Under the pieces are notes generated by a model. It saw only the letters and a program-made list of their open reading frames with translations. It ran no database searches and had not been told where the DNA came from. Both the position numbers and the translations under genes were made by a program. This document shows, one piece after another, positions 1 to 64,000 of a DNA stretch of 64,000 bases. The stretch is taken from positions 941,798 to 1,005,797 of the forward strand of contig NW_005434671.1 in assembly GCF_000315625.1 (NCBI RefSeq). Direction: 5' to 3'. Source of the stretch: Guillardia theta CCMP2712 (lineage: Eukaryota; Protista; Cryptophyta). Position 1 is the stretch's first letter, and every line of letters begins with the position of its first letter.

Positions 1-59
1 GAGAAGAGAGAGGAGAGAGGGAGAGGAGAGAGGGAGAGGAGAGGAGAAAGAAACACCTT

Positions 60-910
60 CTTCCTCCCCTCGTTCTTGTCGAAGAGATCTGTGGAACTGA
101 AGATGATCTTGTACAGAAGCGGGTTGATCGCAGTGACGGTCTCTCCTTCTAGCAAATCTTGCCATCATCCTCTTCACAGGCGAGGAGATGTTGAGTCTGA
201 CGCGCCTCCTCTGACCATCAGGGGACAGAGCTTGCACATCCTCATGGTTGATGAATATTGCCTCAACCTCCTCATCGCTCTCTATCATCTCAGCCTCGAC
301 GTCGTCAAGCCTCCCCCTCCCCCTCCCCCTCCCCCTCCCCCTCATCGCTCGACCCTCCTCTCCTCCCTGCTGTAAAGTTGCGGGGATGCAGCTGTCGATG
401 TAATCGTCCACGTAGTCGATATCCAGCAGGATCTCAACGTGCTTGCACTCCTTCTGTGCTGACTCATCGCCTCCTCCTCCATCCTCTCGCTTCCGCTCGT
501 TCACAGAGCTTTCCTCCGACATGCTCATCCTTGAAACCGCCTCCTGCCTCCTCCTCGCCGCTGCGCGTGCTGCCGGAGAAGGACCGGGAAGAGGAGGAGG
601 GATTTCATCTTCCAGCGACTCTTGCATGGAGCACAGCAGCTGCCTCTCTCTCCTAGCTGCGAGAGCCCGAGCAGCAGGAGAAGGACCAGGAAGCGGAGGG
701 GAGGGGGAGAAGATCGGTCCTCGTGCTGCATGTCAGGCTACCAGGAGGCTGTTCAGAGTTTCACAGGCCACTGAGGAGACGACAGGAGCAGCTGCAGAAA
801 AATCTCCCGCTCGCTCATGCGGGAAACAAGGCCTGCCGTAAGGCGTTTGGGAAGCTATACAGGGGAACTCCCAGAGACAAGCAGAAGACGGTCAAGTGCA
901 TCCATGAGGC
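60..910 (-). CDS. Hypothetical multi-exon protein (fragmentary; may continue beyond window start)
   Basis: Minus frame reads a plausible protein (…ARERQLLCSMQESLEDEIPPPLPGPSPAARAAARRRQEAVSRMSMSEESS…KHVEILLDIDYVDDYIDSCIP…) interrupted by microsatellite-rich intron-like stretches. No recognisable domain. Confidence 0.35.
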
Positions 911-1439
911 TTGAAGCTGGTAAGAAGAGAAGACGTGTCAACGAAGACAACAAGAAGCAGCAAGGGAGGAAAGAAGGAATATTCACTAGAAAAATCGAGT
1001 TGCGCTTTAAAAGACACACATAGTCACTGTGAGTAAAGATTAAAAGATACACATAGATTCACTGTGAATATTTGCTCATCAATCTGATCGATCTGTCATA
1101 CACTGCTCATTCGGGGACATGCTAGTCTTAAGCCGGAGCTCTACCTTTCCGTTCTCTTCCACCTGCCCTGCTACATCTCATACTTCTACTAATACCATCA
1201 TTCATACTTGTAATCGTGTTCATGCTCATCCAAATATTCTCCTAATATCATACTCATACCAGTCGTTTTTTAAACATTATCCTCAAGTTCATCACGGCTC
1301 TGAGCATTTGCTTCAACGGACCTTTACCTTCACCATCTCAGCGTCGATATTTCCACATTACACACTTCATCATCCCTTCCGTTCTTGATTGACAAAATCT
1401 AGCTGTCATGTGTATTGCCTGCTGCTCCATCACCAACTC

Positions 1440-1600
1440 CTCGTTCCTCCTCGTTCCTCCTCCTCCTCCTCCTCCTCCTCCTCCTCCTCCTCCTCCTCCT
1501 CCTCCTGATCCTACTCCTGATCCTACTCCTGATCCTACTCCTTCTGATCCTCCTCCTAATCATCCTCCTGATCATCCTCCTGATCATCCTCCTTCTCCTC
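1440..1600. repeat. Compound microsatellite (CCT)n + (CCTGATCCTACT)n + (CCTGATCATCCT)n
   Basis: Directly visible; produces poly-P, poly-L and poly-R ORFs in several frames. Confidence 0.95.
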
Positions 1601-1744
1601 GTGCTCCTGCTTGTCCATGCCTTCGGAGCCATGGCTCCCCGGCGCCCTCTGGTCCTGCGTCTCCGTTCTCTCATCTCCGAAATCAGTCTGTTAAAATGTT
1701 TGGCGTCACAGGTATCCTCAGGGATACTATATTGCATACCAGTG

Positions 1745-1880
1745 AGGGCCCGCGTCCCCGGCACCCGGCGGCCGGGCACTGCACCCGGCCGCCGGGCCGG
1801 CAGCACTGGCCCCCGGGCCCGGGCGGCTGGCCAGGCGTCGGCCCTGCCAGGCTGGGCCCGGACCGTTGGACTGAGGCTCA
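1745..1880. promoter_or_regulatory. CCGG/GGCC-rich intergenic island between divergent genes
   Basis: Very GC-rich with dense CCGG/GGCC and an ACTGAG word; same composition as islands at ~10.2, 20.8, 24.4, 49.1, 54.3 and 62.3 kb. Confidence 0.5.
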
Positions 1881-2437
1881 CTCTGTAGTAGTAGTAGTCA
1901 AGTTTATTAGAATGCTAGATAAGTCGTATCGGGTACCTTTCCGGCCTATTCTTAGTAGTCTAAAGGGGTTCTCACGCTTGGCAGAGCGGCCCTTCTTGGA
2001 TGGCCCTTTGTGGCATCCTCACTCTGTAAACCTAATGATTTGATGAAAGCCTCGGCTGACTGTCAAGAAGGTCTCTGGCTCTCTTCATCACCGTACCGGG
2101 CCTGCCAACGGTGCCGCTGTGACGGTGCGAGTCTGGCCGCAAACTTGGCATTTCACTGAGCTCTTTTACGGTCCCTGGCTTTCAACTAAAATCCTCTTTA
2201 TTGACCGACTGAAAGAGAAGTCTTTTCTCTTCTCGCCGTTTGGCCTGTGCGACAGTGTCAGGGTCACTTGAAGCCTCCTCGACTCTCCTGATTGTCCTCG
2301 TACTGATTTTTAACTTAACTTTGAGTACCAGAGAAAGAGAAAGGCAAACCGGAGCAAACAAAGGAGGGAAAAAATCAACGGACGTATTTGACTAGGCTTG
2401 TCAAGAGGGAGAGAAATGGAACGAGGGACGTGGTAAG

Positions 2438-5760
<3,323 letters not shown>

Positions 5761-6129
5761 CCATATCTACTCGCAGCCGTCGAAGCGAGCAGGGCAAAGA
5801 GTTTGGGTATAAACACTTCATCCCTCCTTTTTCCCCCTCCTCCACATTTCTCATCCGCACCTTCCAGTGCTATTTCCCCCAATACTCTGACTCCGAAAAC
5901 TTTCTCAAGTACTCAGCCGTCCTTCCCATTCATCTCCTCAATGCTATCACCTCCTCCCTGTTTCCTTTCAATTTCACTCCTCTGCCCTGAGTGTCTGTTG
6001 CTTCTCCTCCTGCTCCTGTTTCTCCGCCTCCTCGTCCTCGTCCTCGTCCTCGTCCTCTTCCTCCTCCTCTCCTCTTCCTCTCCTTTTCCCATCCTATCCC
6101 TCTCCCCTGATTGTCCTTACAAGTGCAAG

Positions 6130-9100
6130 TTATCGCCATGGGACTGGAGATCGCATGTTTCACCCGCCAGCATGAGGCGGCTCGATTACTGCAGGTGACA
6201 CAGCACGAGACGTTTTGAATAATATCCTCCCTCCCTCTCCTCCCTTCTCCTCCCTGTCCTCCCTCCCTCCCACTTGTCCCTCCCTCTTCTCCATCCCTTC
6301 CTCCCTCTTCTCCCGCTTTCTCTGCCTTCCTCCCTCCCTCCCTCCCTCCCTCCCCCGCTCCCTCCCTCCCTCTGCCTATCTTCCTCCCTCCTTCCCTTCC
6401 CTTCCCTTCCCTAACCTTGCCTCTCCACTCTCTTCCTCCATTCCTCCCTCTCCTTCTCCAACTCTTCATCCTTCTTGAGCAGCTCACCTCAGCAATCGTT
6501 CATCTCAGAGTTCTTCAAGAAGGGCCATCGACCAGCGAGTTTTCCACTGCAGTCTACAGCCCCTTGCGATACCTCGACAGTCCATCATGGTTGAGGAGGA
6601 GGAGGGAGTTGGAGTCAGAGAAGGGAAGGAGGAGGGAGGAATGGGGAGAAAAGGGAGGAGGGAGGGAGGAGAGAGGAAAGGGGAGAAAAGGGAGGTAGGG
6701 AGAGAGAAGGGAGGAGGGAGAGAGAAGGGAGGAGGGTGGAAGGACCTCTGACGAGTGGCTGCTGATTCTCTCAGACCTTTGAAGTTCTAACCGAAGAGAA
6801 GGCCAGGTTGGTAACTTCTCTTTCCTCGCAAGCCCAGCGCTGATGGAACACTCAGAAGTGCGATCGAGCCCGTTGTTGCTCTCGCCGAGATCGAGGACAA
6901 GGACAAGGACAAGGGCGAGGAGAGGAAGGAGCAGGAGGAAATGGAGGAGAATGCTATGGAGGAGGTTGTAGATGATAGACGAGAGGAGGAGGGAGCAGAG
7001 GAGGAGAAAGGCTGGGGAGCGAGTGAAGTTGACCAAGGGCAGATGAAGGAGAGAGCGAAAAGTGCAGTCGAGCTTCTGGGCTTTTACCATCAAGTTGTGT
7101 GGAGGTGAGTGGGTAGAGGAGGAGGACGTTTTGGATCCCTGGAGAAATGGGAGGAAGGGAGTGGAGAGGAAGAGGAGAAGCGAGGAGAAGGGTTAAGGGG
7201 AAGCAGGAGGTTGTTCAGAGGAAGAGGAAGAGGAAGAGGAAGAGGTAGTGAAGAGCAAGAGCAAGAGGTGGAGGACGAGGAAGAGGACGAGGAAGAGCAA
7301 GAGGTGGTGGAAGATGAAGAGGAAGAGGAAAGGGGATGGGAACATGGAGGGGGCAAGAGGAGGGGAGAAGCTTACTTCCTGCTCAGGTACCATGAAAATA
7401 TAATAAATCATTAAGTGGAATGGGAGGAAAGAGGGGGAAAGACAGGAAGAGCGATTCATTTATCTCCACATGCTCTCCTCCACTCTTCCAAGACTTCTTC
7501 GCTGCGGAGGTGAGATCAAAGGAGAGCTTCAAGAAAGAATCTACAGATGAGGAAAGGAGGAGCAGAAGGAGCAGGAGCAGGAGCAGAAAAAGAGGAGAGA
7601 AGGAGAAGGAGAAGGAGCAGGAGGGAGGAGACGAGAAGCAAGCACTCACCCGATTTCGACTTCTGTGGAGTTGGAATTCCCCGACTCTCCCTCGGATGAA
7701 CTCACCTCGACCCCCATCCTGCTCGGGCGTCAGGCAGGCAGGCAGGCAGGCAGGACCAAGTTGCCCTCACTTTTTCAGCTCCGTCTCGACAGACACAGTC
7801 ATCGAGCTTCTCTCACTGTTGTCCCTCTTCTCTTCCTGCTCCTTCATCTCCCGCAGCTGCAGCAACCTCTCCTCCATCCTGCTTGGCATGTCAGCGGGCA
7901 AACTTCAGCCCCCATCACCGCACTTGACACGTTGATCGTTCATGTACGTGAGCTCCTTCTGCAACAGCGTCGCCTGCAGTTGGAGTTGAGGGATGAGAGA
8001 GTCGGCGAGAGGCGTCAAGTGACACACGAGGTAGAGGGGAAAGAAAAGTAGAAAACCCGACAGGAAGGGTATGATAGAGGCAGAACATGGAGGGAGGGAG
8101 GGAGGGAGGAGGGGGGACAAGACCTCTGTCATGTAATTGCAAGACACGCAGGCTTGCATAACGAACTCAAGTTCGAGCTGTCCAGGAAGGCGCACTCTCC
8201 GCAGGATGGCAAGCTTGGAACAACGTTAATATCCTTGTACTTGACCTCCACCTCGTCACCTCTTGAAGAGCTTTCTTGCCTTCATGCATGTGACTGCAAG
8301 CCTGCAGGCTGCCTCAAAGACAGATAAACTCATGGACCTCAGCTGCACCTCGAAGAAGGATATGTAGGACTCGTCGTTGGGAATGAAACCTACAGTGCCA
8401 TGAGAAGGAGAGCGACGGTTGTTGAAAGCGTGAGCAAGAAGTTTGAAAACAAGAGCAAGTGGTGTGAAAACAGGAGCAAGAGGATTGAAAACGAGAACCA
8501 AGGGTTGAAAACGAGAACCAAGGGTTGAAAACGAGAACCAAGGAGGGGACCCAAAGGCTCAGAACAGGAGCAAGAGGTCTGAGAGGATCCGAGGGACCGT
8601 CGCTCACCACTCGATCGCATTTCTTCGAACAACTCGATCAGAATGCTCCATTCCTGCGATTGTGCGCAAAAGGCGATGAACTTGAACAAAGAGCAAGTCA
8701 GTCGAGGAACTGGAGCTTCTCCCTCCTATCTATGGGAAGTACCATGTCGTAGACCTCGTCGTTGAGCGAAAACCCCATCTTGAGAGACTTCTGCAGCACG
8801 GAAACTCCCTGCAAGGTAGCTGGAGCGTCAAGAATGTTGCCAGATAACACAGTCGGCGCGTACAAGAGGAAACTGTTTCTCCTCGGTCAGGAGGTTCAAC
8901 AAGTAGCCGATCGTCATGTATGTTGGGGCCATGCTGCAAGTCAAAGAAGTGATCTCAGCAGAACAGACGACGCCGCATCACAGAACGGCGAAATTCAGCG
9001 TTGGGGTTACGCTCTAGGGCACCAGAACGGAGGCACTCGGAGGAAACACAGCAACCAGCCAGGCAATCACAGGGCTTCTCATGTCTTTCATCACAGTCTT

Positions 9101-9839
9101 TCATCACCTTTGGTTCTCCATGAACTGGAACAGCCCCAGCGCTGCAGTCTGCGGCCAAGGGTGTTACAACAGCACAGCCACCCCGTCCAACGACTCACAC
9201 AATTCTCCCGCTTGCAGCAGAGTTTCATGAGAAACTCACATAGCTCAGCGTCGACCGTCAAGTTCTGTCGCTCACGAGCCAAAAACACTTTCTTGGTCTC
9301 CTCGTCCATGGGAAACATAGAGAGGTCAGTTGGTATCACCATATCCTGGAAGATCCGAGTAAATCTAACAGTAACTTCTGCTAAGATCTTAGTCTACTCA
9401 CGACATCGGAGGTAAGGTTTTCGTGTTCGAGATTGCCGCATGCAGGGCAAAGCTCTGCAGACTCGCTCAGTTCACGCTCTTTGGGATCGCTCTCCTCCGT
9501 CGAGGAAACGGAAAGGTCGAGGGAGGAGCCCTGGGATTCATCGGCAGAAATGTTGTAGTCATCCCTAACAGCATTGAAAGGGCCAGCTTTCTGTTTGTCG
9601 GACAGGTTGTCTGCATTCTCATTTATATGCTCGTGTTTAGCCTTGCTCCTGAACCTCTTCGATCGTTCGGTCTTGTTCTTGAATGCTTCAGGCACGAAAG
9701 ATCTCTTTTCTCCCCCTCTCAACTCCAGCCTGAGATGAACGTTGCGAGTTCCTCTTGCAGGGTCGCATGTGACAAGAAGGTTTCCAAGAGCCAAGATCAA
9801 GAGCAAATTCTGCATGGATCCTCTGCTAATCAAACTCAT
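6130..9839 (-). CDS. Signal-peptide protein with LxLRGG motif and a PPR-like helical segment (multi-exon; 3' end uncertain, possibly ~7380)
   Basis: N-terminus MSLISRGSMQNLLLILALGNLLVTCD…VHLRLELRGG. Internal FIAFCAQSQEWSILIELFEEMRSS|GFIPNDESY resembles a PPR motif. Downstream exons lie between SSR-rich introns. Confidence 0.55.
8432..8578. repeat. Intronic ~20-21 bp minisatellite (GAGAACCAAGGGTTGAAAAC-like)
   Basis: About 6-7 copies, the central ones identical and the flanking ones degenerate. Confidence 0.85.
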
Positions 9840-10154
9840 TCCTCAAAACCATGCAGCCTGATCCGGCCAAGTCCGAAGGCTTCGAACTAACGGAGCAGAC
9901 ACGGATTTATCCAGGCCTCAGCCCAGTGACATCTCCTCGCATCCTCATTTCCTCTTGGATCGTCTTCCCCTCCTCCTCTCCTCCCCCCTCTCATTTCTTC
10001 CTCTTCCTCTCTCGCCAGCCTCATGACTCCTCTCAGCGCCATCAGACGCTGTTCTACAAGAGCCATGGCATTGCGACTGATCGCCTCTGAGGCAGCTTTC
10101 CTCTACTAGTCTAAGATGGAGGGCAGCATTTCCAATTAGGGCCTCGGAGTTTCA

Positions 10155-10505
10155 ATAGGCCGCCGCGAGACCCACTGTACGCCGGACCGGGGCGGCGGGT
10201 CCGAGTGACTGTGACTGTGACTCAGTGAGCCGCCCGGGCCGCAGGCCCGGACCGGGCCACAGCCTCCGGGTCAGTAATTCGGACGCCACTCGGACAATTA
10301 GAAATGCCAGCCTGACAGCCGCTTAGTGACGAAATATTACGGCGGTACGGTAGCGCGGGGGGCGTGCCAAGGCTGGGGCTTGAGTGACTGATAATAGATA
10401 CTAGGCTGCCAAGCAGATTCAACTCATTCAATTTTGAGTAAAGACTGAACAGGGCTGAGCCGTTGAGTGACCGCTCGGCACTGCACCCCGGGCCGGGCCC
10501 GGTTG
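10155..10505. promoter_or_regulatory. CCGG-rich island in divergent promoter region
   Basis: CCGG/GGCC clusters, (GTGACT)3 and TGACTCAGTGA between a minus gene starting at 9839 and a plus gene starting ~10640. Confidence 0.5.
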
Positions 10506-10509
10506 CCAT

Positions 10510-10618
10510 TTGACTACAGACAATATAATTTTTGACTATGAACGTGAATTTTCACTATAAAACCTGTATATTTGACTATATTGATAAAACTTGACTATAA
10601 TCGAGGACATTGACTACA
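10510..10618 (+). repeat. Six TT(G/C)ACTA motifs at ~20-bp spacing
   Basis: Motifs start at 10510, 10532, 10551, 10572, 10591 and 10610, separated by unrelated AT-rich spacers. Confidence 0.85.
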
Positions 10619-10639
10619 GGGGGTCGTGCGGAGGGGAGA

Positions 10640-13600
10640 TGGCGGAAACGGCGGAGAGGACGGCGACGGAGGCAACGATGGGGAAGTGAGGCAGGGCCAG
10701 ATCGGGGGGGGATGGTGAGCGAAGTCCATCTCTTGTCGATGGTGAGGACACTTGTGAGGGTCTGTGCGTGCAGTCAGAACTCAGATTTTGAGTAGAACAT
10801 CTTGGTGCGGGCGGGCGCTGTCATGGCGGAAGTCAAGTAAAATCGTCTTTCAGGAATGTGAGATGATGATTGTGATCTTTAACTCTTCTGTGTTGATCAG
10901 TAGTTGTTTGATATTGCTCTTGTTCGTGATATTTCTTTATGGAAGTTCGGTACCTTTCTGATCCCGGATATTTTCGCTATTCCAGCATTGCTGAACAGTT
11001 GAAAACAGTTCGATGATGCAAGACGTTGAGATGCAAGACGTGGAGGTATAGCTTCATATCTTTGCCACTGGGAGTTTCTTTTAATCAGAATACAATGCAG
11101 GCCACAAATGGAGGACACAACGTTGCAAAGGTGCTCGCATAAATAACAGCGCCTCAACTTTTGACAGCCTTGTGACCAGACTGGAACCATCCAGATAACT
11201 CCCTTCAGGATCATGGCGGTTGTCTTGACAAGAGCTGACTGACTGCGTGCCTCTTGACATTTGAACGTAGCGAGAAGACATAGTTACAGCCAAGAGATCG
11301 AGAAAAAGGGCTCGCTCCCCTATAGTGATGAAAGGAGGTAGGGGTTTATGCTGATTCCTCCCATGCTCTGCGTCAACGCCTCTCTTATTCGCTGCCTGGG
11401 ACAGACGAAAAGTGGAAACGAGGAACGACATGGTCTCTGGAGGACACATCGAGTACCGATCTACCTCCACATGAACGAGTTGTAACGCTGCTGCAAACAG
11501 TCGACTGGATCGCAGACTCGGTCCGAAACAAGAAGGAGAAGCAATCATTTTCCGAATGGGAAACGAGCAAAGGGCACCATCATGATATGGATAAATGGCT
11601 CTCCCATATAATCTCCATGCGGTACAGTCCTAATGTCTTGCCACAGGGTCATGAAACTAAACTTGTACGTCGAGCAGGCAGCGGACGCAATTTTCCAATT
11701 TTTCGCCTAGAACATCTCATGATGCCCAGACGGTGGATGACAACTTACTGGACTACAATGGCCCGAAGACGCTGAAGGATCTGATGATCGAAGCTCGCAT
11801 GCGTGCACTTGACGTCAGAATTGTTTGAGAGTTCTGGTTCGAGAGACTTGACGCAATGTTCTGAATTTGCAGGGGCTGGAAGTGAATGCGAATCGACAAC
11901 TAACAGGTCCGATGTGATACCTTGATGATGCATATATTGCTGATGCTGTATACAGATGAACCAGTACGACAGAAGGAACGTCGTGACGTCATCGCACCAG
12001 GGCTACACGCCGTTGACCGGCTCAAGAGCTTGCCGGTATTAAACTTGTTTCCAGTGCGTCACCAAGATGGCCAGTGGTTCTGAAGTTTGTTTTTTCAGGT
12101 CTCATTCACAATCAATCTGTTTCCCGGAGGATTCTCTATCGATGGGATGACGGAAGCGCATCCTTACGACCAGTATTGACTCGCTTTGGACCTGACGTTC
12201 CAACTGATGTGGCTTGGACTAGACACTCAAGAGATTTTTTGAAATGCCTGGATCTTGGTCGGCTGCCAGGAGACATGATCATGGATCGCTGCGTGAGTCA
12301 AACTGAAATGAAAAGAAGAAAGGTTGTTCTGAGGGATTTGCCAGGGCGACTTTGAGTTCCAATATTTCGACGGATGCCTGATAGTAGAGGTACTGAGTGA
12401 AGATTTTTGATAGCCCATGACACCCGATGTACTTCAGATCAAAGATCATCGCATGCCCAAGCAATATGATCTCAAGGTGCGTGATAAAAAACCGAATCGT
12501 GCAAGTTTTGCTGGCTGAACTTGTGGGAACAGCCTCACGTGCATCGCGTTGTGCTACAGCCAAGCAACCAGGTAGGGTGAGTGGCTGACGGCTGACAGTC
12601 CCTGAGATTCGATGTTAGTCCGTCGCGAATGACTTGAAGGTGATCTGGCACCGGAACCAGGTGACTCAGTGAAATTTGATGCTTTCATCACTGACGAGAT
12701 TGCGTGCAGGGTCTGTCACTCGACGACATCTTGCAGCTGGAGCAGAACATGCTTATGGGTTTGTTGCATTGCTGATGTGCAAAAGTGATAATCGTTCGAC
12801 CTCTACAGCGCTTCAACCTTCAATATGTCTTGATCCGCACCCAAGGTTCTGCTTGACATTTATCTCGCTCCGTTCGTCCTCAACTCATGCTCTCTATCGT
12901 TCATTCGTTTTCTTTCATTTTTCTTCAATTCTTATACTCTCAGTTTCCTGTTCTCTTTCTTAGACTTCCTTGTCTTTGTCCTGACCCTGCTTTGCTACTC
13001 AACATCTTTCGACAGTGAATTGAATTTTGCAATCCAGGGTCGGAAAAGTCCTCAGCCTCATCTCTAGAAGCTTGCAACGCGTTCATGTAATCTTGCGTTC
13101 TCCTTGTTTCTGCCTCTGACTCAGAGCTCAGGTTTGGCATCCAAGAAATGCGAGGTGAACCACCTGAGGATTTCCTGAGTCTCTTCATGTTGTGAGCTTG
13201 TCCCTATCCAGGCCCGAATTCAGCAAATTCCGGAGGACGTTTGACTTTGAGGCGATGCGCAAGATGCATGTGAGATATGTTTCTGTTTTCCCAATCTCTT
13301 TATAACTGTTTGGTGCCAGAACACTATCTATAATTGGAATCGTGATCCTAACGCAACACAAAAACTAGGCAATCTTCTGCTTATTCGTGGTTTCTTTGAG
13401 CCGTAGGCTGATTGATGGCTCCACAGAGAAATTGGCTAAGACCAGGGCGATGCGGGTGTCCGGTATCAGAGGATTCCTTCAGCAGCAGCATGTCAGTCAC
13501 TCTGACATGCACGAACATAAATTTCTCACTCTCCCTGTTACTCCAGGAGTGGGAGGAGGCGGAGAAGAACGAGGCAACTGCAGGTCTGGCGTTTACTGAA

Positions 13601-15552
13601 CATTACCTGTCTCAGCAGTTCTGATCTCCTCTGCAGGAGTCTCTGCGATCCTCAAATTGTTCAGCTCGAACGGAGGCCAACAGCAATCAGGTGAAGCTTT
13701 TGAAGTTTCTCAGCTCCGCCTCTTGTCAAACGTCTTCGCGTCATCAGGCGCTTCAGGCACGTTGGGCAGCCCTCCACCACTGGCCACACCGAAGAGTATG
13801 CGTGCTCTTGCTTTCTGAGTCACTTCTCCTCATTGTCACCTGCAGTGGGATTGAACTCGCCAGGGCCGATGAACCGGTCAGATCTCCTCGGGATAGAAGG
13901 GGTGTCGTATCCTCTTGACGTTCTCTTTGCTCCTTCAGGGCCCTTCTCGTTCGGGAATCGATGGTCCCTGGGGCTCCCGCAGAGCGGCAGATGAGGTAAG
14001 CATGCTCATCGACCGTCTCGTCGTCCTCTGACCTTGTCTGCAGGTTCAAGAAAGACCTACAAGTCCGCTTGCCTTTGAGTGGTCCGCTAGCTTCTTGACA
14101 CTTTTGCAAAGGTCTCTTCCATCTGGCTACAGGCAAAAGCCCCTTCCTCGTACTACGTGTACATGCGGATGGTAAGGACAGAGCTGCCGTGTTGAGATCG
14201 ACCTTCTTACCTTGTTTCAGGAGGATGTCACCAAAGAAGGAAAGATTGTCGAGGGCTCGCAAGCTCAGGTGACCCTCTCAGCTTGATTGCATGAGACTTC
14301 TCGTGACCGTGAGACCAAGTTGCCGGCAAGTTACATCGGAAACAGCCAGAGTGCTCGCAGGTTCGGATCTCAACAGTACGACATCATGGTCCGCGAAGGT
14401 CGAGGTAGGGATGGTCCTCCACCAGACCTCAAGTGCCTTCAGGTTGGCAGCCGCTCTCAGACTCCCACATTGGCAAGAAAAGGGAGGCAAACAGCCCAAG
14501 CTCCTCGAGCATCCCACCGCCTTCTACTGCTGCCACCGTGAAGTTTCTTCATCCCGTTCCCTTCCTCTCACTCCACAACCACCAGGGACAGAACGGAAGC
14601 ACGTCAGCCCCTCCCTCTCAAGTCTTGAGCACCAACCCGGTTGCAGCAGGTGACGAGAGCAATCCTGCTCTACAGAGCCGCTTGATGACATGTCACTGCA
14701 GCTCGACACCCACCACCGACAACCATCAAAGTCGCCACACATGACGTGACTCGTCCTCCTGACTTGATCCGCAGAGCCCTCCTGCACAGCACGCCAAGGT
14801 TATAGGAAGCAGCCCAACCCCGAGCGCTCACCCGGCGGCGAGCTACCCGCCTGGTGTACCAGTGCGCCCTATGGTGAGCGAACTGCAATGGCTTCAAGGG
14901 CTCCGAGCATATCACTGACAGCTGTGACAGACTGCTGCCAACTCGCGTCCAGCTGGCAAGGCAGGGGTATCCCTTCTTGCTCCTCCTCGTACGCATGTCG
15001 GCTCATGGATCTTAGGTTCAGCCACACACTCTGCCCGGGGGAGTTTCAAGCATGTACACAGGAGCCACTCAGGTAGATTTATGTCCACCCCCCCCTCTCT
15101 TGAATCGCTCAGCCTGTCTCTTGTCAGGCTCGCCCCTATACAGCTCCTGGTGGCCAGGTGAGCCAAGTTTCTCTGTCCTGGATTGGCCCGGGCTCACCCT
15201 TGACTTCAGCGCAACATCCCGACTTCAGCAGTGCCGCATGTTCAACCAGTGAGACTTGGCGGCTCTGTTCTCCTCTCTCACCTCGATCTCGCAGGGTCAC
15301 GCCTACCAGTCGGGAGTTGTTCGTCCAGCGGTGACACCTTCTCGTTGCGTTTGGTCGCGTTGACTCATCTCAGCAGGGAACTCCAGTGTCCTCTGCTGCC
15401 GCTGCCGCTGCCGCTGCTGCCTCAATGATGCATCGCCCGGGAGCAGGGGTGAGCAGAAGCATTCGAGCTTGCTTGAGGTGACGCTGAGCTCAGGTGGTGG
15501 GGGGGGTGGGGAGCTACGCAGGAATGGCGTGCCAGCCTCCTCAGGTAGTTGA
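10640..15552 (+). CDS. SPT20: Spt20-domain protein (SAGA complex subunit-like), multi-exon; 5' end uncertain
   Basis: Exons at ~12110-12850 give DFLKCLDLGRLPGDMI…FQYFDGCLIVE…IKDHR…RVLLQP…ICLDPHP, matching Spt20 family motifs (fydGClivEvrDyr; lcLDPsP). Long Q/P/S/A low-complexity C-terminus as in Spt20. Confidence 0.7.
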
Positions 15553-15805
15553 GTCAGAGGTCTGAACAGCAGCTGATGGTAAGACAGATGAAACAGAGCG
15601 GGATGCCCGGTCCGAAGGATCCCCCGAAGAAATGATGCCGAGCGACGAGCGAATGTTATTTATTCTTGCAGCACGACGAACCTCGACGGCTGTTTCGCTT
15701 GATGTACATGCATTTACAGCGACACTTGCCATCGAGTCTCAATAAAACTTGTCAAAATTTAGAGCGGGCGCTCCTTCCTAAGCTCTGGATCCGTTTCCTT
15801 CCCTC

Positions 15806-18800
15806 CTATAATGCGGCGTAAATCCAAGTTGTCTCAGCGTCGTCTGACGCCTCCCATACTGAGCCCGACCACAGCGTTTGAGCTTGTGGAGGGGGGAGGA
15901 GGGGCTCCAACTGAATCTTACTCTTGAGGACCTCCAGGCCCTCTAAGATCCAGACTCCCTCCCTAGCTTGGAGCTCCATCAGCGACCGAGCGAAGCCTGC
16001 CAGCTCCTGCTGGATCCTGAGCTGGTGGCCGTAGGCATCCTTCCAGCTGTTAAAGGAGTAAACCTGCAAGCCTATTGCCCTCTTTCTAGCCGCGTTGAAG
16101 AAGCTGATAGTCTGCCTCCTTGCCTGAATGACCCAGCCCTTCCATGAGCCCAGCGCCCGTTCTGGTCAGCAGTAAGAACAGGCAGCGAGAGCTCAAAGGG
16201 TTCACCTGATAGTCTGCGCTGCCTTGTCAGTAGTGTCCGCACGATTCTCTTGCTGTTCTGCATGCTCGCCTGAAGCTTCGTCAGGCAAGATCAGGGATGC
16301 AGATTCCATGGCTGATACCTGGATGTAAAATTTCCAGTATCGGATCATCCGCTTCAACTTCTGGATCCTCACGTACTCCTGGCAGGTAATCCGCAGCCTG
16401 TACTTCTTCTTGTGGTGAATCCACTGCAGAAACCAGTGATGAAGTTCTTTCGTCTTGTTGTTGCTCGTCAGTTTCAGAAGCCTTTGATGCAGCGACCGTT
16501 GGTACTGACAACATGAATACCAAGAGAGGAAATGGCTTGATATCCTTCTATCTTCCCAGTTCATCAACAATAAACTGAGTTTTCTCCTTTTCCAAGTCGA
16601 TCGCCTCCAGTATACGACGCAGAACACTTGTAGGTCAAAATGTCGTCTTCTTCGAAATGCCCCGATCTTCTTCCGATGACTTCTCCTGGTACGCATGTAA
16701 CCATGCAACATTTCCATATATTTTCTCGACAGGAGTTGATGAGATTTGATATTTTCCGTCCGCTTAATTTTCTTGGCTTGCTTTGACAACAACCAAAATC
16801 TCACCCAGTACAAAAATGTTCGACATAGATTGTATTGTATATGAAGTATCCAGCCGGACCTTCGCTTCCCTTGACTTCCGGGTCCCAGCCGTTCTGTGTT
16901 CTGTACAGAAGCTGCCTTTGCAGTTAAAATTGAGCCTTCAAGATTGCTCAGACTGCTCCAAACATTGAATGCATGTGCATTACCATCTCCGTCTGAAGTT
17001 TCGTGTCGCCAGAGTGTGAAGACTTTGAATACACAAAAATCGCTTTTCTTCTGCTGGAATCTGCTTACTATCCTCTTCTGCATTTGCCTCTCTTGAACAT
17101 AACGGCTCCATTCAATCATAACATTTCGCGTTGATTCACTTTTCGTATGTGATGCATGCATAATTTCTCGTCGCCAAATTGTCCAAATAGTCTGAAGCGA
17201 CTTACGTGAGAGCTGATTCTCGACACAATCTATGCAGCAGCAACTTCATTGACAAATCAGTCTATCACTGTCATCTCACCGTCAAGCTTGGATCTTTGCT
17301 GAAGTAAACGATGACAAATAAACCTCAGGCGACTTGATAAAGGGTCAATGACACAGAGAGAATGTCATGCAGACGTACCTATTGTCAAGAATTGTGTTGT
17401 TTAGCCGAGAGGAGGAGACCTCCGCATTCCATTCTCGAAACATTTTCAACAACAAGAAACGATTGTTCTTGTTGTCGATCACGCACTCCTTTTGGTGCAA
17501 CTTGGCAAGCAATGCATCCTTTACCCACACATGGAATGTACATGAAACAAGCCGACGATAATGCTTGCTGAGAGCTCGACTTGCTTTCCTTTTTCGAACA
17601 GCGACCGTGACCCAGTGGTCATACGTGCATAGCATTGAACGACGGTTTTTGGAACTTGATGTCAAATCAGCTAATCTGTATCTTCGAGCAAGAATCTAAC
17701 AAGTTATGTCATTGAAATGGACAGTTCCAATATCTTGAAATCACCTTCAAGGAATCGAAGCAGGTTCTTTGTATTGAAAAGGCTCGTTTCCTCGTCAGGC
17801 TCTGTAGAACTCTCGTCCGAAACTTTTTTTGGTGCCTGATGAAAACATAAATCTATGACCCATGCATATTATTTGGTAACCAGCTGAAACTTTTTACTAT
17901 ATTCTCAAGATCTGTTATTCGTTGTGTGTCCTCTTCAATCCGATTTTGCATTTTTTTGATCTGCAGTTTGTCAGCTCATGAAATCCTTGACGAAGAATTG
18001 TTGCTAACACCTCTTTTTCTGCAGTCTCTGCTCTTGCCTTCACCTCTAAGGTCATAGCTTTTTGCACAGCATGTGTCTTGAATGTGTGCGTCAGATCGAT
18101 ATCAAGCCTGGGTATCTATGAATTACCCTCTCAATTTGCAATTTGGCCTCCTCCAATTGTCTCTCAGATTCCAAGTATTCCTGGTTCATGTTCAGTTTCA
18201 GATGAAGCCAAACAATCTTACCATTTGAGCAATCTCTCTCTGCCTTTGAGAATGCAGCAACATGTACGCCGTCTTTTGGACTGGTGAACTGAAGCAGAAA
18301 GGAATCAAAGAATATATAACATCTGGTCTCCGTACTTGAGAGGTTTTGCTTGGGGATGGCTGATGCTATCCCTGCTCATTTCTAGTCCATGATGAATTGG
18401 AAATCTTAAGAACCCGAAGCTAAAATCAATGGATCGTTAGTTCTAAAGCCTTGTACTGCTGTGATGAGAAACCTATATACAAGATGAGTCCGACAGTATA
18501 CAGCACACAACTCCAAGGATGATATGATGATGGCCTTGAAAAAGGAGCTGATGTGGTTTTCCATATCTCCATTTCTGCGATGACTTCTCAGCTCTGCAAA
18601 TGTCTTTTGGCAGAATTCACCTTTTCAGAACATCAAGGTTCGCGATCAACTCTGTGTCTGATACACATCTGTCGAGAAATCACCGTCAGATTTAAGTACT
18701 AGAACAGGTGCTAGGATACGTGGCATCTTGAAAAGTGATGTTGTTCGAGAGTCCTTGCGAAGGATTCTCGTTCTCAGACCAAGAAGCAACCAGCTTCATA

Positions 18801-19100
18801 TACGATGATGAGACAAGTTTGAAAGATGAAAGATGGCATGCATCCGCTTTCGCAACATGCCTTCGTATCTGTAAAAGATTGAGGTAAGCCAAAGTTACTA
18901 TTTCAAATTCCTAGAAAACAAACGACCTCAGACATGTATTCCAGTTTCGATTTTGACGTTCCAACTTCACAATCCACATTGTAAACTGTCTGGACCACAT
19001 GCTTTGCAAAGTCTTCTTCCTCCTTTCCAGCATCAAGGTACCTATCAAAGGATTCAGAAACATCTTCTCTTCTAGCCGCCATCTTTGCCTATTCTTCAAT
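15806..19100 (-). CDS. Sfi1-like Trp-periodic, basic helical repeat region (centrin-binding-like)
   Basis: Repeated units such as KVFTLWR, RTFLYWVRFW, SHFLSWY, HWFLQWIH, RMIRYWK, CTFHVWVK, KMFREWN, KSMWSR, QFTMWIV. Confidence 0.6.
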
Positions 19101-19599
19101 AGTAAGAGATCAAGTGATAATCTTAGAAAGTTGAAGATATTTTCGTTTTCTGAAAATTCATTTACATTCGGGTGAACATAAACAAACAGACCGCACCTGT
19201 TTTAATTTCCAGAGTCCCCGACGAAGATTCTGACTCAGCAAGATATTCTATTCTAAAGGACTGTCTTTGATGATGCTCGAATTTAGTAACTTTGAGGTAA
19301 CTGAAATTCAGATTGCCCTCCATGTTGGACCCTAGCACAAAGGGAATTAGCCATTACGAAGTAATATTTGAAATGGCAGACGTTTGGATGGTGCAGTCAT
19401 AAAAATTGTCCTCATATTCGAATTAAGAAGGAAAGTGACGTTGGAATGGAAAAACTCTCCATTTGCATACCTCACTTCCAGATTTATCTGTGCCAACAGC
19501 GTCACTTGTTAAATTCTTTGACCCTTGTTTTACCGTAAATGAATTTTCTGAAGCGGGATTATAGCGCAAAAAAAGATTTCCCTTGACCCACAGCTGCAG

Positions 19600-20630
19600 A
19601 GTAACACTTTTGGAGTTCACCATCTCAATGCCAAATCCTGCAAAGCAATGCTTGAGTTCTACATTGGTACGTGTTTGAATTCGGCAAACCATGTTTTCTA
19701 TCGTTCTCGAACTTTCCCTCAAATATATCTCCATTCCTCATGACCATGGATCCATATCCGTGACGAAACCCTTTCTCAAACTGTCCTGCATACAGCCATC
19801 CAAGAGCTGCTGACTTCCACCTCTGCATTTCATCATTGAGCATCAACTGTCACAATCAGCCAAAGATCGTTGTCACCGGGGAGTATGGAGCACAATTCAG
19901 CCATGGTTGGTCATTGAAGTATGGACTGTCTTGGTCCACCCTTCTTCACAGTGAGCCGCTAAATTAGATTTATGGCACAAATGCAAACAAACCTAAAATT
20001 CTTTTCGTAGCCGAGAGAAGAACGGTGAAGATAAATACCGTACCCATGCCGAAATCCATCCTTGAATTGTCCACAATATGACGCTCCATCAAACCAGGCT
20101 TCGCGTCCCAAGCCGTCCTCCACTGCGCCTTTCCACATTCCATCATATCTCCTAACGTTACTCCAGTCCGCCAATCCAAAAAAGTCTTGCATCAATACTT
20201 TCCCACTGATTGTCATGTTTTTGTATTTTATCCTGTCGTATGATGATCGATGCACGCAGGCAACAAGGGAGATCTCACCCTTTATGTGAGTTGTAGATAC
20301 TCTGGTTGGGATCATCATCCAATTGTTCAGAATAAAATCCCACAAGTTCGTCGGGATTCATCTCAGCTGCGGATTGAGAATCTACTGTCAAGCGACCAAA
20401 TATTGACTTCTCTCTACCTTTGAATCCATTCATCTTGGCATTGTCTTCTTCCATCGACTCCATTATTTGTCCTGACAAGTTGAATTGGTATTCGACTAGA
20501 AAGATCAGTCTAGCATTGACTCGGAAGAGTCGCTAATCATGAGTCAGCTTTTACTGGTTCCATGGCTCCCAGTCTCACCTGCTTTCTTCAGTCTTGTTCA
20601 AGATCATTTCTTCTGCTTCTCATCTGTTAG
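19600..20630 (-). CDS. MORN-repeat region (possibly the N-terminal part of the Sfi1-like gene)
   Basis: YDGMWKGAVEDGLG, YCGQFKDGFRHGYG, YAGQFEKGFRHGYG and FEGKFENDRKHG fit the MORN consensus YxGxWxxGxxHGxG. Confidence 0.85.
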
Positions 20631-21032
20631 CGTCATGTTCTGTCCTACTCCCTTCTCTCGTTGACCATCTTGCGCCATCAAGCGCCTTGGCGGGATGGAA
20701 AGCTTTGTCAGGAGGCCCCGGGCTCTGAAAATTTGGTCCCACAGGGCCCAGGGGGTGGCTCTCATCGGACCCCGGCCGGTGAGGCTGGAATCGTCCACCG
20801 GGAGAGGGTGGGGGTCCTAGTACTCACAGTACCCCACCCCAGGTCATGATGTGACGGTGGGTGGGGGTTGACGAGGGACCCTAATAAAAAAGCAACTTGC
20901 TCGACTTGCCCGGCCCGGTCCTCACTTCCGACTCATCGGACTCAGTTGTAACGGTCATATTGAAACCGTTACAAGAATGTCACGTCTTTTTTCTTTTTCT
21001 TTTTTTTCTTTACAGTATTCTCGATGCGGCCG

Positions 21033-24000
21033 ATGGCTGAGGAATCGCACGATGGTCGGGGGGTGGACGCAAAGAGGGAGAGATGTAGAGACAGGACCTT
21101 ATGGATTCAGAAAACCTGAGCAAATTCATACTCCCTGACGATCAGGCGCGTCTCATCACCACGAACTGCACTCAAAACATGGAAGCAAGCGATGAAAGTG
21201 TGGATTTCTGCAAGAGAGCAAAAGGAGGGATTGGAATGTGGAACGAGGATGAAGAGGAAGAGTGGCGATCAGAGGTGACTGTTATTGAACAAGAAATGTT
21301 TTATGAAAGGTTCGTGCAGGTGGGAGAGTCATACTATCTTGATATGCTCCGTGACATATCAAGAAATCAAGCTTATCGGGATGGGTTAAGCAGAGGAATT
21401 CTTCTTAAAAAACAGCAGAAGGGAAGTTCGGTCGCAGTCTTAGATATCGGAACAGGCTCAGGATTACTTGCTATGATGGCAAAACAGGAAGGTGCAACAG
21501 CTGTGACTGCATGCGAATGCTTTGAGCCCGTCGCAAGGTTTTGAATGACGGCCATGAATTTTGTAACTTGGAATACAGATCAGCCAGAAAGTGTCTTGCT
21601 GCAAACAGCCTAGATAGCGAAATCACTTTGATAACTGAAGCGTCAACGAAACTTACAGCTGAATGGATGAGGGATGGGCAAAAAGTGGACATAATCGTCA
21701 ACGAATTATATGTAGATCAGCAAAAATCTCTGAGTGCGGATCTTCTAACATGTGCATACAGGACACTGAGCTTCTCGGTGAAGGAGTGTTGCCTACCCTC
21801 CGACATGCCCTAGAAAAGTTGTCAGAACCTGACTGTATGGTCATTCCTAGCCAAGCAGATATCATCTGCTTTGCGATGGAAAGTGAGATCCTCTCGCGAG
21901 GTCACTGAACATGCTGTTGAACTCAGCTCATCTGTTCCTTCTCATGATTTCTTGAAAGGTTACTACCCAGATACCATTTATACAGCGGTTGGGAATCAAA
22001 TGTTTCCTTCAAAAGAAGCTCAGAATGTCACGAACTCAGTGATGTGTACGATGATCGCCGAATCCGTGTTCGTGGACAAACTGCTGTTGAAAGTAGATCA
22101 TTTTGCATGTTAATCACCCGATCTGAAACCATCATGTCATTGTTTAGGGAGGAGGAAAATGTCTGAGTGAGCCGAGTCTTTGTCTTTCCATCGATTTCGC
22201 GAAGGTTCATGAGCAGGGGGTCCACCACGGTACAAGATGATCTGTCCTCCTGTATCAGCCTGTAGTTTCTTACCTTGCATTGGTGAAGGTGAATGGATAG
22301 ATGTCAGTATCCAAGAAACGGGAACACTTCACGCTATCACATACTGGTGGGACCTTCGAATGTGTTCCGGTGACGAAAACCCTGAGGCTACAAGCCGCCT
22401 GTCCGAAAGAGTACTTACTTGAATGCTGTTTGCCCCAAGTCATTGATTGGTCATAAGGTAAATGACCGACCGTCTCAAGGAGTGCTTAGCATGGCGCCTG
22501 GAGCTGGTTGGAGAGATCACTGGCGACAAAACGTCTGCATGCTGGAGAGGCCACTCATCGTGGCAAAGGGTGACACGGTTGTCGTACGGGCTGTTCATGA
22601 TGACTGGAGGTCAATCTTTCCATTTGTCTTCTGTTTTTCACAGATTTTCAGGATCTGGTTTGAGGCTTATGCCAAATCATCCTCAATTTCACTCGATGCT
22701 GTGCAGAGATTCAGGTCTGATCAGCCAGCTACGAAGGCAGACAGCCCGAGAGTGAGTTTCGGTGGACACAAGCTTCGAATGTTGGCAGACAGGGATGTAG
22801 AAATGCTGTACAGAGAAGCGCTGATGCAGCACGTGAAAAAAGACACTGTTGTTCTTTGTATAGGAGATGGCCATGCGCTCGGCTTGATCGCAAGCGAGCT
22901 GGGCTGCAGACATGTAATTGACGTGGAGGTGATTCAAGATTAGTGTGAGCTGCCATAACATTTGATTCAGGTGTCAGAAAACTCGTTGCTCATGGCCACC
23001 TCATGTTTTCAGGCTGCTGGATGCCACGAGAAAGCCAACGCTCTTCTTATACCGCAGTATTTCGAGAGCGCGGACGATGCTTGCGAAGTCCTCGAAGCAG
23101 AGCTGTCCCAACGGCATCTCACCGTCGACTTTGTCTGTGCAGATCCTTTCTTCTTTGAGTCCGGTGTTGGGGCGTTTGCTGGAGGAGGAGGGACACAGGT
23201 ACTCACATGCAGAGAAATCTTCAAGGAGAGAGGAATGAGAGTACTTGCAGTTCAACAACCTGTCTTATTGGAAGGCTGTGGAAGCAATCAGGAAGAAAGT
23301 CTTAAAGCAGGACGTTGCCATCCTTCCTTGTGCTGCATCGTAACGCTTTCTTCTGCTCGGACAACTCATGACACGATTTCATCTCTTGCAGCATCAGGGG
23401 TGTTGCTGTGGAGTTTTCTCAGCTCAGGAATAGTCAGTGAGTCATCTAGCCCTCCCCCCTCCCCTTTCCGGTGTTGAACGATCCTTGTAGACAGCGAGTG
23501 AGGATGGTAGAGAACCTGAACCTGGAAAGCTTCTGCGACATCCAGCCTCTAGGTACATCGCAAGTCCCTGAGAGCTGCAAGTCTTAGTCAGAGGTCATAG
23601 GACTTGAGCCGCCTCCAGGGGTGGCGTACGATCTTTGGATGTACGACTGGCGGCCGCTCACTCCTGAATTTGCTCTGCTGGTAAGTTGGGCTGCCGAACC
23701 TGGGAAAGCTCAGTTTCATACCAGACGATGGATTTTGGTAGCGAAGTCAAGGACAAGCATCATGTGGAGGGCTTCACCTTGGATTCAGTACTGCCGTGCA
23801 CTTCCGTGCCGAGTCTCAGCTTCTCATCCCCCGGCACCTGCCATGCTGTTGTCCTCTGGATCGACTGGAAGTTGACTGAGAACGTCTCTCTCTCCTGGGG
23901 TCCCAAGGAAGACTCGGTCGACCATTGCAAGCAGGTGAAACGATCCTAATCTTCCCTCTGTCCCTCCATTTCCACATTGCCGTTAGCTTGTGACTGACTG

Positions 24001-24145
24001 GCGGGCCTGTCTGCCTTCCCTGCAGATCGTTTATTTCTTCGACGAAGGAATCGCCGTCGACTCGAGCTCCAAGCTTCAGGTTGACGTCGGCTACTTCGAC
24101 AGCTCCAGTTGTGAGTTCCTCGGCTCTTTCAGAGTGTCATCGTAA
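21033..24145 (+). CDS. PRMT7: Protein arginine N-methyltransferase 7-like (two tandem PRMT modules)
   Basis: YYLDMLRDISRNQAY, motif I VLDIGTGSGLLAMMA, VTACE, double-E loop EL-DTELLGEG, WRDHWRQ; a second degenerate module follows (VLCIGDG…; GTCHAVVLWIDW). Confidence 0.9.
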
Positions 24146-24296
24146 CGTAGCCGCCGCAATGTTCTGCGCGGCGCCGCGTTCACAAGTTCGGACTTTTCCA
24201 CTGGATCATATACCTTACATGAATCACTTCCTTATCATACGATCTGAACTTCCTTGTCAAGTTGTGGCATGATTTCACGTTAGTAAGTTGACAGTG

Positions 24297-24585
24297 CTAC
24301 GGCCGCCCGGCCGCAGTGACGGACGGTGCCACGGTGAACGTGCGGCTCCGGCGGCCTGCTTTTGACTCAGTCCGGCCCGGGCCGCGCGGCCCGGTGCCGC
24401 TGTGCTCGCCGGGCCCCCGGGTCCGTCACCGTGATGCGGCCGGGGGGCTGCCGCAGTGCCCGGTGGCACCCACTGACGCGGCAGTCGGCATGCCATCCCG
24501 GAGTCCGAGCGTACTGAGGCTGAACCGCTCAGGCCGGCCGGGCTCCGACCGGAGGCCCGGACCGGGCCCGGCGGGCCCGGCTGTT
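24297..24585. promoter_or_regulatory. CCGG-rich island upstream of the gene at 24706
   Basis: Dense CCGG/GGCC with TGACTCAGT and ACTGAG words. Confidence 0.5.
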
Positions 24586-24705
24586 CAACAGTTTACTACT
24601 CAGAATACTCAGGCTGAACCGCTTTTGACGCATAGGCTACAGGGGCCGACGAAGGGTCGTGTTTATTTCAGTCAACTGCTGGAGCGAAGAGACAGAGGAG
24701 GCGCC

Positions 24706-26042
24706 ATGCAGGAGGGTCGCGCCAGGACGATGCTCGTGCGCGCTGGAGGCGCCGCCATCCTGGCGGTTGCTGTCGTGACGCTTGTGATCAGCTTCAGTGG
24801 ATGGGAAGCCAAGGCAGAGGAGAAGTTGAGCCCTCTGCAGGTTGGCAGATATGCCGTTCGTGCTGAGCGACAGTCCCAGGACTACGACCAGAAGGCTGAG
24901 AGGCAGATTGCCTTCGCCAGTGACAACGATGATGCCGCTGCCGGCGAGAGAGATTTGGCTGCCAAGGAAGAGAAGCGTGCCAGACAATCCGCTTACCTTG
25001 CTGCTGATGTTAAGTCTCGCATCGACAAGATCTTGGAGGAAGGCAGAGATCAGGTTGGTTTTTAATTTTCAGGAGAGATGTGTGAATGATCCACAATGCA
25101 TGTTCTATTGCATTTGTATTTTTTTTTTGCGCACTTGAGAAGCATGTTTTTGGTCTTCGCACTGGAGAAGCATTCGACAGACCGTGCTGACTTATTTCGG
25201 TTCATAGGTTAACCAGGCAACCAAGCTCAAGGCCAAGGCTGGCAGACTTCAGGAGATGGCCGCCGAACTTCTTGGCCAGGCTAAGACCGAGAAGGAGAGC
25301 GCAGCTGCTTTGAAGGCAAAGTACTATAAGACTATGGACGAGTACAGCGACGCTGTCAAGAAGATTGACACTGCCACGATGAATGCTCAAGAAATCCTTG
25401 ATCAGATGAACGCTCAGTCTTTGACGCTGGCTGAGGTTGCCACTGAATATGGCACAGCCAGTGGACATGGAGAGAACCCAGGAGCAGCAGCAGCTGTTGA
25501 ATTGAAGGGTGAGCTTCGCAAGGCTCAGCAGGATCTCGCCGCTATCACAGCGAAGAAAGCCAAGGCTGATGAGGAGACCGCCGATGCTCGCAAGCTTGCT
25601 GATCAGTACCAGCCCCTCATTATCGATGCGGAGAAGGACAAGCGTAGCTCTGATTTCCACTTCCAAGAGTTTGCGCAGCTCACCGATCAGGCGGATCAGC
25701 TCCAGTCTCGCGCAGATGCGCTCCTCGCCAGGGCGGACACCATCGACGGATTGATCCAATCCACCCAGTCTGAGCTTGGTGAAAAGAGGAAGCAATTTGA
25801 GCACTACAAGAACCGTGCTCAGACCGAAATGGCCATTTCTCTTCAGGTAAACTCATTGAAATGTGACGTAGCATCTCTTTTAACTCCGTTATCAGGCTGA
25901 GGACAAGGAGGCTCTTCTTAGAAAGCAGGCCAGAGAGGCTCGCTACAAGGCTGCAGAGCTTTCGGACAAGGCTCGTAGGTTGCGGGCTCTTGCACAGAGG
26001 GGGGTGAACAATGTGATGGAGGCAACTCAAGATGGCAGTTAA
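24706..26042 (+). CDS. N-terminally anchored or secreted Ala/Glu/Lys-rich coiled-coil protein (3 exons)
   Basis: Hydrophobic GAAILAVAVVTLVISF; exons 24706-25053, ~25208-25846 and ~25896-26042 splice in frame; heptad-rich. Confidence 0.75.
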
Positions 26043-26381
26043 ACTTGATGCTTTTTTTGTGTTGAACGGTTAAAGGGTTGCGTTTCAAGAAGTTGTTTAG
26101 ATTGTGTCCGTGGATAGTCATGATATAGCACGATATTGCACGTTGTTCATTTTGCATTGAAAATTGTCTCAGAGACCATTGAAAGCTTCCTGTTCTGCTG
26201 ATCCCACTTTCAACACCCACTTCATAGCCCACAGTTGAATCTGAGTAGACCATATTCCCTTCACGTCAGTTATCTATTCAACAGACAAACACACACACAC
26301 TGAGAAGACTTCTACAATTCGAAAAATTTGCGTTTATTATTGTATCATGACGGCATCATGCTGATGACCTGCCTTCCTGCT

Positions 26382-26923
26382 TTATTTCCCCATTCGCCTG
26401 TTCCATCTCTCTGCCAGGGCAGATCCAGAATTCGCATTAAGTTGAAACATCTTTCGCTCAGCTGCGCTCAAATTTAGAATACGAAGAAATCGAATTCGGC
26501 TACGAAGAATCGGACTGAACGAGCGAACATGTAGATGCGAAGACAGCATAATCTCACCTGCAACTTTCTGCAGATGCTTGAATGCCGCCTTCACGTGGCC
26601 AGGAGAATCAGGAGTCTGGCCTTCAACACAGACAGGAGGAAGTCCATACTGAGATGATTCAATCAGTTTCAATTCCCTAACACACAGGATATTCATGAGG
26701 TTATATCAAGAGCATCGACCACAGCAGACATACACATTTTTCTCTCTCCCTTCCTCTCTCCGTCCCCCCTTCTCCCACTTCCTCTTCAAAGATCGAATAA
26801 CACAAAGACAACACAGAAGACTTCATAGACGGAGAGGAGTACCTTCACAGGAAACGCCATGACGTAGCATTTTCCAGCCGGCGGTGGGGGCGGCATATCG
26901 CCAGCCTTCAGAAGCTCGAACAT
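26382..26923 (-). CDS. Small hypothetical protein
   Basis: MFELLKAGDMPPPPPAGKCYVMAFPVK|…YGLPPVCVEGQTPDSPGHVKAAFKHLQKVA|…AERKMFQLNANSGSALAERWNRRMGK* with GT-AG junctions. Confidence 0.5.
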
Positions 26924-27153
26924 GGCGCAGAAATAGAAGGTACACCCCCACCCTCAATATGACAGTCTAGGAGGTGGGTATTTCAAATACGGGCACTTCT
27001 CCTGTGCGCAGAGGAGGTAGGGGTATTTTGTCAGGGAAGGAACCAACCCAGCGTGTTCGTGAAATGTGTAGAGGAACACTAACGCAATGATGAAGGGAGA
27101 GTAGCGACGATGGTGAGATGAGCGCTAAATCAAGCTTGTGAGAAGCAGAGATT

Positions 27154-29548
27154 ATGACATGGATGATGCTCTCGGCTACACGTGCTCTGTTCTTCTCCGT
27201 CATCTTACTGTTTGCCACTTGTGCTGCTCTGCAAATCGAGATAGTTGAGCCCGCGCAGGATCATGTATTGCAGGATACCTTGGATGTGAAGTTTTTTACT
27301 TCATTGGACCCAGATGGTGGAGATGAGTTGCATGGACTGGTGTTTCAAGCTATGATGGATGGAACAGCTGCACCGTTTCCCTTGACGAAACCCCTTGACT
27401 GCCAAGATGGGTGCAAGGTTCAGCTTTCCACAGAGGGCCTGAGTGACGGACAACACACGTTTACCCTCCTGATAGGAAGGCAGAATGAATATGATTTCGA
27501 TTTGTTTGCAGAGACATCGCTGGGCTTTGAAAAGATAGCAAAGACGAGCGAAGCAGAAGATCTCGGCGCCCGGGATCCGCCGACGCCACCGAAGCGGATC
27601 AAGCTGATTTCCCCAAAGAAGAACATGAGCTCTTTCATGGACCCCAACGACGTGAACATCCACTTTGTGGTGAATGACGACAGGCTAGGACAGAGTCATC
27701 ATCTGTTAGTGGAGCTTGCGGGCACCATCTTGGCCGACAACCACCGAGCCCCTGAGTTCAGGGTTGCGATACCCCGGGTCTCCCCGAGAGATTATCTTCT
27801 TTCTGTCCATCTCATCCAGGATCCACAGAGCAACGCTCCCGGGAGCAGGACTGAGTGGACGTCCAACGTAGTCTTCTATGTTTGGCCTGATCACTCGTGG
27901 GCTCGAAACCACGTGGCGAGGGGTGAGGGCCTTACTATTGCCAACGCTGGCGAGTTTGCTACATTCACCATAGAGGCTCGAGATGGGCACGGAAACTTGG
28001 AGGAAAGGGGAGGAGCGTCTTATTATGTGAGATTGCGAGGCCCTTCCCTCGTGATGGGACAAGTTCTGGATCATCAGAATGGAAGTTACTCGGGAAAGTA
28101 CTTCGTGGCTGAACCCGGGGAGTATTCGCTGGAGATCGTCCTGCACTACATTCACGGGAGTGGATTTCAAGATTTTGGGGAGGAGGAAAGCCAGGATGTT
28201 ATAGGATGGAATATTGCTGGGAGCCCCTTCACTGTCAACGTGATTCCGAGCAAGAAGCAGATGCTGTATCATGTAAACCCCTACATGCACACCCCACTGT
28301 GTTCCTGCAAACATTGTGGCTTGAGCGGCTTTGACGAGTTTGCCGGTGGAAGGTTTTCGGGCCGGTGGATTAGGAAAGAGGTTTGCGAAAGCATATCGAC
28401 CGGCTGCAAACTTGACGGGCAGCCTGATGACGAGTATGTCTGGGTGCCGTGGCACTGCAAACTGATGCGGTACGACCGAGAATCGGTGGGCGCATGTTCG
28501 AACCTCAACCAGTCGAGAGTCTTCATGGTTGGGAGCTCTCAGATGAGAACTTTGTTCTTCGATGTCGGCAAGGTAGACATATACGGGATGATGAGCTTTG
28601 ATGACTTACCTCCCTGTAGCTCCTTGGAACCACTCAAGTCCAGCCAAGGAAGTACTGGACTGACTTGGCTGCCACAGACATCAGTCCTCAGCTGTATTTC
28701 CATTGGATGGTGCCGGAATACAACTTCGAGGTGGTGTTGACTTTGATAGAAGTGAACTTGCGAAGTGACCGGGTTGGGTAGGGGAATTTGGACTATGAGC
28801 TCTTAGTGGAGAAGCTCTCAAGCTGGCTGGAGAAGTTCAGCTATGGTCCTCAAGACAAGGTGATCGTCCAGGTGAGGAGAGCAATCTCAAAGCCCGCACA
28901 CTCACACGCAGGTAGGCGAGTGTTCATGACATTCATCTGGGGTCATTGGCCGAGTACGAGGCAAACGTCAAGCAGCTCGCTAGATTTCTCAAGGGCCTCA
29001 AGGTGAGCTGAGTTGGTCAGTGAAGATGATTGACCCTCTCCTCCATCAGGGGACGGTCTTCTTTCGGACGGGCGATGCTCTTCATATCCCGTGAGCTCAA
29101 CTCTCAGTTTTCCTGTGTTCGCTGAACACTCTGGGAGCAGCCCGGGGGGAAGGTCGATCATCGAGCGAGGGCTGAGGGATCCGAGGGTCCAGGTTCGCAC
29201 ATGCTGCGTGACGATTGAAGCATGATGGCATCATGAGCAGCACGTGAACGCGATCGCACGCGAAGTGATGCGAGCGCACGACATCGCTTTCATCGACACC
29301 CACGTGTCGTCCCATGGCCGACCCGAGAAGTGCATCGATGGTAGCGAGCGCACGAGCCTGCTGATTGCACTGAAGCTTTTTCAGGATATCACTACTTTGA
29401 CAGAGAGACAGAGGAGCTGTCTGCGGCAGGTATGCACCCTCGGCAGAAGGAAAGGCCGTCACGAGTTGCTGCAGGGCGGGAGATCTGCATCGGAAACTCC
29501 GTCGCACGGGTTCAGGCTCAAGTCGTCATGTCTGTTGCATGCGCTTGA
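27154..29548 (+). CDS. Secreted protein: Ig-like/filamin repeats plus SGNH PC-esterase/NXPE-like domain
   Basis: Signal peptide; filamin-like motif (GEGLTIANAGEFATFTIEARD…NGSYSGKY…PGEYSLEI…IAGSPFTVNV); WVPWHC…RVFMVGSSQMR; C-terminal NAIAREVM…FID…CIDGYHY (DxxH). Confidence 0.8.
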
Positions 29549-29689
29549 CAGGTCCATCACCGTCGTTTGGATTTTCCTACGCTCCCTCCTTTCCTCCGAT
29601 TCCTTCCCGCCAGCGATCTTATCTTGTGTATATACCTGTATAAAGACCATCAGCTCGTGGAAGCCTGTCGGCGTGTTGAGCTCACTTGT

Positions 29690-30660
29690 CCCCCGGCGTC
29701 AGCGCCGGCATGTTCAGCTTCTTGTCAGTCTTCTGCATCAAGAAATCAGCTGGACGGGAGAGGAGGAGGATGGGAGGCTAACGCCAGACGTCTCCTTGGG
29801 GAGTGGCAGTGCGCTGCCAAGCTCGTTGCATCGCTGTTTGAGCAAGAGCCCGTCAGAAGAAGAAAGCCACTCCTCCTCCCCCATCCCCACATGCACCTGA
29901 ATGGCCTGAATCTCGATCTTGCGATGTATGTGTGATGTGATCTTTCTGTTCATCCTTGCGACTGGGCCCTCGTTCTTGCGGCTCCTGGGATCCGTCACAT
30001 GCACGGAATCAACAACATGCTGTCTATTCAGCTGGAAGAAGTTCATACTTGGGGACGGGACGGTTCTTGCTGGGCGTGTAGGCATTCCCAGGCTGTCTTC
30101 TCACTGCTAGCCGCACGTTCTTCCCTCCTCCACCCTTCAGGTCGTGCGAGACAAGGAGGGAGTCAAAAGATTGGCAGCGGAGCGACGCAGGGGTTTCAAG
30201 GAGCCGCGATGCGCCATGGCTTGCTGAACACCAAGTCGACAGAGTGAAGAGCAAGAGTGCAGATACTGTTATCATATCCCATCACCCTACGTTGGGAGCT
30301 GTCAGCCAGCACAAAAACCTCGTCATGCTTCTTTCTGTTGGAACATTTCTGATTTATCCACATCGTCTCCTCCCTCCCTCCCTCCCTCCCTCCCTCCCTC
30401 CCTCTCCTCCTTCTCTGTCTATCAACATCCTGTCTGATCCTCTGACCCATGATTGTCTTTGCGTCTCCTCCCCTGCGCTGCCGCCCTCCCCTCCTGCTCT
30501 CCCCCCCCGCCCCCCTCCCTTTCAGGTTTTCCTCCGTAAATTCACAGACGACGAGCCGCATCTCCAAACCAGCGGCAACGGCAGGTGGCGGGGGGCAGGT
30601 GAAGCTGACCACTAGTAAGCACGAAGAGCAGCCATCTCGTGCGAGAAGCCTCATGTTCTC
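29690..30660 (-). CDS. Possible hypothetical multi-exon gene
   Basis: Several short minus-strand open frames separated by SSR-rich intron-like segments. No domain recognised. Confidence 0.25.
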
Positions 30661-30809
30661 TTCCTCCCTCTCCCTTCTTCTCTCTCCCCCTCTCCCCCTC
30701 CCCGCCCCCTCTGATTCTTTTCCGTTTATTGCACACAAATGAATGGACGCGAGTCGCAGACATGGAGGGGATACGTTCAGACCTGGAGCAGAGCTTTGCT
30801 CAGACAACT

Positions 30810-32300
30810 TCAGACAATCTTAGGAGCCTTCTTTCTGTTCTTCCTCTTTGCTTTCGTCGCGGATCCATCCTCGCCCGCGCTTGCACTCCTATCCAATTTA
30901 ACTGCGACATGTCAAACAGCACATGTGTCGCCTGCAGCCTTACCTTTCTTCGACGTTTCTCCAGTGCTGCTGCTGCTGCTGCTGCTTGCGCTACCAGTCG
31001 CGGCTGCTGCAGTCCCGTCAGTCTGCATGTCTCATCGAAGAACCTCGCAGGTGCCCGACCTTTCTTTCGAGCTGCGCGCAACTTGGCCTTTTGCTCTGCT
31101 ACAGGGTCCTCAGCAGCGGAGGGTTTCTGCTCCCCTGCCTTGGACTTGCTCGATTTCTTGCTGGCTGCCGAAGCGTCCTGATGCTCCTCCTCGCCCTTGG
31201 TCGACTTTCCTCTATCCTCCTCAGGCCCCTTGGCACCCTCGAAACTCGACTTCGTTTCAACATGAGGCTCGCTGGCTGCCTTCCGGCCGCTGGAGTTGGA
31301 AGCTCCCGTCTTGTTGCCCGCGAGGATGGAGTCCGATCCGTCCTGGCTGGTTGCTGAAGCATTGGAGGTACCAGAGCCTTGCTGCTCACGCGCCTCCTCC
31401 TCCTCTGAGCCAGTTTTCTTGGCATCGAACATCTCCTCTTCCGAATCCGAGCAGCAGGGGATCAACCCTGAGTGCTCTGCGGTGTCAGGGAAGCGCGTCA
31501 GCCCGCAATTCCTCGCTTCTATCCACAGATGTCCTTCACTGCGCATGGGAACCCAACGTGTCATCTTCATGTCGCCGGGAATCTTATCGTCGTTGTTGAT
31601 GCTCGGGCAAATTTCCTCGTAGGAACAGAGACGCCTGTTCTTGAGGATGCAGAACCTCCTGCTCTGGTACCAAGTGGCTCCCTCCGAAAGATAGTACCTG
31701 AGACCCCGAGAGTCCGCGACCTCACCCTCAACCTGCAGCTGCGACTCTTGCTTGGCCGGGGGTGCGCTCTCGGGGATTGGAGCTGACTTCCACAGCTCGG
31801 ACGTGTCAACCTCTGTGTTGTCCTGCCACAAATTTCAGCTGTCACTCCACGAGCATCCAGACTTTACCACGCCGTCAATGTAATCTGGAATCTGCGGGGA
31901 GTCGTGGAAGAAGATCCCCTTCCATTCTTCGAGGTTGATTTTCTTGTCTTGATTCCTATCATGCGCCTCGAACTCCAGATCCACCACCGAGAAGGCATGT
32001 CGCTTCGCAAACCCCTCGAACTCGTCCTCCATGATGGCGTAGTAGAATTCTTTCTTGCTCAGCGCGCCATCCTTGTTCGTGTCCTTCTCATGGAAGAAGG
32101 AGATTTCTGCGTCCAACAAATTGTTCTCCTCCTCCTACAGAGCAGGAAACGGTCAGGAGAGGCCGAGGAGAAGGCATCAACAACAGGACAACCTGGTCCA
32201 TGCTCGACATGCGCGCAGCTTGAGACGCCATGGGCACCATCGTCATCACTACCACCGCCGCCATGATCAACATGAACCGTCCAGCTAAACCCCTCGCCAT
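30810..32300 (-). CDS. Secreted EF-hand pair plus C-type-lectin-like Cys module and basic tail
   Basis: Signal peptide MARGLAGRFMLIMAAVVVMTMVPMASQA; EF loops DTNKDGALSKKE and DRNQDKKINLEE; ATWYQSRRFCILKNRRLCSYEEICP…WVPM…CC. Confidence 0.7.
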
Positions 32301-32874
32301 GCCGACTCTAACGTTGGTACCCACCCCTCTTTTCCAAGCACAATTCGTCATGGAAGGACCCCTCCAGAGCATCCTAGCCAGCGCATCTCAATGCATTCCG
32401 TTACTCTTTATAACGAATTTGTTGCAGCCGTTGAGGAAGTTGCAGTGCAGTTTTGACCTCCGAGTCGTTTTTTTAACTGCCGGTGCAGTGCTGATCGCGT
32501 CAAGGCGAGCAAGTTGTAGAGGGTAGAGAGGAGGGGGAGTACGCTTATGAGGGTCAGGCCAGCTGCTGGAGTCGGTAAACAGTGACTGTCAGAGTCGTAA
32601 ACAGTGAACTGTCAGAGTCGCCGCACTTGAACTAACCTTCACTGACAGGCTGAGCAGAGAAAGCTTGTCGCTGCGGGTCACCGGGTGATCTGAGTCAGAG
32701 ATGGCAAAGTTGGAATCGCACTAAAAGACAGCGCCCTGTTTCAAGTTGGTTTCATGCATCTCACCCCAGTCCTGAAGTTGTTCGGGTCTCCGGGAGGATG
32801 TCTGCCTATCACACTTGAGAGAATCGGAAGCTGAATCGCCGCGTTCATCGCTCAACCCTCTTGATCGGGGCAGT

Positions 32875-34732
32875 ATGGACGCTTCGCCAGAAATTCGGGA
32901 GGAGTCGGCAGGGATGGGGCATGTTCCCCGTCGCACCAGCTCAATCATTTCTAGAACCGCGTCTTCTTCCTTCCTCAAGAGGAGACGAAGGCTCAGCGAT
33001 CGAGTACTCTATTATATGAGCAGAGAGCGCTCCATGACTGGCCTAGCACGCCATGTTCGCAAGCTCAAGAGCCGTTTTCTAGTGCTCAAGGTCCTGGCCT
33101 CAGTCGTCGCCCTCCTGGGCATAGTCTTCGCTGTTGCCTCCATAGAACTTTGCACTATCATCCAGAATGATGCTTGTGAAGCAAAAGCTCACGAAGAAAT
33201 CTTCATCAAGAGCACTGGAACAGTCCTAGCGGTCGCTCTGTCAATTTTGGTCTGCATGTGCAATCAATGTCGATACCGAATCTTAAAGCACAGCGAAACA
33301 TTCAACGCCCTTAACGACAACCGAGCCATCGATGATAGCAGGTTAGAGTCATACAGGAGATATCTCCACGTTAGCACGGCCATTGAAGTCATTCTTTCCA
33401 TGATACATCCCATCCCAGGATTTTCGAAATATGTCAGAGTAGAAACCATGGGTCACATTGAGACGCACAGTATTGACGAGATCCTTACGATCATCATGAT
33501 TGTAAAATTGTACCACTTCTGTAACCTCGCCATGGCTTATGTGCAGAAGAGAATTATAGACGACACAGCCTTCTCGACAGGTGATCTCAAAGCCATGAAG
33601 CTCTCCATGAAGAATTCTTTCTCCTTTACATTTCGTATTGCAATGAGACATCATGCGATCGAACTCATTACGGTGGTTCTGGTTTTTGTGATCTTTGTCT
33701 CGTCGTATGCGCTCCGCATTGCAGAAGGAAGATGGACCAACGGCGCGTCTCAGTATTATTGGACAAATCTCTGGATGAGCCTCTCAACGTTGTCTACAAC
33801 GGGATACGGTTGATTGGAGTTATGTGATCTCATCAGAACTCACTGGTGGTGTAGGAGATGTATATCCCGTGACACATGCTGGCAGAGCAATCTGCTGCTG
33901 CCTCATGCTCATAGGGATATTTGCTACATCTCACTTGATCTCCGCCATCATCAAAGCTTTTGAACCTTCAAAATGGGAGGATCAGTTGATTGAGCAATTA
34001 CTCTGCCTCAAGGCAAAGGGACGTGTCGTCTTGATATGCGCCAGGTAAATCGCTTTTCCTGCGGCCATATCCCGTTCTAATCATAATCATGTTGTCCTGC
34101 AGAATCTTTCAAAACAAGTTCAGATTCGCCAAAGGAAGAATCTCGAGGATATTCTTCGATTACAACAGAAAGCAGGTGCTTTGAACGCGTCAACCGTGGT
34201 TTCTCTGACTGCGAGCAGCTCCGAGTGCAGCTTGCAAGTGCGTTGCTCGAGATGAAGGAATACAAGCTGGAGGCAAGAGCTCGAGATGGGCAAAGCAACG
34301 GGCCGCGCGTCGAACATTTCAAGTCGGTGGTTGAAATGGCCCATCGTGCTTTGCCTGCGGTTGATTCGCATCCAAACGCAAGCGAGGATGGCAATGTGGA
34401 GGACATTGAAGTGAAGGATCAGGTCATTGTTTGATTGTCTCAAGACTCGCCTTTGACATGCTCTTCAGGGAGCTTTCGCTGCTTCGCTACGACTCTCCGA
34501 GGCTCTCAAACGTCTCGAAACTTCACTTTCTTCAGTTCCTACTACCACCAGCGCCTTGTTTTCCAGAGCAACAGTCACTGTTGGTAGCCCACGAAAGTCT
34601 AAACGCGCAACCGTGAGGAAAGCAAAGATGTCTCCAAGACTCCCGGTTTCATCGCAAGATTCAGTCTCGGCTGAGCTGGGGTATGTCTACGAAGGAAGCT
34701 CCTTTGTTCCGAGCCATTCGCTGCACCTTTGA
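32875..34732 (+). CDS. Small-conductance Ca2+-activated K+ channel-like (SK/KCNN family)
   Basis: Six TM segments; SK-typical IHPIPG; SYALRIAE; pore LWMSLSTLSTTGYG|DVYP (filter split by an intron); S6 GRAICCCLMLIGIFATSHLISAI. Confidence 0.85.
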
Positions 34733-34870
34733 CGTCATGTTGGTTGACTTGGACCTTCCAGTCAAGACCATGTTGTACTTATATTGTAGAATGAAATAAC
34801 ATGTCTCACACATTGGTGGACGTTGCACGTGTATTGTCATGCAGCTCGCGCCAACACCTCTTCACGTAAA

Positions 34871-37707
34871 CTACAATAACATCGTCGAAGGGTTGCTGAG
34901 GTACTTCTTGAGCGTCTGCAGGAACTGGGCGCCAACAGCTCCATCGACAGTTCGATGATCGCAGCTAAGGGTAATGCGCATGAAGCTAGAGACCGCATAG
35001 TCCTCGTTGGGACCCTGTAAGATCGCGTCACATCTCAACCTGAGAGCTGTGTCGCAAGGAACCTTGGCTGGGACCACTCGTTCTTCAGTCGCACCAACTG
35101 CAAGGATGCAGGACTGCGGAGGATTGATGATAGCGGCAAAGCTCGTAATCCCAAACATTCCTGCGCAAGAATCCGTCAACGGTTGTCGGCTGTTGGGCCG
35201 TCGATCATCACCCAAGTTGGAAACCGAGAAAGTGCCACCCTGGAATTCGTGGGGCTAACGAGCATGTCAGGATGGACCAGAAGGGTGTTAGCAAGCCTCA
35301 CCTGAAGCTTTCCATCCCTGGCCTTGGCTGCGAGGGCCTTCACCTGTAAAGTACTTGAGACAAGACAACAGAGTCATCTGAAAAGGAAAAGATTACTTCG
35401 TTAGAGATGCCCAGGAGCCCCTTCATGTCCGCATCGGTCACAATCGGGGTGATCAGGCCTGATCAATCGGTTAGGTCGATTCACCCTCAAAGAGTATGGA
35501 CACCCGTCGGAGATGCGACGGCAACGCTGATGTCAATGTAGTTGTACTTGCGAATGGCATTCTCCATCCATGAAACATTCACCTCGGGATGATCTCTCAA
35601 AGCAAGAGCAGAAGCCTTTGCGTGATGATTAACATCGCTTCAACGCAAAAATGAAACTTTCAACCTTGATGATAAAATCGTTGACAGACAATTTGTAGTC
35701 TGGCTTGCCCTCCTTGTCATACTTGGCTTTTGAGTTCAACTTTCACGCCTGTAAGAGCTAGTACACAAAGCAAAGCACATCCACCTGGTCACGAAGCTTC
35801 AGCAAGTCGTCCACACACACATCCATTGACAGGTAATAATGTGGGATGGTTGTCTTCGATTGAAGCAACCTAAAAAACACAATTTTTCAGACTCAAAACA
35901 GTTCCAGCCTAAATAAATGAGATTCACCTCGATGCAATAACTTTGCGGATGTTGGAATGTGGAATTTCCGTGTAATCCACACCAGCAACCTAGGAAGACG
36001 AATCAACACAAGTCCGATGAGCCTCGGCCAGACAAAATAGCAGTTACTTACACCCGCAGATGACGCGCTCTGCACACTTGAGCCGACTCCACTCTACGAA
36101 TAGAAAAAGTTTGATTATGATATGGGTACGCAGAGTTACACTTTCTGCACACCTCGATAGCTTGTAGAACGTCAGCAGCAATGACTCGGTTGTGTGGTCC
36201 GGTAGGAGTAGTCGATCTCAAGTCGATACCTGCGTACAAACATCATCCAAAATACGTTGTATTTGACAGAAGCAAGGGAAATATTAATGATTTCATACCG
36301 TTTTCCTTGGCCAACTTCTTTGCCAAGGGCGAAGCCAGCACACGCCCGCCCTTGTTCTCAACTGCTTGTGATGCAGGTGCAGGAGCACTCTCTGTTGCAT
36401 CATTAGTGGACATTGAACGATGAACAAGAGCAATTTGCACATACTTGGAGCCTGTGAAGATGGAGAAGCCGCCTACAGTATTGAATCAACGTCTCTTTCC
36501 AAAGAAACAGCATTTACCTTCGGCTGTTCACTGCTTGGTGCCTTAGCCGCAGCTCCACCAGCGCCTTGCGGTTTGGTGGTGTCTACCGTGAAGTCCTGGA
36601 AGGAAGGGACGATTCCGCTGTCATCAACAACCACGAAGATTGGGACTCCAACGGCAACTTCGCTTGCGCCTTCAGCCACCTAAACCCCTCTGTCACAGGA
36701 CTGACAGAACTAGATCGGTAAGAAAGTACCAGAATCTTTGCGATGTAGCCCTCATCTTGCGATTCCCAACCGATGGTCGCTTTGTCTGTTTCAATGTCGC
36801 ATAGCAAATCACCCGGAGAAATCTAGATCGAAGCGCGAGTCACATTTGGCACGGAAAACTGAAGGCAACAGAGTTTCGTTACCTTATCCCCCAATTTAAC
36901 CTTGAACCCAGCAATAGTGCCAGCAGTCATGGTTGGAGATAGAGCTGGCATGTTTAGCAACTGATGGGGCGGGTAACTTTTTGTATTTGCCGCAGGGGCG
37001 CTATGCTTGGGTTGCGGAGCAGCAGGTGCTGGCTCAGCCTTGGCAGCAGAGTCCTCTCCAGGCTTGTAATTGGCAAAGGCAGGGACGTCTGCTGCATTCT
37101 CTACGAGCACAATGGCTTCTTTACCCACTGGGACATCCTGCGACCCTTCCGGCATCAAGATGGCAGCGATATATCCCTCATCCTGTGATTCCCATCCGAT
37201 AGTGGCCTTGTCGGTTTCAATCTCGCACAGAAGATCTCCGGGAGACACTTTGTCGCCGACCTTAATCTTATAGCTTGCAATGTTTCCTGTTTTCATGGTT
37301 GGAGACAGAGCAGGCATCTTCAACACTTGATGCTCTGGGAGGCTACTCATGCCCCTCACAATCCATGACCTTGATCTTCTTGAGACATTGCAAGCTGGCT
37401 TGGCCAATCTTCCCATCCTGAAGTTTTTGCAGCAAGTCAGTAACCATTCCAACCATGTACATAGATCTGATACTCACCCTGAAGGTTGGCAGAGAGTCGT
37501 AAGCGATCGCGCAAGGGTTCGTGGAATGTTCCTGTTCATGGCACTGACACGCCTGGACGCGATCCTTGTCTTCGAAGCAAGCGATGCCGAGGAAGTGAAA
37601 GAGAGAGACGGTTGGGTTGAGCATGGAGAGCAGGTCGACGAGGATGATCGAAGCTGAAGGGCCAAGAGCGACCGCCTCATTCCGAGCCCGCTCATAGCAA
37701 GCGCCAT
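34871..37707 (-). CDS. DLAT: Mitochondrial pyruvate dehydrogenase E2 (dihydrolipoamide acetyltransferase), two lipoyl domains
   Basis: Two MPALSPTM…IETDKAT lipoyl domains; E3-binding [11 protein letters not shown]; TIPHYYL; catalytic [15 protein letters not shown]; Arg/Ser-rich transit peptide. Confidence 0.95.
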
Positions 37708-38292
37708 GCTGCTGCCTCCGCGGCTGGGGCGCAAGCAATAGGGTCCGAATGGAAAAATGAAATCGACTGAATACCCTCCATTTGAGTCTGCAGTAGGGGT
37801 CCTTACCCTTGTTATAAAGCCCAATCTATAAAACCATAGTGTACCCTCTACTGATAAAGTTAGTCAGAGCTAGGGGTGGTACAGTTTAAAAACAAAAACT
37901 GTTATGTTGTCGTTCTACGTCTATGCAGACCGAGGACGCCTCCCAAGGGATGGGAACTTATAAAAACAACAATTTCCCACATATATAAAATTTCTACTGA
38001 ATACGTTTTAGTGGTACCAAAGTCCGGAATGAAGGATAGCACAAACTCGTACAAAAGTAATCTTTAAAAACAATTTTTTCACACATTTCATATTCAAATA
38101 AGTATTACATTTGAAACTTCATCGGAACATTTGAAATATTCACTGCTATTTCACGTGTTGTACGATAGAACATCCGGAATTGCCCGTACAGAATAATAAA
38201 ACTAATAGAGCCGGGTGTACAACCGGGCCATCAGAAGAGCATCCCCCATTGTCACATATAAAAAGAATTGGAGGACAATGTCTTTGAGTGGG

Positions 38293-38365
38293 CACCCACG
38301 ATGGGACTCGAACCCACAATCTCACCCTTAGGAGGGGTGCGCCGTATCCATTGGGCCACGCGGGC
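38293..38365 (-). tRNA. tRNA-Arg (anticodon CCT)
   Basis: Reverse complement GCCCGCG TGGCCCAATGGATACGGCG CACCC CT CCT AA GGGTG AGATT GTGGG TTCGAGT CCCAT CGTGGGT G: 73-nt cloverleaf, no intron. Confidence 0.95.
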
Positions 38366-38589
38366 TCCTCCATGTCTTCTGATGTGCGATACAGTGTATA
38401 TATAGGAACAGGGCTGGGCTGATCCTCCACGGGGGTGGGGTGGATTATGGACATGGTAGTGGGAGGGTTTCTGGTACCGCACTCGATGGGGAAAGGTGGG
38501 TGGTGGTAGTAGGCAACTTTGAGACGGGATGCAGGGGGATTGGTTGTCGATAATGTTACATTGGTACAGCACAACATGCTAGAAGTTCT

Positions 38590-40350
38590 TCAAGATCTCG
38601 GCTCCTTCTTGATCTTCACTATCGGAGTAACGCTCTCTGTCCACACAAAGCATGAGCCGCTGCAAACAGTCGATTTTCAACAGCAGGTCACTTACGTTTC
38701 ACAAGCTTAGAGATCCTGCCAGGCAACGTCAATGGCAAGGTTAGACAATAAAAATAAAACACCTGGGTTTCGCTATCCCTCCACTTGTCTTGCTGCGCTA
38801 GAAATTTGAGGCCATGTTAGCGAAAGAAAAAACAAATTCCTTGCTGTGGTCTGATACCTGGAGAGCCAAAATTCTTGCTTGATGTAGGACAGATTCTGGT
38901 TTGCTTTTCATCATCGGGCTGTTCATGATCAAATTTCGAGCCATCTTTCTTGATTCCTTGAATCTCAACTCCTCGGTTTGAACACGCGCATTCATGATCT
39001 GTTGATCTCAAGCTTCAGTGCATTGCACTCGGAACTGATGTTGAAAGCAGTTACCTCTTGCTTTGCACGTACTCGATCTTCTTCTGATTCTGGTAATAAA
39101 GGAATCTGCATGTTCAATCTTTTTCTCTCTTCCGCATGCTGAGCCTCGTTTGCCTATTTGAATAGCGCATTAGTTCAGACCAAACCATTCCTAACATGAA
39201 CAAGGTCGCCTGTGCACCTGATCTTCCTTCTTTTGTTTGCGAAATGCATTGCGCAGTGTCCTATTCAGAATGCCATCATCTCGACTTCTGACATCCTGTT
39301 CCATCGATGATCACTCCTCAGTATGAAACGGAAGCAGGAAAGCATCCAATATGGGAACTTGACCTGAATATGTTTCAATTGGTGTAGGACTGCTTTTTTC
39401 TCTTTCGATTTCACTTCGTCCTCCCTGAAAGCATTTAAAATGAGGATTGCACAATGCCACCGGTTACAAAATACTACCTTTTCCCAGACCCGTCGGATGC
39501 TGCAAAATGTTCCAGTCGGTAGAATGGGTCTTCTTCAAGTTTTCTTTTTTCTTTTTCGTCAAGCAACTTTACAGTATCCTCATCCTGATCGTCATATACG
39601 ACAAACAGGTCCCATTAGCATCGAAGCATTTGACAAAGGAAGGTCGAACCTGGTCCCAGGACTCCTCTTTCTTGCGGCATCCGCTGATGCATTTGTACCT
39701 GGTAGCGCATGCATCACGATCCCATCTTCCTCCAAGTTTGACGCTTTGTTACGTTGTGTTTTGAGGGTCCGTCGCTACAATCATGATGTTGTCGCACAAG
39801 TGACATTTCAATTGAAACTCCCAGATAGTTGTCGTGAAGTACTTTCCTGCCTTTTCTAGTTCTCAGCGAAACAGGAGAGCTAACAAACACGCCCAGCTCA
39901 TACCTTCTTCTTGTCTGCGTTGAAGCGAACACCTTTGTGAATGACTTCTTGGCATTTTTCACACCAAATATCGAATGGCGTCTCGAATCTGATGACATCT
40001 CGGCCTTGCGTGAGCAGTTTACTGTTCACTTGGGCTCCTCGATTTCTCCACGATTCTCCCCGAAAAGTATTCAGATTACTTCTCTCATTGAAATTCTTTT
40101 GGTCCCAGAATTCTGGCGGATAGTACCTGTGATACAAAATCAAAATGTTGCACTGAAATGACAAGAAAGCAAGCTTAGCTGGCGTGTATATCAGATGCTC
40201 AAATCGCTGGACCATCACATTGACAGACAGACAAAATGTTGAAAAAAACAAACAAAAGCAAACAAAGAAACAGCACACTACAACACACGCCTTTACACTG
40301 CATTTGAGAGGCAGGATGTTTAATGGGTTGTGAAGGAGGTCGAGACATGC
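38590..40350 (-). CDS. YJU2B: CCDC130/YJU2B (Saf4/Yju2 family) splicing factor; 5' end approximate
   Basis: YYPPEF…IRFETPFDIWCEKC…IHKGVRFNADKK|…GKYFTTTIWEFQLKCHLC…IVATDPQN. Confidence 0.9.
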
Positions 40351-40896
40351 CAGACAACATTGCAACGCCAGACACTGGTAGGATATATGGCCACAGACCC
40401 CGTGGCACTATCCTCTTTCAGCTCTCCTTCTCCCTCACCGGTTTGTTGCCTTCCTGTCTGCCATGGCCGCTGCGAGCTCGAGGTTTAGGCTGTTTAGCTT
40501 GGTTCAGTTTAGACATTCTGTGCCTGGGTATGATGGCTGACCAGAGAATCAAAGTGCGGATTGCGAATGCGGCCGAATCCAGAGAGGGGATAGGGAGAGA
40601 GGGAGGGGAGGGGAGGGGAGGCGGGGGAGACGGGGGGGGCATGGCAAGGGTATGAAGATAGAGGAATGTGGATATCGATGAAGAAGTAAGTTAGGAGCAT
40701 GCATGCAATATAAAAGAACCACATCCAAACCATGGGGAATCAAACTATCCATGAAAAGGGAGTTTGAGCCGTATTGCCATGAATGATGTGCGAGGAAAAG
40801 GAGAGTTCCGTGTCTTCAAACATTGACTTTCTCTGATGCTCACAGGCAACAATCCAAGAGGGGATGCGAGACCAATTTTGAAGTGGGCTGCGAATC

Positions 40897-41515
40897 ATGA
40901 GCAAGTTGCTGTCATGGAGGGTCTGTGCAATGCTCTGGGCCGCACTCGTGTGCCTGAACAGTTGTTCTTGCCTTCCAAGGACAGAAGGACCAGGAGAGAC
41001 TCTGCCAGGTAGTTGCCATGTGCAGGTGCCAAGAGGATGTCAAAGAGGTGTGACTCGTTTGATCAGATTGGCAAGATATCCATGAACAGCCTTGCAATCT
41101 GGGGATGCAGGACATGTACAGGACCCCCTTCTACACGGAGAATCGACCCTTTGCCATCTGCGGCAAGTACAACGAGGAGACAGGCCTGGATCTTGTCGGT
41201 CGCCCATGTTGCTGCGAGTTCTGTGGGCAGAGAGATCCGTTCGGGCAACTGTGCGAAGTATCTCAGAAACTATGTACCACGGTGGAGGATTGCATCCAAC
41301 GGCACCACGGAGTATGCAAGTCTTCGAAGAAGCACAAGGGTGTCGACAAGTTTTATCTCTTCTGGTTCTCTGCGATGAGGTGAGCGCATGCTACTTTGCT
41401 TCTTTCCAAACCCCAGAGTTACTGGGCCTGCAGTTTCTTTACCATCATGCCTTTCGTCATTCCAGCCATAGCGATGTACGCCGCTGAAGAGCTTGTTCTT
41501 GGTCTGGCAGGATGA
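40897..41515 (+). CDS. Small Cys-rich membrane protein with signal peptide
   Basis: Signal peptide; exon 2 has ICG…CCCEFC…LC…LC…C…C; hydrophobic C-terminus FYLFWFSAM|SFFTIMPFVIPAIAMY. Confidence 0.6.
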
Positions 41516-41568
41516 ATTCTAGAGGGCGGAGCCCATGTTTGCTCTACTCGTCATTTTCTATCTTTATG

Positions 41569-43435
41569 TCACAGCCCTTGAAGCGGGGTTGGGTTTCTTG
41601 CTACATCTTCGGAGGTCGATGAGCTTTGAAACGGGTGGACAGGCACGGTCTTTCTGCTTGGCGATGGTTCAAAACCTCTCAGTTCCGGAGCAGGAGAGGA
41701 GAAACAGACCTCAGGAGTTCGTGGATGACGTAGTCGTGCGAATCTTCCATCTTCCCCATCAATGTCGCCAACTCCAGCCCAACCTGTGCTGGAGTCATCC
41801 GAGAGAGTGCGAAAGCGCAATACCTCCTCGTTGAACTTGAGTGCTCTCTTCAGCTCCTGATGCCCAGTCTCGAGCCTTGACCTCACATTGTCTTCGCGCA
41901 TCTTCAGGATGGTCAGCTCCTGCTATTATGGTTACTGCCGGCGTTGAGGAGGCAAAGGGGCCCTCCACCTGCTTGGTCTCCTGGAGCTGAGCAAGGACCC
42001 TCATTAAATTCTTCTCTGCTGTCGATCTTGCCAGCGCCTCTTTCCTCAGGTCCTCCTGCTCCTTCCTTCACTCTCGTATTCCTCAACGTCACTCCTCCCT
42101 ACCTGTAATTTGGCTTGAATGGTCCTTTGAAGCTGCTTGTCCTCCTGGAATCTTCGTTCTAGCTCGCTCACGTACGCTAGTTACAAGCGGCGTCATGTCG
42201 AAACTCAGCGGAAGCAAAGAAACTTTCACCCAGCCTGTCTCTATCAAGCTCTTCAATCCGATTGACGTGTTCTTCCCGGCTGGGAAGCAATCAGTCCAAC
42301 TTAGCGGCGGTCGTGACGAGGATGTGCAGGGATGGCGAGCGAACTCTTCTTTACCTCTTCATGTTATCTTGAGAGATGGCCAACATCTTCTCAAGTTTGG
42401 ATGCTTTCTCTTTCCAATTCTCCAACAGACCTGCGAGCTTCTCCACCTCTGCTCTGCTCTGCAGATTCTCCTTTTCCATCTTCTGCCTCTCGTCCTGGTT
42501 CAAACCTGTTCGAACCTTCACATGGCGCCAAAAGGGAATCAAGTATCCTCTGCTGTTCCACCTCTGTTGCCCTTCATGAGCTCTTCTTTCTCAGCAACCA
42601 GCCCCTCAATCTTAATCTAGTGGTCTCGTCAAGGGAGGACTTGCATCGAAGCATCGGACCTCTTGCATTGACACGATTTTCCTCATTCTGAAAGTCAACT
42701 TAGGTCATTATACCCTGCAGTTGCTTCACAACCTGTCGTTCTCTGTGGCGAGGGAATGACATCTCATCAACAGCTTCACGTATCCTGCTGACCCTCTCAC
42801 CAAGTCCACCTGCGATGTCCAGTCAGTAAATGGTACAGGATCAGGATCAGGATCAGGATCAGGATCAGGATCAGGATCAGGATCAGGATCAGGATCAGGA
42901 TCAGGGGCAGGGGCAGGGGCAGGGGCAGGGGCAAGTACGAGCGCATTTGCAAGTGAGAGTGTAAACAAAGACAAGAAGGAGGAGGTGCGAAGAAGCCGAG
43001 CTCCTCTACTTCATAGAAAAGTTTCCCGCTCGTGCCCTCCCTTCGAAACGTCATCGTGACGTGCGAGCCCTGCGGCCCAAGAACGAGGGTCCTCGACAAC
43101 CAGCATCATTCGACTCATCCGGCACGTCAACAACCCCCACTGCTTACCTTAGCCTTGCAAGCCCAATGTGCAGCGTCGGCTGGTGGTTGATCTTGACCAG
43201 GATGTCGCTCTCCTGCAGTGAAGCTTGACCCGTCCGAGCTAGCGAGCTGAGCTGAGAGCATACCTGGATAGTTCTTGCCATGGCTGCTGATCCCTCAGGA
43301 ACGAGGGACTGGACGAAGACTTGCCCTGAGCAAGCATGACCAAGACGCACTCTCAACCCCTCCAACACCACCATCAACGTCTTCTGCGAAGTAGATGCCC
43401 ACTCCAAACTGCTCCTCCCCTTGGGCTCCTTGCAT
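41569..43435 (-). CDS. PDZ-domain plus coiled-coil protein
   Basis: MQGAQGEEQFGVGIYFAEDVDG|QVFVQSLVPEGSAAMARTIQ|ESDILVKIN…LVLGPQGSHVTMTFRR; downstream coiled-coil exons. Confidence 0.85.
42837..42932. repeat. (CAGGAT)n + (CAGGGG)n intronic microsatellite
   Basis: Directly visible. Confidence 0.95.
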
Positions 43436-43843
43436 CTTCGCCGTCCTCGCGGGAGATATCTGGAAGATGGCGAGGGAGGAGGGGAGGGAGGGTGGACTGG
43501 GGAGAGCAGGAAAAGTGACGTACTTGACTTCTTTTTTTCACAGAAGTGTCAATCAAGCTAGCTAGTTGGAGTAGCGGTTTTCGCTGCCTCCTTCGTTTCC
43601 TAGTATTTTATTGAGGCGGGTTTGTAGGCATTATCCTCGTCCTCCTTTCTTTGCTCCGGTTTGCCTTTCTTTTTCAGTTTGTCGGGCATTCTACAAGTTG
43701 AGGCCCCTCGAGAGTATCACATAGAGAACTTCATATCAACACAACTTTACAGGCTTTCTCGTCTACTCCCCACCCTCTCCTTCTACCTCTCCCTTCCTCC
43801 TTTACCTCTTCTTTCCTCTTTCCCGGAGTCCGATCCCCTCTGC

Positions 43844-46800
43844 TCACGAGGTCGGACCCCCGAAGAGCTCGTTGATTGCGTGTGCCCATGCTACCACCCC
43901 CATCTTCACTATCTCCATGCTCTCCTCCGACGCTTTCGGCATCATGACCTTCCGCTCCTCCTTCGTTCCCACGTACAAGGACTCAGCAGCGGAGGACATG
44001 GTAGAGATGATAGCAGCCGTCGTCATGGCTACTCTGTCGTCCCGCGACAGTCGCTGCCGTGCCGGCTCGTCCTTCTTGACATCGAGCGAGGAAGCAGCTT
44101 CGTGCGAAACCCCTTGGCTCCCTCCCTCGTGTTCCGCTTGAATGCTCTGCGCTTGCTCCGGAGCTGGTTGGATACTCTCATGCCCACTGGCTGCAGGCAT
44201 GGGGGAAGGGCCCAGCGCACTGGGAGGAGAAGAAAGAGACACGCCTGGGCTGACAAGGTTGTGCCGATGTCGAAGGATTCTTCTCCACCAGAGCTGTAAC
44301 CTGGTAGCAGCAATCTCTTCTGCTATGTTGAGATTCAAGGGCTCCATGAGATGCCCGGCGGAAGAGAACTGCCAAGAGGAAAAACGGAGAGGAGTGAGAC
44401 GAGGGGAGAGTGAGGAGGGAGAGAGTGAGAGTGAGAGAAGAGTTAGGACAAGGATAGCGAGGGACAAGAGAGAACGGAAGAGAGAAAGAAGGAGAGAAAG
44501 AGGATGAGAGAAGAAGAGAGAAAGAAGGAGAGAAAGAGGATGAGAGAAGAAGAGAGAAAGAAGGAGAGAAAGAGGATGAGAAGTGAAGAGGAGCGTGGTG
44601 AAAGAGGAGGAGCAATGAGGTCAGCAAGGACGAAGTTGTCATGGCGAAGCTGACCTTAGCCGACTTGATCGCATCATGAAGAGGAACGTTCTCTTGCAGC
44701 CTCATCCACTTGGGGCCCAGCGACTTGTACCACACGGAGGTCTCAGGGACAATCTTTCCCTCCTGGTATAGGCTGCACAGCTGCACGCGCACGTCAGCAG
44801 CGGGAAAAGGGTGGGGTCCCACTCACCTGCTCGAAGTCTACTGGCCCCTTCCTCTCCTTGCCTTCCACGAAGAAGTAGCTCTTGGTGGTCCACCCCACCT
44901 GCCGTCACTCTCAGCTCGGAGTGTTTGTGCTCATTCCTCGCCACCTGAAGCTGGGAAGCGGCAACGGCCAGGGCTGCGGCTCGCTCGAGTGACATGTGGC
45001 CTCCAGGCCTGCGACGGGAGGAAGAGGAGGACGCGCCTGTGTGCGGACGCCGTTCGGGGGACAACTCACTGCCTGGAGCCCCTTGCTCCTTGTCCTGCTG
45101 GATTTCCTGCGCCACCGCAGGAGCAGGAAGAGCAACCGGCTGCTCGTCATGCTCTCTGTCCTTGGAGACTTGGTGGGGTCCGCTCCTCAGGTGAGCTCGG
45201 ATCGAGCTGGAGAGAGGAGGAGACCATTGTCTGACTCCGGATGCGTGGTGAGAGATCAAGAACGCCAGCTCCTCGTAGAGCTGAGAGAGTTGTTACCTGA
45301 AGCACGCAGGGAGGGGGGGGGGATGGGAACCTGCATGGGAGTGCGCGAATCGTTGGCGGCAGGATGGATGTTGAAGTCTACGATGANNNNNNNNNNNNNN
45401 NNNNNNNNNNNNNNNNNNNNNNNNNNNNNNNNNNNNNNNNNNNNNNNNNNNNNNNNNNNNNNNNNNNNNNNNNNNNNNNNNNNNNNGAGGAGACCATTGT
45501 CTGACTCCGGATGCGTGGTGAGAGATCAAGAACGCCAGCTCCTCGTAGAGCTGAGAGAGTTGTTACCTGAAGCACGCAGGGGAGGGGGGGGGATGGGAAC
45601 CTGCATGGGAGTGCGCGAATCGTTGGCGGCAGGATGGATGTTGAAGTCTACGATGATGCTTCCTGGCTGCAGGCCTGAATACCACAGCAGTCATCCACTT
45701 TCAAGCAGTAGGAATGAGAGGAGGAGGAGGAGGAGGAGGAGGAGGAGGAGGAGGAGGAGGAGGAGGAGGAGGAGGAGCCTTGGAGGAGGAGGAGGAGGAG
45801 GAGGAGTTGCTCGAGCACGGGACAGAATCATCTGACCTGCCATCTGCAAGCACTCGGAAGGGATCCTGAGCACGGCTGCAAGGCTCTCCTGGATCTTCCT
45901 TAGGAAATCTTCCTTCTTGCTTCGGTCCTCCGGGTCCGGGATCCACCTTTCCACCCCCACATCAGCCCTCGGGGACCCAGGGTACTACCTCCTCACTTGT
46001 TGAAGTCAAGGTCCAGGGTCAGGCTGACGCCCACGGGGTCGAAGGAGAGGTTCCTGTTGAGGAACCTCCTGGTGGCTGTCGAGGAGTACTCTGAGAGCTT
46101 CTCTGCTAGCCACTTGACCGTTGCCTGGTCCAGGTTCTCCCTCTGTTGGTCCCTCAGCGCTTCTTGGACGAGCTCGATGGCTGATTGTTCGGACTCGCCG
46201 CTGATTGGAGGGAAGTAGAAGGTCTGCAGGCTGATGTTGGACCTAAGGAGGACAAGGATAGGAAAGGAGGAGGAGGATAGAGGAGGAGGATAGAGGGAAA
46301 GAGAGCGGTCACATGCTGAGGTTGAAATTGTACAGCTTACTCGTCCTTGATGTCGCATCGGAGCATGGGGAGCGCATAGTCGTCGGCAAGGAAGGGATAC
46401 CTGTTTGCGACCGCAGGCCAGATGACTTCATCAGCCCGGGTCGCCTTTGCCGGGATGATAATCTTGGTGATCACGGTCAATGAAGGGGATCAGCGGTAAG
46501 AGAAGTCTACCTGTCCATGGGCCTTGGCTACCGGGGAAGGAACTTGCTGTTGGAGTCGGATGATGACTTGAAACAAGTTCTCGTTGGCAGGGTCGTTTAG
46601 GATCTGCTGACTTGTCAGCGGGAACGTCACGAGTGACTGCGGTCATCCTCACTTTGTCGATCACACTTGAGACTCGGTCGACATTGCGGTTGATCTTGGG
46701 CTGTCTGAGAAAATATTCGACGCCTCCGTAGGAGACTGCAAACTCCTCTCCGAGTGTGTCGACTTGGATCCTGCACGACAGGCTGTCAAAGAGAGGTCAG

Positions 46801-48914
46801 GAGCGAAGGTTGTCAAATACTGCGAGCTGGGAAGACGCTCGGCAAACGCTTTCTGATCTTCTCATGACAGCAGTCAGTTCATGATAAGACCTTTCAACAG
46901 CTATACCTTGTTCGCTCCACTCCCAGCCGTGCGAGGGAGAGAGGATCTCATTCCTGCTGCTGAGCGTCGTGACATCGGGCCCAGTCTGCACCTCTTGACT
47001 TCTCGTCGTCACATGCCCTCGTCGGACTTTGATCAGCGGGAGGTCTTTTTCCTCCGGGCGATGAGGAGCGTTTGAGGTGGCAGCGAATGCATCGTCGCCG
47101 GCGAGGGAGAGAAGGTCTAGCTTGCGAGGGCGACTCTCCTGCTGCTTCTCCCCCTGCATGATGTGCGGCCTTACAAACTTGTCGATGTTGAACTGGATCT
47201 GTTCCACCAATGTGTCAACACGACAGGATCGCAAACACGACCACCAATGCAGCGATCAAAGGCACCACAGGCTTTCTCATGCACACCTGAGAGATCTCCA
47301 TCGGAGGAACGATAGTGTTGAGGGCAACCTCCATCTGATCTACAGTGCTGGCCTCGGAGATTCTTCCCTCAAGAGCATTCTGCTCAACGCTCGTGAACAA
47401 CTGAGGCAGGAGAAGCGAGGAAGGGATCACCTTGATCGACACAAAGAGGGCTGCGCAGACCTTGGGTAGGGAAGTTTTCCCGAAGATGAAGATCAGATCC
47501 CAGAGGAACAGGGTGACTTCCAGCCTGCAGAAAGACAAAACAGACGTGTATCAAATCAAACAGCGCCACAAGCATCAGTGCAGCTAATCTCGACATCATA
47601 TCACACTATGATCATCTCAACCGATAACATCCTAGCTCTTACCTCACGAAAACTCCAGTGAACATCCTTTGAACGAGCGGTAAGAGCAGCAAGCTCAGTC
47701 CTCCATGCACTTTCATATCCTTTGTCTTTCTCAGATCCCAGATCTTGTGCTTGCTGTGGTGAACGAGGCTGGAACCCCCAGCTCTCTGCCCAGCAAAGTG
47801 CTCGCTCGACGCAACCTTGCTGACCAGCTGATAATACTTCTCGTCCTCCTTGCGGATCATCACGGAGACCTGGAGCTCTCAGTCAAGACACATAGACATT
47901 CCATCATCTCAAGGCACCTCATCCACAAATTCCCTCCACGCGTTCTGCTGCTGTGCGCTCTCCGGCTTGCACGTGTCCTCATTCATGAACTCGCTCAGCC
48001 CCGTACCCTCCTGCTCGTCCGGTCACAAGGACTCTGCGATGCTCGAGGAGAGCTACCTTCATTGCTACGAAGTAGTCAAGGAGCCCCTGCGGCCTCATCC
48101 CCTCCCTCAGAAGATCAGAGCTCGTGTCTGCAGGCACCATGGTTGCCACCAGCGGAACGACAGCGAACAACCAGGGCGTCACTAAGTCGACCTTGCTGCT
48201 TGCTGTGAGGTGTGATATGACTGCAATGATGGCGTTCAGACATGCAAGGGAAGGTCAAGTCATTGTCTACCTGTTTTCATCAGGTTTGCCCTTTTCGTGA
48301 CGTTCCTGACCCCCAGCTCATTCAGCAGCTCGCTGCACATTGTCCACAACTACAAGGCTCGTCAACGATGACAACAAGGTCAGATCACCCTCTCCTTCCA
48401 TCTCCCACACCTCTGCATCATTCGCGGCGATCTTCAGCGCAACGTCCCCTGAGCTATTCCGAAGGCTCCCTCGGAGGTACATGCCCCAGACCTGAACCCG
48501 CAATGCTGCAGGAAGTCCGTAGAAGCTCAGATGCCGCAGGATGTCGAAACGGTCTGGCCATCGCTCAAGAATGGTGCCTGAGATGTTGCCAGCGATGTTC
48601 ACAAGAATCTCCATCTTGCCAAGAGTCGAGCCTGGCTTGTTCGAATCCCTGATCGACTGCTCTTGCATGTACCTTTCCGTGATATGTTCAGCCTTGTGAA
48701 CGAGGCTCTGGTAAGCATCGCTCTCGGGAAGAAACTCGTCTTCAATGGATGAGAACAAGGCAGACCTCTGCTCTTGGCTGAGATCAGAGAAGATGCTTCT
48801 CCCGTTGGTGACCACTCTTTCCTTCATCTCCTCCAGAATGATGGAGACGAGCTCTTCCCATTCTTCGGAGTCTTCGAATGACTCTTTGAAGGTGTCAAGC
48901 CCTCGTGCTGTCAT
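43844..48914 (-). CDS. Rab-GAP TBC-domain protein, apparently continuing into GYF_2 and IQ motifs (could be two genes)
   Basis: TBC-like GLPAALRVQVWG and LFLWDLIFIFG…KVCAALF; GYF_2-like SYFFVEGKERKGPVDFEQ|LCSLYQEGKIVPETSVWYKSLGPKW; IQ-like AATRLQLWWRRILR. Confidence 0.7.
44477..44582. repeat. ~36-bp purine-rich tandem repeat x3 (intronic)
   Basis: GAAGAGAGAAAGAAGGAGAGAAAGAGGATGAGA-like units. Confidence 0.85.
45387..45486. other. 100-N assembly gap with the same ~170 bp on both sides
   Basis: 45217-45386 reappears almost identically at 45487-45656. Confidence 0.9.
45716..45806. repeat. (GGA)n microsatellite
   Basis: Directly visible. Confidence 0.95.
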
Positions 48915-49339
48915 CTCCTTGCGGGCTCAGGCAGTTTCATCCTCCCCAGCTGCCATGCCAGCTACCCTTGCAAGCACGCGCCCGCCCAACTCCTGCCATG
49001 TTTGCTCCCTCAGAAACCATGGCATGCAACCAACGATAGACCGAGCAAGCTCACCTCGCGACGAGGGACCGGGGCGATTGATGACTCGGCGTCGGATCTC
49101 GTCAGTGCCGGTGGCACCCCGGCCGCCCGGGCCGCGCCGCCGGGCGGCCCGCCAGTCGGACTCCCGGAGTCCGGGAGACCGCTCAGTCCGCCGGAGCCCA
49201 CCTCAGTGTACGGTCCGAGGCCTGGCCTTCACTCAAAGTGAGGTGTCACATAACAGAGCCGAAAACGGATCATGATGGTATTCCGAAGTTCTTCATCCCG
49301 AGTCCCTGGAAGTCCGGCAACTTCAGCATCGAGCTCGCA

Positions 49340-49428
49340 CTGCTGGGTCTAGCCGTCTTCCTTGCAGGAGAGGCTTGCGCTTCTGCTGGGTCTAGCCGTC
49401 TTCCTTGCAGGAGAGGCTTGCGCTTCTG
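49340..49428. repeat. Perfect 43-bp tandem duplication
   Basis: CTGCTGGGTCTAGCCGTCTTCCTTGCAGGAGAGGCTTGCGCTT occurs twice. Confidence 0.9.
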
Positions 49429-50041
49429 CTCTTTGTCCTGAACATGCCGTCGCTCCGATGTGGTGGGAGTAAAGGTTTTCGCATCCTCCTCTTTTCCCAT
49501 TTTTCTGTTGAGGCGAATTTGTTGCCATTCCCTTTCGACAGTCTGGTTCGAAGCCAGCATCACTGCCGCGGCTCCAGGAATATGATCCTGCCCAAGTGGT
49601 GAGAGCGCGAGGTGCGCTATGCCACGGCCCCCAGGATAACTTAGTCGTTCTCGCATCGCACTGCGGAAGCTGAACCAAGTGGGAGGCGAACAGACTATCG
49701 GGGAGCACGCCGATCAAATCGTTTATTGCACACCAATATACATTGAAGCCTTCTTCCCTCCCCTCTTCACGCCTCGCGTCCCCCCTGCTCTCGTCTACCT
49801 CTGCGATCGCCCGCTGCCTCTCCTCGAGCTTCCTCCGCGCAGCAAGGATGTTCTCCAGACAGCTCCCCTTGCTCGCCTTGACGATGCCCGGCGGCTGTCT
49901 CGGGAGGGCTGGAGCTTGGGGGAGGAGGGGCAGGTCTCCGGCTGATCTCTTGCAGGGGAGGGCGACGGGGAGCGTGCGGGGAGGAGGGGAGGGAGCGGCG
50001 GAGAGGGAGACCTCGGACCAGAGAACGGTTACAGGGCGCAT
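49349..50041 (-). CDS. WSEVS/LENILAARRK microprotein family, copy 1 (stop lost by 1-bp deletion; reads through)
   Basis: MRPVTVLWSEVSLSAAP…SCLENILAARRKLEERQRAIAEVDESRG, then a shifted frame. Confidence 0.5.
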   Translation of the reverse strand: MRPVTVLWSEVSLSAAPSPPPRTLPVALPCKRSAGDLPLLPQAPALPRQPPGIVKASKGSCLENILAARRKLEERQRAIAEVDESRGDARREEGREEGFNVYWCAINDLIGVLPDSLFASHLVQLPQCDARTTKLSWGPWHSAPRALTTWAGSYSWSRGSDAGFEPDCRKGMATNSPQQKNGKRGGCENLYSHHIGATACSGQRAEAQASPARKTARPSRSASLSCKEDG

Positions 50042-51051
50042 GGCGTGCGAGAGGCAAGGAAGGGGGAAGGCAGAGCGAGGACAGGCTGGACGAGGGAGAG
50101 GCCGAGGTGATGGACAAGACGAGGCTGGAGAGGAGGGGGCGGGAGAGAGCAGCGAGTCGGAGCCTGATGAAGGAGTCGAAGGGAAGTAACTCCGGTATGG
50201 ACATGCAAGTGACACGGACCTGGCACGGATGTTGGATCCGGGATACGAAACGATGTATCTGTAGATATCTGGTTGGGAAGGGGGTTGCTGACGGAGACAT
50301 ATGGATTCGAACTGAGAGGATTTCGCGGCATTGCAACGAAGGCCCTGGGCACGGACCTGCAGTGACGAACGTAGATATGGAGGTCTGTATTTTGAGATCT
50401 TGGTAGTCAAGTCAGCAACCTCTTGGGAACATCAACTTTTTATGTCAGCATTCTGCCGCTACAGGTTGTCGATGGGATGTTTCCGAATGGCAGACTCGGA
50501 CGTGATCGTCCGACTGTATTGTCATGGTCCATTTACCGCACTATGCTTACCACGTCAGGCCACCGCCCCGGTCGATCAACCAGTCTCCAGGAACTCCCGG
50601 ACCAAGGAAGTGTACGGTGTACTTTACCGACTCGAGTGATGCCGGCGGCCCCGACCTGGGCCCGGCGCTCAGGCTGGCCGCGCGACGGAGCTGTCAGTTG
50701 AAGCACCGATTCATGACTTGTCATGCTGATTCAAGGCGCCACAGTCTGAAGGTCGGCGTGTCCCATGCGAGCATGGCTCGCTGTACGGAGTTGTATGCGA
50801 TGTTCGTGGAGCACTGCGATTCGTCTCGGACAACTTCAAGCAGAGCCTAAGTGGTATGTGTTCACTGCTGCACCACAGGCACTCAAACTTCATGTCAGGA
50901 GGATCCAGCGGCAAAACTTCGTCATCGAAGCGATACTCTAGTTATATTGTACAGCCATCAGCACATAGCAAGACAAGCAAGACCCTCGGCTCACATGGAT
51001 CTTTATTTACAAGCGCTATGTACATTTCCCGCCTATCGTCCCCTCCCCTCC

Positions 51052-51327
51052 TCACGCCTCGCGTCTCCCCCTACTCTCGTCTACCTCTGCGATCGCCCGC
51101 TGCCTCTCCCCGTGCTTCCTCCGCGCAGCAAGGATGTTCTCCAGACAGCTCCCCTTGCTCGCCTTGACGATGCCCGGCGGCTGTCTCGGGAGGGCTGGAG
51201 CTTGGGGGAGGAGGGGAAGGTCTCCGGCTGATCTCTTGCAGGGGAGGGCGACGGGGAGCTTGCGGGGAGGAGGGGAGGGAGCAGCGGAGAGGGAGACCTC
51301 GGACCAGAGAACGGTGACAGGGCGCAT
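51052..51327 (-). CDS. Microprotein family, copy 2 (91 aa)
   Basis: Intact ATG-to-TGA ORF with TGTAAATAAA downstream. Confidence 0.65.
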   Translation of the reverse strand: MRPVTVLWSEVSLSAAPSPPPRKLPVALPCKRSAGDLPLLPQAPALPRQPPGIVKASKGSCLENILAARRKHGERQRAIAEVDESRGRREA

Positions 51328-51921
51328 GCAAGACGAGGCTGGAGAGGAGGGGGCGGGAGAGAGCAGCGAGTCGGAGCCTTATGAAGGAGTCGAAGGGAAG
51401 TAACTCCGGTATGGACATGCAAGTGACACGGACCTGGCACGGACGTTGGATCCGGGATACGAAACGATGTATCTGTAGATATCTGGTTGGAATGGGGGTT
51501 GCTGACGGAGACGTATGGATTCGAACTGAGAGGATTTCGCGGCATTGCAACGAAGGCCCTGGTCACGGACTAGCTGCTGCTTACAGCCGTCAGCAACCTC
51601 TTGGGAACATCACTGCGAAGGAGGTCCGTGTGATAGGGACGTTTTATGTCACAGACGCCTCCGTAAAGACGCCGCCGGATGCGAAGGTTGTTAGTAGATG
51701 AAAAGTGGTGGAGTCCGTGCTATGTATGAAGTCTTACGAGGAATCGTTGTACTTTTACTCTGTTCCAGGAACATGAGATATGCTCTAGTAGTGAGAGGCT
51801 TGCGCCGTGACTCACTTCGGAACAAGTCCGTCACGAGGCTGACAATGATGTCCTTGTGACTATCCTCGACTGACCTCTTGAAGGAGACTCGTGCTCTGGT
51901 CTGCCTCCTGCCACCAGCTTC

Positions 51922-52215
51922 ATGCGCTCCCTCACCATCCGCTGGTCCGAGGTCTCTGTCTCCGCCGCTCCTCATCCCCGCTGTCCCTTCTTGCGCGCTG
52001 TCGCTCCAGCTGGCCCCGCATGTAGGAGAAGAGCGGACGAGTCTAAGGGGAGCATGACGTCCACGAGCTGCCTTGAGAACATTCTAGCGGCGAGGAGAAA
52101 ACATCAGGAAAAGCATCAAGCCCTTCGAACGTCCAAGCACGAGCAAGGGAAGAAAGTGGGTTCAGAGATGGATAGCCGAGGACGGGGAATGGACACGACG
52201 ACATGTAAATGCTAG
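51922..52215 (+). CDS. Microprotein family, diverged copy 3 (97 aa)
   Basis: MRSLTIRWSEVSVSAAP…SCLENILAARRKHQEKHQAL…; TGTAAATAAA just after the stop. Confidence 0.65.
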   Translation: MRSLTIRWSEVSVSAAPHPRCPFLRAVAPAGPACRRRADESKGSMTSTSCLENILAARRKHQEKHQALRTSKHEQGKKVGSEMDSRGRGMDTTTCKC

Positions 52216-52739
52216 AATGTAAATAAACTCTTTGCACTTAAAGACAGAAAGACATCATATCTCCCAAGAAGAGCCAAATACAGTCAACCTGAGCTTCATG
52301 CCTCCCTGTGCTTATTTCCAAGATGCCGCTATCAGCTTGTCCAATGCCATACCAGGTCTTATTTTTTATCATCTTGACGAGCTCGTGGGAAAGCAAGAGT
52401 AATGTTTTTCTTGTTGGTCATCAGTCGATGAGATCTTCTTTCCTCTTCAGAGAATCTCACGCCGCAGATGATCTTAGTATGTCAACAGGATCATCAAACT
52501 GCAGATAGCAGACTGAGGTACCAGGCGGTTTGCACCATGCTGCCATCCCTCCTCCTCCTCATCATCAACTGTCCGCATTCTTGAGCAGCTGAGGTGTCTC
52601 TTTCCAAAGAGGGAACAACCCTCGTGAGTCGTTCTCCTGGAATCTGTTCCGCACGCTGTCGATGCCTTGCGCCCTGTTGACTTTCCCTGTCTGCAGGCAC
52701 ATAAGAGGAGTGTCGTGATGCTTGTCTCTCCTCCACGGG

Positions 52740-54082
52740 TCAGCCTGGTGCTCCAGCTGGACCTTGACTACATCTCTCTGCCCGTAGTAGGACGCAATGT
52801 GCAGCGTTGCCGAATTTCTTTTCCCTCACCTTCACGTCCACTCCAAACTTGGACAGGAGCAACTTAGCCTCGGATCTTTGGTCTGCCGTACTTAGCCGAA
52901 ACATGAAGGTGAGGAGCGTTTTCAGATGTTTGCAGAGCTTCTGATCCTCATGGATACTTGCATCACTCACTACCTTCAACCACAAAAACCTGCACATGGT
53001 GCTGCACATGGTGCTGTATTCTTGCAGGAAGCTTTTCATGTGCATGTTGAAGTCGTCACTGTTGCCCTCATTTCCGGTGACGATAACTTCGTAGTCGATC
53101 TGTTCATCTTCAGAGTCACCGGCATCGCTCACTTCAGACTGACTGACTGTCTCCTCATCCGAGAGCTCACTCTTGTCTCCTGCTGGGGAGCAAAGGTGCG
53201 CTGTGCATACTGACATCTCCCTCATTTGCCTTAAATAGTTTTCCACCACCTACTCACAATTCATATTCGAAAGATATCGAGCCATCTTCGCGAGCCAGTC
53301 CTCGTTAAGGGATGAAGTCACTGGTGTTGCTTCTTCTCCCTGTATTGCTTCTCCATCTTCTTCCATCTCTTCTGCCTCCTCCTCAGGCCTTGAAAGACAG
53401 AAAGCTGAAGCATCTCAATGACCGTACAACTTGTACCCACTGAACATCTTCTTGCTTTAGCCATGGAAGTCGACAAAGATTGATGTCCGACAAGACCGTC
53501 ATACAATTTCTCTGTGAACTCAATCGCTTTATCATCTTCCAAGCCTCCTTTGTGTCCGATCGAAAAGTCAACAATCTTTGCCAGTTTCCTTTTATGTTCG
53601 TTGGAAGCACATGCGTTGAACACCACCAGCTGCGCTTGGGCAGCTCCCTCCTTCTCTGCCTGCAGATTGTGAGCACTGACAGCGTCCATGATGGTTTCAG
53701 AAACGACAATATTTCGGAAGAGGCCGATTGCTTCATTCCCTGCATGGCAACTGAAGTGAAGAATGAGAGGATGGCGATTATTGAAGTCTGTGCCGCTCAG
53801 GATGGCATGAACGTAACGGATACCTCCACTTAACTGCGCGCAGGACAATTCCCCCGCCCCATGCCAGGAGGCCTTGAGCTGACGAAAGATCCTGGACCGG
53901 ATGCGTTTACAAGTCGGATCACCTGAGACGTCTTGCGAGGCCGTGAGACCATCCAGCGCTGCCGTTTCCTTGTTCGCCGAGCGATCCGCCAACCACCACA
54001 GAAAGCGCATCCTGCAAGAGGCCATCAGTGCTGGCGATGATGGGAAGAAAGGCCTTTGGCGGGACGTGCTGAGCATATGCAT
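52740..54082 (-). CDS. CHAT (caspase-HetF-like) domain protein; intact by splicing or a pseudogene
   Basis: PLILHFSCHA (catalytic His), LVVFNACAS (catalytic Cys), FSIG…LEDDKAIEFTEKLYDGL..HQSLSTSM, matching the CHAT pattern HFsGHG/lvvLnAC/D.aa..F...FY..L. An acidic linker and a further domain follow in another frame. Confidence 0.7.
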
Positions 54083-54872
54083 TACGATGCCCTCGGATCT
54101 TCCGCTGTGCTGCTGATTTCAGTTTGCTCCGAGCGAGGTCCGGTATTCAGTCCATCATTGTCAAAAACAAGTGACATGCTGAAGTCCAGGATTAACCCAT
54201 GCCATCCACCTCCAGTCTCCTGCAGTTGCGAAAGTACTGATATGTCTCAAGGGAGGAAAGAGGAAGCCTCTCGCTCCCTCCCGGCCGGCGGAGTCCGACT
54301 CGGAACTCAGCGGCGGGCCGCCATATGTCAACGTCAAGTGCGGCCGCGGCCGCCAAGCCTTGAAGGGTGGCCCGGGCCCGGGCCCGGGGGGGAGGGGACT
54401 GAGTGAGCGTTCGAAACGGACTCGGAACGAGCGTGACGGGCCCGGGGCCTTGCTGGGCCCTCAGCATGTCGCACCTGTCATGCGTTGCTGACGACCCAGT
54501 GACTTTGGGCTAGTGCTAACCACACGGGGTATCCTCTATCACCGCTTCAAGTGTCTGAGTGAAAGAGTCTGATACAGGATATTTTATGTCAGCGACCTCG
54601 TGACCGTTTGAGTCTATAGTGATAGGCTACCTTCGGACCATCTGTCCGACCATTCTAGAATCTCCGGACGTGGCCTCCGTGTGAGCTTTGATGCCACTCG
54701 GGCTCAATGTTCCTCTAAACTCGTCGCCGGATGTTTACTACAGTGACTGATGATTCCAAAAACGGTCACGAGGTCGCTGCGTGACCAGGCAGAGCCGCAT
54801 TCCCCTTGACTTCTTCAACCACTCCGCTGCACCTCAACTTCCCCTCAACCACCAGCGCCGCCAAGACTCGCC

Positions 54873-55127
54873 ATGCGCCCTGTCACCGTTCTCTGGTCCG
54901 AGGTCTCCCTCTCCGCCGCTCCCTCCCCTCCTCCCCGCGCGCTCCCCGTCGCCCTCCCTTGCAAGAGATCAGCCGGAGACCTGCCCCTCCTCCCCCAAGC
55001 TCCAGCCCTCCCGAGACAGCCGCCGGGCATCGTCAAGGCAAGCAAGGGGAGCTGTCTGGAGAACATCCTTGCTGCGCGGAGGAAGCTCGAGGAGAGGCAG
55101 CGGGCGATCATCGGATTGCAGAGGTAG
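54873..55127 (+). CDS. Microprotein family, copy 4 (84 aa, 8-bp insertion variant)
   Basis: ATCGGATT insertion gives C-terminus IIGLQR*. Confidence 0.6.
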   Translation: MRPVTVLWSEVSLSAAPSPPPRALPVALPCKRSAGDLPLLPQAPALPRQPPGIVKASKGSCLENILAARRKLEERQRAIIGLQR

Positions 55128-56063
55128 ACGAGAGTAGGGGGAGACGCGAGGCGTGAGGAGGGGAGGGGACGATGGGCATGTACATAGCGCTTGTAAATAA
55201 AGATCCATGTGAGCTGAGATCGTGAGCGACAGGACATGCAGCACGGCACTCCACCAGAGTTGAGCGATGCCATTGCAGACAGCCGTGCAGACGGAGATGG
55301 CAGGAGCCCTGACTTGTTTGTACCTTGTTGAGCAGGAACGTCATTCATTGTCCGTGACTTTGAGTCAGTCGACGATGAGGCGTCTCAAGATGTGGAGACA
55401 CGAGAGGGATAAGAAGCTTTCCGTTTTTGAAAGCGACGTTGGTTTTGTGTGCATGATCTTCAATTGTTTTCTTCCTTGACGGAAACACAATCGAAGAGAG
55501 CAACTCACTTGCGTTGGTTCGGAGAGTCAAGCTTCTTTTATCAGAACACTTGCGAAATGAACTCCACTCAGACAAGATGATACTCGCATCATTCAGCATA
55601 TGCAAATTTGGACTCGGAACGAGCGTGAGGGCCCGGGGCCTTGCTGGGCCCTCAGCATGTCGCACCTGTCATGCGTTGCTGACGACCCAGTGACTTTGGG
55701 CTAGTGCTAACCACACGGGGTATCCTCTATCACCGCTTCAAGTGTCTGAGTGAAAGAGTCTGATACAGGATATTTTATGTCAGCGACCTCGTGACCGTTT
55801 GAGTCTATAGTGATAGGCCACCTTCGGACCATCTGTCCGACCATTCTAGAATCTCCGGACGTGGCCTCCGTGTGAGCTTTGATGCCACTCGGGCTCAATG
55901 TTCCTCTAAACTCGTCGCCGGATGTTTACTACAGTGACTGATGATTCCAAAAACGGTCACGAGGTCGCTGCGTGACCAGGCAGAGCCGCATTCCCCTTGA
56001 CTTCTTCAACCACTCCGCTGCACCTCAACTTCCCCTCAACCACCAGCGCCGCCAAGACTCGCC

Positions 56064-56318
56064 ATGCGCCCTGTCACCGTTCTCTGGTCCGAGGTCTCCC
56101 TCTCCGCCGCTCCCTCCCCTCCTCCCCGCGCGCTCCCCGTCGCCCTCCCTTGCAAGAGATCAGCCGGAGACCTGCCCCTCCTCCCCCAAGCTCCAGCCCT
56201 CCCGAGACAGCCGCCGGGCATCGTCAAGGCAAGCAAGGGGAGCTGTCTGGAGAACATCCTTGCTGCGCGGAGGAAGCTCGAGGAGAGGCAGCGGGCGATC
56301 ATCGGATTGCAGAGGTAG
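56064..56318 (+). CDS. Microprotein family, copy 5 (84 aa variant)
   Basis: Same as copy 4. Confidence 0.6.
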   Translation: MRPVTVLWSEVSLSAAPSPPPRALPVALPCKRSAGDLPLLPQAPALPRQPPGIVKASKGSCLENILAARRKLEERQRAIIGLQR

Positions 56319-57275
56319 ACGAGAGTAGGGGGAGACGCGAGGCGTGAGGAGGGGAGGGGACGATGGGCTGGACATGTACATAGCGCTTGTAAATAAAGAT
56401 CCATGTGAGCTGAGATCGTGAGCGACAGGACATGCAGCACGGCACTCCACCAGAGTTGAGCGATGCCATTGCAGACAGCCGTGCAGACGGAGATGGCGGG
56501 AGCCCTTTCTTGTTCTTGAGTGATAAGAAGCTTTCCGTTCGAAAGTGGGTTTGTGTGCATGATCTTCAATTGTTTTCTTCCTTGACGGAAACACAATCGA
56601 AGAGAGCAACTCACTTGCGTTGGTTCGGAGAGTCAAGCTTCTTTTATCAGAACACTTGCGAAATGAACTCCACTCAGACAAGATGCTACTCGCAGGGAAG
56701 GATAGCACTGAAAGATCGGGCTTGGATCAGGAGCAGAAGAGTGCCTGAAGCGAGAGTTTGCACGAGGCGAGTGGAGCAAAGAGCACTAGTTCTAGTCTGT
56801 CACACCCCGAAGCTTGACGGGTTGCAGACATCTACTGCGAATACTCAAGGCAACTCCTCTAGATCACACATACTAAAATAAACGTGGCATACAACTTGGG
56901 GAGAGAACGGAAAGATTCGTTGTAGATCGCTGCATCCTGTCAAGCTTCTGGGTGATACATTTCCTTGGTTTCGACTTATTTTTCGCTTACAAGCTGAATG
57001 GCCACTAATGGCATCAATCACGAGAAAGATATTACCGAAACTGATCTCCTCCTCATTCTTCGAATGGGGAGGAAATACTGCGATCATTCCTAGGGTTGAA
57101 ATTCGGAAGAGCTATCATCGCCGTGCATGCTAACGTACTGATATGCAGATAGTATCCCTGCTGTTGATTTTTCGACCCCTGTATCATCCAGTATGTGCCT
57201 ATCTCGATCTCAGCTCACATGGATCTTTATTTACAAGCGCTATGTACATGTCCAGCCCATCGTCCCCTCCCCTCC

Positions 57276-57551
57276 TCACGCCTCGCGTCTCCCCCTACTC
57301 TCGTCTACCTTTGTGATCGCCCGCTGCCTCTCCTCGAGCTTCCTCCGCGCAGCAAGGATGTTCTCCAGACAGCTCCCCTTGCTCGCCTTGACGATGCCCG
57401 GCGGCTGTCTCGGGAGGGCTGGAGCTTGGGGGAGGAGGGGCAGGTCTCCGGCTGATCTCTTGCAGGGGAGGGCGACGGGGAGCGCGCGGGGAGGAGGGGA
57501 GGGAGCGGCGGAGAGGGAGACCTCGGACCAGAGAACGGTGACAGGGCGCAT
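57276..57551 (-). CDS. Microprotein family, copy 6 (91 aa), left palindrome arm
   Basis: Intact ORF; AATAAA downstream on the minus strand. Confidence 0.65.
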   Translation of the reverse strand: MRPVTVLWSEVSLSAAPSPPPRALPVALPCKRSAGDLPLLPQAPALPRQPPGIVKASKGSCLENILAARRKLEERQRAITKVDESRGRREA

Positions 57552-57950
57552 GGCGTGGCAGGAGGAAGGAGGAAGGGGCGGAGTGACAGCAGGCATCTGT
57601 TAGGCATCTTTTGAAGGAGCCAAAGGGGCCCGGTCACGCGGAGAAATGGGATATTTTATGTCAGCGACCTCGTGACCGTTTGAGTCTATAGTGATAGGCT
57701 ACCTTCGGACCATCTGTCCGACCATTCTAGAATCTCCGGACGTGGCCTCCGTGTGAGCTTTGATGCCACTCGGGCTGGTGTAAACTGTAAGATGGATGGG
57801 TCGCCGGATGTTTACTACAGTGACTACTCCAAAAACGGTCACGAGGTCGCTGACATAAAATATCCCATTTCTCCGCGTGACCGGGCCCCTTTGGCTCCTT
57901 CAACAGATGCCTGCTGTCACTCCGCCCTTCCTCCTTCCTCCTGCCACGCC

Positions 57951-58226
57951 ATGCGCCCTGTCACCGTTCTCTGGTCCGAGGTCTCCCTCTCCGCCGCTCC
58001 CTCCCCTCCTCCCCGCGCGCTCCCCGTCGCCCTCCCCTGCAAGAGATCAGCCGGAGACCTGCCCCTCCTCCCCCAAGCTCCAGCCCTCCCGAGACAGCCG
58101 CCGGGCATCGTCAAGGCAAGCAAGGGGAGCTGTCTGGAGAACATCCTTGCTGCGCGGAGGAAGCTCGAGGAGAGGCAGCGGGCGATCGCAGAGGTAGACG
58201 AGAGTAGGGGGAGACGCGAGGCGTGA
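57951..58226 (+). CDS. Microprotein family, copy 7 (91 aa), right palindrome arm
   Basis: Intact ORF with TGTAAATAAA downstream. Confidence 0.65.
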   Translation: MRPVTVLWSEVSLSAAPSPPPRALPVALPCKRSAGDLPLLPQAPALPRQPPGIVKASKGSCLENILAARRKLEERQRAIAEVDESRGRREA

Positions 58227-59138
58227 GGAGGGGAGGGGACGATAGGCGGGACATGTACATAGCGCTTGTAAATAAAGATCCATGTGAGCTGAGATCGTGA
58301 GCGACAGGACATGCAGCACGGCACTCCACCAGAGTTGAGCGATGCCATTGCAGACAGCCGTGCAGACGGAGATGGCAGGAGCCCTGACTTGTTTGTACCT
58401 TGTTGAGCAGGAACGTCATTCATTGTCCGTGACTTTGAGTCAGTCGACGATGAGGCGTCTCAAGATGTGGAGACACGAGAGGGATAAGAAGCTTTCCGTT
58501 TTTGAAAGCGACGTTGGTTTTGTGTGCATGATCTTCAATTGTTTTCTTCCTTGACGGAAACACAATCGAAGAGAGCAACTCACTTGCGTTGGTTCGGAGA
58601 GTCAAGCTTCTTTTATCAGAACACTTGCGAAATGAACTCCACTCAGACAAGATGATACTCGCATCATTCAGCATATGCAAATTTGGACTCGGAACGAGCG
58701 TGAGGGCCCGGGGCCTTGCTGGGCCCTCAGCATGTCGCACCTGTCATGCGTTGCTGACGACCCAGTGACTTTGGGCTAGTGCTAACCACACGGGGTATCC
58801 TCTATCACCGCTTCAAGTGTCTGAGTGAAAGAGTCTGATACAGGATATTTTATGTCAGCGACCTCGTGACCGTTTGAGTCTATAGTGATAGGCCACCTTC
58901 GGACCATCTGTCCGACCATTCTAGAATCTCCGGACGTGGCCTCCGTGTGAGCTTTGATGCCACTCGGGCTCAATGTTCCTCTAAACTCGTCGCCGGATGT
59001 TTACTACAGTGACTGATGATTCCAAAAACGGTCACGAGGTCGCTGCGTGACCAGGCAGAGCCGCATTCCCCTTGACTTCTTCAACCACTCCGCTGCACCT
59101 CAACTTCCCCTCAACCACCAGCGCCGCCAAGACTCGCC

Positions 59139-59393
59139 ATGCGCCCTGTCACCGTTCTCTGGTCCGAGGTCTCCCTCTCCGCCGCTCCCTCCCCTCCTCC
59201 CCGCGCGCTCCCCGTCGCCCTCCCTTGCAAGAGATCAGCCGGAGACCTGCCCCTCCTCCCCCAAGCTCCAGCCCTCCCGAGACAGCCGCCGGGCATCGTC
59301 AAGGCGAGCAAGGGGAGCTGTCTGGAGAACATCCTTGCTGCGCGGAGGAAGCTCGAGGAGAGGCAGCGGGCGATCATCGGATTGCAGAGGTAG
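59139..59393 (+). CDS. Microprotein family, copy 8 (84 aa variant)
   Basis: Same as copy 4. Confidence 0.6.
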   Translation: MRPVTVLWSEVSLSAAPSPPPRALPVALPCKRSAGDLPLLPQAPALPRQPPGIVKASKGSCLENILAARRKLEERQRAIIGLQR

Positions 59394-59826
59394 ACGAGAG
59401 TAGGGGGAGACGCGAGGCGTGAGGAGGGGAGGGGACGATGGGCTGGACATGTACATAGCGCTTGTAAATAAAGATCCATGTGAGCTGAGATCGTGAGCGA
59501 CAGGACATGCAGCACGGTACTCCACCAGAGTTGAGCGATGCCATTGCAGACAGCCGTGCAGACGGAGATGGCGGGCGCCCTGACTTGTTTGTACCTTGTT
59601 GAGCAGGAACGTCATTCATTGTCCGTGACTTTGAGTCAGTCGACGATGAGGCGTCTCAAGATGTGGGGACACGATGAGCACGAATGGAAGCTGTCAGCTG
59701 GAAATGAGATGTAGGAATGGCTCGATATCGGATCACTTTCTATCGATCTGAATTGCATTCATTTTGTTTTGTTGGTAACCTCGAAGGTCTTGATGACTAG
59801 TCTTCGTTGTCCATGTTTCATGTGAA

Positions 59827-62043
59827 TTATTTCTTTTTGGGCTTGCCTTTTTGCTTCATTTTGCTGTCACTCTTCTTGCTCTTTCGCCTGGAATATCATC
59901 TGCATTAAACAAAGCAAACGCAGCATGCTTGTCAAATACCAACCTTTTCTGCTGCCATTTCTTGAAATCTTCCATTGCTTTCTTGTCTCGCTCCTTAAAT
60001 CTGCAGCAAGATTAATTTCCAGCCATTAGTTGGAGGCTGGACTTACTTCCCAACCTTGTTGTAGTATTGCACTTCCTGTACATCACCATAAAAACCACAA
60101 AGTGTGCCAACCGATGCTGTCACCTTAAGCTTAGCCTGACGCTGTGAGGTTTCCCAATCGTGTTGCGCATTGATGGCTTCAACAGAATCGGATCTGCGAA
60201 CAAGAGAATGAAGATACCCTGGGGGATTTTCATAACTTACACATCTGCAATCTTCTTCCATCGAGCAATTTCCTTCTTTTCCTCTGGCGTCATCCGATGC
60301 ATGGGCTCATCTTTTCCATCCCCTCCCCCTTTCTCTCTCGCCAGTGTCTCAAGCTTGGAGCGAAATTCTTTTGTTTTCTTTTTCCTGCATCGTTAATGTT
60401 ACTCAACTTATCATGGTTGAAGATATGCAATCAGTACTTTGTAGAAGTTGAATTGCTTGACTCGAGATCTCCAGGATATGGTGCCAGCTCATCCCAGTCT
60501 CCGCGGCAACCACAATACCTTCTACACTTCGAATACCCGTTTGCAAGATCTTCCCAGACATCATCGTCCATTCTTGGGCCAGGCACCTGATGGGATTCAA
60601 AACAAGTTCAAGGCGCATCTTATATTGCGAATATCAGGGAAGCAATACGTCAATTTTCATTATGTGCTCGGAGAAATCTTGGCCGGTAAGCTGCTGAAGC
60701 AAGCGAGCGGCCCATGTTCGAGCTGGCGCAATGTCCTTTTGTGCCTCTAAAACTCTCTTGGCGAGCTGGATAGCACCTGCAAAACAACTCATTCAAGGAA
60801 TTTTTGGCTCAGTTTGAAGGTTCACACCATTATCAATTATCAGAGATCTGAGTTTGCCAGGCAATTCACTAAGGAAGGATAACGCAGCGCACCCTTGTTC
60901 TCCCACATTGAATCTGGAGAAGGCTCAGACTCATGAGGGTTGTGCAAAGCCAGACAATACCCTTCTCTCTCATATTCATGCGCATGCCCGAAGTTGTGTA
61001 ATGCCTTGATGATTCTTTCAACGCCGCCGCTCTCAGCCACTGCACTCATATATCATCCGATCGGATAGAAAGTTCTCTTGTCACCTTTGCCTGCAAGAGC
61101 CAAGTTCACTTGAAGTTTACCACCAGCTGGACAGCCCGCGTACTCCAGTCCATAAGTGATATGCGTTTCATTCACCACTTTGACCAGAAATGTCCAGATG
61201 AAGATGCAGCCGGCCTCCTGCGGCACCATCACGAACAAGGCAGCGAGGAGCCTGTGAATTTCTCACCTGGACATGAACGCTTTTTTCATGCTTTGCCATT
61301 GCACTCAACACTGTCTCGACTACGCGATTCTCCACGGCCAACTTTGTTCAAGGTCAGTTTGCAGCCACCTTCCTAGCACGTCCTCACCAAACAGTTGGAA
61401 GAGTGGTTGAAAACAAGGTTGGACAGAGCTCTGATCCCTGTGCTCTGTATGTCTGCATTTCCCTCGTGCCGTTTCATGGCTTGAACAAACAATGGGAAGG
61501 CCCCTAACTTTCCTAATAGGTTCTGTTCGCACGTTACGAAATGCTCAACAGGCTGTTGACAACATGCCTGGTTTATCATGTGAGCCCAACCGTCCACTCC
61601 ATACGGAGGTCTTGGTTGTGCATACGCCAAATTCGTCGCTAGACGAAGTCCCTCGAGCACGATCTTTGCAGAGTGGAGGTGGACCTGACAAACAACGTAA
61701 ATCTATGGTACCTTTGAATTCGCGCTACCTTCAAAGTTTCCACGAGCGCCTCACAGCCATTCTTGTTCTTTCCTATCCTGTATTGCTTTTCTCCATCCAG
61801 ACAGATTAAAGACAGAGCATTGAAAGCTTTGTACACGACATGCGGGTCCTTGGTCTTATCCTGCAAGTTCTGAAGGTGGATAGAGCTTGCTCTCTTGCAC
61901 CGTGGGCTCACAGGGGGGACTTTAAATGGAACCACCTTCTTGGCCCCCCCCCGAAGATTCAAGTTACTTCCAGTGTTGATTGTGAACAGGCCACAATGGC
62001 AGGCTTGCAAGGAGACAAGGAGCAACAAGGTCAAGCCTTTCAT
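59827..62043 (-). CDS. Armadillo-like repeat protein with signal peptide, LNLRGG motif and Lys-rich C-terminus
   Basis: MKGLTLLLLVSLQACHC…NLNLRGG; ARM-like GKLGAFPLFVQAMKRHEGNADIQSTGIRALSNLV, NGCEALVETLK and ESGGVERIIKALHNF; tail KSKKSDSKMKQKGKPKKK*. Confidence 0.75.
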
Positions 62044-63044
62044 CACAGATACCGCCGTTTTTCAACGTCAATTATGCTCGCCAACAACTCTAGCGCAGTC
62101 AAGCTGTGCCTGGTCCCATATCAAGGCACAGGGATCGTTACCATGAGCTTTGTTTATCCTTTCCGCTTCCTCTCTCTCTTCCTCGTCCCCTCCTCTTATC
62201 CTCTTCTTCTCTTCTCCTACTACCTGGCTCTGCCATGCCGATCTGCGGACGCATCGATCATGTGTAGGCCCTCTTCCCCAGAAGGCCCGGGCCAACCGGC
62301 AGCGTCAAGTCCGAGTGCTGCCTCCGACTGATCACTATTGACAAATCTTGTGTGCCGGCCCCCACCTGCTTCTCGCGCGTTCACGAGGAACGCACAGGGA
62401 CGGAGGTTCCGCTCAGCTCACGGCAAGAAAGAGAAAACCCCCGACACTGATCGATCAGACTTCTGGGGGATCAAAGCAGCGACCTGTCTTGGGCGAGAGT
62501 AGAAGCCAAGGATTTCAGTGTCTCTATCGTCGTGTAGTAGGGACTCGTGAACATGTCCGATCAAGCCAACCAAGCTTCCCACACAGCCGAGAGCACCATC
62601 CCATCTGGAGCGAGGAAGATGACCGATCAAGAACGAACAGAACATGTTGCTAACGTGATAGAAGCTCTCACGAAGCAGGTGATGTATTGATTTGCACTTG
62701 CAGCAATGGCTGTCTAACATGTTGCAGGGCTTGGCGATGTCCAATCTTCCCGAGGACATCAAAGGGAAGCTTGATGACTTCGTAAAGAATGGCTCTGCCT
62801 GTGAGCTGCAGATTCCAACCCCCAAGGGTTTTGTTTATTGCAAGTTGACAAATCTGATAGACAAGTGAATCTTGATTAGTCTAGTCATCGCCAGGGTACC
62901 CGAGGACACGGATTTGGTAGACCTTTATTGCTTCCTTGCTCAGCTTTACATTTGGTTACTGTACAAAAAACAACCCCGGCACATGTATGTCAGGGCACCT
63001 ATGAATCTACTGCAGCACTCTGCAAGTCCACAACCTCACTCTCG

Positions 63045-64000
63045 GGAATTAGAGGGTCGCTGTTGTCTTGAACGACAACGGCAAGAGCCTTGTGGTCACT
63101 GACATCATCAGGAAGCACGCAGAATTTCCGTACAGCAAGGTTTGTCAGGATATGATCCAGGCAAACGTTGAATTCGACTCCTCTCCATCCTATTTTTTTT
63201 TCGTAAGGAACTCATGGAAGGATATACACATGCGATGGAACAGTCACCTGGAGGAGTGAGGAAAGAATGTGTGTTGTACGTAGGTTCGAAATCTGGAGCC
63301 CCGACACTGTCAATCCCAAAGGTTCGGACAATGTGGGCATATTCGTCCGAGCCGCCCACGCTGAAACGCAGTCAGGCATGTATCGGAGATGCACCATATT
63401 GAATTCACTCACATGTTGAGATCACCTCCTACAAGCCACAAGCCATCTTTCTGCGAGTAATACATCAGCAACTTTGGCTGAAGCACATGTACCATTCGGA
63501 GCTTACCTTGACTGTCCTATCAACGAAACTCTTCAATTCATTCAACTGTTGTTCACGAACAGTGCCGCAACTCATTTCGCTTCTTTCCTCCAGCATCTTC
63601 ACAACGCTGATCCCTATGCCGTTGTCTAGACTGTCCCCTGATTCCAAATCACATGTGCCACTTGGACCTGAAGATTGCATCAATTCCGTAGGAGGTGCTG
63701 TATCACACTGAAAGTGAGTAGTAAAAAGATGCAGTAGATTTCCAGACGGTAGCTTGCAGGCAGCATGCAAAGCTCCATTGGGAACCATTTTTTGCCAGCC
63801 AGCAGTGCTCCTGAAAATGACCTCGCTCGCATGCTGGATTGGATATCTACTAATGATGACGTTTCCAGTATCGAAAAAGAATCCAACAGGAGTCGTTACA
63901 ACGTGATACCCTTCTTCAACTGCTTGTTTCGTGAACCGTGTATGATACGATGACCACCAACACCCCCACAGCTCATTGAGCAGTACGATGTCATAGTTCC
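63045..64000 (-). CDS. EEP-superfamily phosphodiesterase (neutral sphingomyelinase-like); 5' end outside the window, may extend 3' to ~62420
   Basis: GALHA…LHLFTTHFQ, REQQLNELKSFV, LVGGDLN, PTY, LDHILTN and SDH catalytic motifs across spliced exons. Confidence 0.85.

Follow-up and report, generated by a model that had tools for sequence, protein, structure and literature searches.

Introduction

Does the tail of ubiquitin, present without the rest of that protein just behind a predicted signal peptide, serve as an import or maturation signal in an alga with a complex plastid? The question is raised by GUITHDRAFT_160701, a nucleus-encoded gene of Guillardia theta CCMP2712 that is listed as 'hypothetical protein' [Guillardia theta CCMP2712] (P0001, found by word search) and whose product is a PPR protein. 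The original prediction had placed such a leader in a host with a complex red plastid, and the host is indeed one: G. theta is a four-membrane red-plastid alga with a nucleomorph and SELMA. Here, we describe the leader, its conservation and its recurrence in the window (the whole stretch of 64,000 nucleotides that was analysed), which is nuclear DNA of G. theta, with the locus on nuclear scaffold JH992967.1.

Import through SELMA is ubiquitin-dependent (PMC12412216). In the accounts of Gould et al. 2006 and Gruber et al. 2007 that are relayed by PMC6105332 and PMC4494062, the leaders of periplastidal proteins are made up of a signal peptide plus a stretch that resembles a transit peptide and has no aromatic residue or Leu at +1, whereas stromal import needs an aromatic residue or Leu at that position (PMC4494062, PMC6105332); this +1 residue rule for periplastidal versus stromal import is set out in PMC6105332, PMC4494062 and PMC5443833. 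About 2,400 nucleus-encoded periplastidal proteins have been estimated for G. theta (PMC4494062), and its aspRS3 is periplastidal by prediction (Gile et al.). Cryptophytes do not have ptDUP, which acts as the SELMA deubiquitinase in diatoms and haptophytes, and 'an alternative enzyme' is expected in them (PMC12412216). A zinc-finger/Ufm1-specific-peptidase-domain protein is encoded in each of the four cryptophyte nucleomorphs sequenced; it is described as a putative deubiquitinating enzyme to which no machinery is assigned (PMC6559170). For the sorting of periplastidal or nucleomorph from stromal or secretory proteins in cryptophytes, the one known rule is negative (no aromatic residue at +1); a positive, scannable motif would allow sharper predictions of the periplastidal proteome, estimated at 2,400 proteins, and point to a protease class.

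Results

The PPR gene is transcribed and spliced as a nuclear gene with spliceosomal introns, and its parts are the following (window coordinates):

7456..9839, minus strand: coding region of GUITHDRAFT_160701, 13 exons, about 426 aa from M1 (418 aa from M9)
9839-9402, 9345-9199, 9148-9108, 8933-8864, 8808-8743, 8680-8608 and 8389-8349, minus strand: coding exons 1-7, from the joints of RNA contigs
8301-8260, 8213-8124, 7973-7924, 7878-7770, 7717-7650 and 7501-7456, minus strand: coding exons 8-13, from RNA contigs, the last two via P0003
9840..10064, minus strand: 5' UTR, 225 nt, to the limit of the RNA contigs (record 11 of run X9 and record 10 of run X5 begin at 10064/10065)
8124..9345, minus strand: exons 2-9, PPR helical-repeat region (about residues 160-330), from Pfam and the AlphaFold model

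The ATG at 9839 (minus strand) starts an ORF of 152 codons. Contigs from two RNA-type runs (X9 and X5, aligned to 7700-10300) leave no gap between 10064 and 9402 and, after 9402, skip nine short stretches of 45-218 nt, all GT..AG on the minus strand; a tenth intron, 8123-7974, follows from the listed contig pieces. When spliced and translated, the RNA contig model is one open frame, and it is matched by the JGI transcript-derived protein P0003 (418 aa), which supplies two further 3' exons. Since the RNA contigs span exon 1 and splice at GT..AG introns, the LRGG leader is present in the mature mRNA. The transcript-backed model (RNA contigs and P0003), with 13 exons and about 426 aa, differs from the NCBI model P0001 (373 aa), which ends early and is without the residues from 8680-8608 (part) and 8213-8124. 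Between 7650 and 9401 the introns of this gene are very short (45-62 nt, plus 150, 174 and 218 nt) and all GT..AG, and micro-exons of 41-42 nt occur among the exons. Part of the gene stretch is also found in several freshwater, estuary and lake metagenome runs.

The leader encoded by exon 1 is laid out as follows:

9765..9839, minus strand: signal-peptide-like N-terminus M1-C25, predicted cut after V-T-C (hydropathy and -3/-1 rule)
9711..9764, minus strand: 18-residue spacer D26-G43, without lysine, ending in the motif (direct reading)
9740-9711, minus strand: VHLRLELRGG (residues 34-43)
9728-9711, minus strand: the core of the motif, LELRGG
9402..9710, minus strand: remaining exon 1, with a basic stretch after the GG (EKR..., Lys at GG+2), an acidic Ser-rich linker and CPxCG-x4-HENLT

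Signal peptides were called heuristically, from hydropathy and the -3/-1 rule, and cut positions were predicted by eye. On such a call, VHLRLELRGG does lie behind a signal peptide, as had been read from the DNA: Arg6 comes first, residues 12-23 form a hydrophobic core (Kyte-Doolittle mean of 2.67 over 11 residues), and V-T-C ends at residue 25. The layout does not change if Met9, the start in P0003, is used in place of M1. With a cut after Cys25, itself placed by eye, the +1 residue is Asp26, neither aromatic nor Leu. The core of the motif is encoded by CTG-GAG-TTG-AGA-GGG-GGA. The GG itself was considered as the signal-peptidase site and rejected, as it lies 20 residues beyond the hydrophobic core and has a disfavoured Arg at -3.

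The original prediction's further claim, that the tail of ubiquitin is present without its fold, agrees with what was found: 18 residues lead from the predicted cut to the GG, no ubiquitin-family Pfam match was obtained, and residues 1-151 are unstructured in a single-sequence AlphaFold model of low confidence (mean pLDDT 48.8). A beta-grasp is impossible in 18 residues, so the mimicry is limited to the tail. In the same low-confidence model, helix pairs occupy residues 153-322 and a long C-terminal helix follows. The protein, earlier labelled only 'PPR-like', is a true PPR protein by Pfam (PPR_2 reaches 35.4 bits, above its cut-off of 30), which makes the earlier label correct and too cautious; PPR_3, PPR_long and PPR also match, each under its own cut-off. 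About 100 low-complexity residues lie between the GG and the folded PPR domain, and the GG is therefore not an obvious junction of leader and mature protein. A CPxCG-x4-HENLT-x-DV element (9402-9450, minus strand; residues about 131-146) stands out in a linker that is otherwise poorly conserved. Both G. theta and H. phi have it, and it may form a small metal-binding knuckle ahead of the PPR repeats.

A HMMER scan with exon 1 against 1.84 billion representatives returned two proteins, that of G. theta itself (P0001) and one of Hanusia phi from EukProt (P0002), the sole ortholog of the PPR gene from a distinct species that was found; Hanusia shares the family Geminigeraceae with Guillardia. Full-length, profile and HMMER representative searches gave no deeper orthologs, only the protein itself, its JGI copy and that of H. 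phi, and a metagenome scan with the PPR gene gave only distant PPR proteins at 25% identity (L001-L006). The Hanusia leader has the layout of the G. theta leader. Over the first 146 residues the two proteins are 43% identical, and their longest identical run is RLELRGGEKR, flanked by residues that differ. At 43% identity, the chance of 10 consecutive identical residues somewhere among 146 is ~0.02, and the two species belong to the same family, so the conservation is supportive evidence of modest weight. P0002 also carries two insertions of about 20 residues exactly at the positions of G. theta introns 1 and 5. The transcript behind its prediction had probably kept some introns, and the insertions imply that these intron positions are conserved between the two species.

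The same layout occurs in a second gene of the window, at about 62 kb, with these features:

61726..62043, minus strand: exon 1 of an ARM-like gene (gene 2), ATG at 62043, from the MMETSP ORF P0005
62043-61993, minus strand: signal peptide M1-C17, core residues 4-14, ending C-H-C
61962-61945, minus strand: LNLRGG core (in NLNLRGG), followed by a basic stretch, AKK...

This gene had been described beforehand as unrelated and of equal layout, and the leader at ATG 62043 with its LNLRGG is carried by an MMETSP transcript ORF (P0005), which splices after ...ALVETLKV into ARM-like repeats (a weak ARM_ARMC5 match in Pfam). Its hydrophobic core at residues 4-14 has a Kyte-Doolittle value of 2.16, its spacer is 16 residues long and ends in NLNLRGG, its +1 residue is Gly18 or Leu19, the by-eye cut being ambiguous, and its motif is encoded by TTG-AAT-CTT-CGG-GGG-GGG. 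The relatives found were only the MMETSP transcript and an environmental contig of 1,987 bp (L007, ENA ERZ930064) with 94% DNA identity to window 60309-62288, which indicates a close Guillardia relative in that metagenome; in exon 1 it differs from gene 2 at two places, both in the spacer, and so carries little information. The layout is thus established for two independent G. theta genes, both in the window.

Across the three aligned leaders (PPR, Hanusia and gene 2), the invariant positions are a few Leu, the Cys before the predicted cut, L-x-L-R-G-G, the Lys at GG+2 and a KR pair 18 residues past the GG, and lysine is absent from both G. theta spacers. The pair reads [SC]-K-R (window 9650-9660 and about 61890-61900, minus strand), and the basic stretches resemble bipartite nuclear-localisation signals; from their sequence they could be a second signal, for nucleomorph import, or a coincidence.

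Among the 128,000 six-frame residues of the window, L.LRGG has exactly two occurrences, against ~0.5 expected from composition and from Markov-shuffled DNA; alone, this total is unremarkable. Both sites, by contrast, lie 16-18 residues past a signal-peptide-like start. There are about 40 such ATG ORF starts, mostly spurious, and the zone behind them makes up ~1% of the translated space, giving an expectation of ~0.005 and a two-hit P of ~1e-5. The leader exons of the PPR gene and gene 2 have no collinear DNA similarity, and the Leu and Arg codons of their motifs differ; the likeness is therefore one of protein and not a DNA repeat, which points to protein-level selection as the source of the shared motif. 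Nor is the motif a general trait of signal-peptide proteins, since a filamin-repeat ORF of 528 codons (27154-28740, plus strand) with a clear signal peptide and a Pfam filamin match of 38 bits is without LRGG.

Elsewhere in the window, an ORF at 47599 with the look of a signal peptide and LHLR was rejected as a start exon (a splice-acceptor-like tract lies upstream, and another frame looks coding). A repeat family of about 8 copies with short ORFs (49349-59422) contributes, in alternative frames, 7 of the 12 six-frame LRGG strings of the window, none of these 7 being L.LRGG. Assembly gaps of 100 N each lie at about 4800 and about 45400, with low-complexity flanks (GAG/CAG-type, with Pro/Ser/Leu-rich frames).

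Discussion

The position of L-x-L-R-G-G behind two signal peptides, its preservation in Hanusia and its different codons argue that it is very probably a real, selected element of these leaders. Its link to periplastidal or nucleomorph import, drawn from the host, from the kind of cargo and, for the PPR leader, from the Asp at the predicted +1 position, is probable to a lesser degree. The original prediction had held that a PPR protein fits poorly with secretion, and PPR and ARM-like proteins are both non-secretory types. Our preferred reading, which we put forward tentatively, is that of a bipartite-type leader with L-x-L-R-G-G for periplastidal or nucleomorph import, most likely cut after the GG, in line with the original prediction of a presequence that a DUB-like protease removes and that serves as a sorting or maturation code. 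Its order would be an ER signal peptide, the 18-residue lysine-free spacer ending in L-x-L-R-G-G and a Lys/Arg-rich stretch, with the motif as a selected linear element in the leaders of host-encoded proteins of nucleo-cytosolic or RNA-binding type. Such a leader would travel through SELMA, across the periplastid membrane, into the periplastidal compartment or the nucleomorph, and a cysteine protease that is specific for ubiquitin tails and acts in the periplastidal compartment would cut it off after the GG; the nucleomorph-encoded zinc-finger/Ufm1-specific-peptidase-domain protein is a candidate for this protease, as a guess. In ubiquitin and NEDD8 this pattern is the tail that proteases recognise, which makes a cut after the GG the most economical mechanism. 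Against such a cut, canonical deubiquitinases depend on the globule of ubiquitin and act poorly on short LRGG peptides. Taken by itself, cleavage after the GG seems to us possible, with the balance somewhat on the other side, and that a large class (hundreds or more) of host-encoded periplastidal or nucleomorph proteins matures through a presequence of this kind, a ubiquitin-tail mimic cut by a deubiquitinase-type protease of the periplastidal compartment, is a somewhat weaker prospect still, and on present evidence unlikely.

The motif may instead work without being cut, as a mimic of the ubiquitin tail that is bound by the import machinery or by the periplastidal ubiquitin system and acts as a sorting or retention signal. 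An E3, a Cdc48-Ufd1-Npl4 adaptor or a deubiquitinase acting as a receptor would then be the binder, with the Lys at GG+2 as a ubiquitin acceptor. We regard such a mimic as distinctly unlikely, although it shares the positional and conservation evidence of the preferred reading. The lysine-free spacer suits it, as do the Lys at GG+2, present in three of three leaders, and the long low-complexity region past the GG, given which the GG need not begin the mature protein, and so does the ubiquitin dependence of SELMA (PMC12412216). Against it, LRGG is foremost a protease site in all known systems. Moreover, no ubiquitin-binding module is known to recognise the LRGG tail on its own, in the absence of the globule's Ile44 patch.

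A second alternative keeps a cut and changes the protease, making the motif a propeptide or export site cleaved in the ER or Golgi by an enzyme other than a deubiquitinase (PEXEL/plasmepsin-V-like or convertase-like), on the way to another endomembrane destination (secretion, ejectisomes or the periplast, for example) or onward to the plastid stroma, with no particular tie to the periplastidal compartment. The distance of 16-18 residues past the signal-peptide cut resembles that of PEXEL, TEXEL and RxLR, a KR pair stands 18 residues after the GG in three of three leaders, and the plastid stroma is a typical place for PPR proteins; the usual site of PPR action is in plastids or mitochondria, which makes a stromal destination possible. 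The leaders, however, do not fit RxLxE/Q/D, RRLxx or RxLR, cargo of PPR and ARM type makes secretion unlikely, and the predicted +1 residue of the PPR leader is Asp, not the aromatic residue or Leu that stromal import requires. The filamin-repeat protein, which has a signal peptide and does look secretory or membrane-bound, is without the motif. We give ER or Golgi processing little probability. That the resemblance is functionless, arising by chance, from composition or from ancestry (for example a leader exon spread by duplication), is very improbable: a motif of only six residues, a sample of two genes and a count of 2 against 0.5 expected, not significant alone, would allow it, but both sites stand at an equal place behind a signal peptide (expectation ~0.005), the exons have neither collinear DNA similarity nor the same codons, and the block is invariant in Hanusia.

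A ubiquitin-tail tag in cryptophyte import leaders appears to be undescribed. In the literature searched, no paper joined LRGG or RGG to Guillardia theta, cryptophytes or nucleomorphs bar one coincidental match, an earlier description being possible, and neither the ASAFind 2.0 paper nor the one on SELMA phylogeny (PMC12412216) makes mention of such a motif. We take what is described here to be a bipartite leader that carries a defined motif from the tail of ubiquitin; there is a fair chance that it is categorically new if deubiquitinase-type cleavage holds. If the preferred reading of import and cleavage after the GG is true, the motif would be a positive, sequence-defined code for import and maturation and the first case of deubiquitinase-type chemistry as an organelle presequence peptidase. 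It would also make good the lack of ptDUP in cryptophytes, and this PPR RNA-binding protein would then belong to the remnant cytoplasm or nucleus of the endosymbiont.

Set beside known systems, the leader resembles in outline the periplastidal bipartite signal, sharing with it nuclear encoding, an N-terminal signal peptide (followed, at the predicted cut of the PPR leader, by the non-aromatic Asp), a basic region and cargo of cytosolic or RNA-binding type; the published rule for that signal is negative (no Phe at +1) and contains no positive motif, whereas here L-x-L-R-G-G stands at a fixed distance. The tails of ubiquitin, NEDD8 and ISG15 (L-R-L-R-G-G or L-A-L-R-G-G) are cut by deubiquitinases, and viral papain-like proteases cut at LxGG sites. 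Both leaders repeat the six-residue pattern of the ubiquitin and NEDD8 tails (LELRGG and LNLRGG; Leu at P6 and P4, Arg at P3, Gly-Gly at P2-P1) and, like ubiquitin-fusion precursors, place it upstream of an unrelated polypeptide. Unlike ubiquitin and the ubiquitin-like modifiers, they have no beta-grasp (about 70 residues), and the G. theta element sits in a leader of secretory type and not in the cytosol.

PEXEL of Plasmodium, TEXEL of Toxoplasma and RxLR of oomycetes are likewise short motifs 15-30 residues past a signal peptide on unrelated cargo, a span within which the motif ends in the PPR leader (18 residues past the predicted cut) and in gene 2 (16 residues). All three decide a destination after the ER, and PEXEL and TEXEL are also protease sites. 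Neither G. theta leader matches their consensus, gene 2 being without an Arg upstream of LRGG, the likely protease class differs, and the destination in G. theta would be an endosymbiont-derived compartment and not a host cell. The double-glycine leaders of bacteriocins, N-terminal leaders that end in Gly-Gly and have upstream Leu, are removed by the papain-like C39 cysteine-peptidase domains of ABC exporters; they are bacterial, have no Sec signal peptide in front and are unrelated, so that the likeness is one of analogy only. PUBL of Toxoplasma (PMC5487736) and ptDUP of diatoms (PMC12412216) are components of the import machinery with full domains, unlike a motif carried on cargo, and they show ubiquitin-type chemistry in import across the periplastid membrane and GG-dependent function in the periplastid space, as the leader described here would on the preferred reading.

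Follow-up and report, generated by a model that had tools for sequence, protein, structure and literature searches.

The eight short open reading frames (ORFs) found in a 64,000-nt stretch of Guillardia theta CCMP2712 DNA (contig NW_005434671.1, positions 941,798 to 1,005,797; hereafter the window) and their relatives elsewhere in the genome are probably real, intronless, protein-coding genes of this alga, maintained by selection and missed by public annotation. The array in the window is a young local burst within an apparently alga-specific small-protein family, of which the diverged copy at 51922 and the clusters on contigs C29, C97 and C358 are older branches. The family is new in a narrow sense, as it matches no described protein family.

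The eight ORF starts proposed by the first-pass annotation were all recovered at the same positions (Table 1), and the ORFs are uninterrupted, as their description as intronless implied. The length of 84–97 aa given for the family applies to seven copies (84 aa, n = 3; 91 aa, n = 3; 97 aa, n = 1) but not to copy 1, in which a 1-nt deletion in the tail lets the frame read to 230 aa from the ATG; the likeness of this copy to the others stops near 49756, and TGTAAATAAA is missing downstream. DNA identity among the seven young copies is 94–100%, while copy 3 has diverged, and alignment with the others established that it retains only the two motifs. Also, copies 2 and 1 have in common a 242-nt upstream block (51329–51570 and 50115–50356, respectively; 98%).

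Table 1. Features of the array, in window coordinates.
Feature	Position	Strand	Remarks
Copy 1	49352..50041	-	N-terminal and C-terminal motifs intact; 1-nt deletion after codon 87, 230 aa
Copy 2	51052..51327	-	91 aa + stop
Copy 3, diverged paralogue	51922..52215	+	97 aa; keeps only N-terminal motif and SCLENILAARRK helix motif
Copy 4	54873..55127	+	84 aa; 8-nt insertion giving short ...IIGLQR tail
Copy 5	56064..56318	+	84 aa; first 237 nt identical to copy 4
Copy 6	57276..57551	-	91 aa; palindrome left arm
Copy 7	57951..58226	+	91 aa; palindrome right arm
Copy 8	59139..59393	+	84 aa
Tandem repeat units, one gene each	54438..56694	+	54438-55628 and 55629-56694, second with internal deletion
Third repeat unit	58704-59678		
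Palindrome	57202..58300	.	376-nt arms 57202-57577 / 57925-58300, 98% complementary; 347-nt spacer
TGTAAATAAA, candidate polyadenylation signal	55192..55201	+	also 51002(-), 52218(+), 56388(+), 57226(-), 58267(+), 59463(+)
128-nt upstream element with TGACATAAAA	54577..54704	.	also 55768-55895, 57649-57776, 58843-58970; either orientation relative to ORF

The seven near-identical copies are arranged in tandem and mirror-image duplications, with copies 6 and 7 in head-to-head orientation on the arms of the palindrome. The repeat exceeds the ORF, with units of up to 1191 bp (54438–55628). These copies may be the product of recent segmental duplications, both tandem and inverted, or may have been kept alike by gene conversion; the family was called actively amplifying on the strength of the 94–100% identity, and gene conversion would give the same appearance. 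A transposable element terminus or an LTR, a match to either of which had been named as refuting, was rejected: outside this locus, neither the 431-nt nor the 451-nt flank of the unit has a match, and the repeat is therefore no dispersed element. From one locus to another, likeness is confined to the two coding motifs, and no transposon domain was found in the ORFs scanned.

Two short signals flank the copies. There are 7 occurrences of TGTAAATAAA, where 0.04 would be expected, and its position after the stop holds for seven of the eight copies, including the diverged copy 3, the exception being copy 1. It lies 43–72 nt past the stop, and 5 nt past it in copy 3; more generally, 13 of 15 members have TGTAA or AATAAA no more than 80 nt past the stop. 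As for TGACATAAAA, which had been reported ahead of four copies, the upstream position is correct but the count was too low, since it occurs 7 times (0.08 expected) and lies ahead of all seven young copies; one occurrence had also been placed at 57849 instead of 57851. Its orientation is reversed for 3 of the seven, and the 128-nt element that contains it could be part of a TATA-like promoter.

The genome holds 18 copies rather than eight, at four loci (contigs C3, C29, C97 and C358). The ten further paralogues, at the three other loci, kept the two peptide motifs with differing codons. A genome scan with the C-terminal motif gave 17 matches against 0 in the control, and CL[ED]NILAAR[RV]K is present in all 18 copies except a degenerate one on C97 (CLDNIYGARRK). 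Three additional matches to the DNA pattern of the N-terminal motif, on C17, C69 and C90, proved to be due to chance. The ORF is intact in 17 of the 18 copies over the four loci, with the ATG exactly at the onset of conservation; frameshifts were found in copy 1 and in a twin on C29. Family ORFs are 84–110 aa long, with the N-terminal motif at residues 1–17 and the helix starting from residue 61 of 91. Exact searches for the ORFs retrieved none of them from the protein collection.

The suggestion that these ORFs are under protein-level selection was borne out by dN/dS in the motif blocks and by the codon differences of the ten paralogues. In the C-terminal motif block, variable columns at codon positions 1, 2 and 3 numbered 4, 4 and 11, the last among 12 third positions. 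NG86 dN/dS was 0.00–0.06 among the main, copy 3 and C29 lineages, which includes the comparison of copy 3 with the others proposed at first pass, and 0.13–0.30 against the C97/C358 clusters, with dN biased downward because the motif blocks were selected by amino-acid conservation; in shifted frames it exceeded about 0.9. When one flanking codon was added on each side, pN/pS rose to 0.39, and the antisense frame that shares the wobble positions then gave 0.38. Antisense coding in that frame, with its equally low pN/pS, was ruled out by stops in 6 of 11 members, only the stops being decisive. Among the seven young copies, the variable sites comprised 5 synonymous and 4 non-synonymous ones, and changes in the motif core were synonymous only. 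In the sense frame, just as in bona fide G. theta ORFs, GC content peaks at the third codon position (GC3). The ORFs of the young copies are weak evidence by themselves, since most of the six frames are open there; the sense frame is the sole frame open in all diverged lineages.

Relatives of the family appear to be limited to G. theta and one very close relative, in agreement with its initial description as lineage-specific, which was examined in protein, viral and metagenome searches. None was found among 1.84 billion protein representatives, viral contigs or JGI metagenomes, and the sole foreign matches were four near-orthologues from ENA/Logan assemblies (P0001, P0002, P0005 and P0007), of which P0001 and P0002, from ENA assemblies, keep the motifs. 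Searches with 5 + 20 members gave no Pfam match at E ≤ 10, consistent with the first impression that no domain could be recognized; the PDB sequence profile search returned no related chain, and the ESM Atlas no relative. The Rfam scan of the region gave no match to the array; an unrelated tRNA-Arg at 38.3 kb was the only match of the Rfam and tRNA scans. The family resembles orphan gene families in tandem arrays, which are confined to one genus or very close relatives, encode short disordered proteins and are recently amplified at one place. Unlike just-born or decaying orphan ORFs, it displays purifying selection on two defined motifs, and this selection can be demonstrated across four old loci, which argues against an ORF of either kind.

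Two other readings of the ORFs were weighed. It is very improbable that the repeat is simply non-coding DNA, be it a segmental duplication, a satellite or a transposon fragment, with ORFs open by accident in a GC-rich, stop-poor sequence. The openness of most frames in the young copies, repeat units that run well past the ORF, and the fact that no copy is annotated or present in the protein collection would all suit such DNA. Against these points, the likeness between loci is confined to two peptide motifs whose codons differ at wobble sites, the sense frame alone is open in every diverged lineage, the unit flanks are restricted to this locus, which disfavors a transposon fragment, and the region lacks an Rfam match. 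The codon-position pattern already contradicts accidental ORFs. The ORF could also be a terminal exon (first or last) of a larger, spliced gene rather than a stand-alone microprotein. Neighboring genes were said to be intron-rich, the frame is open upstream of the ATG in some copies, and the copies differ in tail length. We nevertheless regard a spliced gene as most unlikely, as conservation starts exactly at the ATG and fades 10–25 codons past the helix, subfamilies differ in their upstream and downstream sequences, a polyA-like signal follows most stops, and annotated members of the superfamily described below are single proteins of 78–121 aa with the same limits. Also, the neighbor genes are different at each locus, no gene recurring beside the four clusters (CHAT-like, LRR, WD40 and weak AAA ORFs vary from one to the next).

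Read as stand-alone genes, the ORFs would encode proteins with an extended N-terminal motif, M-[RC]-x-[VIL]-[TS]-(P)-[VI]-x-W-S-[ER]-V-S-[LV]-S, and a basic amphipathic helix, [ST]-C-L-[ED]-N-I-L-A-A-R-[RV]-K, separated by a fast-evolving linker rich in Pro and Ser. In the AlphaFold2 model, residues 1–60 are disordered and a single helix spans residues 61–89, with a block-mean pLDDT of 83–89 over residues 61–80. This predicted chain, disordered apart from one confident helix, is consistent with the short-linear-motif protein that had been proposed. We tentatively infer that the protein may work as a disordered adaptor or regulator with two docking motifs: the N-terminal motif would dock on one or more folded partners by strand addition, and the helix would dock through its conserved face. 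By direct reading, WSEV/WSRV fits the ATG8 LIR/AIM core [WFY]-x-x-[LIV]; this pattern is very common, no acidic flank accompanies it here, and it is absent from the other superfamily members.

A more specific version of the adaptor idea is that the proteins regulate protein phosphatase 1 (PP1), to which the [VI]-x-[FW] strand at the N-terminus would dock as an RVxF-type motif, with the helix as a second contact. The link to PP1 is only a lead, and we judge this version unlikely. Many PP1 partners are small and disordered, and RVxF-type PP1-interacting proteins include Inhibitor-2, Inhibitor-3 and PNUTS (TVTW motif). According to the model, the window proteins would share this small size and disorder, together with short motifs that are putative docking sites. 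Every window-type lineage has the [VI]-x-[FW] core (VLW, IRW, VYW, VSW), and alignment A6 puts the W of these copies in one column with the F of RSIRF/RVQF in other members of the superfamily. Of 15 such other members, 5 matched the strict RVxF expression ([RK]-x(0,1)-[VI]-{P}-[FW]), where 0.35 would be expected, and none of 2000 shuffles gave as many; [ST][IV]x[FW] matched 3 of the 7 window-type lineages, with 0.10 expected. These counts are not independent, as several expressions were tried and the members are related. On the other hand, the strict expression matched none of the 7 window-type lineages because they have no basic residue ahead of the V/I, at -1 or -2, a feature that sets them apart from RVxF-type partners, as does the lack of any sequence-family match. 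The WSE... and ...ENILA of the window family presumably resemble the WDEMNILAT of protein phosphatase inhibitor 2. The same 5 + 20 members matched neither Pfam IPP-2 (W-D-E-x-N-I-L region) nor any other PP1-regulator family at E ≤ 10, and no PDB chain was matched. We know of no helix motif of the LxNILxAR type that serves as a PP1 docking site.

The sequence comparisons place the window family, as one branch, within a larger superfamily of small proteins that have an LxNILxAR(R/K)K helix and appear to be restricted to Guillardia. A profile of this C-terminal helix found at least 42 places in the genome at E ≤ 1e-3, and the LxNILxAR scan gave 64 matches against 8 in the control. The family (A4) and the other members (A8) were aligned by hhalign with 97.7% probability (E 2.3e-12) over 30 columns, in the helix region only, a score that is partly circular since the helix motif had served to select the A8 members. 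The N-terminal motifs were not aligned by hhalign; their resemblance is visible in alignment A6. Three superfamily members are public hypothetical proteins (GUITHDRAFT_149058, GUITHDRAFT_101869 and GUITHDRAFT_150361), the annotated members all being single small proteins; we found no account in the literature of the motif strings, of the GUITHDRAFT proteins or of a G. theta polyA signal. Like other members, the window family has a single uninterrupted ORF (60–130 aa), a strand-like motif near the N-terminus, a disordered linker, and near the C-terminus a [SN][FC][VL]-L-x-N-I-L-x-A-R-[RK]-K helix followed by a charged tail; both also form local tandem or palindromic clusters. It differs from them by its own N-terminal motif starting from residue 1 (M[RC]x[VIL][TS][VI]xWS[ER]VS[LV]S), by S-C-L-[ED] before the helix, and by the absence of annotation for all 18 copies. 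We may speculate, with little confidence, that the whole superfamily, this array included, is a large, cryptophyte-specific set of disordered docking microproteins that retarget one conserved hub enzyme, PP1 being the leading candidate; the helix would be the shared handle, the variable N-terminal strand and linker would confer specificity, and the young arrays would represent ongoing diversification.

The gene set of a reference algal genome is thereby enlarged by at least 18 unannotated members. Taken with the other ORFs carrying the helix motif, which number at least 24, they point to a sizeable, selection-maintained family of disordered microproteins in G. theta that standard gene calling has missed. 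The tandem units and the palindrome of the array are traces of gene amplification or gene conversion that is very recent. If the motifs dock on a conserved hub, the family would offer a compact system for studying the origin and multiplication of lineage-specific regulators.

On the sequence evidence, the eight ORFs are members of a real, undescribed and alga-restricted microprotein family. The first-pass annotation, which had proposed a lineage-specific microprotein family, was essentially right: an ORF check of the window bore out all eight starts (8/8), and the observation was confirmed. Seven copies share 94-100% DNA identity and are embedded in longer repeats, and the diverged copy, 51922, resembles the others only at two short stretches, as had been noticed. 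A 1-nt deletion in the tail of copy 50041 lets its reading frame continue to 230 aa. The candidate polyA-like string TGTAAATAAA, found after stops, and the string TGACATAAAA, found upstream of young copies, each occur 7 times in the window (0.04 and 0.08 expected, respectively), the latter being contained in a 128-nt upstream element present in both orientations. A dispersed repeat was rejected, as the 431-nt and 451-nt unit flanks matched this locus alone in a genome search. An Rfam scan of the array region gave no match.

Features of the array, of the other family loci and of superfamily pairs (positions without a contig are those of the window)
Feature	Location	Remark
Tandem repeat units, two	54438-55628 and 55629-56694	
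Third repeat unit	58704-59678	
Palindrome	57202-57577 / 57925-58300	376-nt arms
Older inverted pair	49756-50045 and 50985-51328	own common upstream block
Exact tandem duplication, 43 nt	49340-49425	far end of extended frame of copy 50041
Open frame inside array, 266 aa	53321-54118 (-)	weak CHAT (caspase-like) match PF12770, E 0.0018, 18 bits, under 24-bit cut-off
tRNA-Arg (anticodon CCT)	38291-38365 (-)	sole Rfam or ARAGORN match in window
C29 copies, palindromic pair	C29:544289-547543	about 1501-1773 (+) and 2570-2854 (-) within segment; one frameshifted
C97 copies, five	C97	two without N motif
C358 copies, three	C358	
Satellite blocks adjoining C97 cluster	C97:48557-49141, 53624-53961, 58333-58920	self-match offsets step by ~23 nt
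Segmental duplication, ~4.8 kb	C97:48802-51093 vs 53624-55913 (compared stretches)	681-aa and 709-aa open frames; AAA-domain hints only weak
Helix-motif ORFs, mirror-image (opposite-strand) local pairs	C49:276220 (-) and 279315 (+); C355:1980 (+) and 3262 (-)	
Helix-motif ORFs, direct local pair	C86:217702 and 219197	

Each full copy carries an N motif and a C-terminal helix motif (C motif) joined by a linker. In the C-motif block, variable columns number 4/4/11 at codon positions 1/2/3. Over the two motif blocks (NG86), whose selection by peptide conservation biases dN low, dN/dS was 0.00-0.06 among the main copies, the C29 copies and 51922, singled out for this comparison at first pass (pS 0.49-0.69), and 0.13-0.30 against the C97 and C358 copies; two shifted frames gave values above about 0.9. 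Constraint acting on the DNA or RNA would not leave synonymous change near saturation in a stretch that is fixed in all other respects. With one flanking codon per side included, the ratio is 0.39, and 0.38 in the wobble-sharing antisense frame; stops interrupt that frame in 6 of 11 members and the sense frame in none. The seven young copies differ at 9 sites, 5 of them synonymous, and changes inside their motif cores are synonymous only. Also, GC3 is the highest of the codon positions in the sense frame, like in clear G. theta ORFs, and conservation begins exactly at the ATG. TGTAA or AATAAA lies within 80 nt past the stop in 13/15 members; the literature gave no confirmation of either as a cryptophyte polyA signal.

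Searching the genome (87.1 Mb, 669 contigs; window at C3:941798-1005797) with an ORF profile and with a degenerate C-motif DNA pattern (17 matches vs 0 in the control), along the lines suggested at first pass, added 10 copies on contigs C29, C97 and C358. Three extra N-motif pattern matches were dismissed as chance, which leaves the two-motif family at 18 members. DNA likeness between the four loci is confined to the two motifs, and no neighbour gene is common to them. Small indels put the N motif of the C29 minus-strand twin out of frame with the remainder, which makes this copy a pseudogene or else an assembly error.

Of 1.84 billion representatives searched with a profile, P0001 and P0002 alone were retrieved, both from ENA assemblies; viral and JGI metagenome scans gave no family relatives. 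P0001 (84 aa, on an 830-nt contig) has two residues unlike the window copies and mixes their traits (RKLP from copy 51327 and, from the tandem copies, the IIGLQR tail) with a unique KESKG; it comes from either an unassembled extra copy or a very close relative. P0002 is a fragment resembling the C29 copies.

The helix itself is more widespread. LxNILxAR has 64 genome matches vs 8 in the control, and 21 vs 0 when followed by a basic pair. The 20 such loci that we read are small ORFs laid out as in the window family: a strand-like motif (RSIRF, RVQF, RSVRL...W) close to the beginning, then a disordered linker leading into the helix, and finally a charged tail. Aligned to them by hhalign, the window family scores 97.7% probability (E 2.3e-12) over the helix, a partly circular comparison in which the N motifs are unaligned. 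A helix-only profile finds 42 places in the genome at E<=1e-3. Three members of this superfamily are public hypothetical proteins, two of them with near-orthologues in ENA/Logan assemblies.

AlphaFold2, given a 10-sequence alignment, predicts residues 1-60 without secondary structure and a single helix at 61-89 (block-mean pLDDT 83-89 over 61-80). The family had no match in Pfam, in the ESM Atlas or in a profile search of PDB sequences. An anatomy of two short conserved pieces, separated by a free-running linker within a disordered chain, points to a putative docking adaptor or regulator. That superfamily proteins might be RVxF-type PP1 partners finds limited support: other superfamily members match the strict RVxF regex more often than expected (5/15 vs 0.35), but none of the window-type lineages does (0/7), and these retain [VI]-x-W alone. 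WSEV also satisfies the LIR core, but trivially. As far as sequence can tell, the window copies are a young array of this larger superfamily, which may multiply recurrently through palindromic or tandem duplication.

Follow-up and report, generated by a model that had tools for sequence, protein, structure and literature searches.

An armadillo-repeat gene of Guillardia theta with a predicted periplastid-type leader ending in a ubiquitin-tail-like box, a candidate processing site

Examination of a 64,000-nucleotide stretch of the Guillardia theta genome (the window) showed an armadillo-repeat gene on the minus strand (59827..62043), which opens with an ATG at 62043 and consists of 525 codons in 14 exons, separated by 13 introns. 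The coding region was mapped by spliced alignment of the MMETSP transcript ORFs P0001 and P0023, which together span the whole gene. P0021, a protein from Hanusia phi, was aligned in the same way; identity to Hanusia phi is 61–83%. Exons 1–5 lie at 62043-61729, 61684-61568, 61522-61388, 61341-61267 and 61217-61085, and exons 6–10 at 61039-60961, 60913-60828, 60776-60649, 60586-60438 and 60384-60241. Exons 11–14, whose borders were placed by hand and are approximate, lie at 60193-60124, 60075-60047, 60000-59941 and 59887-59827 (all minus strand). Nine introns were resolved exactly and measure 44–62 nt. A 45-nt GC-AG intron (61523..61567, minus strand) was recognized from P0001, which lacks these 15 codons, GC...AG being the only borders that fit. 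The two transcript ORFs are divided by a frameshift, the A6 run at 61281-61286 being longer by a single A in the transcript. We judged this to be an assembly or slippage error because the genomic frame is continuous and agrees with the orthologues. In the environmental orthologue ORFs, similarity ends where exon 1 ends, which suggests that the position of the intron after exon 1 is shared. The joined spliced protein model was used for length and charge counts, and all searches used exons or database proteins.

Exon 1 (61729..62043, minus strand) contains 105 codons, which cover the leader and the helices with which the conserved mature part opens, and its translation is 100% identical to that of P0001. 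Translation of the frame revealed a stop at 62062..62064 (minus strand), 21 nt 5' of the start codon. This stop bounds the ORF, so that the ATG at 62043 is the earliest possible start within exon 1. The start Met of P0001 is the same residue, and this ORF also confirms the first four splices. No further Met was found in the frame translation of exon 1. A start downstream of the LNLRGG motif, which would remove the motif from the protein, was therefore rejected on the basis of the upstream stop, the transcript ORF beginning at the same Met, and the absence of any other Met before the conserved body.

A signal peptide followed by an LNLRGG presequence had been read from the sequence at 61945-62043, and this interval corresponds exactly to residues 1–33 of the protein, comprising a signal peptide, a spacer and the LNLRGG box, with A-K-K following. 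The predicted signal peptide (residues 1–17, 61993..62043, minus strand) has a basic n-region (M-K-G), an uncharged h-region of nine hydrophobic residues and a c-region of Q-A-C-H-C, and its best 8-residue Kyte–Doolittle mean is 2.7. The prediction used a simple hydrophobicity rule, with the cleavage site placed by the −3/−1 rule only (small residues at −3 and −1), and by these rules the leader begins with an N-terminal ER signal peptide, as do leaders of the periplastid compartment (PPC) type. Cuts predicted after Q-A or C-H-C leave C or G at +1, with Phe at +6 or +3, so that neither Phe nor another aromatic residue occupies the predicted +1 position, as in PPC-type leaders. The transit-peptide-like spacer (residues 18–27, G-L-F-T-I-N-T-G-S-N, 61963..61992, minus strand) contains no acidic residue and no Phe at the likely +1. 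Spacers of comparable length are present in other leaders of the Guillardia theta genome, and the transit-peptide-like part of such leaders may be only 9 residues long (PMC3017844).

The LNLRGG box (residues 28–33, 61945..61962, minus strand) looks like the tail of ubiquitin or NEDD8, and is the proposed end of the leader. Ubiquitin ends in LRLRGG and NEDD8 in LALRGG, and the box is identical to the ubiquitin tail at five of six residues. Only 27 residues precede it, 17 of which are signal peptide, and the beta-grasp ubiquitin fold is absent. A Pfam scan of exon 1 gave no ubiquitin match, and the single-exon Pfam scans were empty. The lack of a ubiquitin fold before the box places the gene outside the ubiquitin family, with a mimic of the tail only.

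Comparison with orthologues showed that L-x-L-R-G-G is kept in all six informative ones, while the leader upstream of it cannot be aligned. Upstream of the mature part, alignment A1 is invariant at L28, L30, R31, G32 and G33 and nowhere else, and the five environmental orthologues that it includes have leaders of 55–95 residues that are mutually unalignable. The sixth orthologue, P0027, carries LTLRGG, and the variants seen among the orthologues are LQ-, LR-, LK- and LT-LRGG. Thus, the pattern proposed as a check on the motif, conservation of the box within a presequence that diverges beyond alignment, was the one observed. More distant orthologues from marine metagenomes (P0024, P0025 and P0026) contain V-K-[VLF]-K-G at the corresponding place and no LRGG, indicating that the box is not required everywhere in this protein family. 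As judged from the sequences, the box is placed precisely where the leader gives way to the mature protein.

The mature protein has an armadillo-repeat body encoded by exons 1–8 (approximately 60649..61880, minus strand), assigned from weak Pfam ARM matches and an AlphaFold model of the orthologue P0024. None of the Pfam ARM models reached its gathering score on the armadillo protein: P0001 gave 20.4 bits for ARM_ARMC5 (cut-off 79.9) and 16.8 bits for ARM_LRRK2 (cut-off 26.2). ARM_LRRK2 gave 22.2 bits for P0024, and scored above the cut-off for the relative P0022. The AlphaFold model of P0024:85-480 (pLDDT 74, pTM 0.75) contains about 20 helices in repeating triplets. This agrees with the solenoid that defines armadillo proteins, in which three-helix units of about 42 residues follow one another in tandem, and the agreement holds for this orthologue, rather than for the window's own spliced protein. 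The top Foldseek matches of the model are designed armadillo proteins (target-normalised TM about 0.8, probability 1.00), and it also resembles APC-ARM, KAP3 and beta-catenin. A protein-atlas search with P0024 returned generic ARM look-alikes only, all below 0.9. On the modelled orthologue, the fold of the body is an armadillo solenoid, in line with the ARM-like repeats previously noted in the translation. The predicted right-handed solenoid of three-helix repeats is the fold of importin-alpha, beta-catenin, APC, KAP3, ARMC and LRRK2 ARM proteins; the present protein differs from these in its sub-cut-off Pfam ARM scores, the lack of an IBB domain, and a cysteine motif and basic tail of its own. 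Pfam scans of P0001, P0021, P0023 and P0024, at E values of up to 1-5, revealed no IBB domain or importin family, and identity as an importin-alpha was rejected for want of an IBB domain.

Exon 9 (60438..60586, minus strand) encodes a conserved V-P-G-P and a Y-C-G-C-x-G-x-W cysteine motif, shared by P0021, P0023, P0024, P0025 and P0026, in a region where AlphaFold confidence is low. It is followed by a basic C-terminal region (exons 10–14, 59827..60384, minus strand), identified from the transcript ORF P0023 and from its composition, which begins with a K-K-K-K-T-K cluster and ends with a Lys-rich 20-mer. K and R account for 12 of the last 20 residues, and for 40 of the last 125, compared with 20 D or E. 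The very basic C-terminus described from the letters alone is therefore present in the transcribed ORF. Relatives of the armadillo protein turned up only among cryptophyte-like sequences and on a few contigs of marine eukaryotes.

A second gene in the window carries a related motif, as the sequence-only reading had claimed. Its first exon or ORF (9381..9839, minus strand) has a signal-peptide-like start and LELRGG at 9711-9728, matched no Pfam family, and is unrelated to the armadillo gene. To investigate the occurrence of the motif in the genome, an LRLRGG-type DNA pattern was searched, giving 353 sites, and the first 30 in contig order were examined. A signal-peptide-like in-frame Met was present 30–110 residues upstream in 18 of these 30, compared with a base rate of 3.5% of six-frame positions (binomial P ~4e-19). 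In an unselected 200 kb, such a start preceded LRGG in 3 of 15 cases and the other orderings of these residues in 2 of 90 (Fisher p = 0.02), a small permutation control with 11 other orderings of the four residues. The positional base rate and this permutation test serve as the control for enrichment; a matched GGRLRL-type pattern was found at 193 places (counts only), and raw counts against backward controls (353 versus 255, and 193 versus 441) are too noisy alone. Since the motif is conserved in orthologues and strongly enriched behind signal peptides, we conclude from the sequences that LxLRGG is more than chance.

Many of the other leaders carry LRLRGG, identical to the ubiquitin tail at all six residues. 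None of the 18 leaders has Phe at +1 of the likely cut, and several contain early acidic residues, features that match the PPC class described in PMC12136025, in which the transit-peptide-like region does not start with Phe or any other aromatic residue after signal-peptide cleavage (position +1). The leader L036 precedes an eEF1A copy, and its LRLRGG is followed directly by the residue that corresponds to native residue 2 in eEF1A structures; the Pfam GTP_EFTU match begins at model position 1. A methyltransferase and a RETICULATA-like protein are among the further cargoes behind LRLRGG-type leaders. Another candidate, L048, was considered as a Trm112 homologue whose first residue would adjoin the box, and was dropped, as Pfam and PDB sequence searches gave no support. 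The suggestion of a widespread signal in non-homologous genes is thus borne out by the sampled sites, and the term convergent is reasonable, in that unrelated cargoes gained an identical leader end.

In Guillardia theta, proteins of cytosolic and nuclear type are imported via the ER into the periplastid compartment and nucleomorph, and the PPC of cryptophytes holds 80S ribosomes. Armadillo repeats and a Lys-rich tail had been considered unexpected behind a signal peptide, and this import route would explain them there. We consider it likely, from the sequence features, that the armadillo gene encodes a protein with a PPC leader whose ubiquitin/NEDD8-tail-like end is a processing site. The signal peptide would probably direct the 525-aa protein into the ER, from which it would cross the periplastid membrane into the PPC, the relict red-algal cytoplasm, and possibly pass on into the nucleomorph. 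The leader would be of the PPC type: its signal peptide is followed by a short transit-peptide-like spacer that lacks Phe at +1, and L-x-L-R-G-G forms its end. A PPC protease of the deubiquitinase or deneddylase type, specific for the ubiquitin tail and perhaps working together with the SELMA translocon, which depends on ubiquitin, would recognize the box and cut after GG, so that the mature protein would begin at A34, as with ubiquitin-fusion precursors. The designed armadillo proteins that are the best structural matches bind Lys/Arg peptides. The protein may bind peptides or other proteins in one of these two compartments, the PPC or the nucleomorph, and the basic tail is perhaps a nuclear-type import signal or a ligand of the protein's own groove.

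With regard to the enzyme, a more far-reaching reading, tentative and a little short of probable, is that the long-postulated PPC leader peptidase of cryptophytes is a ubiquitin-/NEDD8-tail-specific protease, a single enzyme that would strip SELMA-added ubiquitin and trim the leader at Gly-Gly, the leaders having evolved as tail mimics. The rules used for the signal peptide and its cut site (hydrophobicity and −3/−1) limit the main explanation, a PPC leader processed at its tail-like end, and most deubiquitinases require the folded ubiquitin body, whereas here only 10 residues lie between signal peptide and box. The usual need for a ubiquitin fold, together with the fact that we know of no enzyme for the proposed GG cleavage, favors instead a box that functions in PPC leaders without ubiquitin-type cleavage, its likeness to the ubiquitin tail being coincidental. 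It could then be cut by a leader peptidase of another kind, act as a mark for PPC sorting or retention as opposed to onward passage through the envelope, or provide the positive charge for a minimal transit peptide. The V-K-[VLF]-K-G of the distant orthologues, found in place of LRGG, counts against a tail mimic, and being basic and hydrophobic suggests that charge or pattern might matter; in the armadillo gene, the box Arg is the sole charged residue of the spacer. However, many leaders share all six residues of the ubiquitin tail, and the orthologues keep the two Gly and the two Leu without exception, which a mere need for charge fails to explain. In addition, the box directly adjoins the point where native eEF1A begins, as a cleavage site predicts. 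On balance we regard this alternative as rather unlikely.

Two further readings would detach the box from the complex plastid or from any function. A signal peptide alone routes a protein to the ER, and post-signal-peptide motifs such as PEXEL, RxLR and RXL exist in other protists, so that the armadillo protein could be an ordinary secretory or ER-lumenal protein with a pro-peptide site. This is very improbable, because the cargoes (eEF1A, a methyltransferase, and an armadillo protein with a basic tail) are cytosolic or nuclear in type, eEF1A has no plausible role in a secretory lumen but would in a compartment with 80S ribosomes, and the motif matches no known secretory convertase site. Six-frame translation of the window also contains 12 copies of LRGG, most of which belong to a repeated element that has no signal peptide, as might be expected of a chance match; a functionless motif, or a gene-model artefact with the true start elsewhere, is nevertheless close to refuted by the upstream stop, the transcript with the same start, the six of six informative orthologues, and the enrichment behind signal peptides.

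Returning to the proposed cleavage by a tail-specific protease, several known systems offer comparisons. Deubiquitinases and deneddylases cut ubiquitin and NEDD8 precursors after LRLRGG and LALRGG, and in fusion precursors (polyubiquitin and ubiquitin–ribosomal protein) the same tail stands directly before the residue with which the downstream protein natively starts. In contrast, the tail in the leaders is preceded by a signal peptide and then by a spacer that is variable and unstructured, with no ubiquitin fold, and its cleavage is a prediction. The coronavirus protease PLpro has LXGG specificity, so that a ubiquitin-tail tetrapeptide suffices as a protease site without the ubiquitin body; the biology of viral papain-like proteases is unrelated, and they are a precedent for the mechanism only. 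Plasmodium PEXEL, Toxoplasma TEXEL, oomycete RxLR and diatom RXL share the layout of a signal peptide, a spacer of ~10–60 residues and a short motif in unrelated proteins, but differ in sequence, presumed compartment and protease class (aspartic or other, in the ER or Golgi). The bipartite PPC signals of cryptophytes and diatoms (SELMA, ERAD-derived import) have the same signal peptide, short hydroxylated spacer and cytosolic-type cargo; the published descriptions searched define the class by the residues after the signal-peptide cut, whereas the leader here ends in an L-x-L-R-G-G box. Like the hypothetical protease, the diatom PPC deubiquitinase ptDUP and the 'TPL peptidase' are expected in the PPC, at the same step after SELMA translocation. 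The TPL peptidase is a postulate, its enzyme unidentified (PMC5756292), and ptDUP is reported absent from cryptophytes, where an alternative enzyme is expected (PMC12412216). No description of an LxLRGG box at a leader end was found in the literature searched, including PMC12136025, PMC3017844, PMC5756292 and PMC12412216.

In reviews of complex plastids, the removal of leaders from PPC-resident proteins is assigned to a 'TPL peptidase' that has neither a name nor a cleavage site, and the only proposed periplastid deubiquitinase is missing in cryptophytes. A conserved box resembling the ubiquitin tail, placed precisely where many leaders end, provides a testable candidate cleavage site and narrows the class of enzyme. 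If the proposal is correct, a ubiquitin-tail-specific peptidase would make up for the lack of ptDUP in cryptophytes. The rule of a signal peptide followed by L-x-L-R-G-G would then list the periplastid and nucleomorph proteome, armadillo protein included, and offer a practical way to predict the nuclear genes whose products work in the relict cytoplasm and the nucleomorph. The armadillo protein, lineage-restricted and with a nuclear-type basic tail, is a candidate periplastid or nucleomorph factor.

The gene under study lies on the minus strand and opens with an ATG at 62043-62041; codons 1-33 run as far as 61945, exactly as the sequence-only reading had placed and interpreted the leader. Within 62043-61945, an n-region (M-K-G) is followed by a nine-residue uncharged hydrophobic core, by Q-A-C-H-C, by the spacer G-L-F-T-I-N-T-G-S-N and, at 61962-61945, by the box L-N-L-R-G-G (residues 28-33), with A-K-K next. 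When exon 1 alone was searched against 1.8 billion representative proteins, an MMETSP transcript ORF (P0001) showed 100% identity across all 105 exon-1 codons and began at the same Met. An in-frame stop precedes the ATG at 62062-64, and frame translation of exon 1 gave no second Met, so that the proposed start was confirmed. A 0.5-kb divergent intergenic region (62044-62552), containing a long CT-rich tract (~62150-62230), separates the gene from a plus-strand gene starting near 62553 (M-S-D-Q-A-N-Q...).

Mapping of P0001, of a second ORF on the same transcript encoding the remainder of the protein (P0023), and of a Hanusia phi protein (P0021) on the window gave 14 exons from 62043 to 59827 (525 codons), and the gene is single copy in the assembly. 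Nine of the 13 introns were placed exactly (44-62 nt), while the final four exons, all short, had their borders assigned manually; the joined spliced model served for counts only, and searches used exon sequences or database proteins. The intron at 61523-61567 (minus strand) is GC-AG, not GT-AG, and the transcript-derived protein skips precisely these 15 codons. At an A6 run (61281-61286, minus strand), the MMETSP transcript has one extra A relative to the genome, and as a result its reading frame is broken into two ORFs, P0001 (230 aa) and P0023 (319 aa). At this position we followed the genome, whose uninterrupted frame agrees with that of the orthologues, and the extra A is probably a transcript-assembly error or polymerase slippage.

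ARM-like repeats and a strongly basic C-terminus had been noticed in the translation, and both features were recovered. Pfam returned ARM-clan matches only, all sub-threshold. For a distant marine orthologue (P0024, residues 85-480), AlphaFold predicted a solenoid of helical repeats (pLDDT 74, pTM 0.75), and the best PDB matches of this model were designed armadillo proteins, APC-ARM, KAP3 and beta-catenin. A conserved Y-C-G-C-x-G-x-W motif lies C-terminal to the repeats. The last 125 residues contain 40 Lys/Arg versus 20 Asp/Glu; the basic region opens with K-K-K-K-T-K, and the final 20-mer has 12 basic residues. Importin-alpha was considered and rejected as an identity, because Pfam found no IBB domain in the protein.

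Six N-terminus-bearing relatives, environmental or transcript-derived (P0004, P0005, P0007, P0008, P0009, P0027), were compared. Those from environmental contigs are taken as cryptophyte relatives, as judged solely by similarity and by ORFs ending at the same place. All six have a signal-peptide-like segment followed by a spacer of 45-65 residues that cannot be aligned, either among the relatives or with the G. theta gene. After the spacer, 6/6 carry L-Q/R/K/T-L-R-G-G, and the conserved mature sequence starts immediately thereafter. In the orthologue alignment, L28, L30, R31, G32 and G33 are the only invariant columns ahead of the mature part; the expectation that orthologues would keep the box while the presequence diverged was thus borne out. 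Three more distant orthologues (P0024-26; 37% identity) are encoded by an intronless gene (3001-4845 of Tara Oceans contig L052) in a GC-rich marine eukaryote. They have a signal peptide, and on this comparison the box is lineage-restricted, because they carry V-K-[VLF]-K-G in its position instead. Their leader includes A-S-F-A-P, and the neighboring genes on L052 encode Rad51 and DNA polymerase delta subunit 4.

Nowhere does the box mark a mature N-terminus more clearly, as read from the alignment, than in an eEF1A copy at a second G. theta locus (L036, G000:C3:1063784-1066800, minus strand, ~1332-1520), where LRLRGG, preceded by a spacer and a signal peptide, abuts the protein. Residue 2 of eEF1A structures pairs with the residue that immediately follows the box, the leader replacing the initiator Met only, so that the box sits precisely where leader and mature protein meet. 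This copy is likely a periplastid translation factor. At a further locus (L037, G000:C4:66602-69618, plus strand from 1519), a RETICULATA-like membrane protein (Pfam PF11891) follows a signal peptide and LRLRGG, so that the box is not restricted to soluble cargo.

The sequence-only reading had suggested a widespread signal shared by two non-homologous genes of the window. The second gene (ORF 9381-9839, LELRGG at 9711-9728) proved to be a real case unrelated to the armadillo gene, and the wider claim was supported by a sample of the genome. The DNA pattern of an LRLRGG-type hexapeptide occurs at 353 places in the 87-Mb assembly. Among the first 30 by contig order, 18 have a same-frame upstream Met and a hydrophobic core 30-110 residues ahead of the box, compared with a base rate of 3.5%, taken over every six-frame position of 200 unselected kb from the same contig (binomial P ~4e-19); a nineteenth (L050) has the core and lacks a same-exon Met. 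None of the 30 was ubiquitin itself. From this sample, ~60% of the 353 places are estimated to lie behind such a start. In the same 200 kb, LRGG followed a signal-peptide-like start in 3/15 cases, versus 2/90 for 11 other orderings of these residues (Fisher p = 0.02). The cargo is mutually unrelated, including an EF-Tu-type GTPase, a methyltransferase, a RETICULATA-like protein and several proteins without family. Raw LRGG counts mislead, because the remaining LRGG strings of the window come mostly from a repeated element (49349-59422, both strands, about eight copies) that reads L-L-R-G-G in one frame without a signal peptide, inflating naive totals. A full-text search, covering few subscription papers, found no paper on L-x-L-R-G-G for Guillardia, cryptophytes, plastid, periplastid or nucleomorph, an absence that is not proof of novelty; the sole match (PMC2222254) concerns LRGGG of an Omp85 protein and is unrelated.

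The matches to the MMETSP transcript and to Hanusia phi agree with an origin in the cryptophyte Guillardia theta. The cryptophyte periplastid compartment (PPC) and nucleomorph take in cytosolic and nuclear-type proteins via the ER, and PPC leaders combine a signal peptide with a transit-peptide-like (TPL) part without the +1 Phe typical of stromal proteins (PMC12136025, PMC5756292). Phe at the likely +1 is absent from all 18 sampled leaders and from the armadillo leader, and early acidic residues occur in several leaders. TPL parts as short as nine residues are possible, and positive charge is not required for crossing the periplastid membrane (PMC3017844). Entry through the ER and the sufficiency of a short TPL part would account for armadillo repeats and a Lys-rich tail behind a signal peptide, and either the periplastid space or the nucleomorph is the probable location of the armadillo protein.

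Ubiquitin and NEDD8 both end in L-x-L-R-G-G, with R at position x in ubiquitin and A in NEDD8. Ubiquitin-fusion precursors are cut directly after Gly-Gly, and the downstream protein is thereby released starting at its native first residue. SELMA, the periplastid import machine, is ubiquitin-dependent. A 'TPL peptidase' of the PPC has been postulated, the enzyme still being unidentified (PMC5756292), and cryptophytes reportedly lack ptDUP, the periplastid deubiquitinase of diatoms, which is 'possibly replaced by an alternative enzyme' (PMC12412216). Because of these two gaps, together with the resemblance to ubiquitin and the nature of SELMA, we propose that a ubiquitin-tail-specific protease within the PPC would trim box-bearing leaders after Gly-Gly. 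The main rival is that the box is functional but recognized by a different peptidase or receptor; most deubiquitinases bind the ubiquitin body too, which is a caveat to our proposal. We regard cleavage of these leaders by a ubiquitin-type protease as a well-motivated hypothesis.
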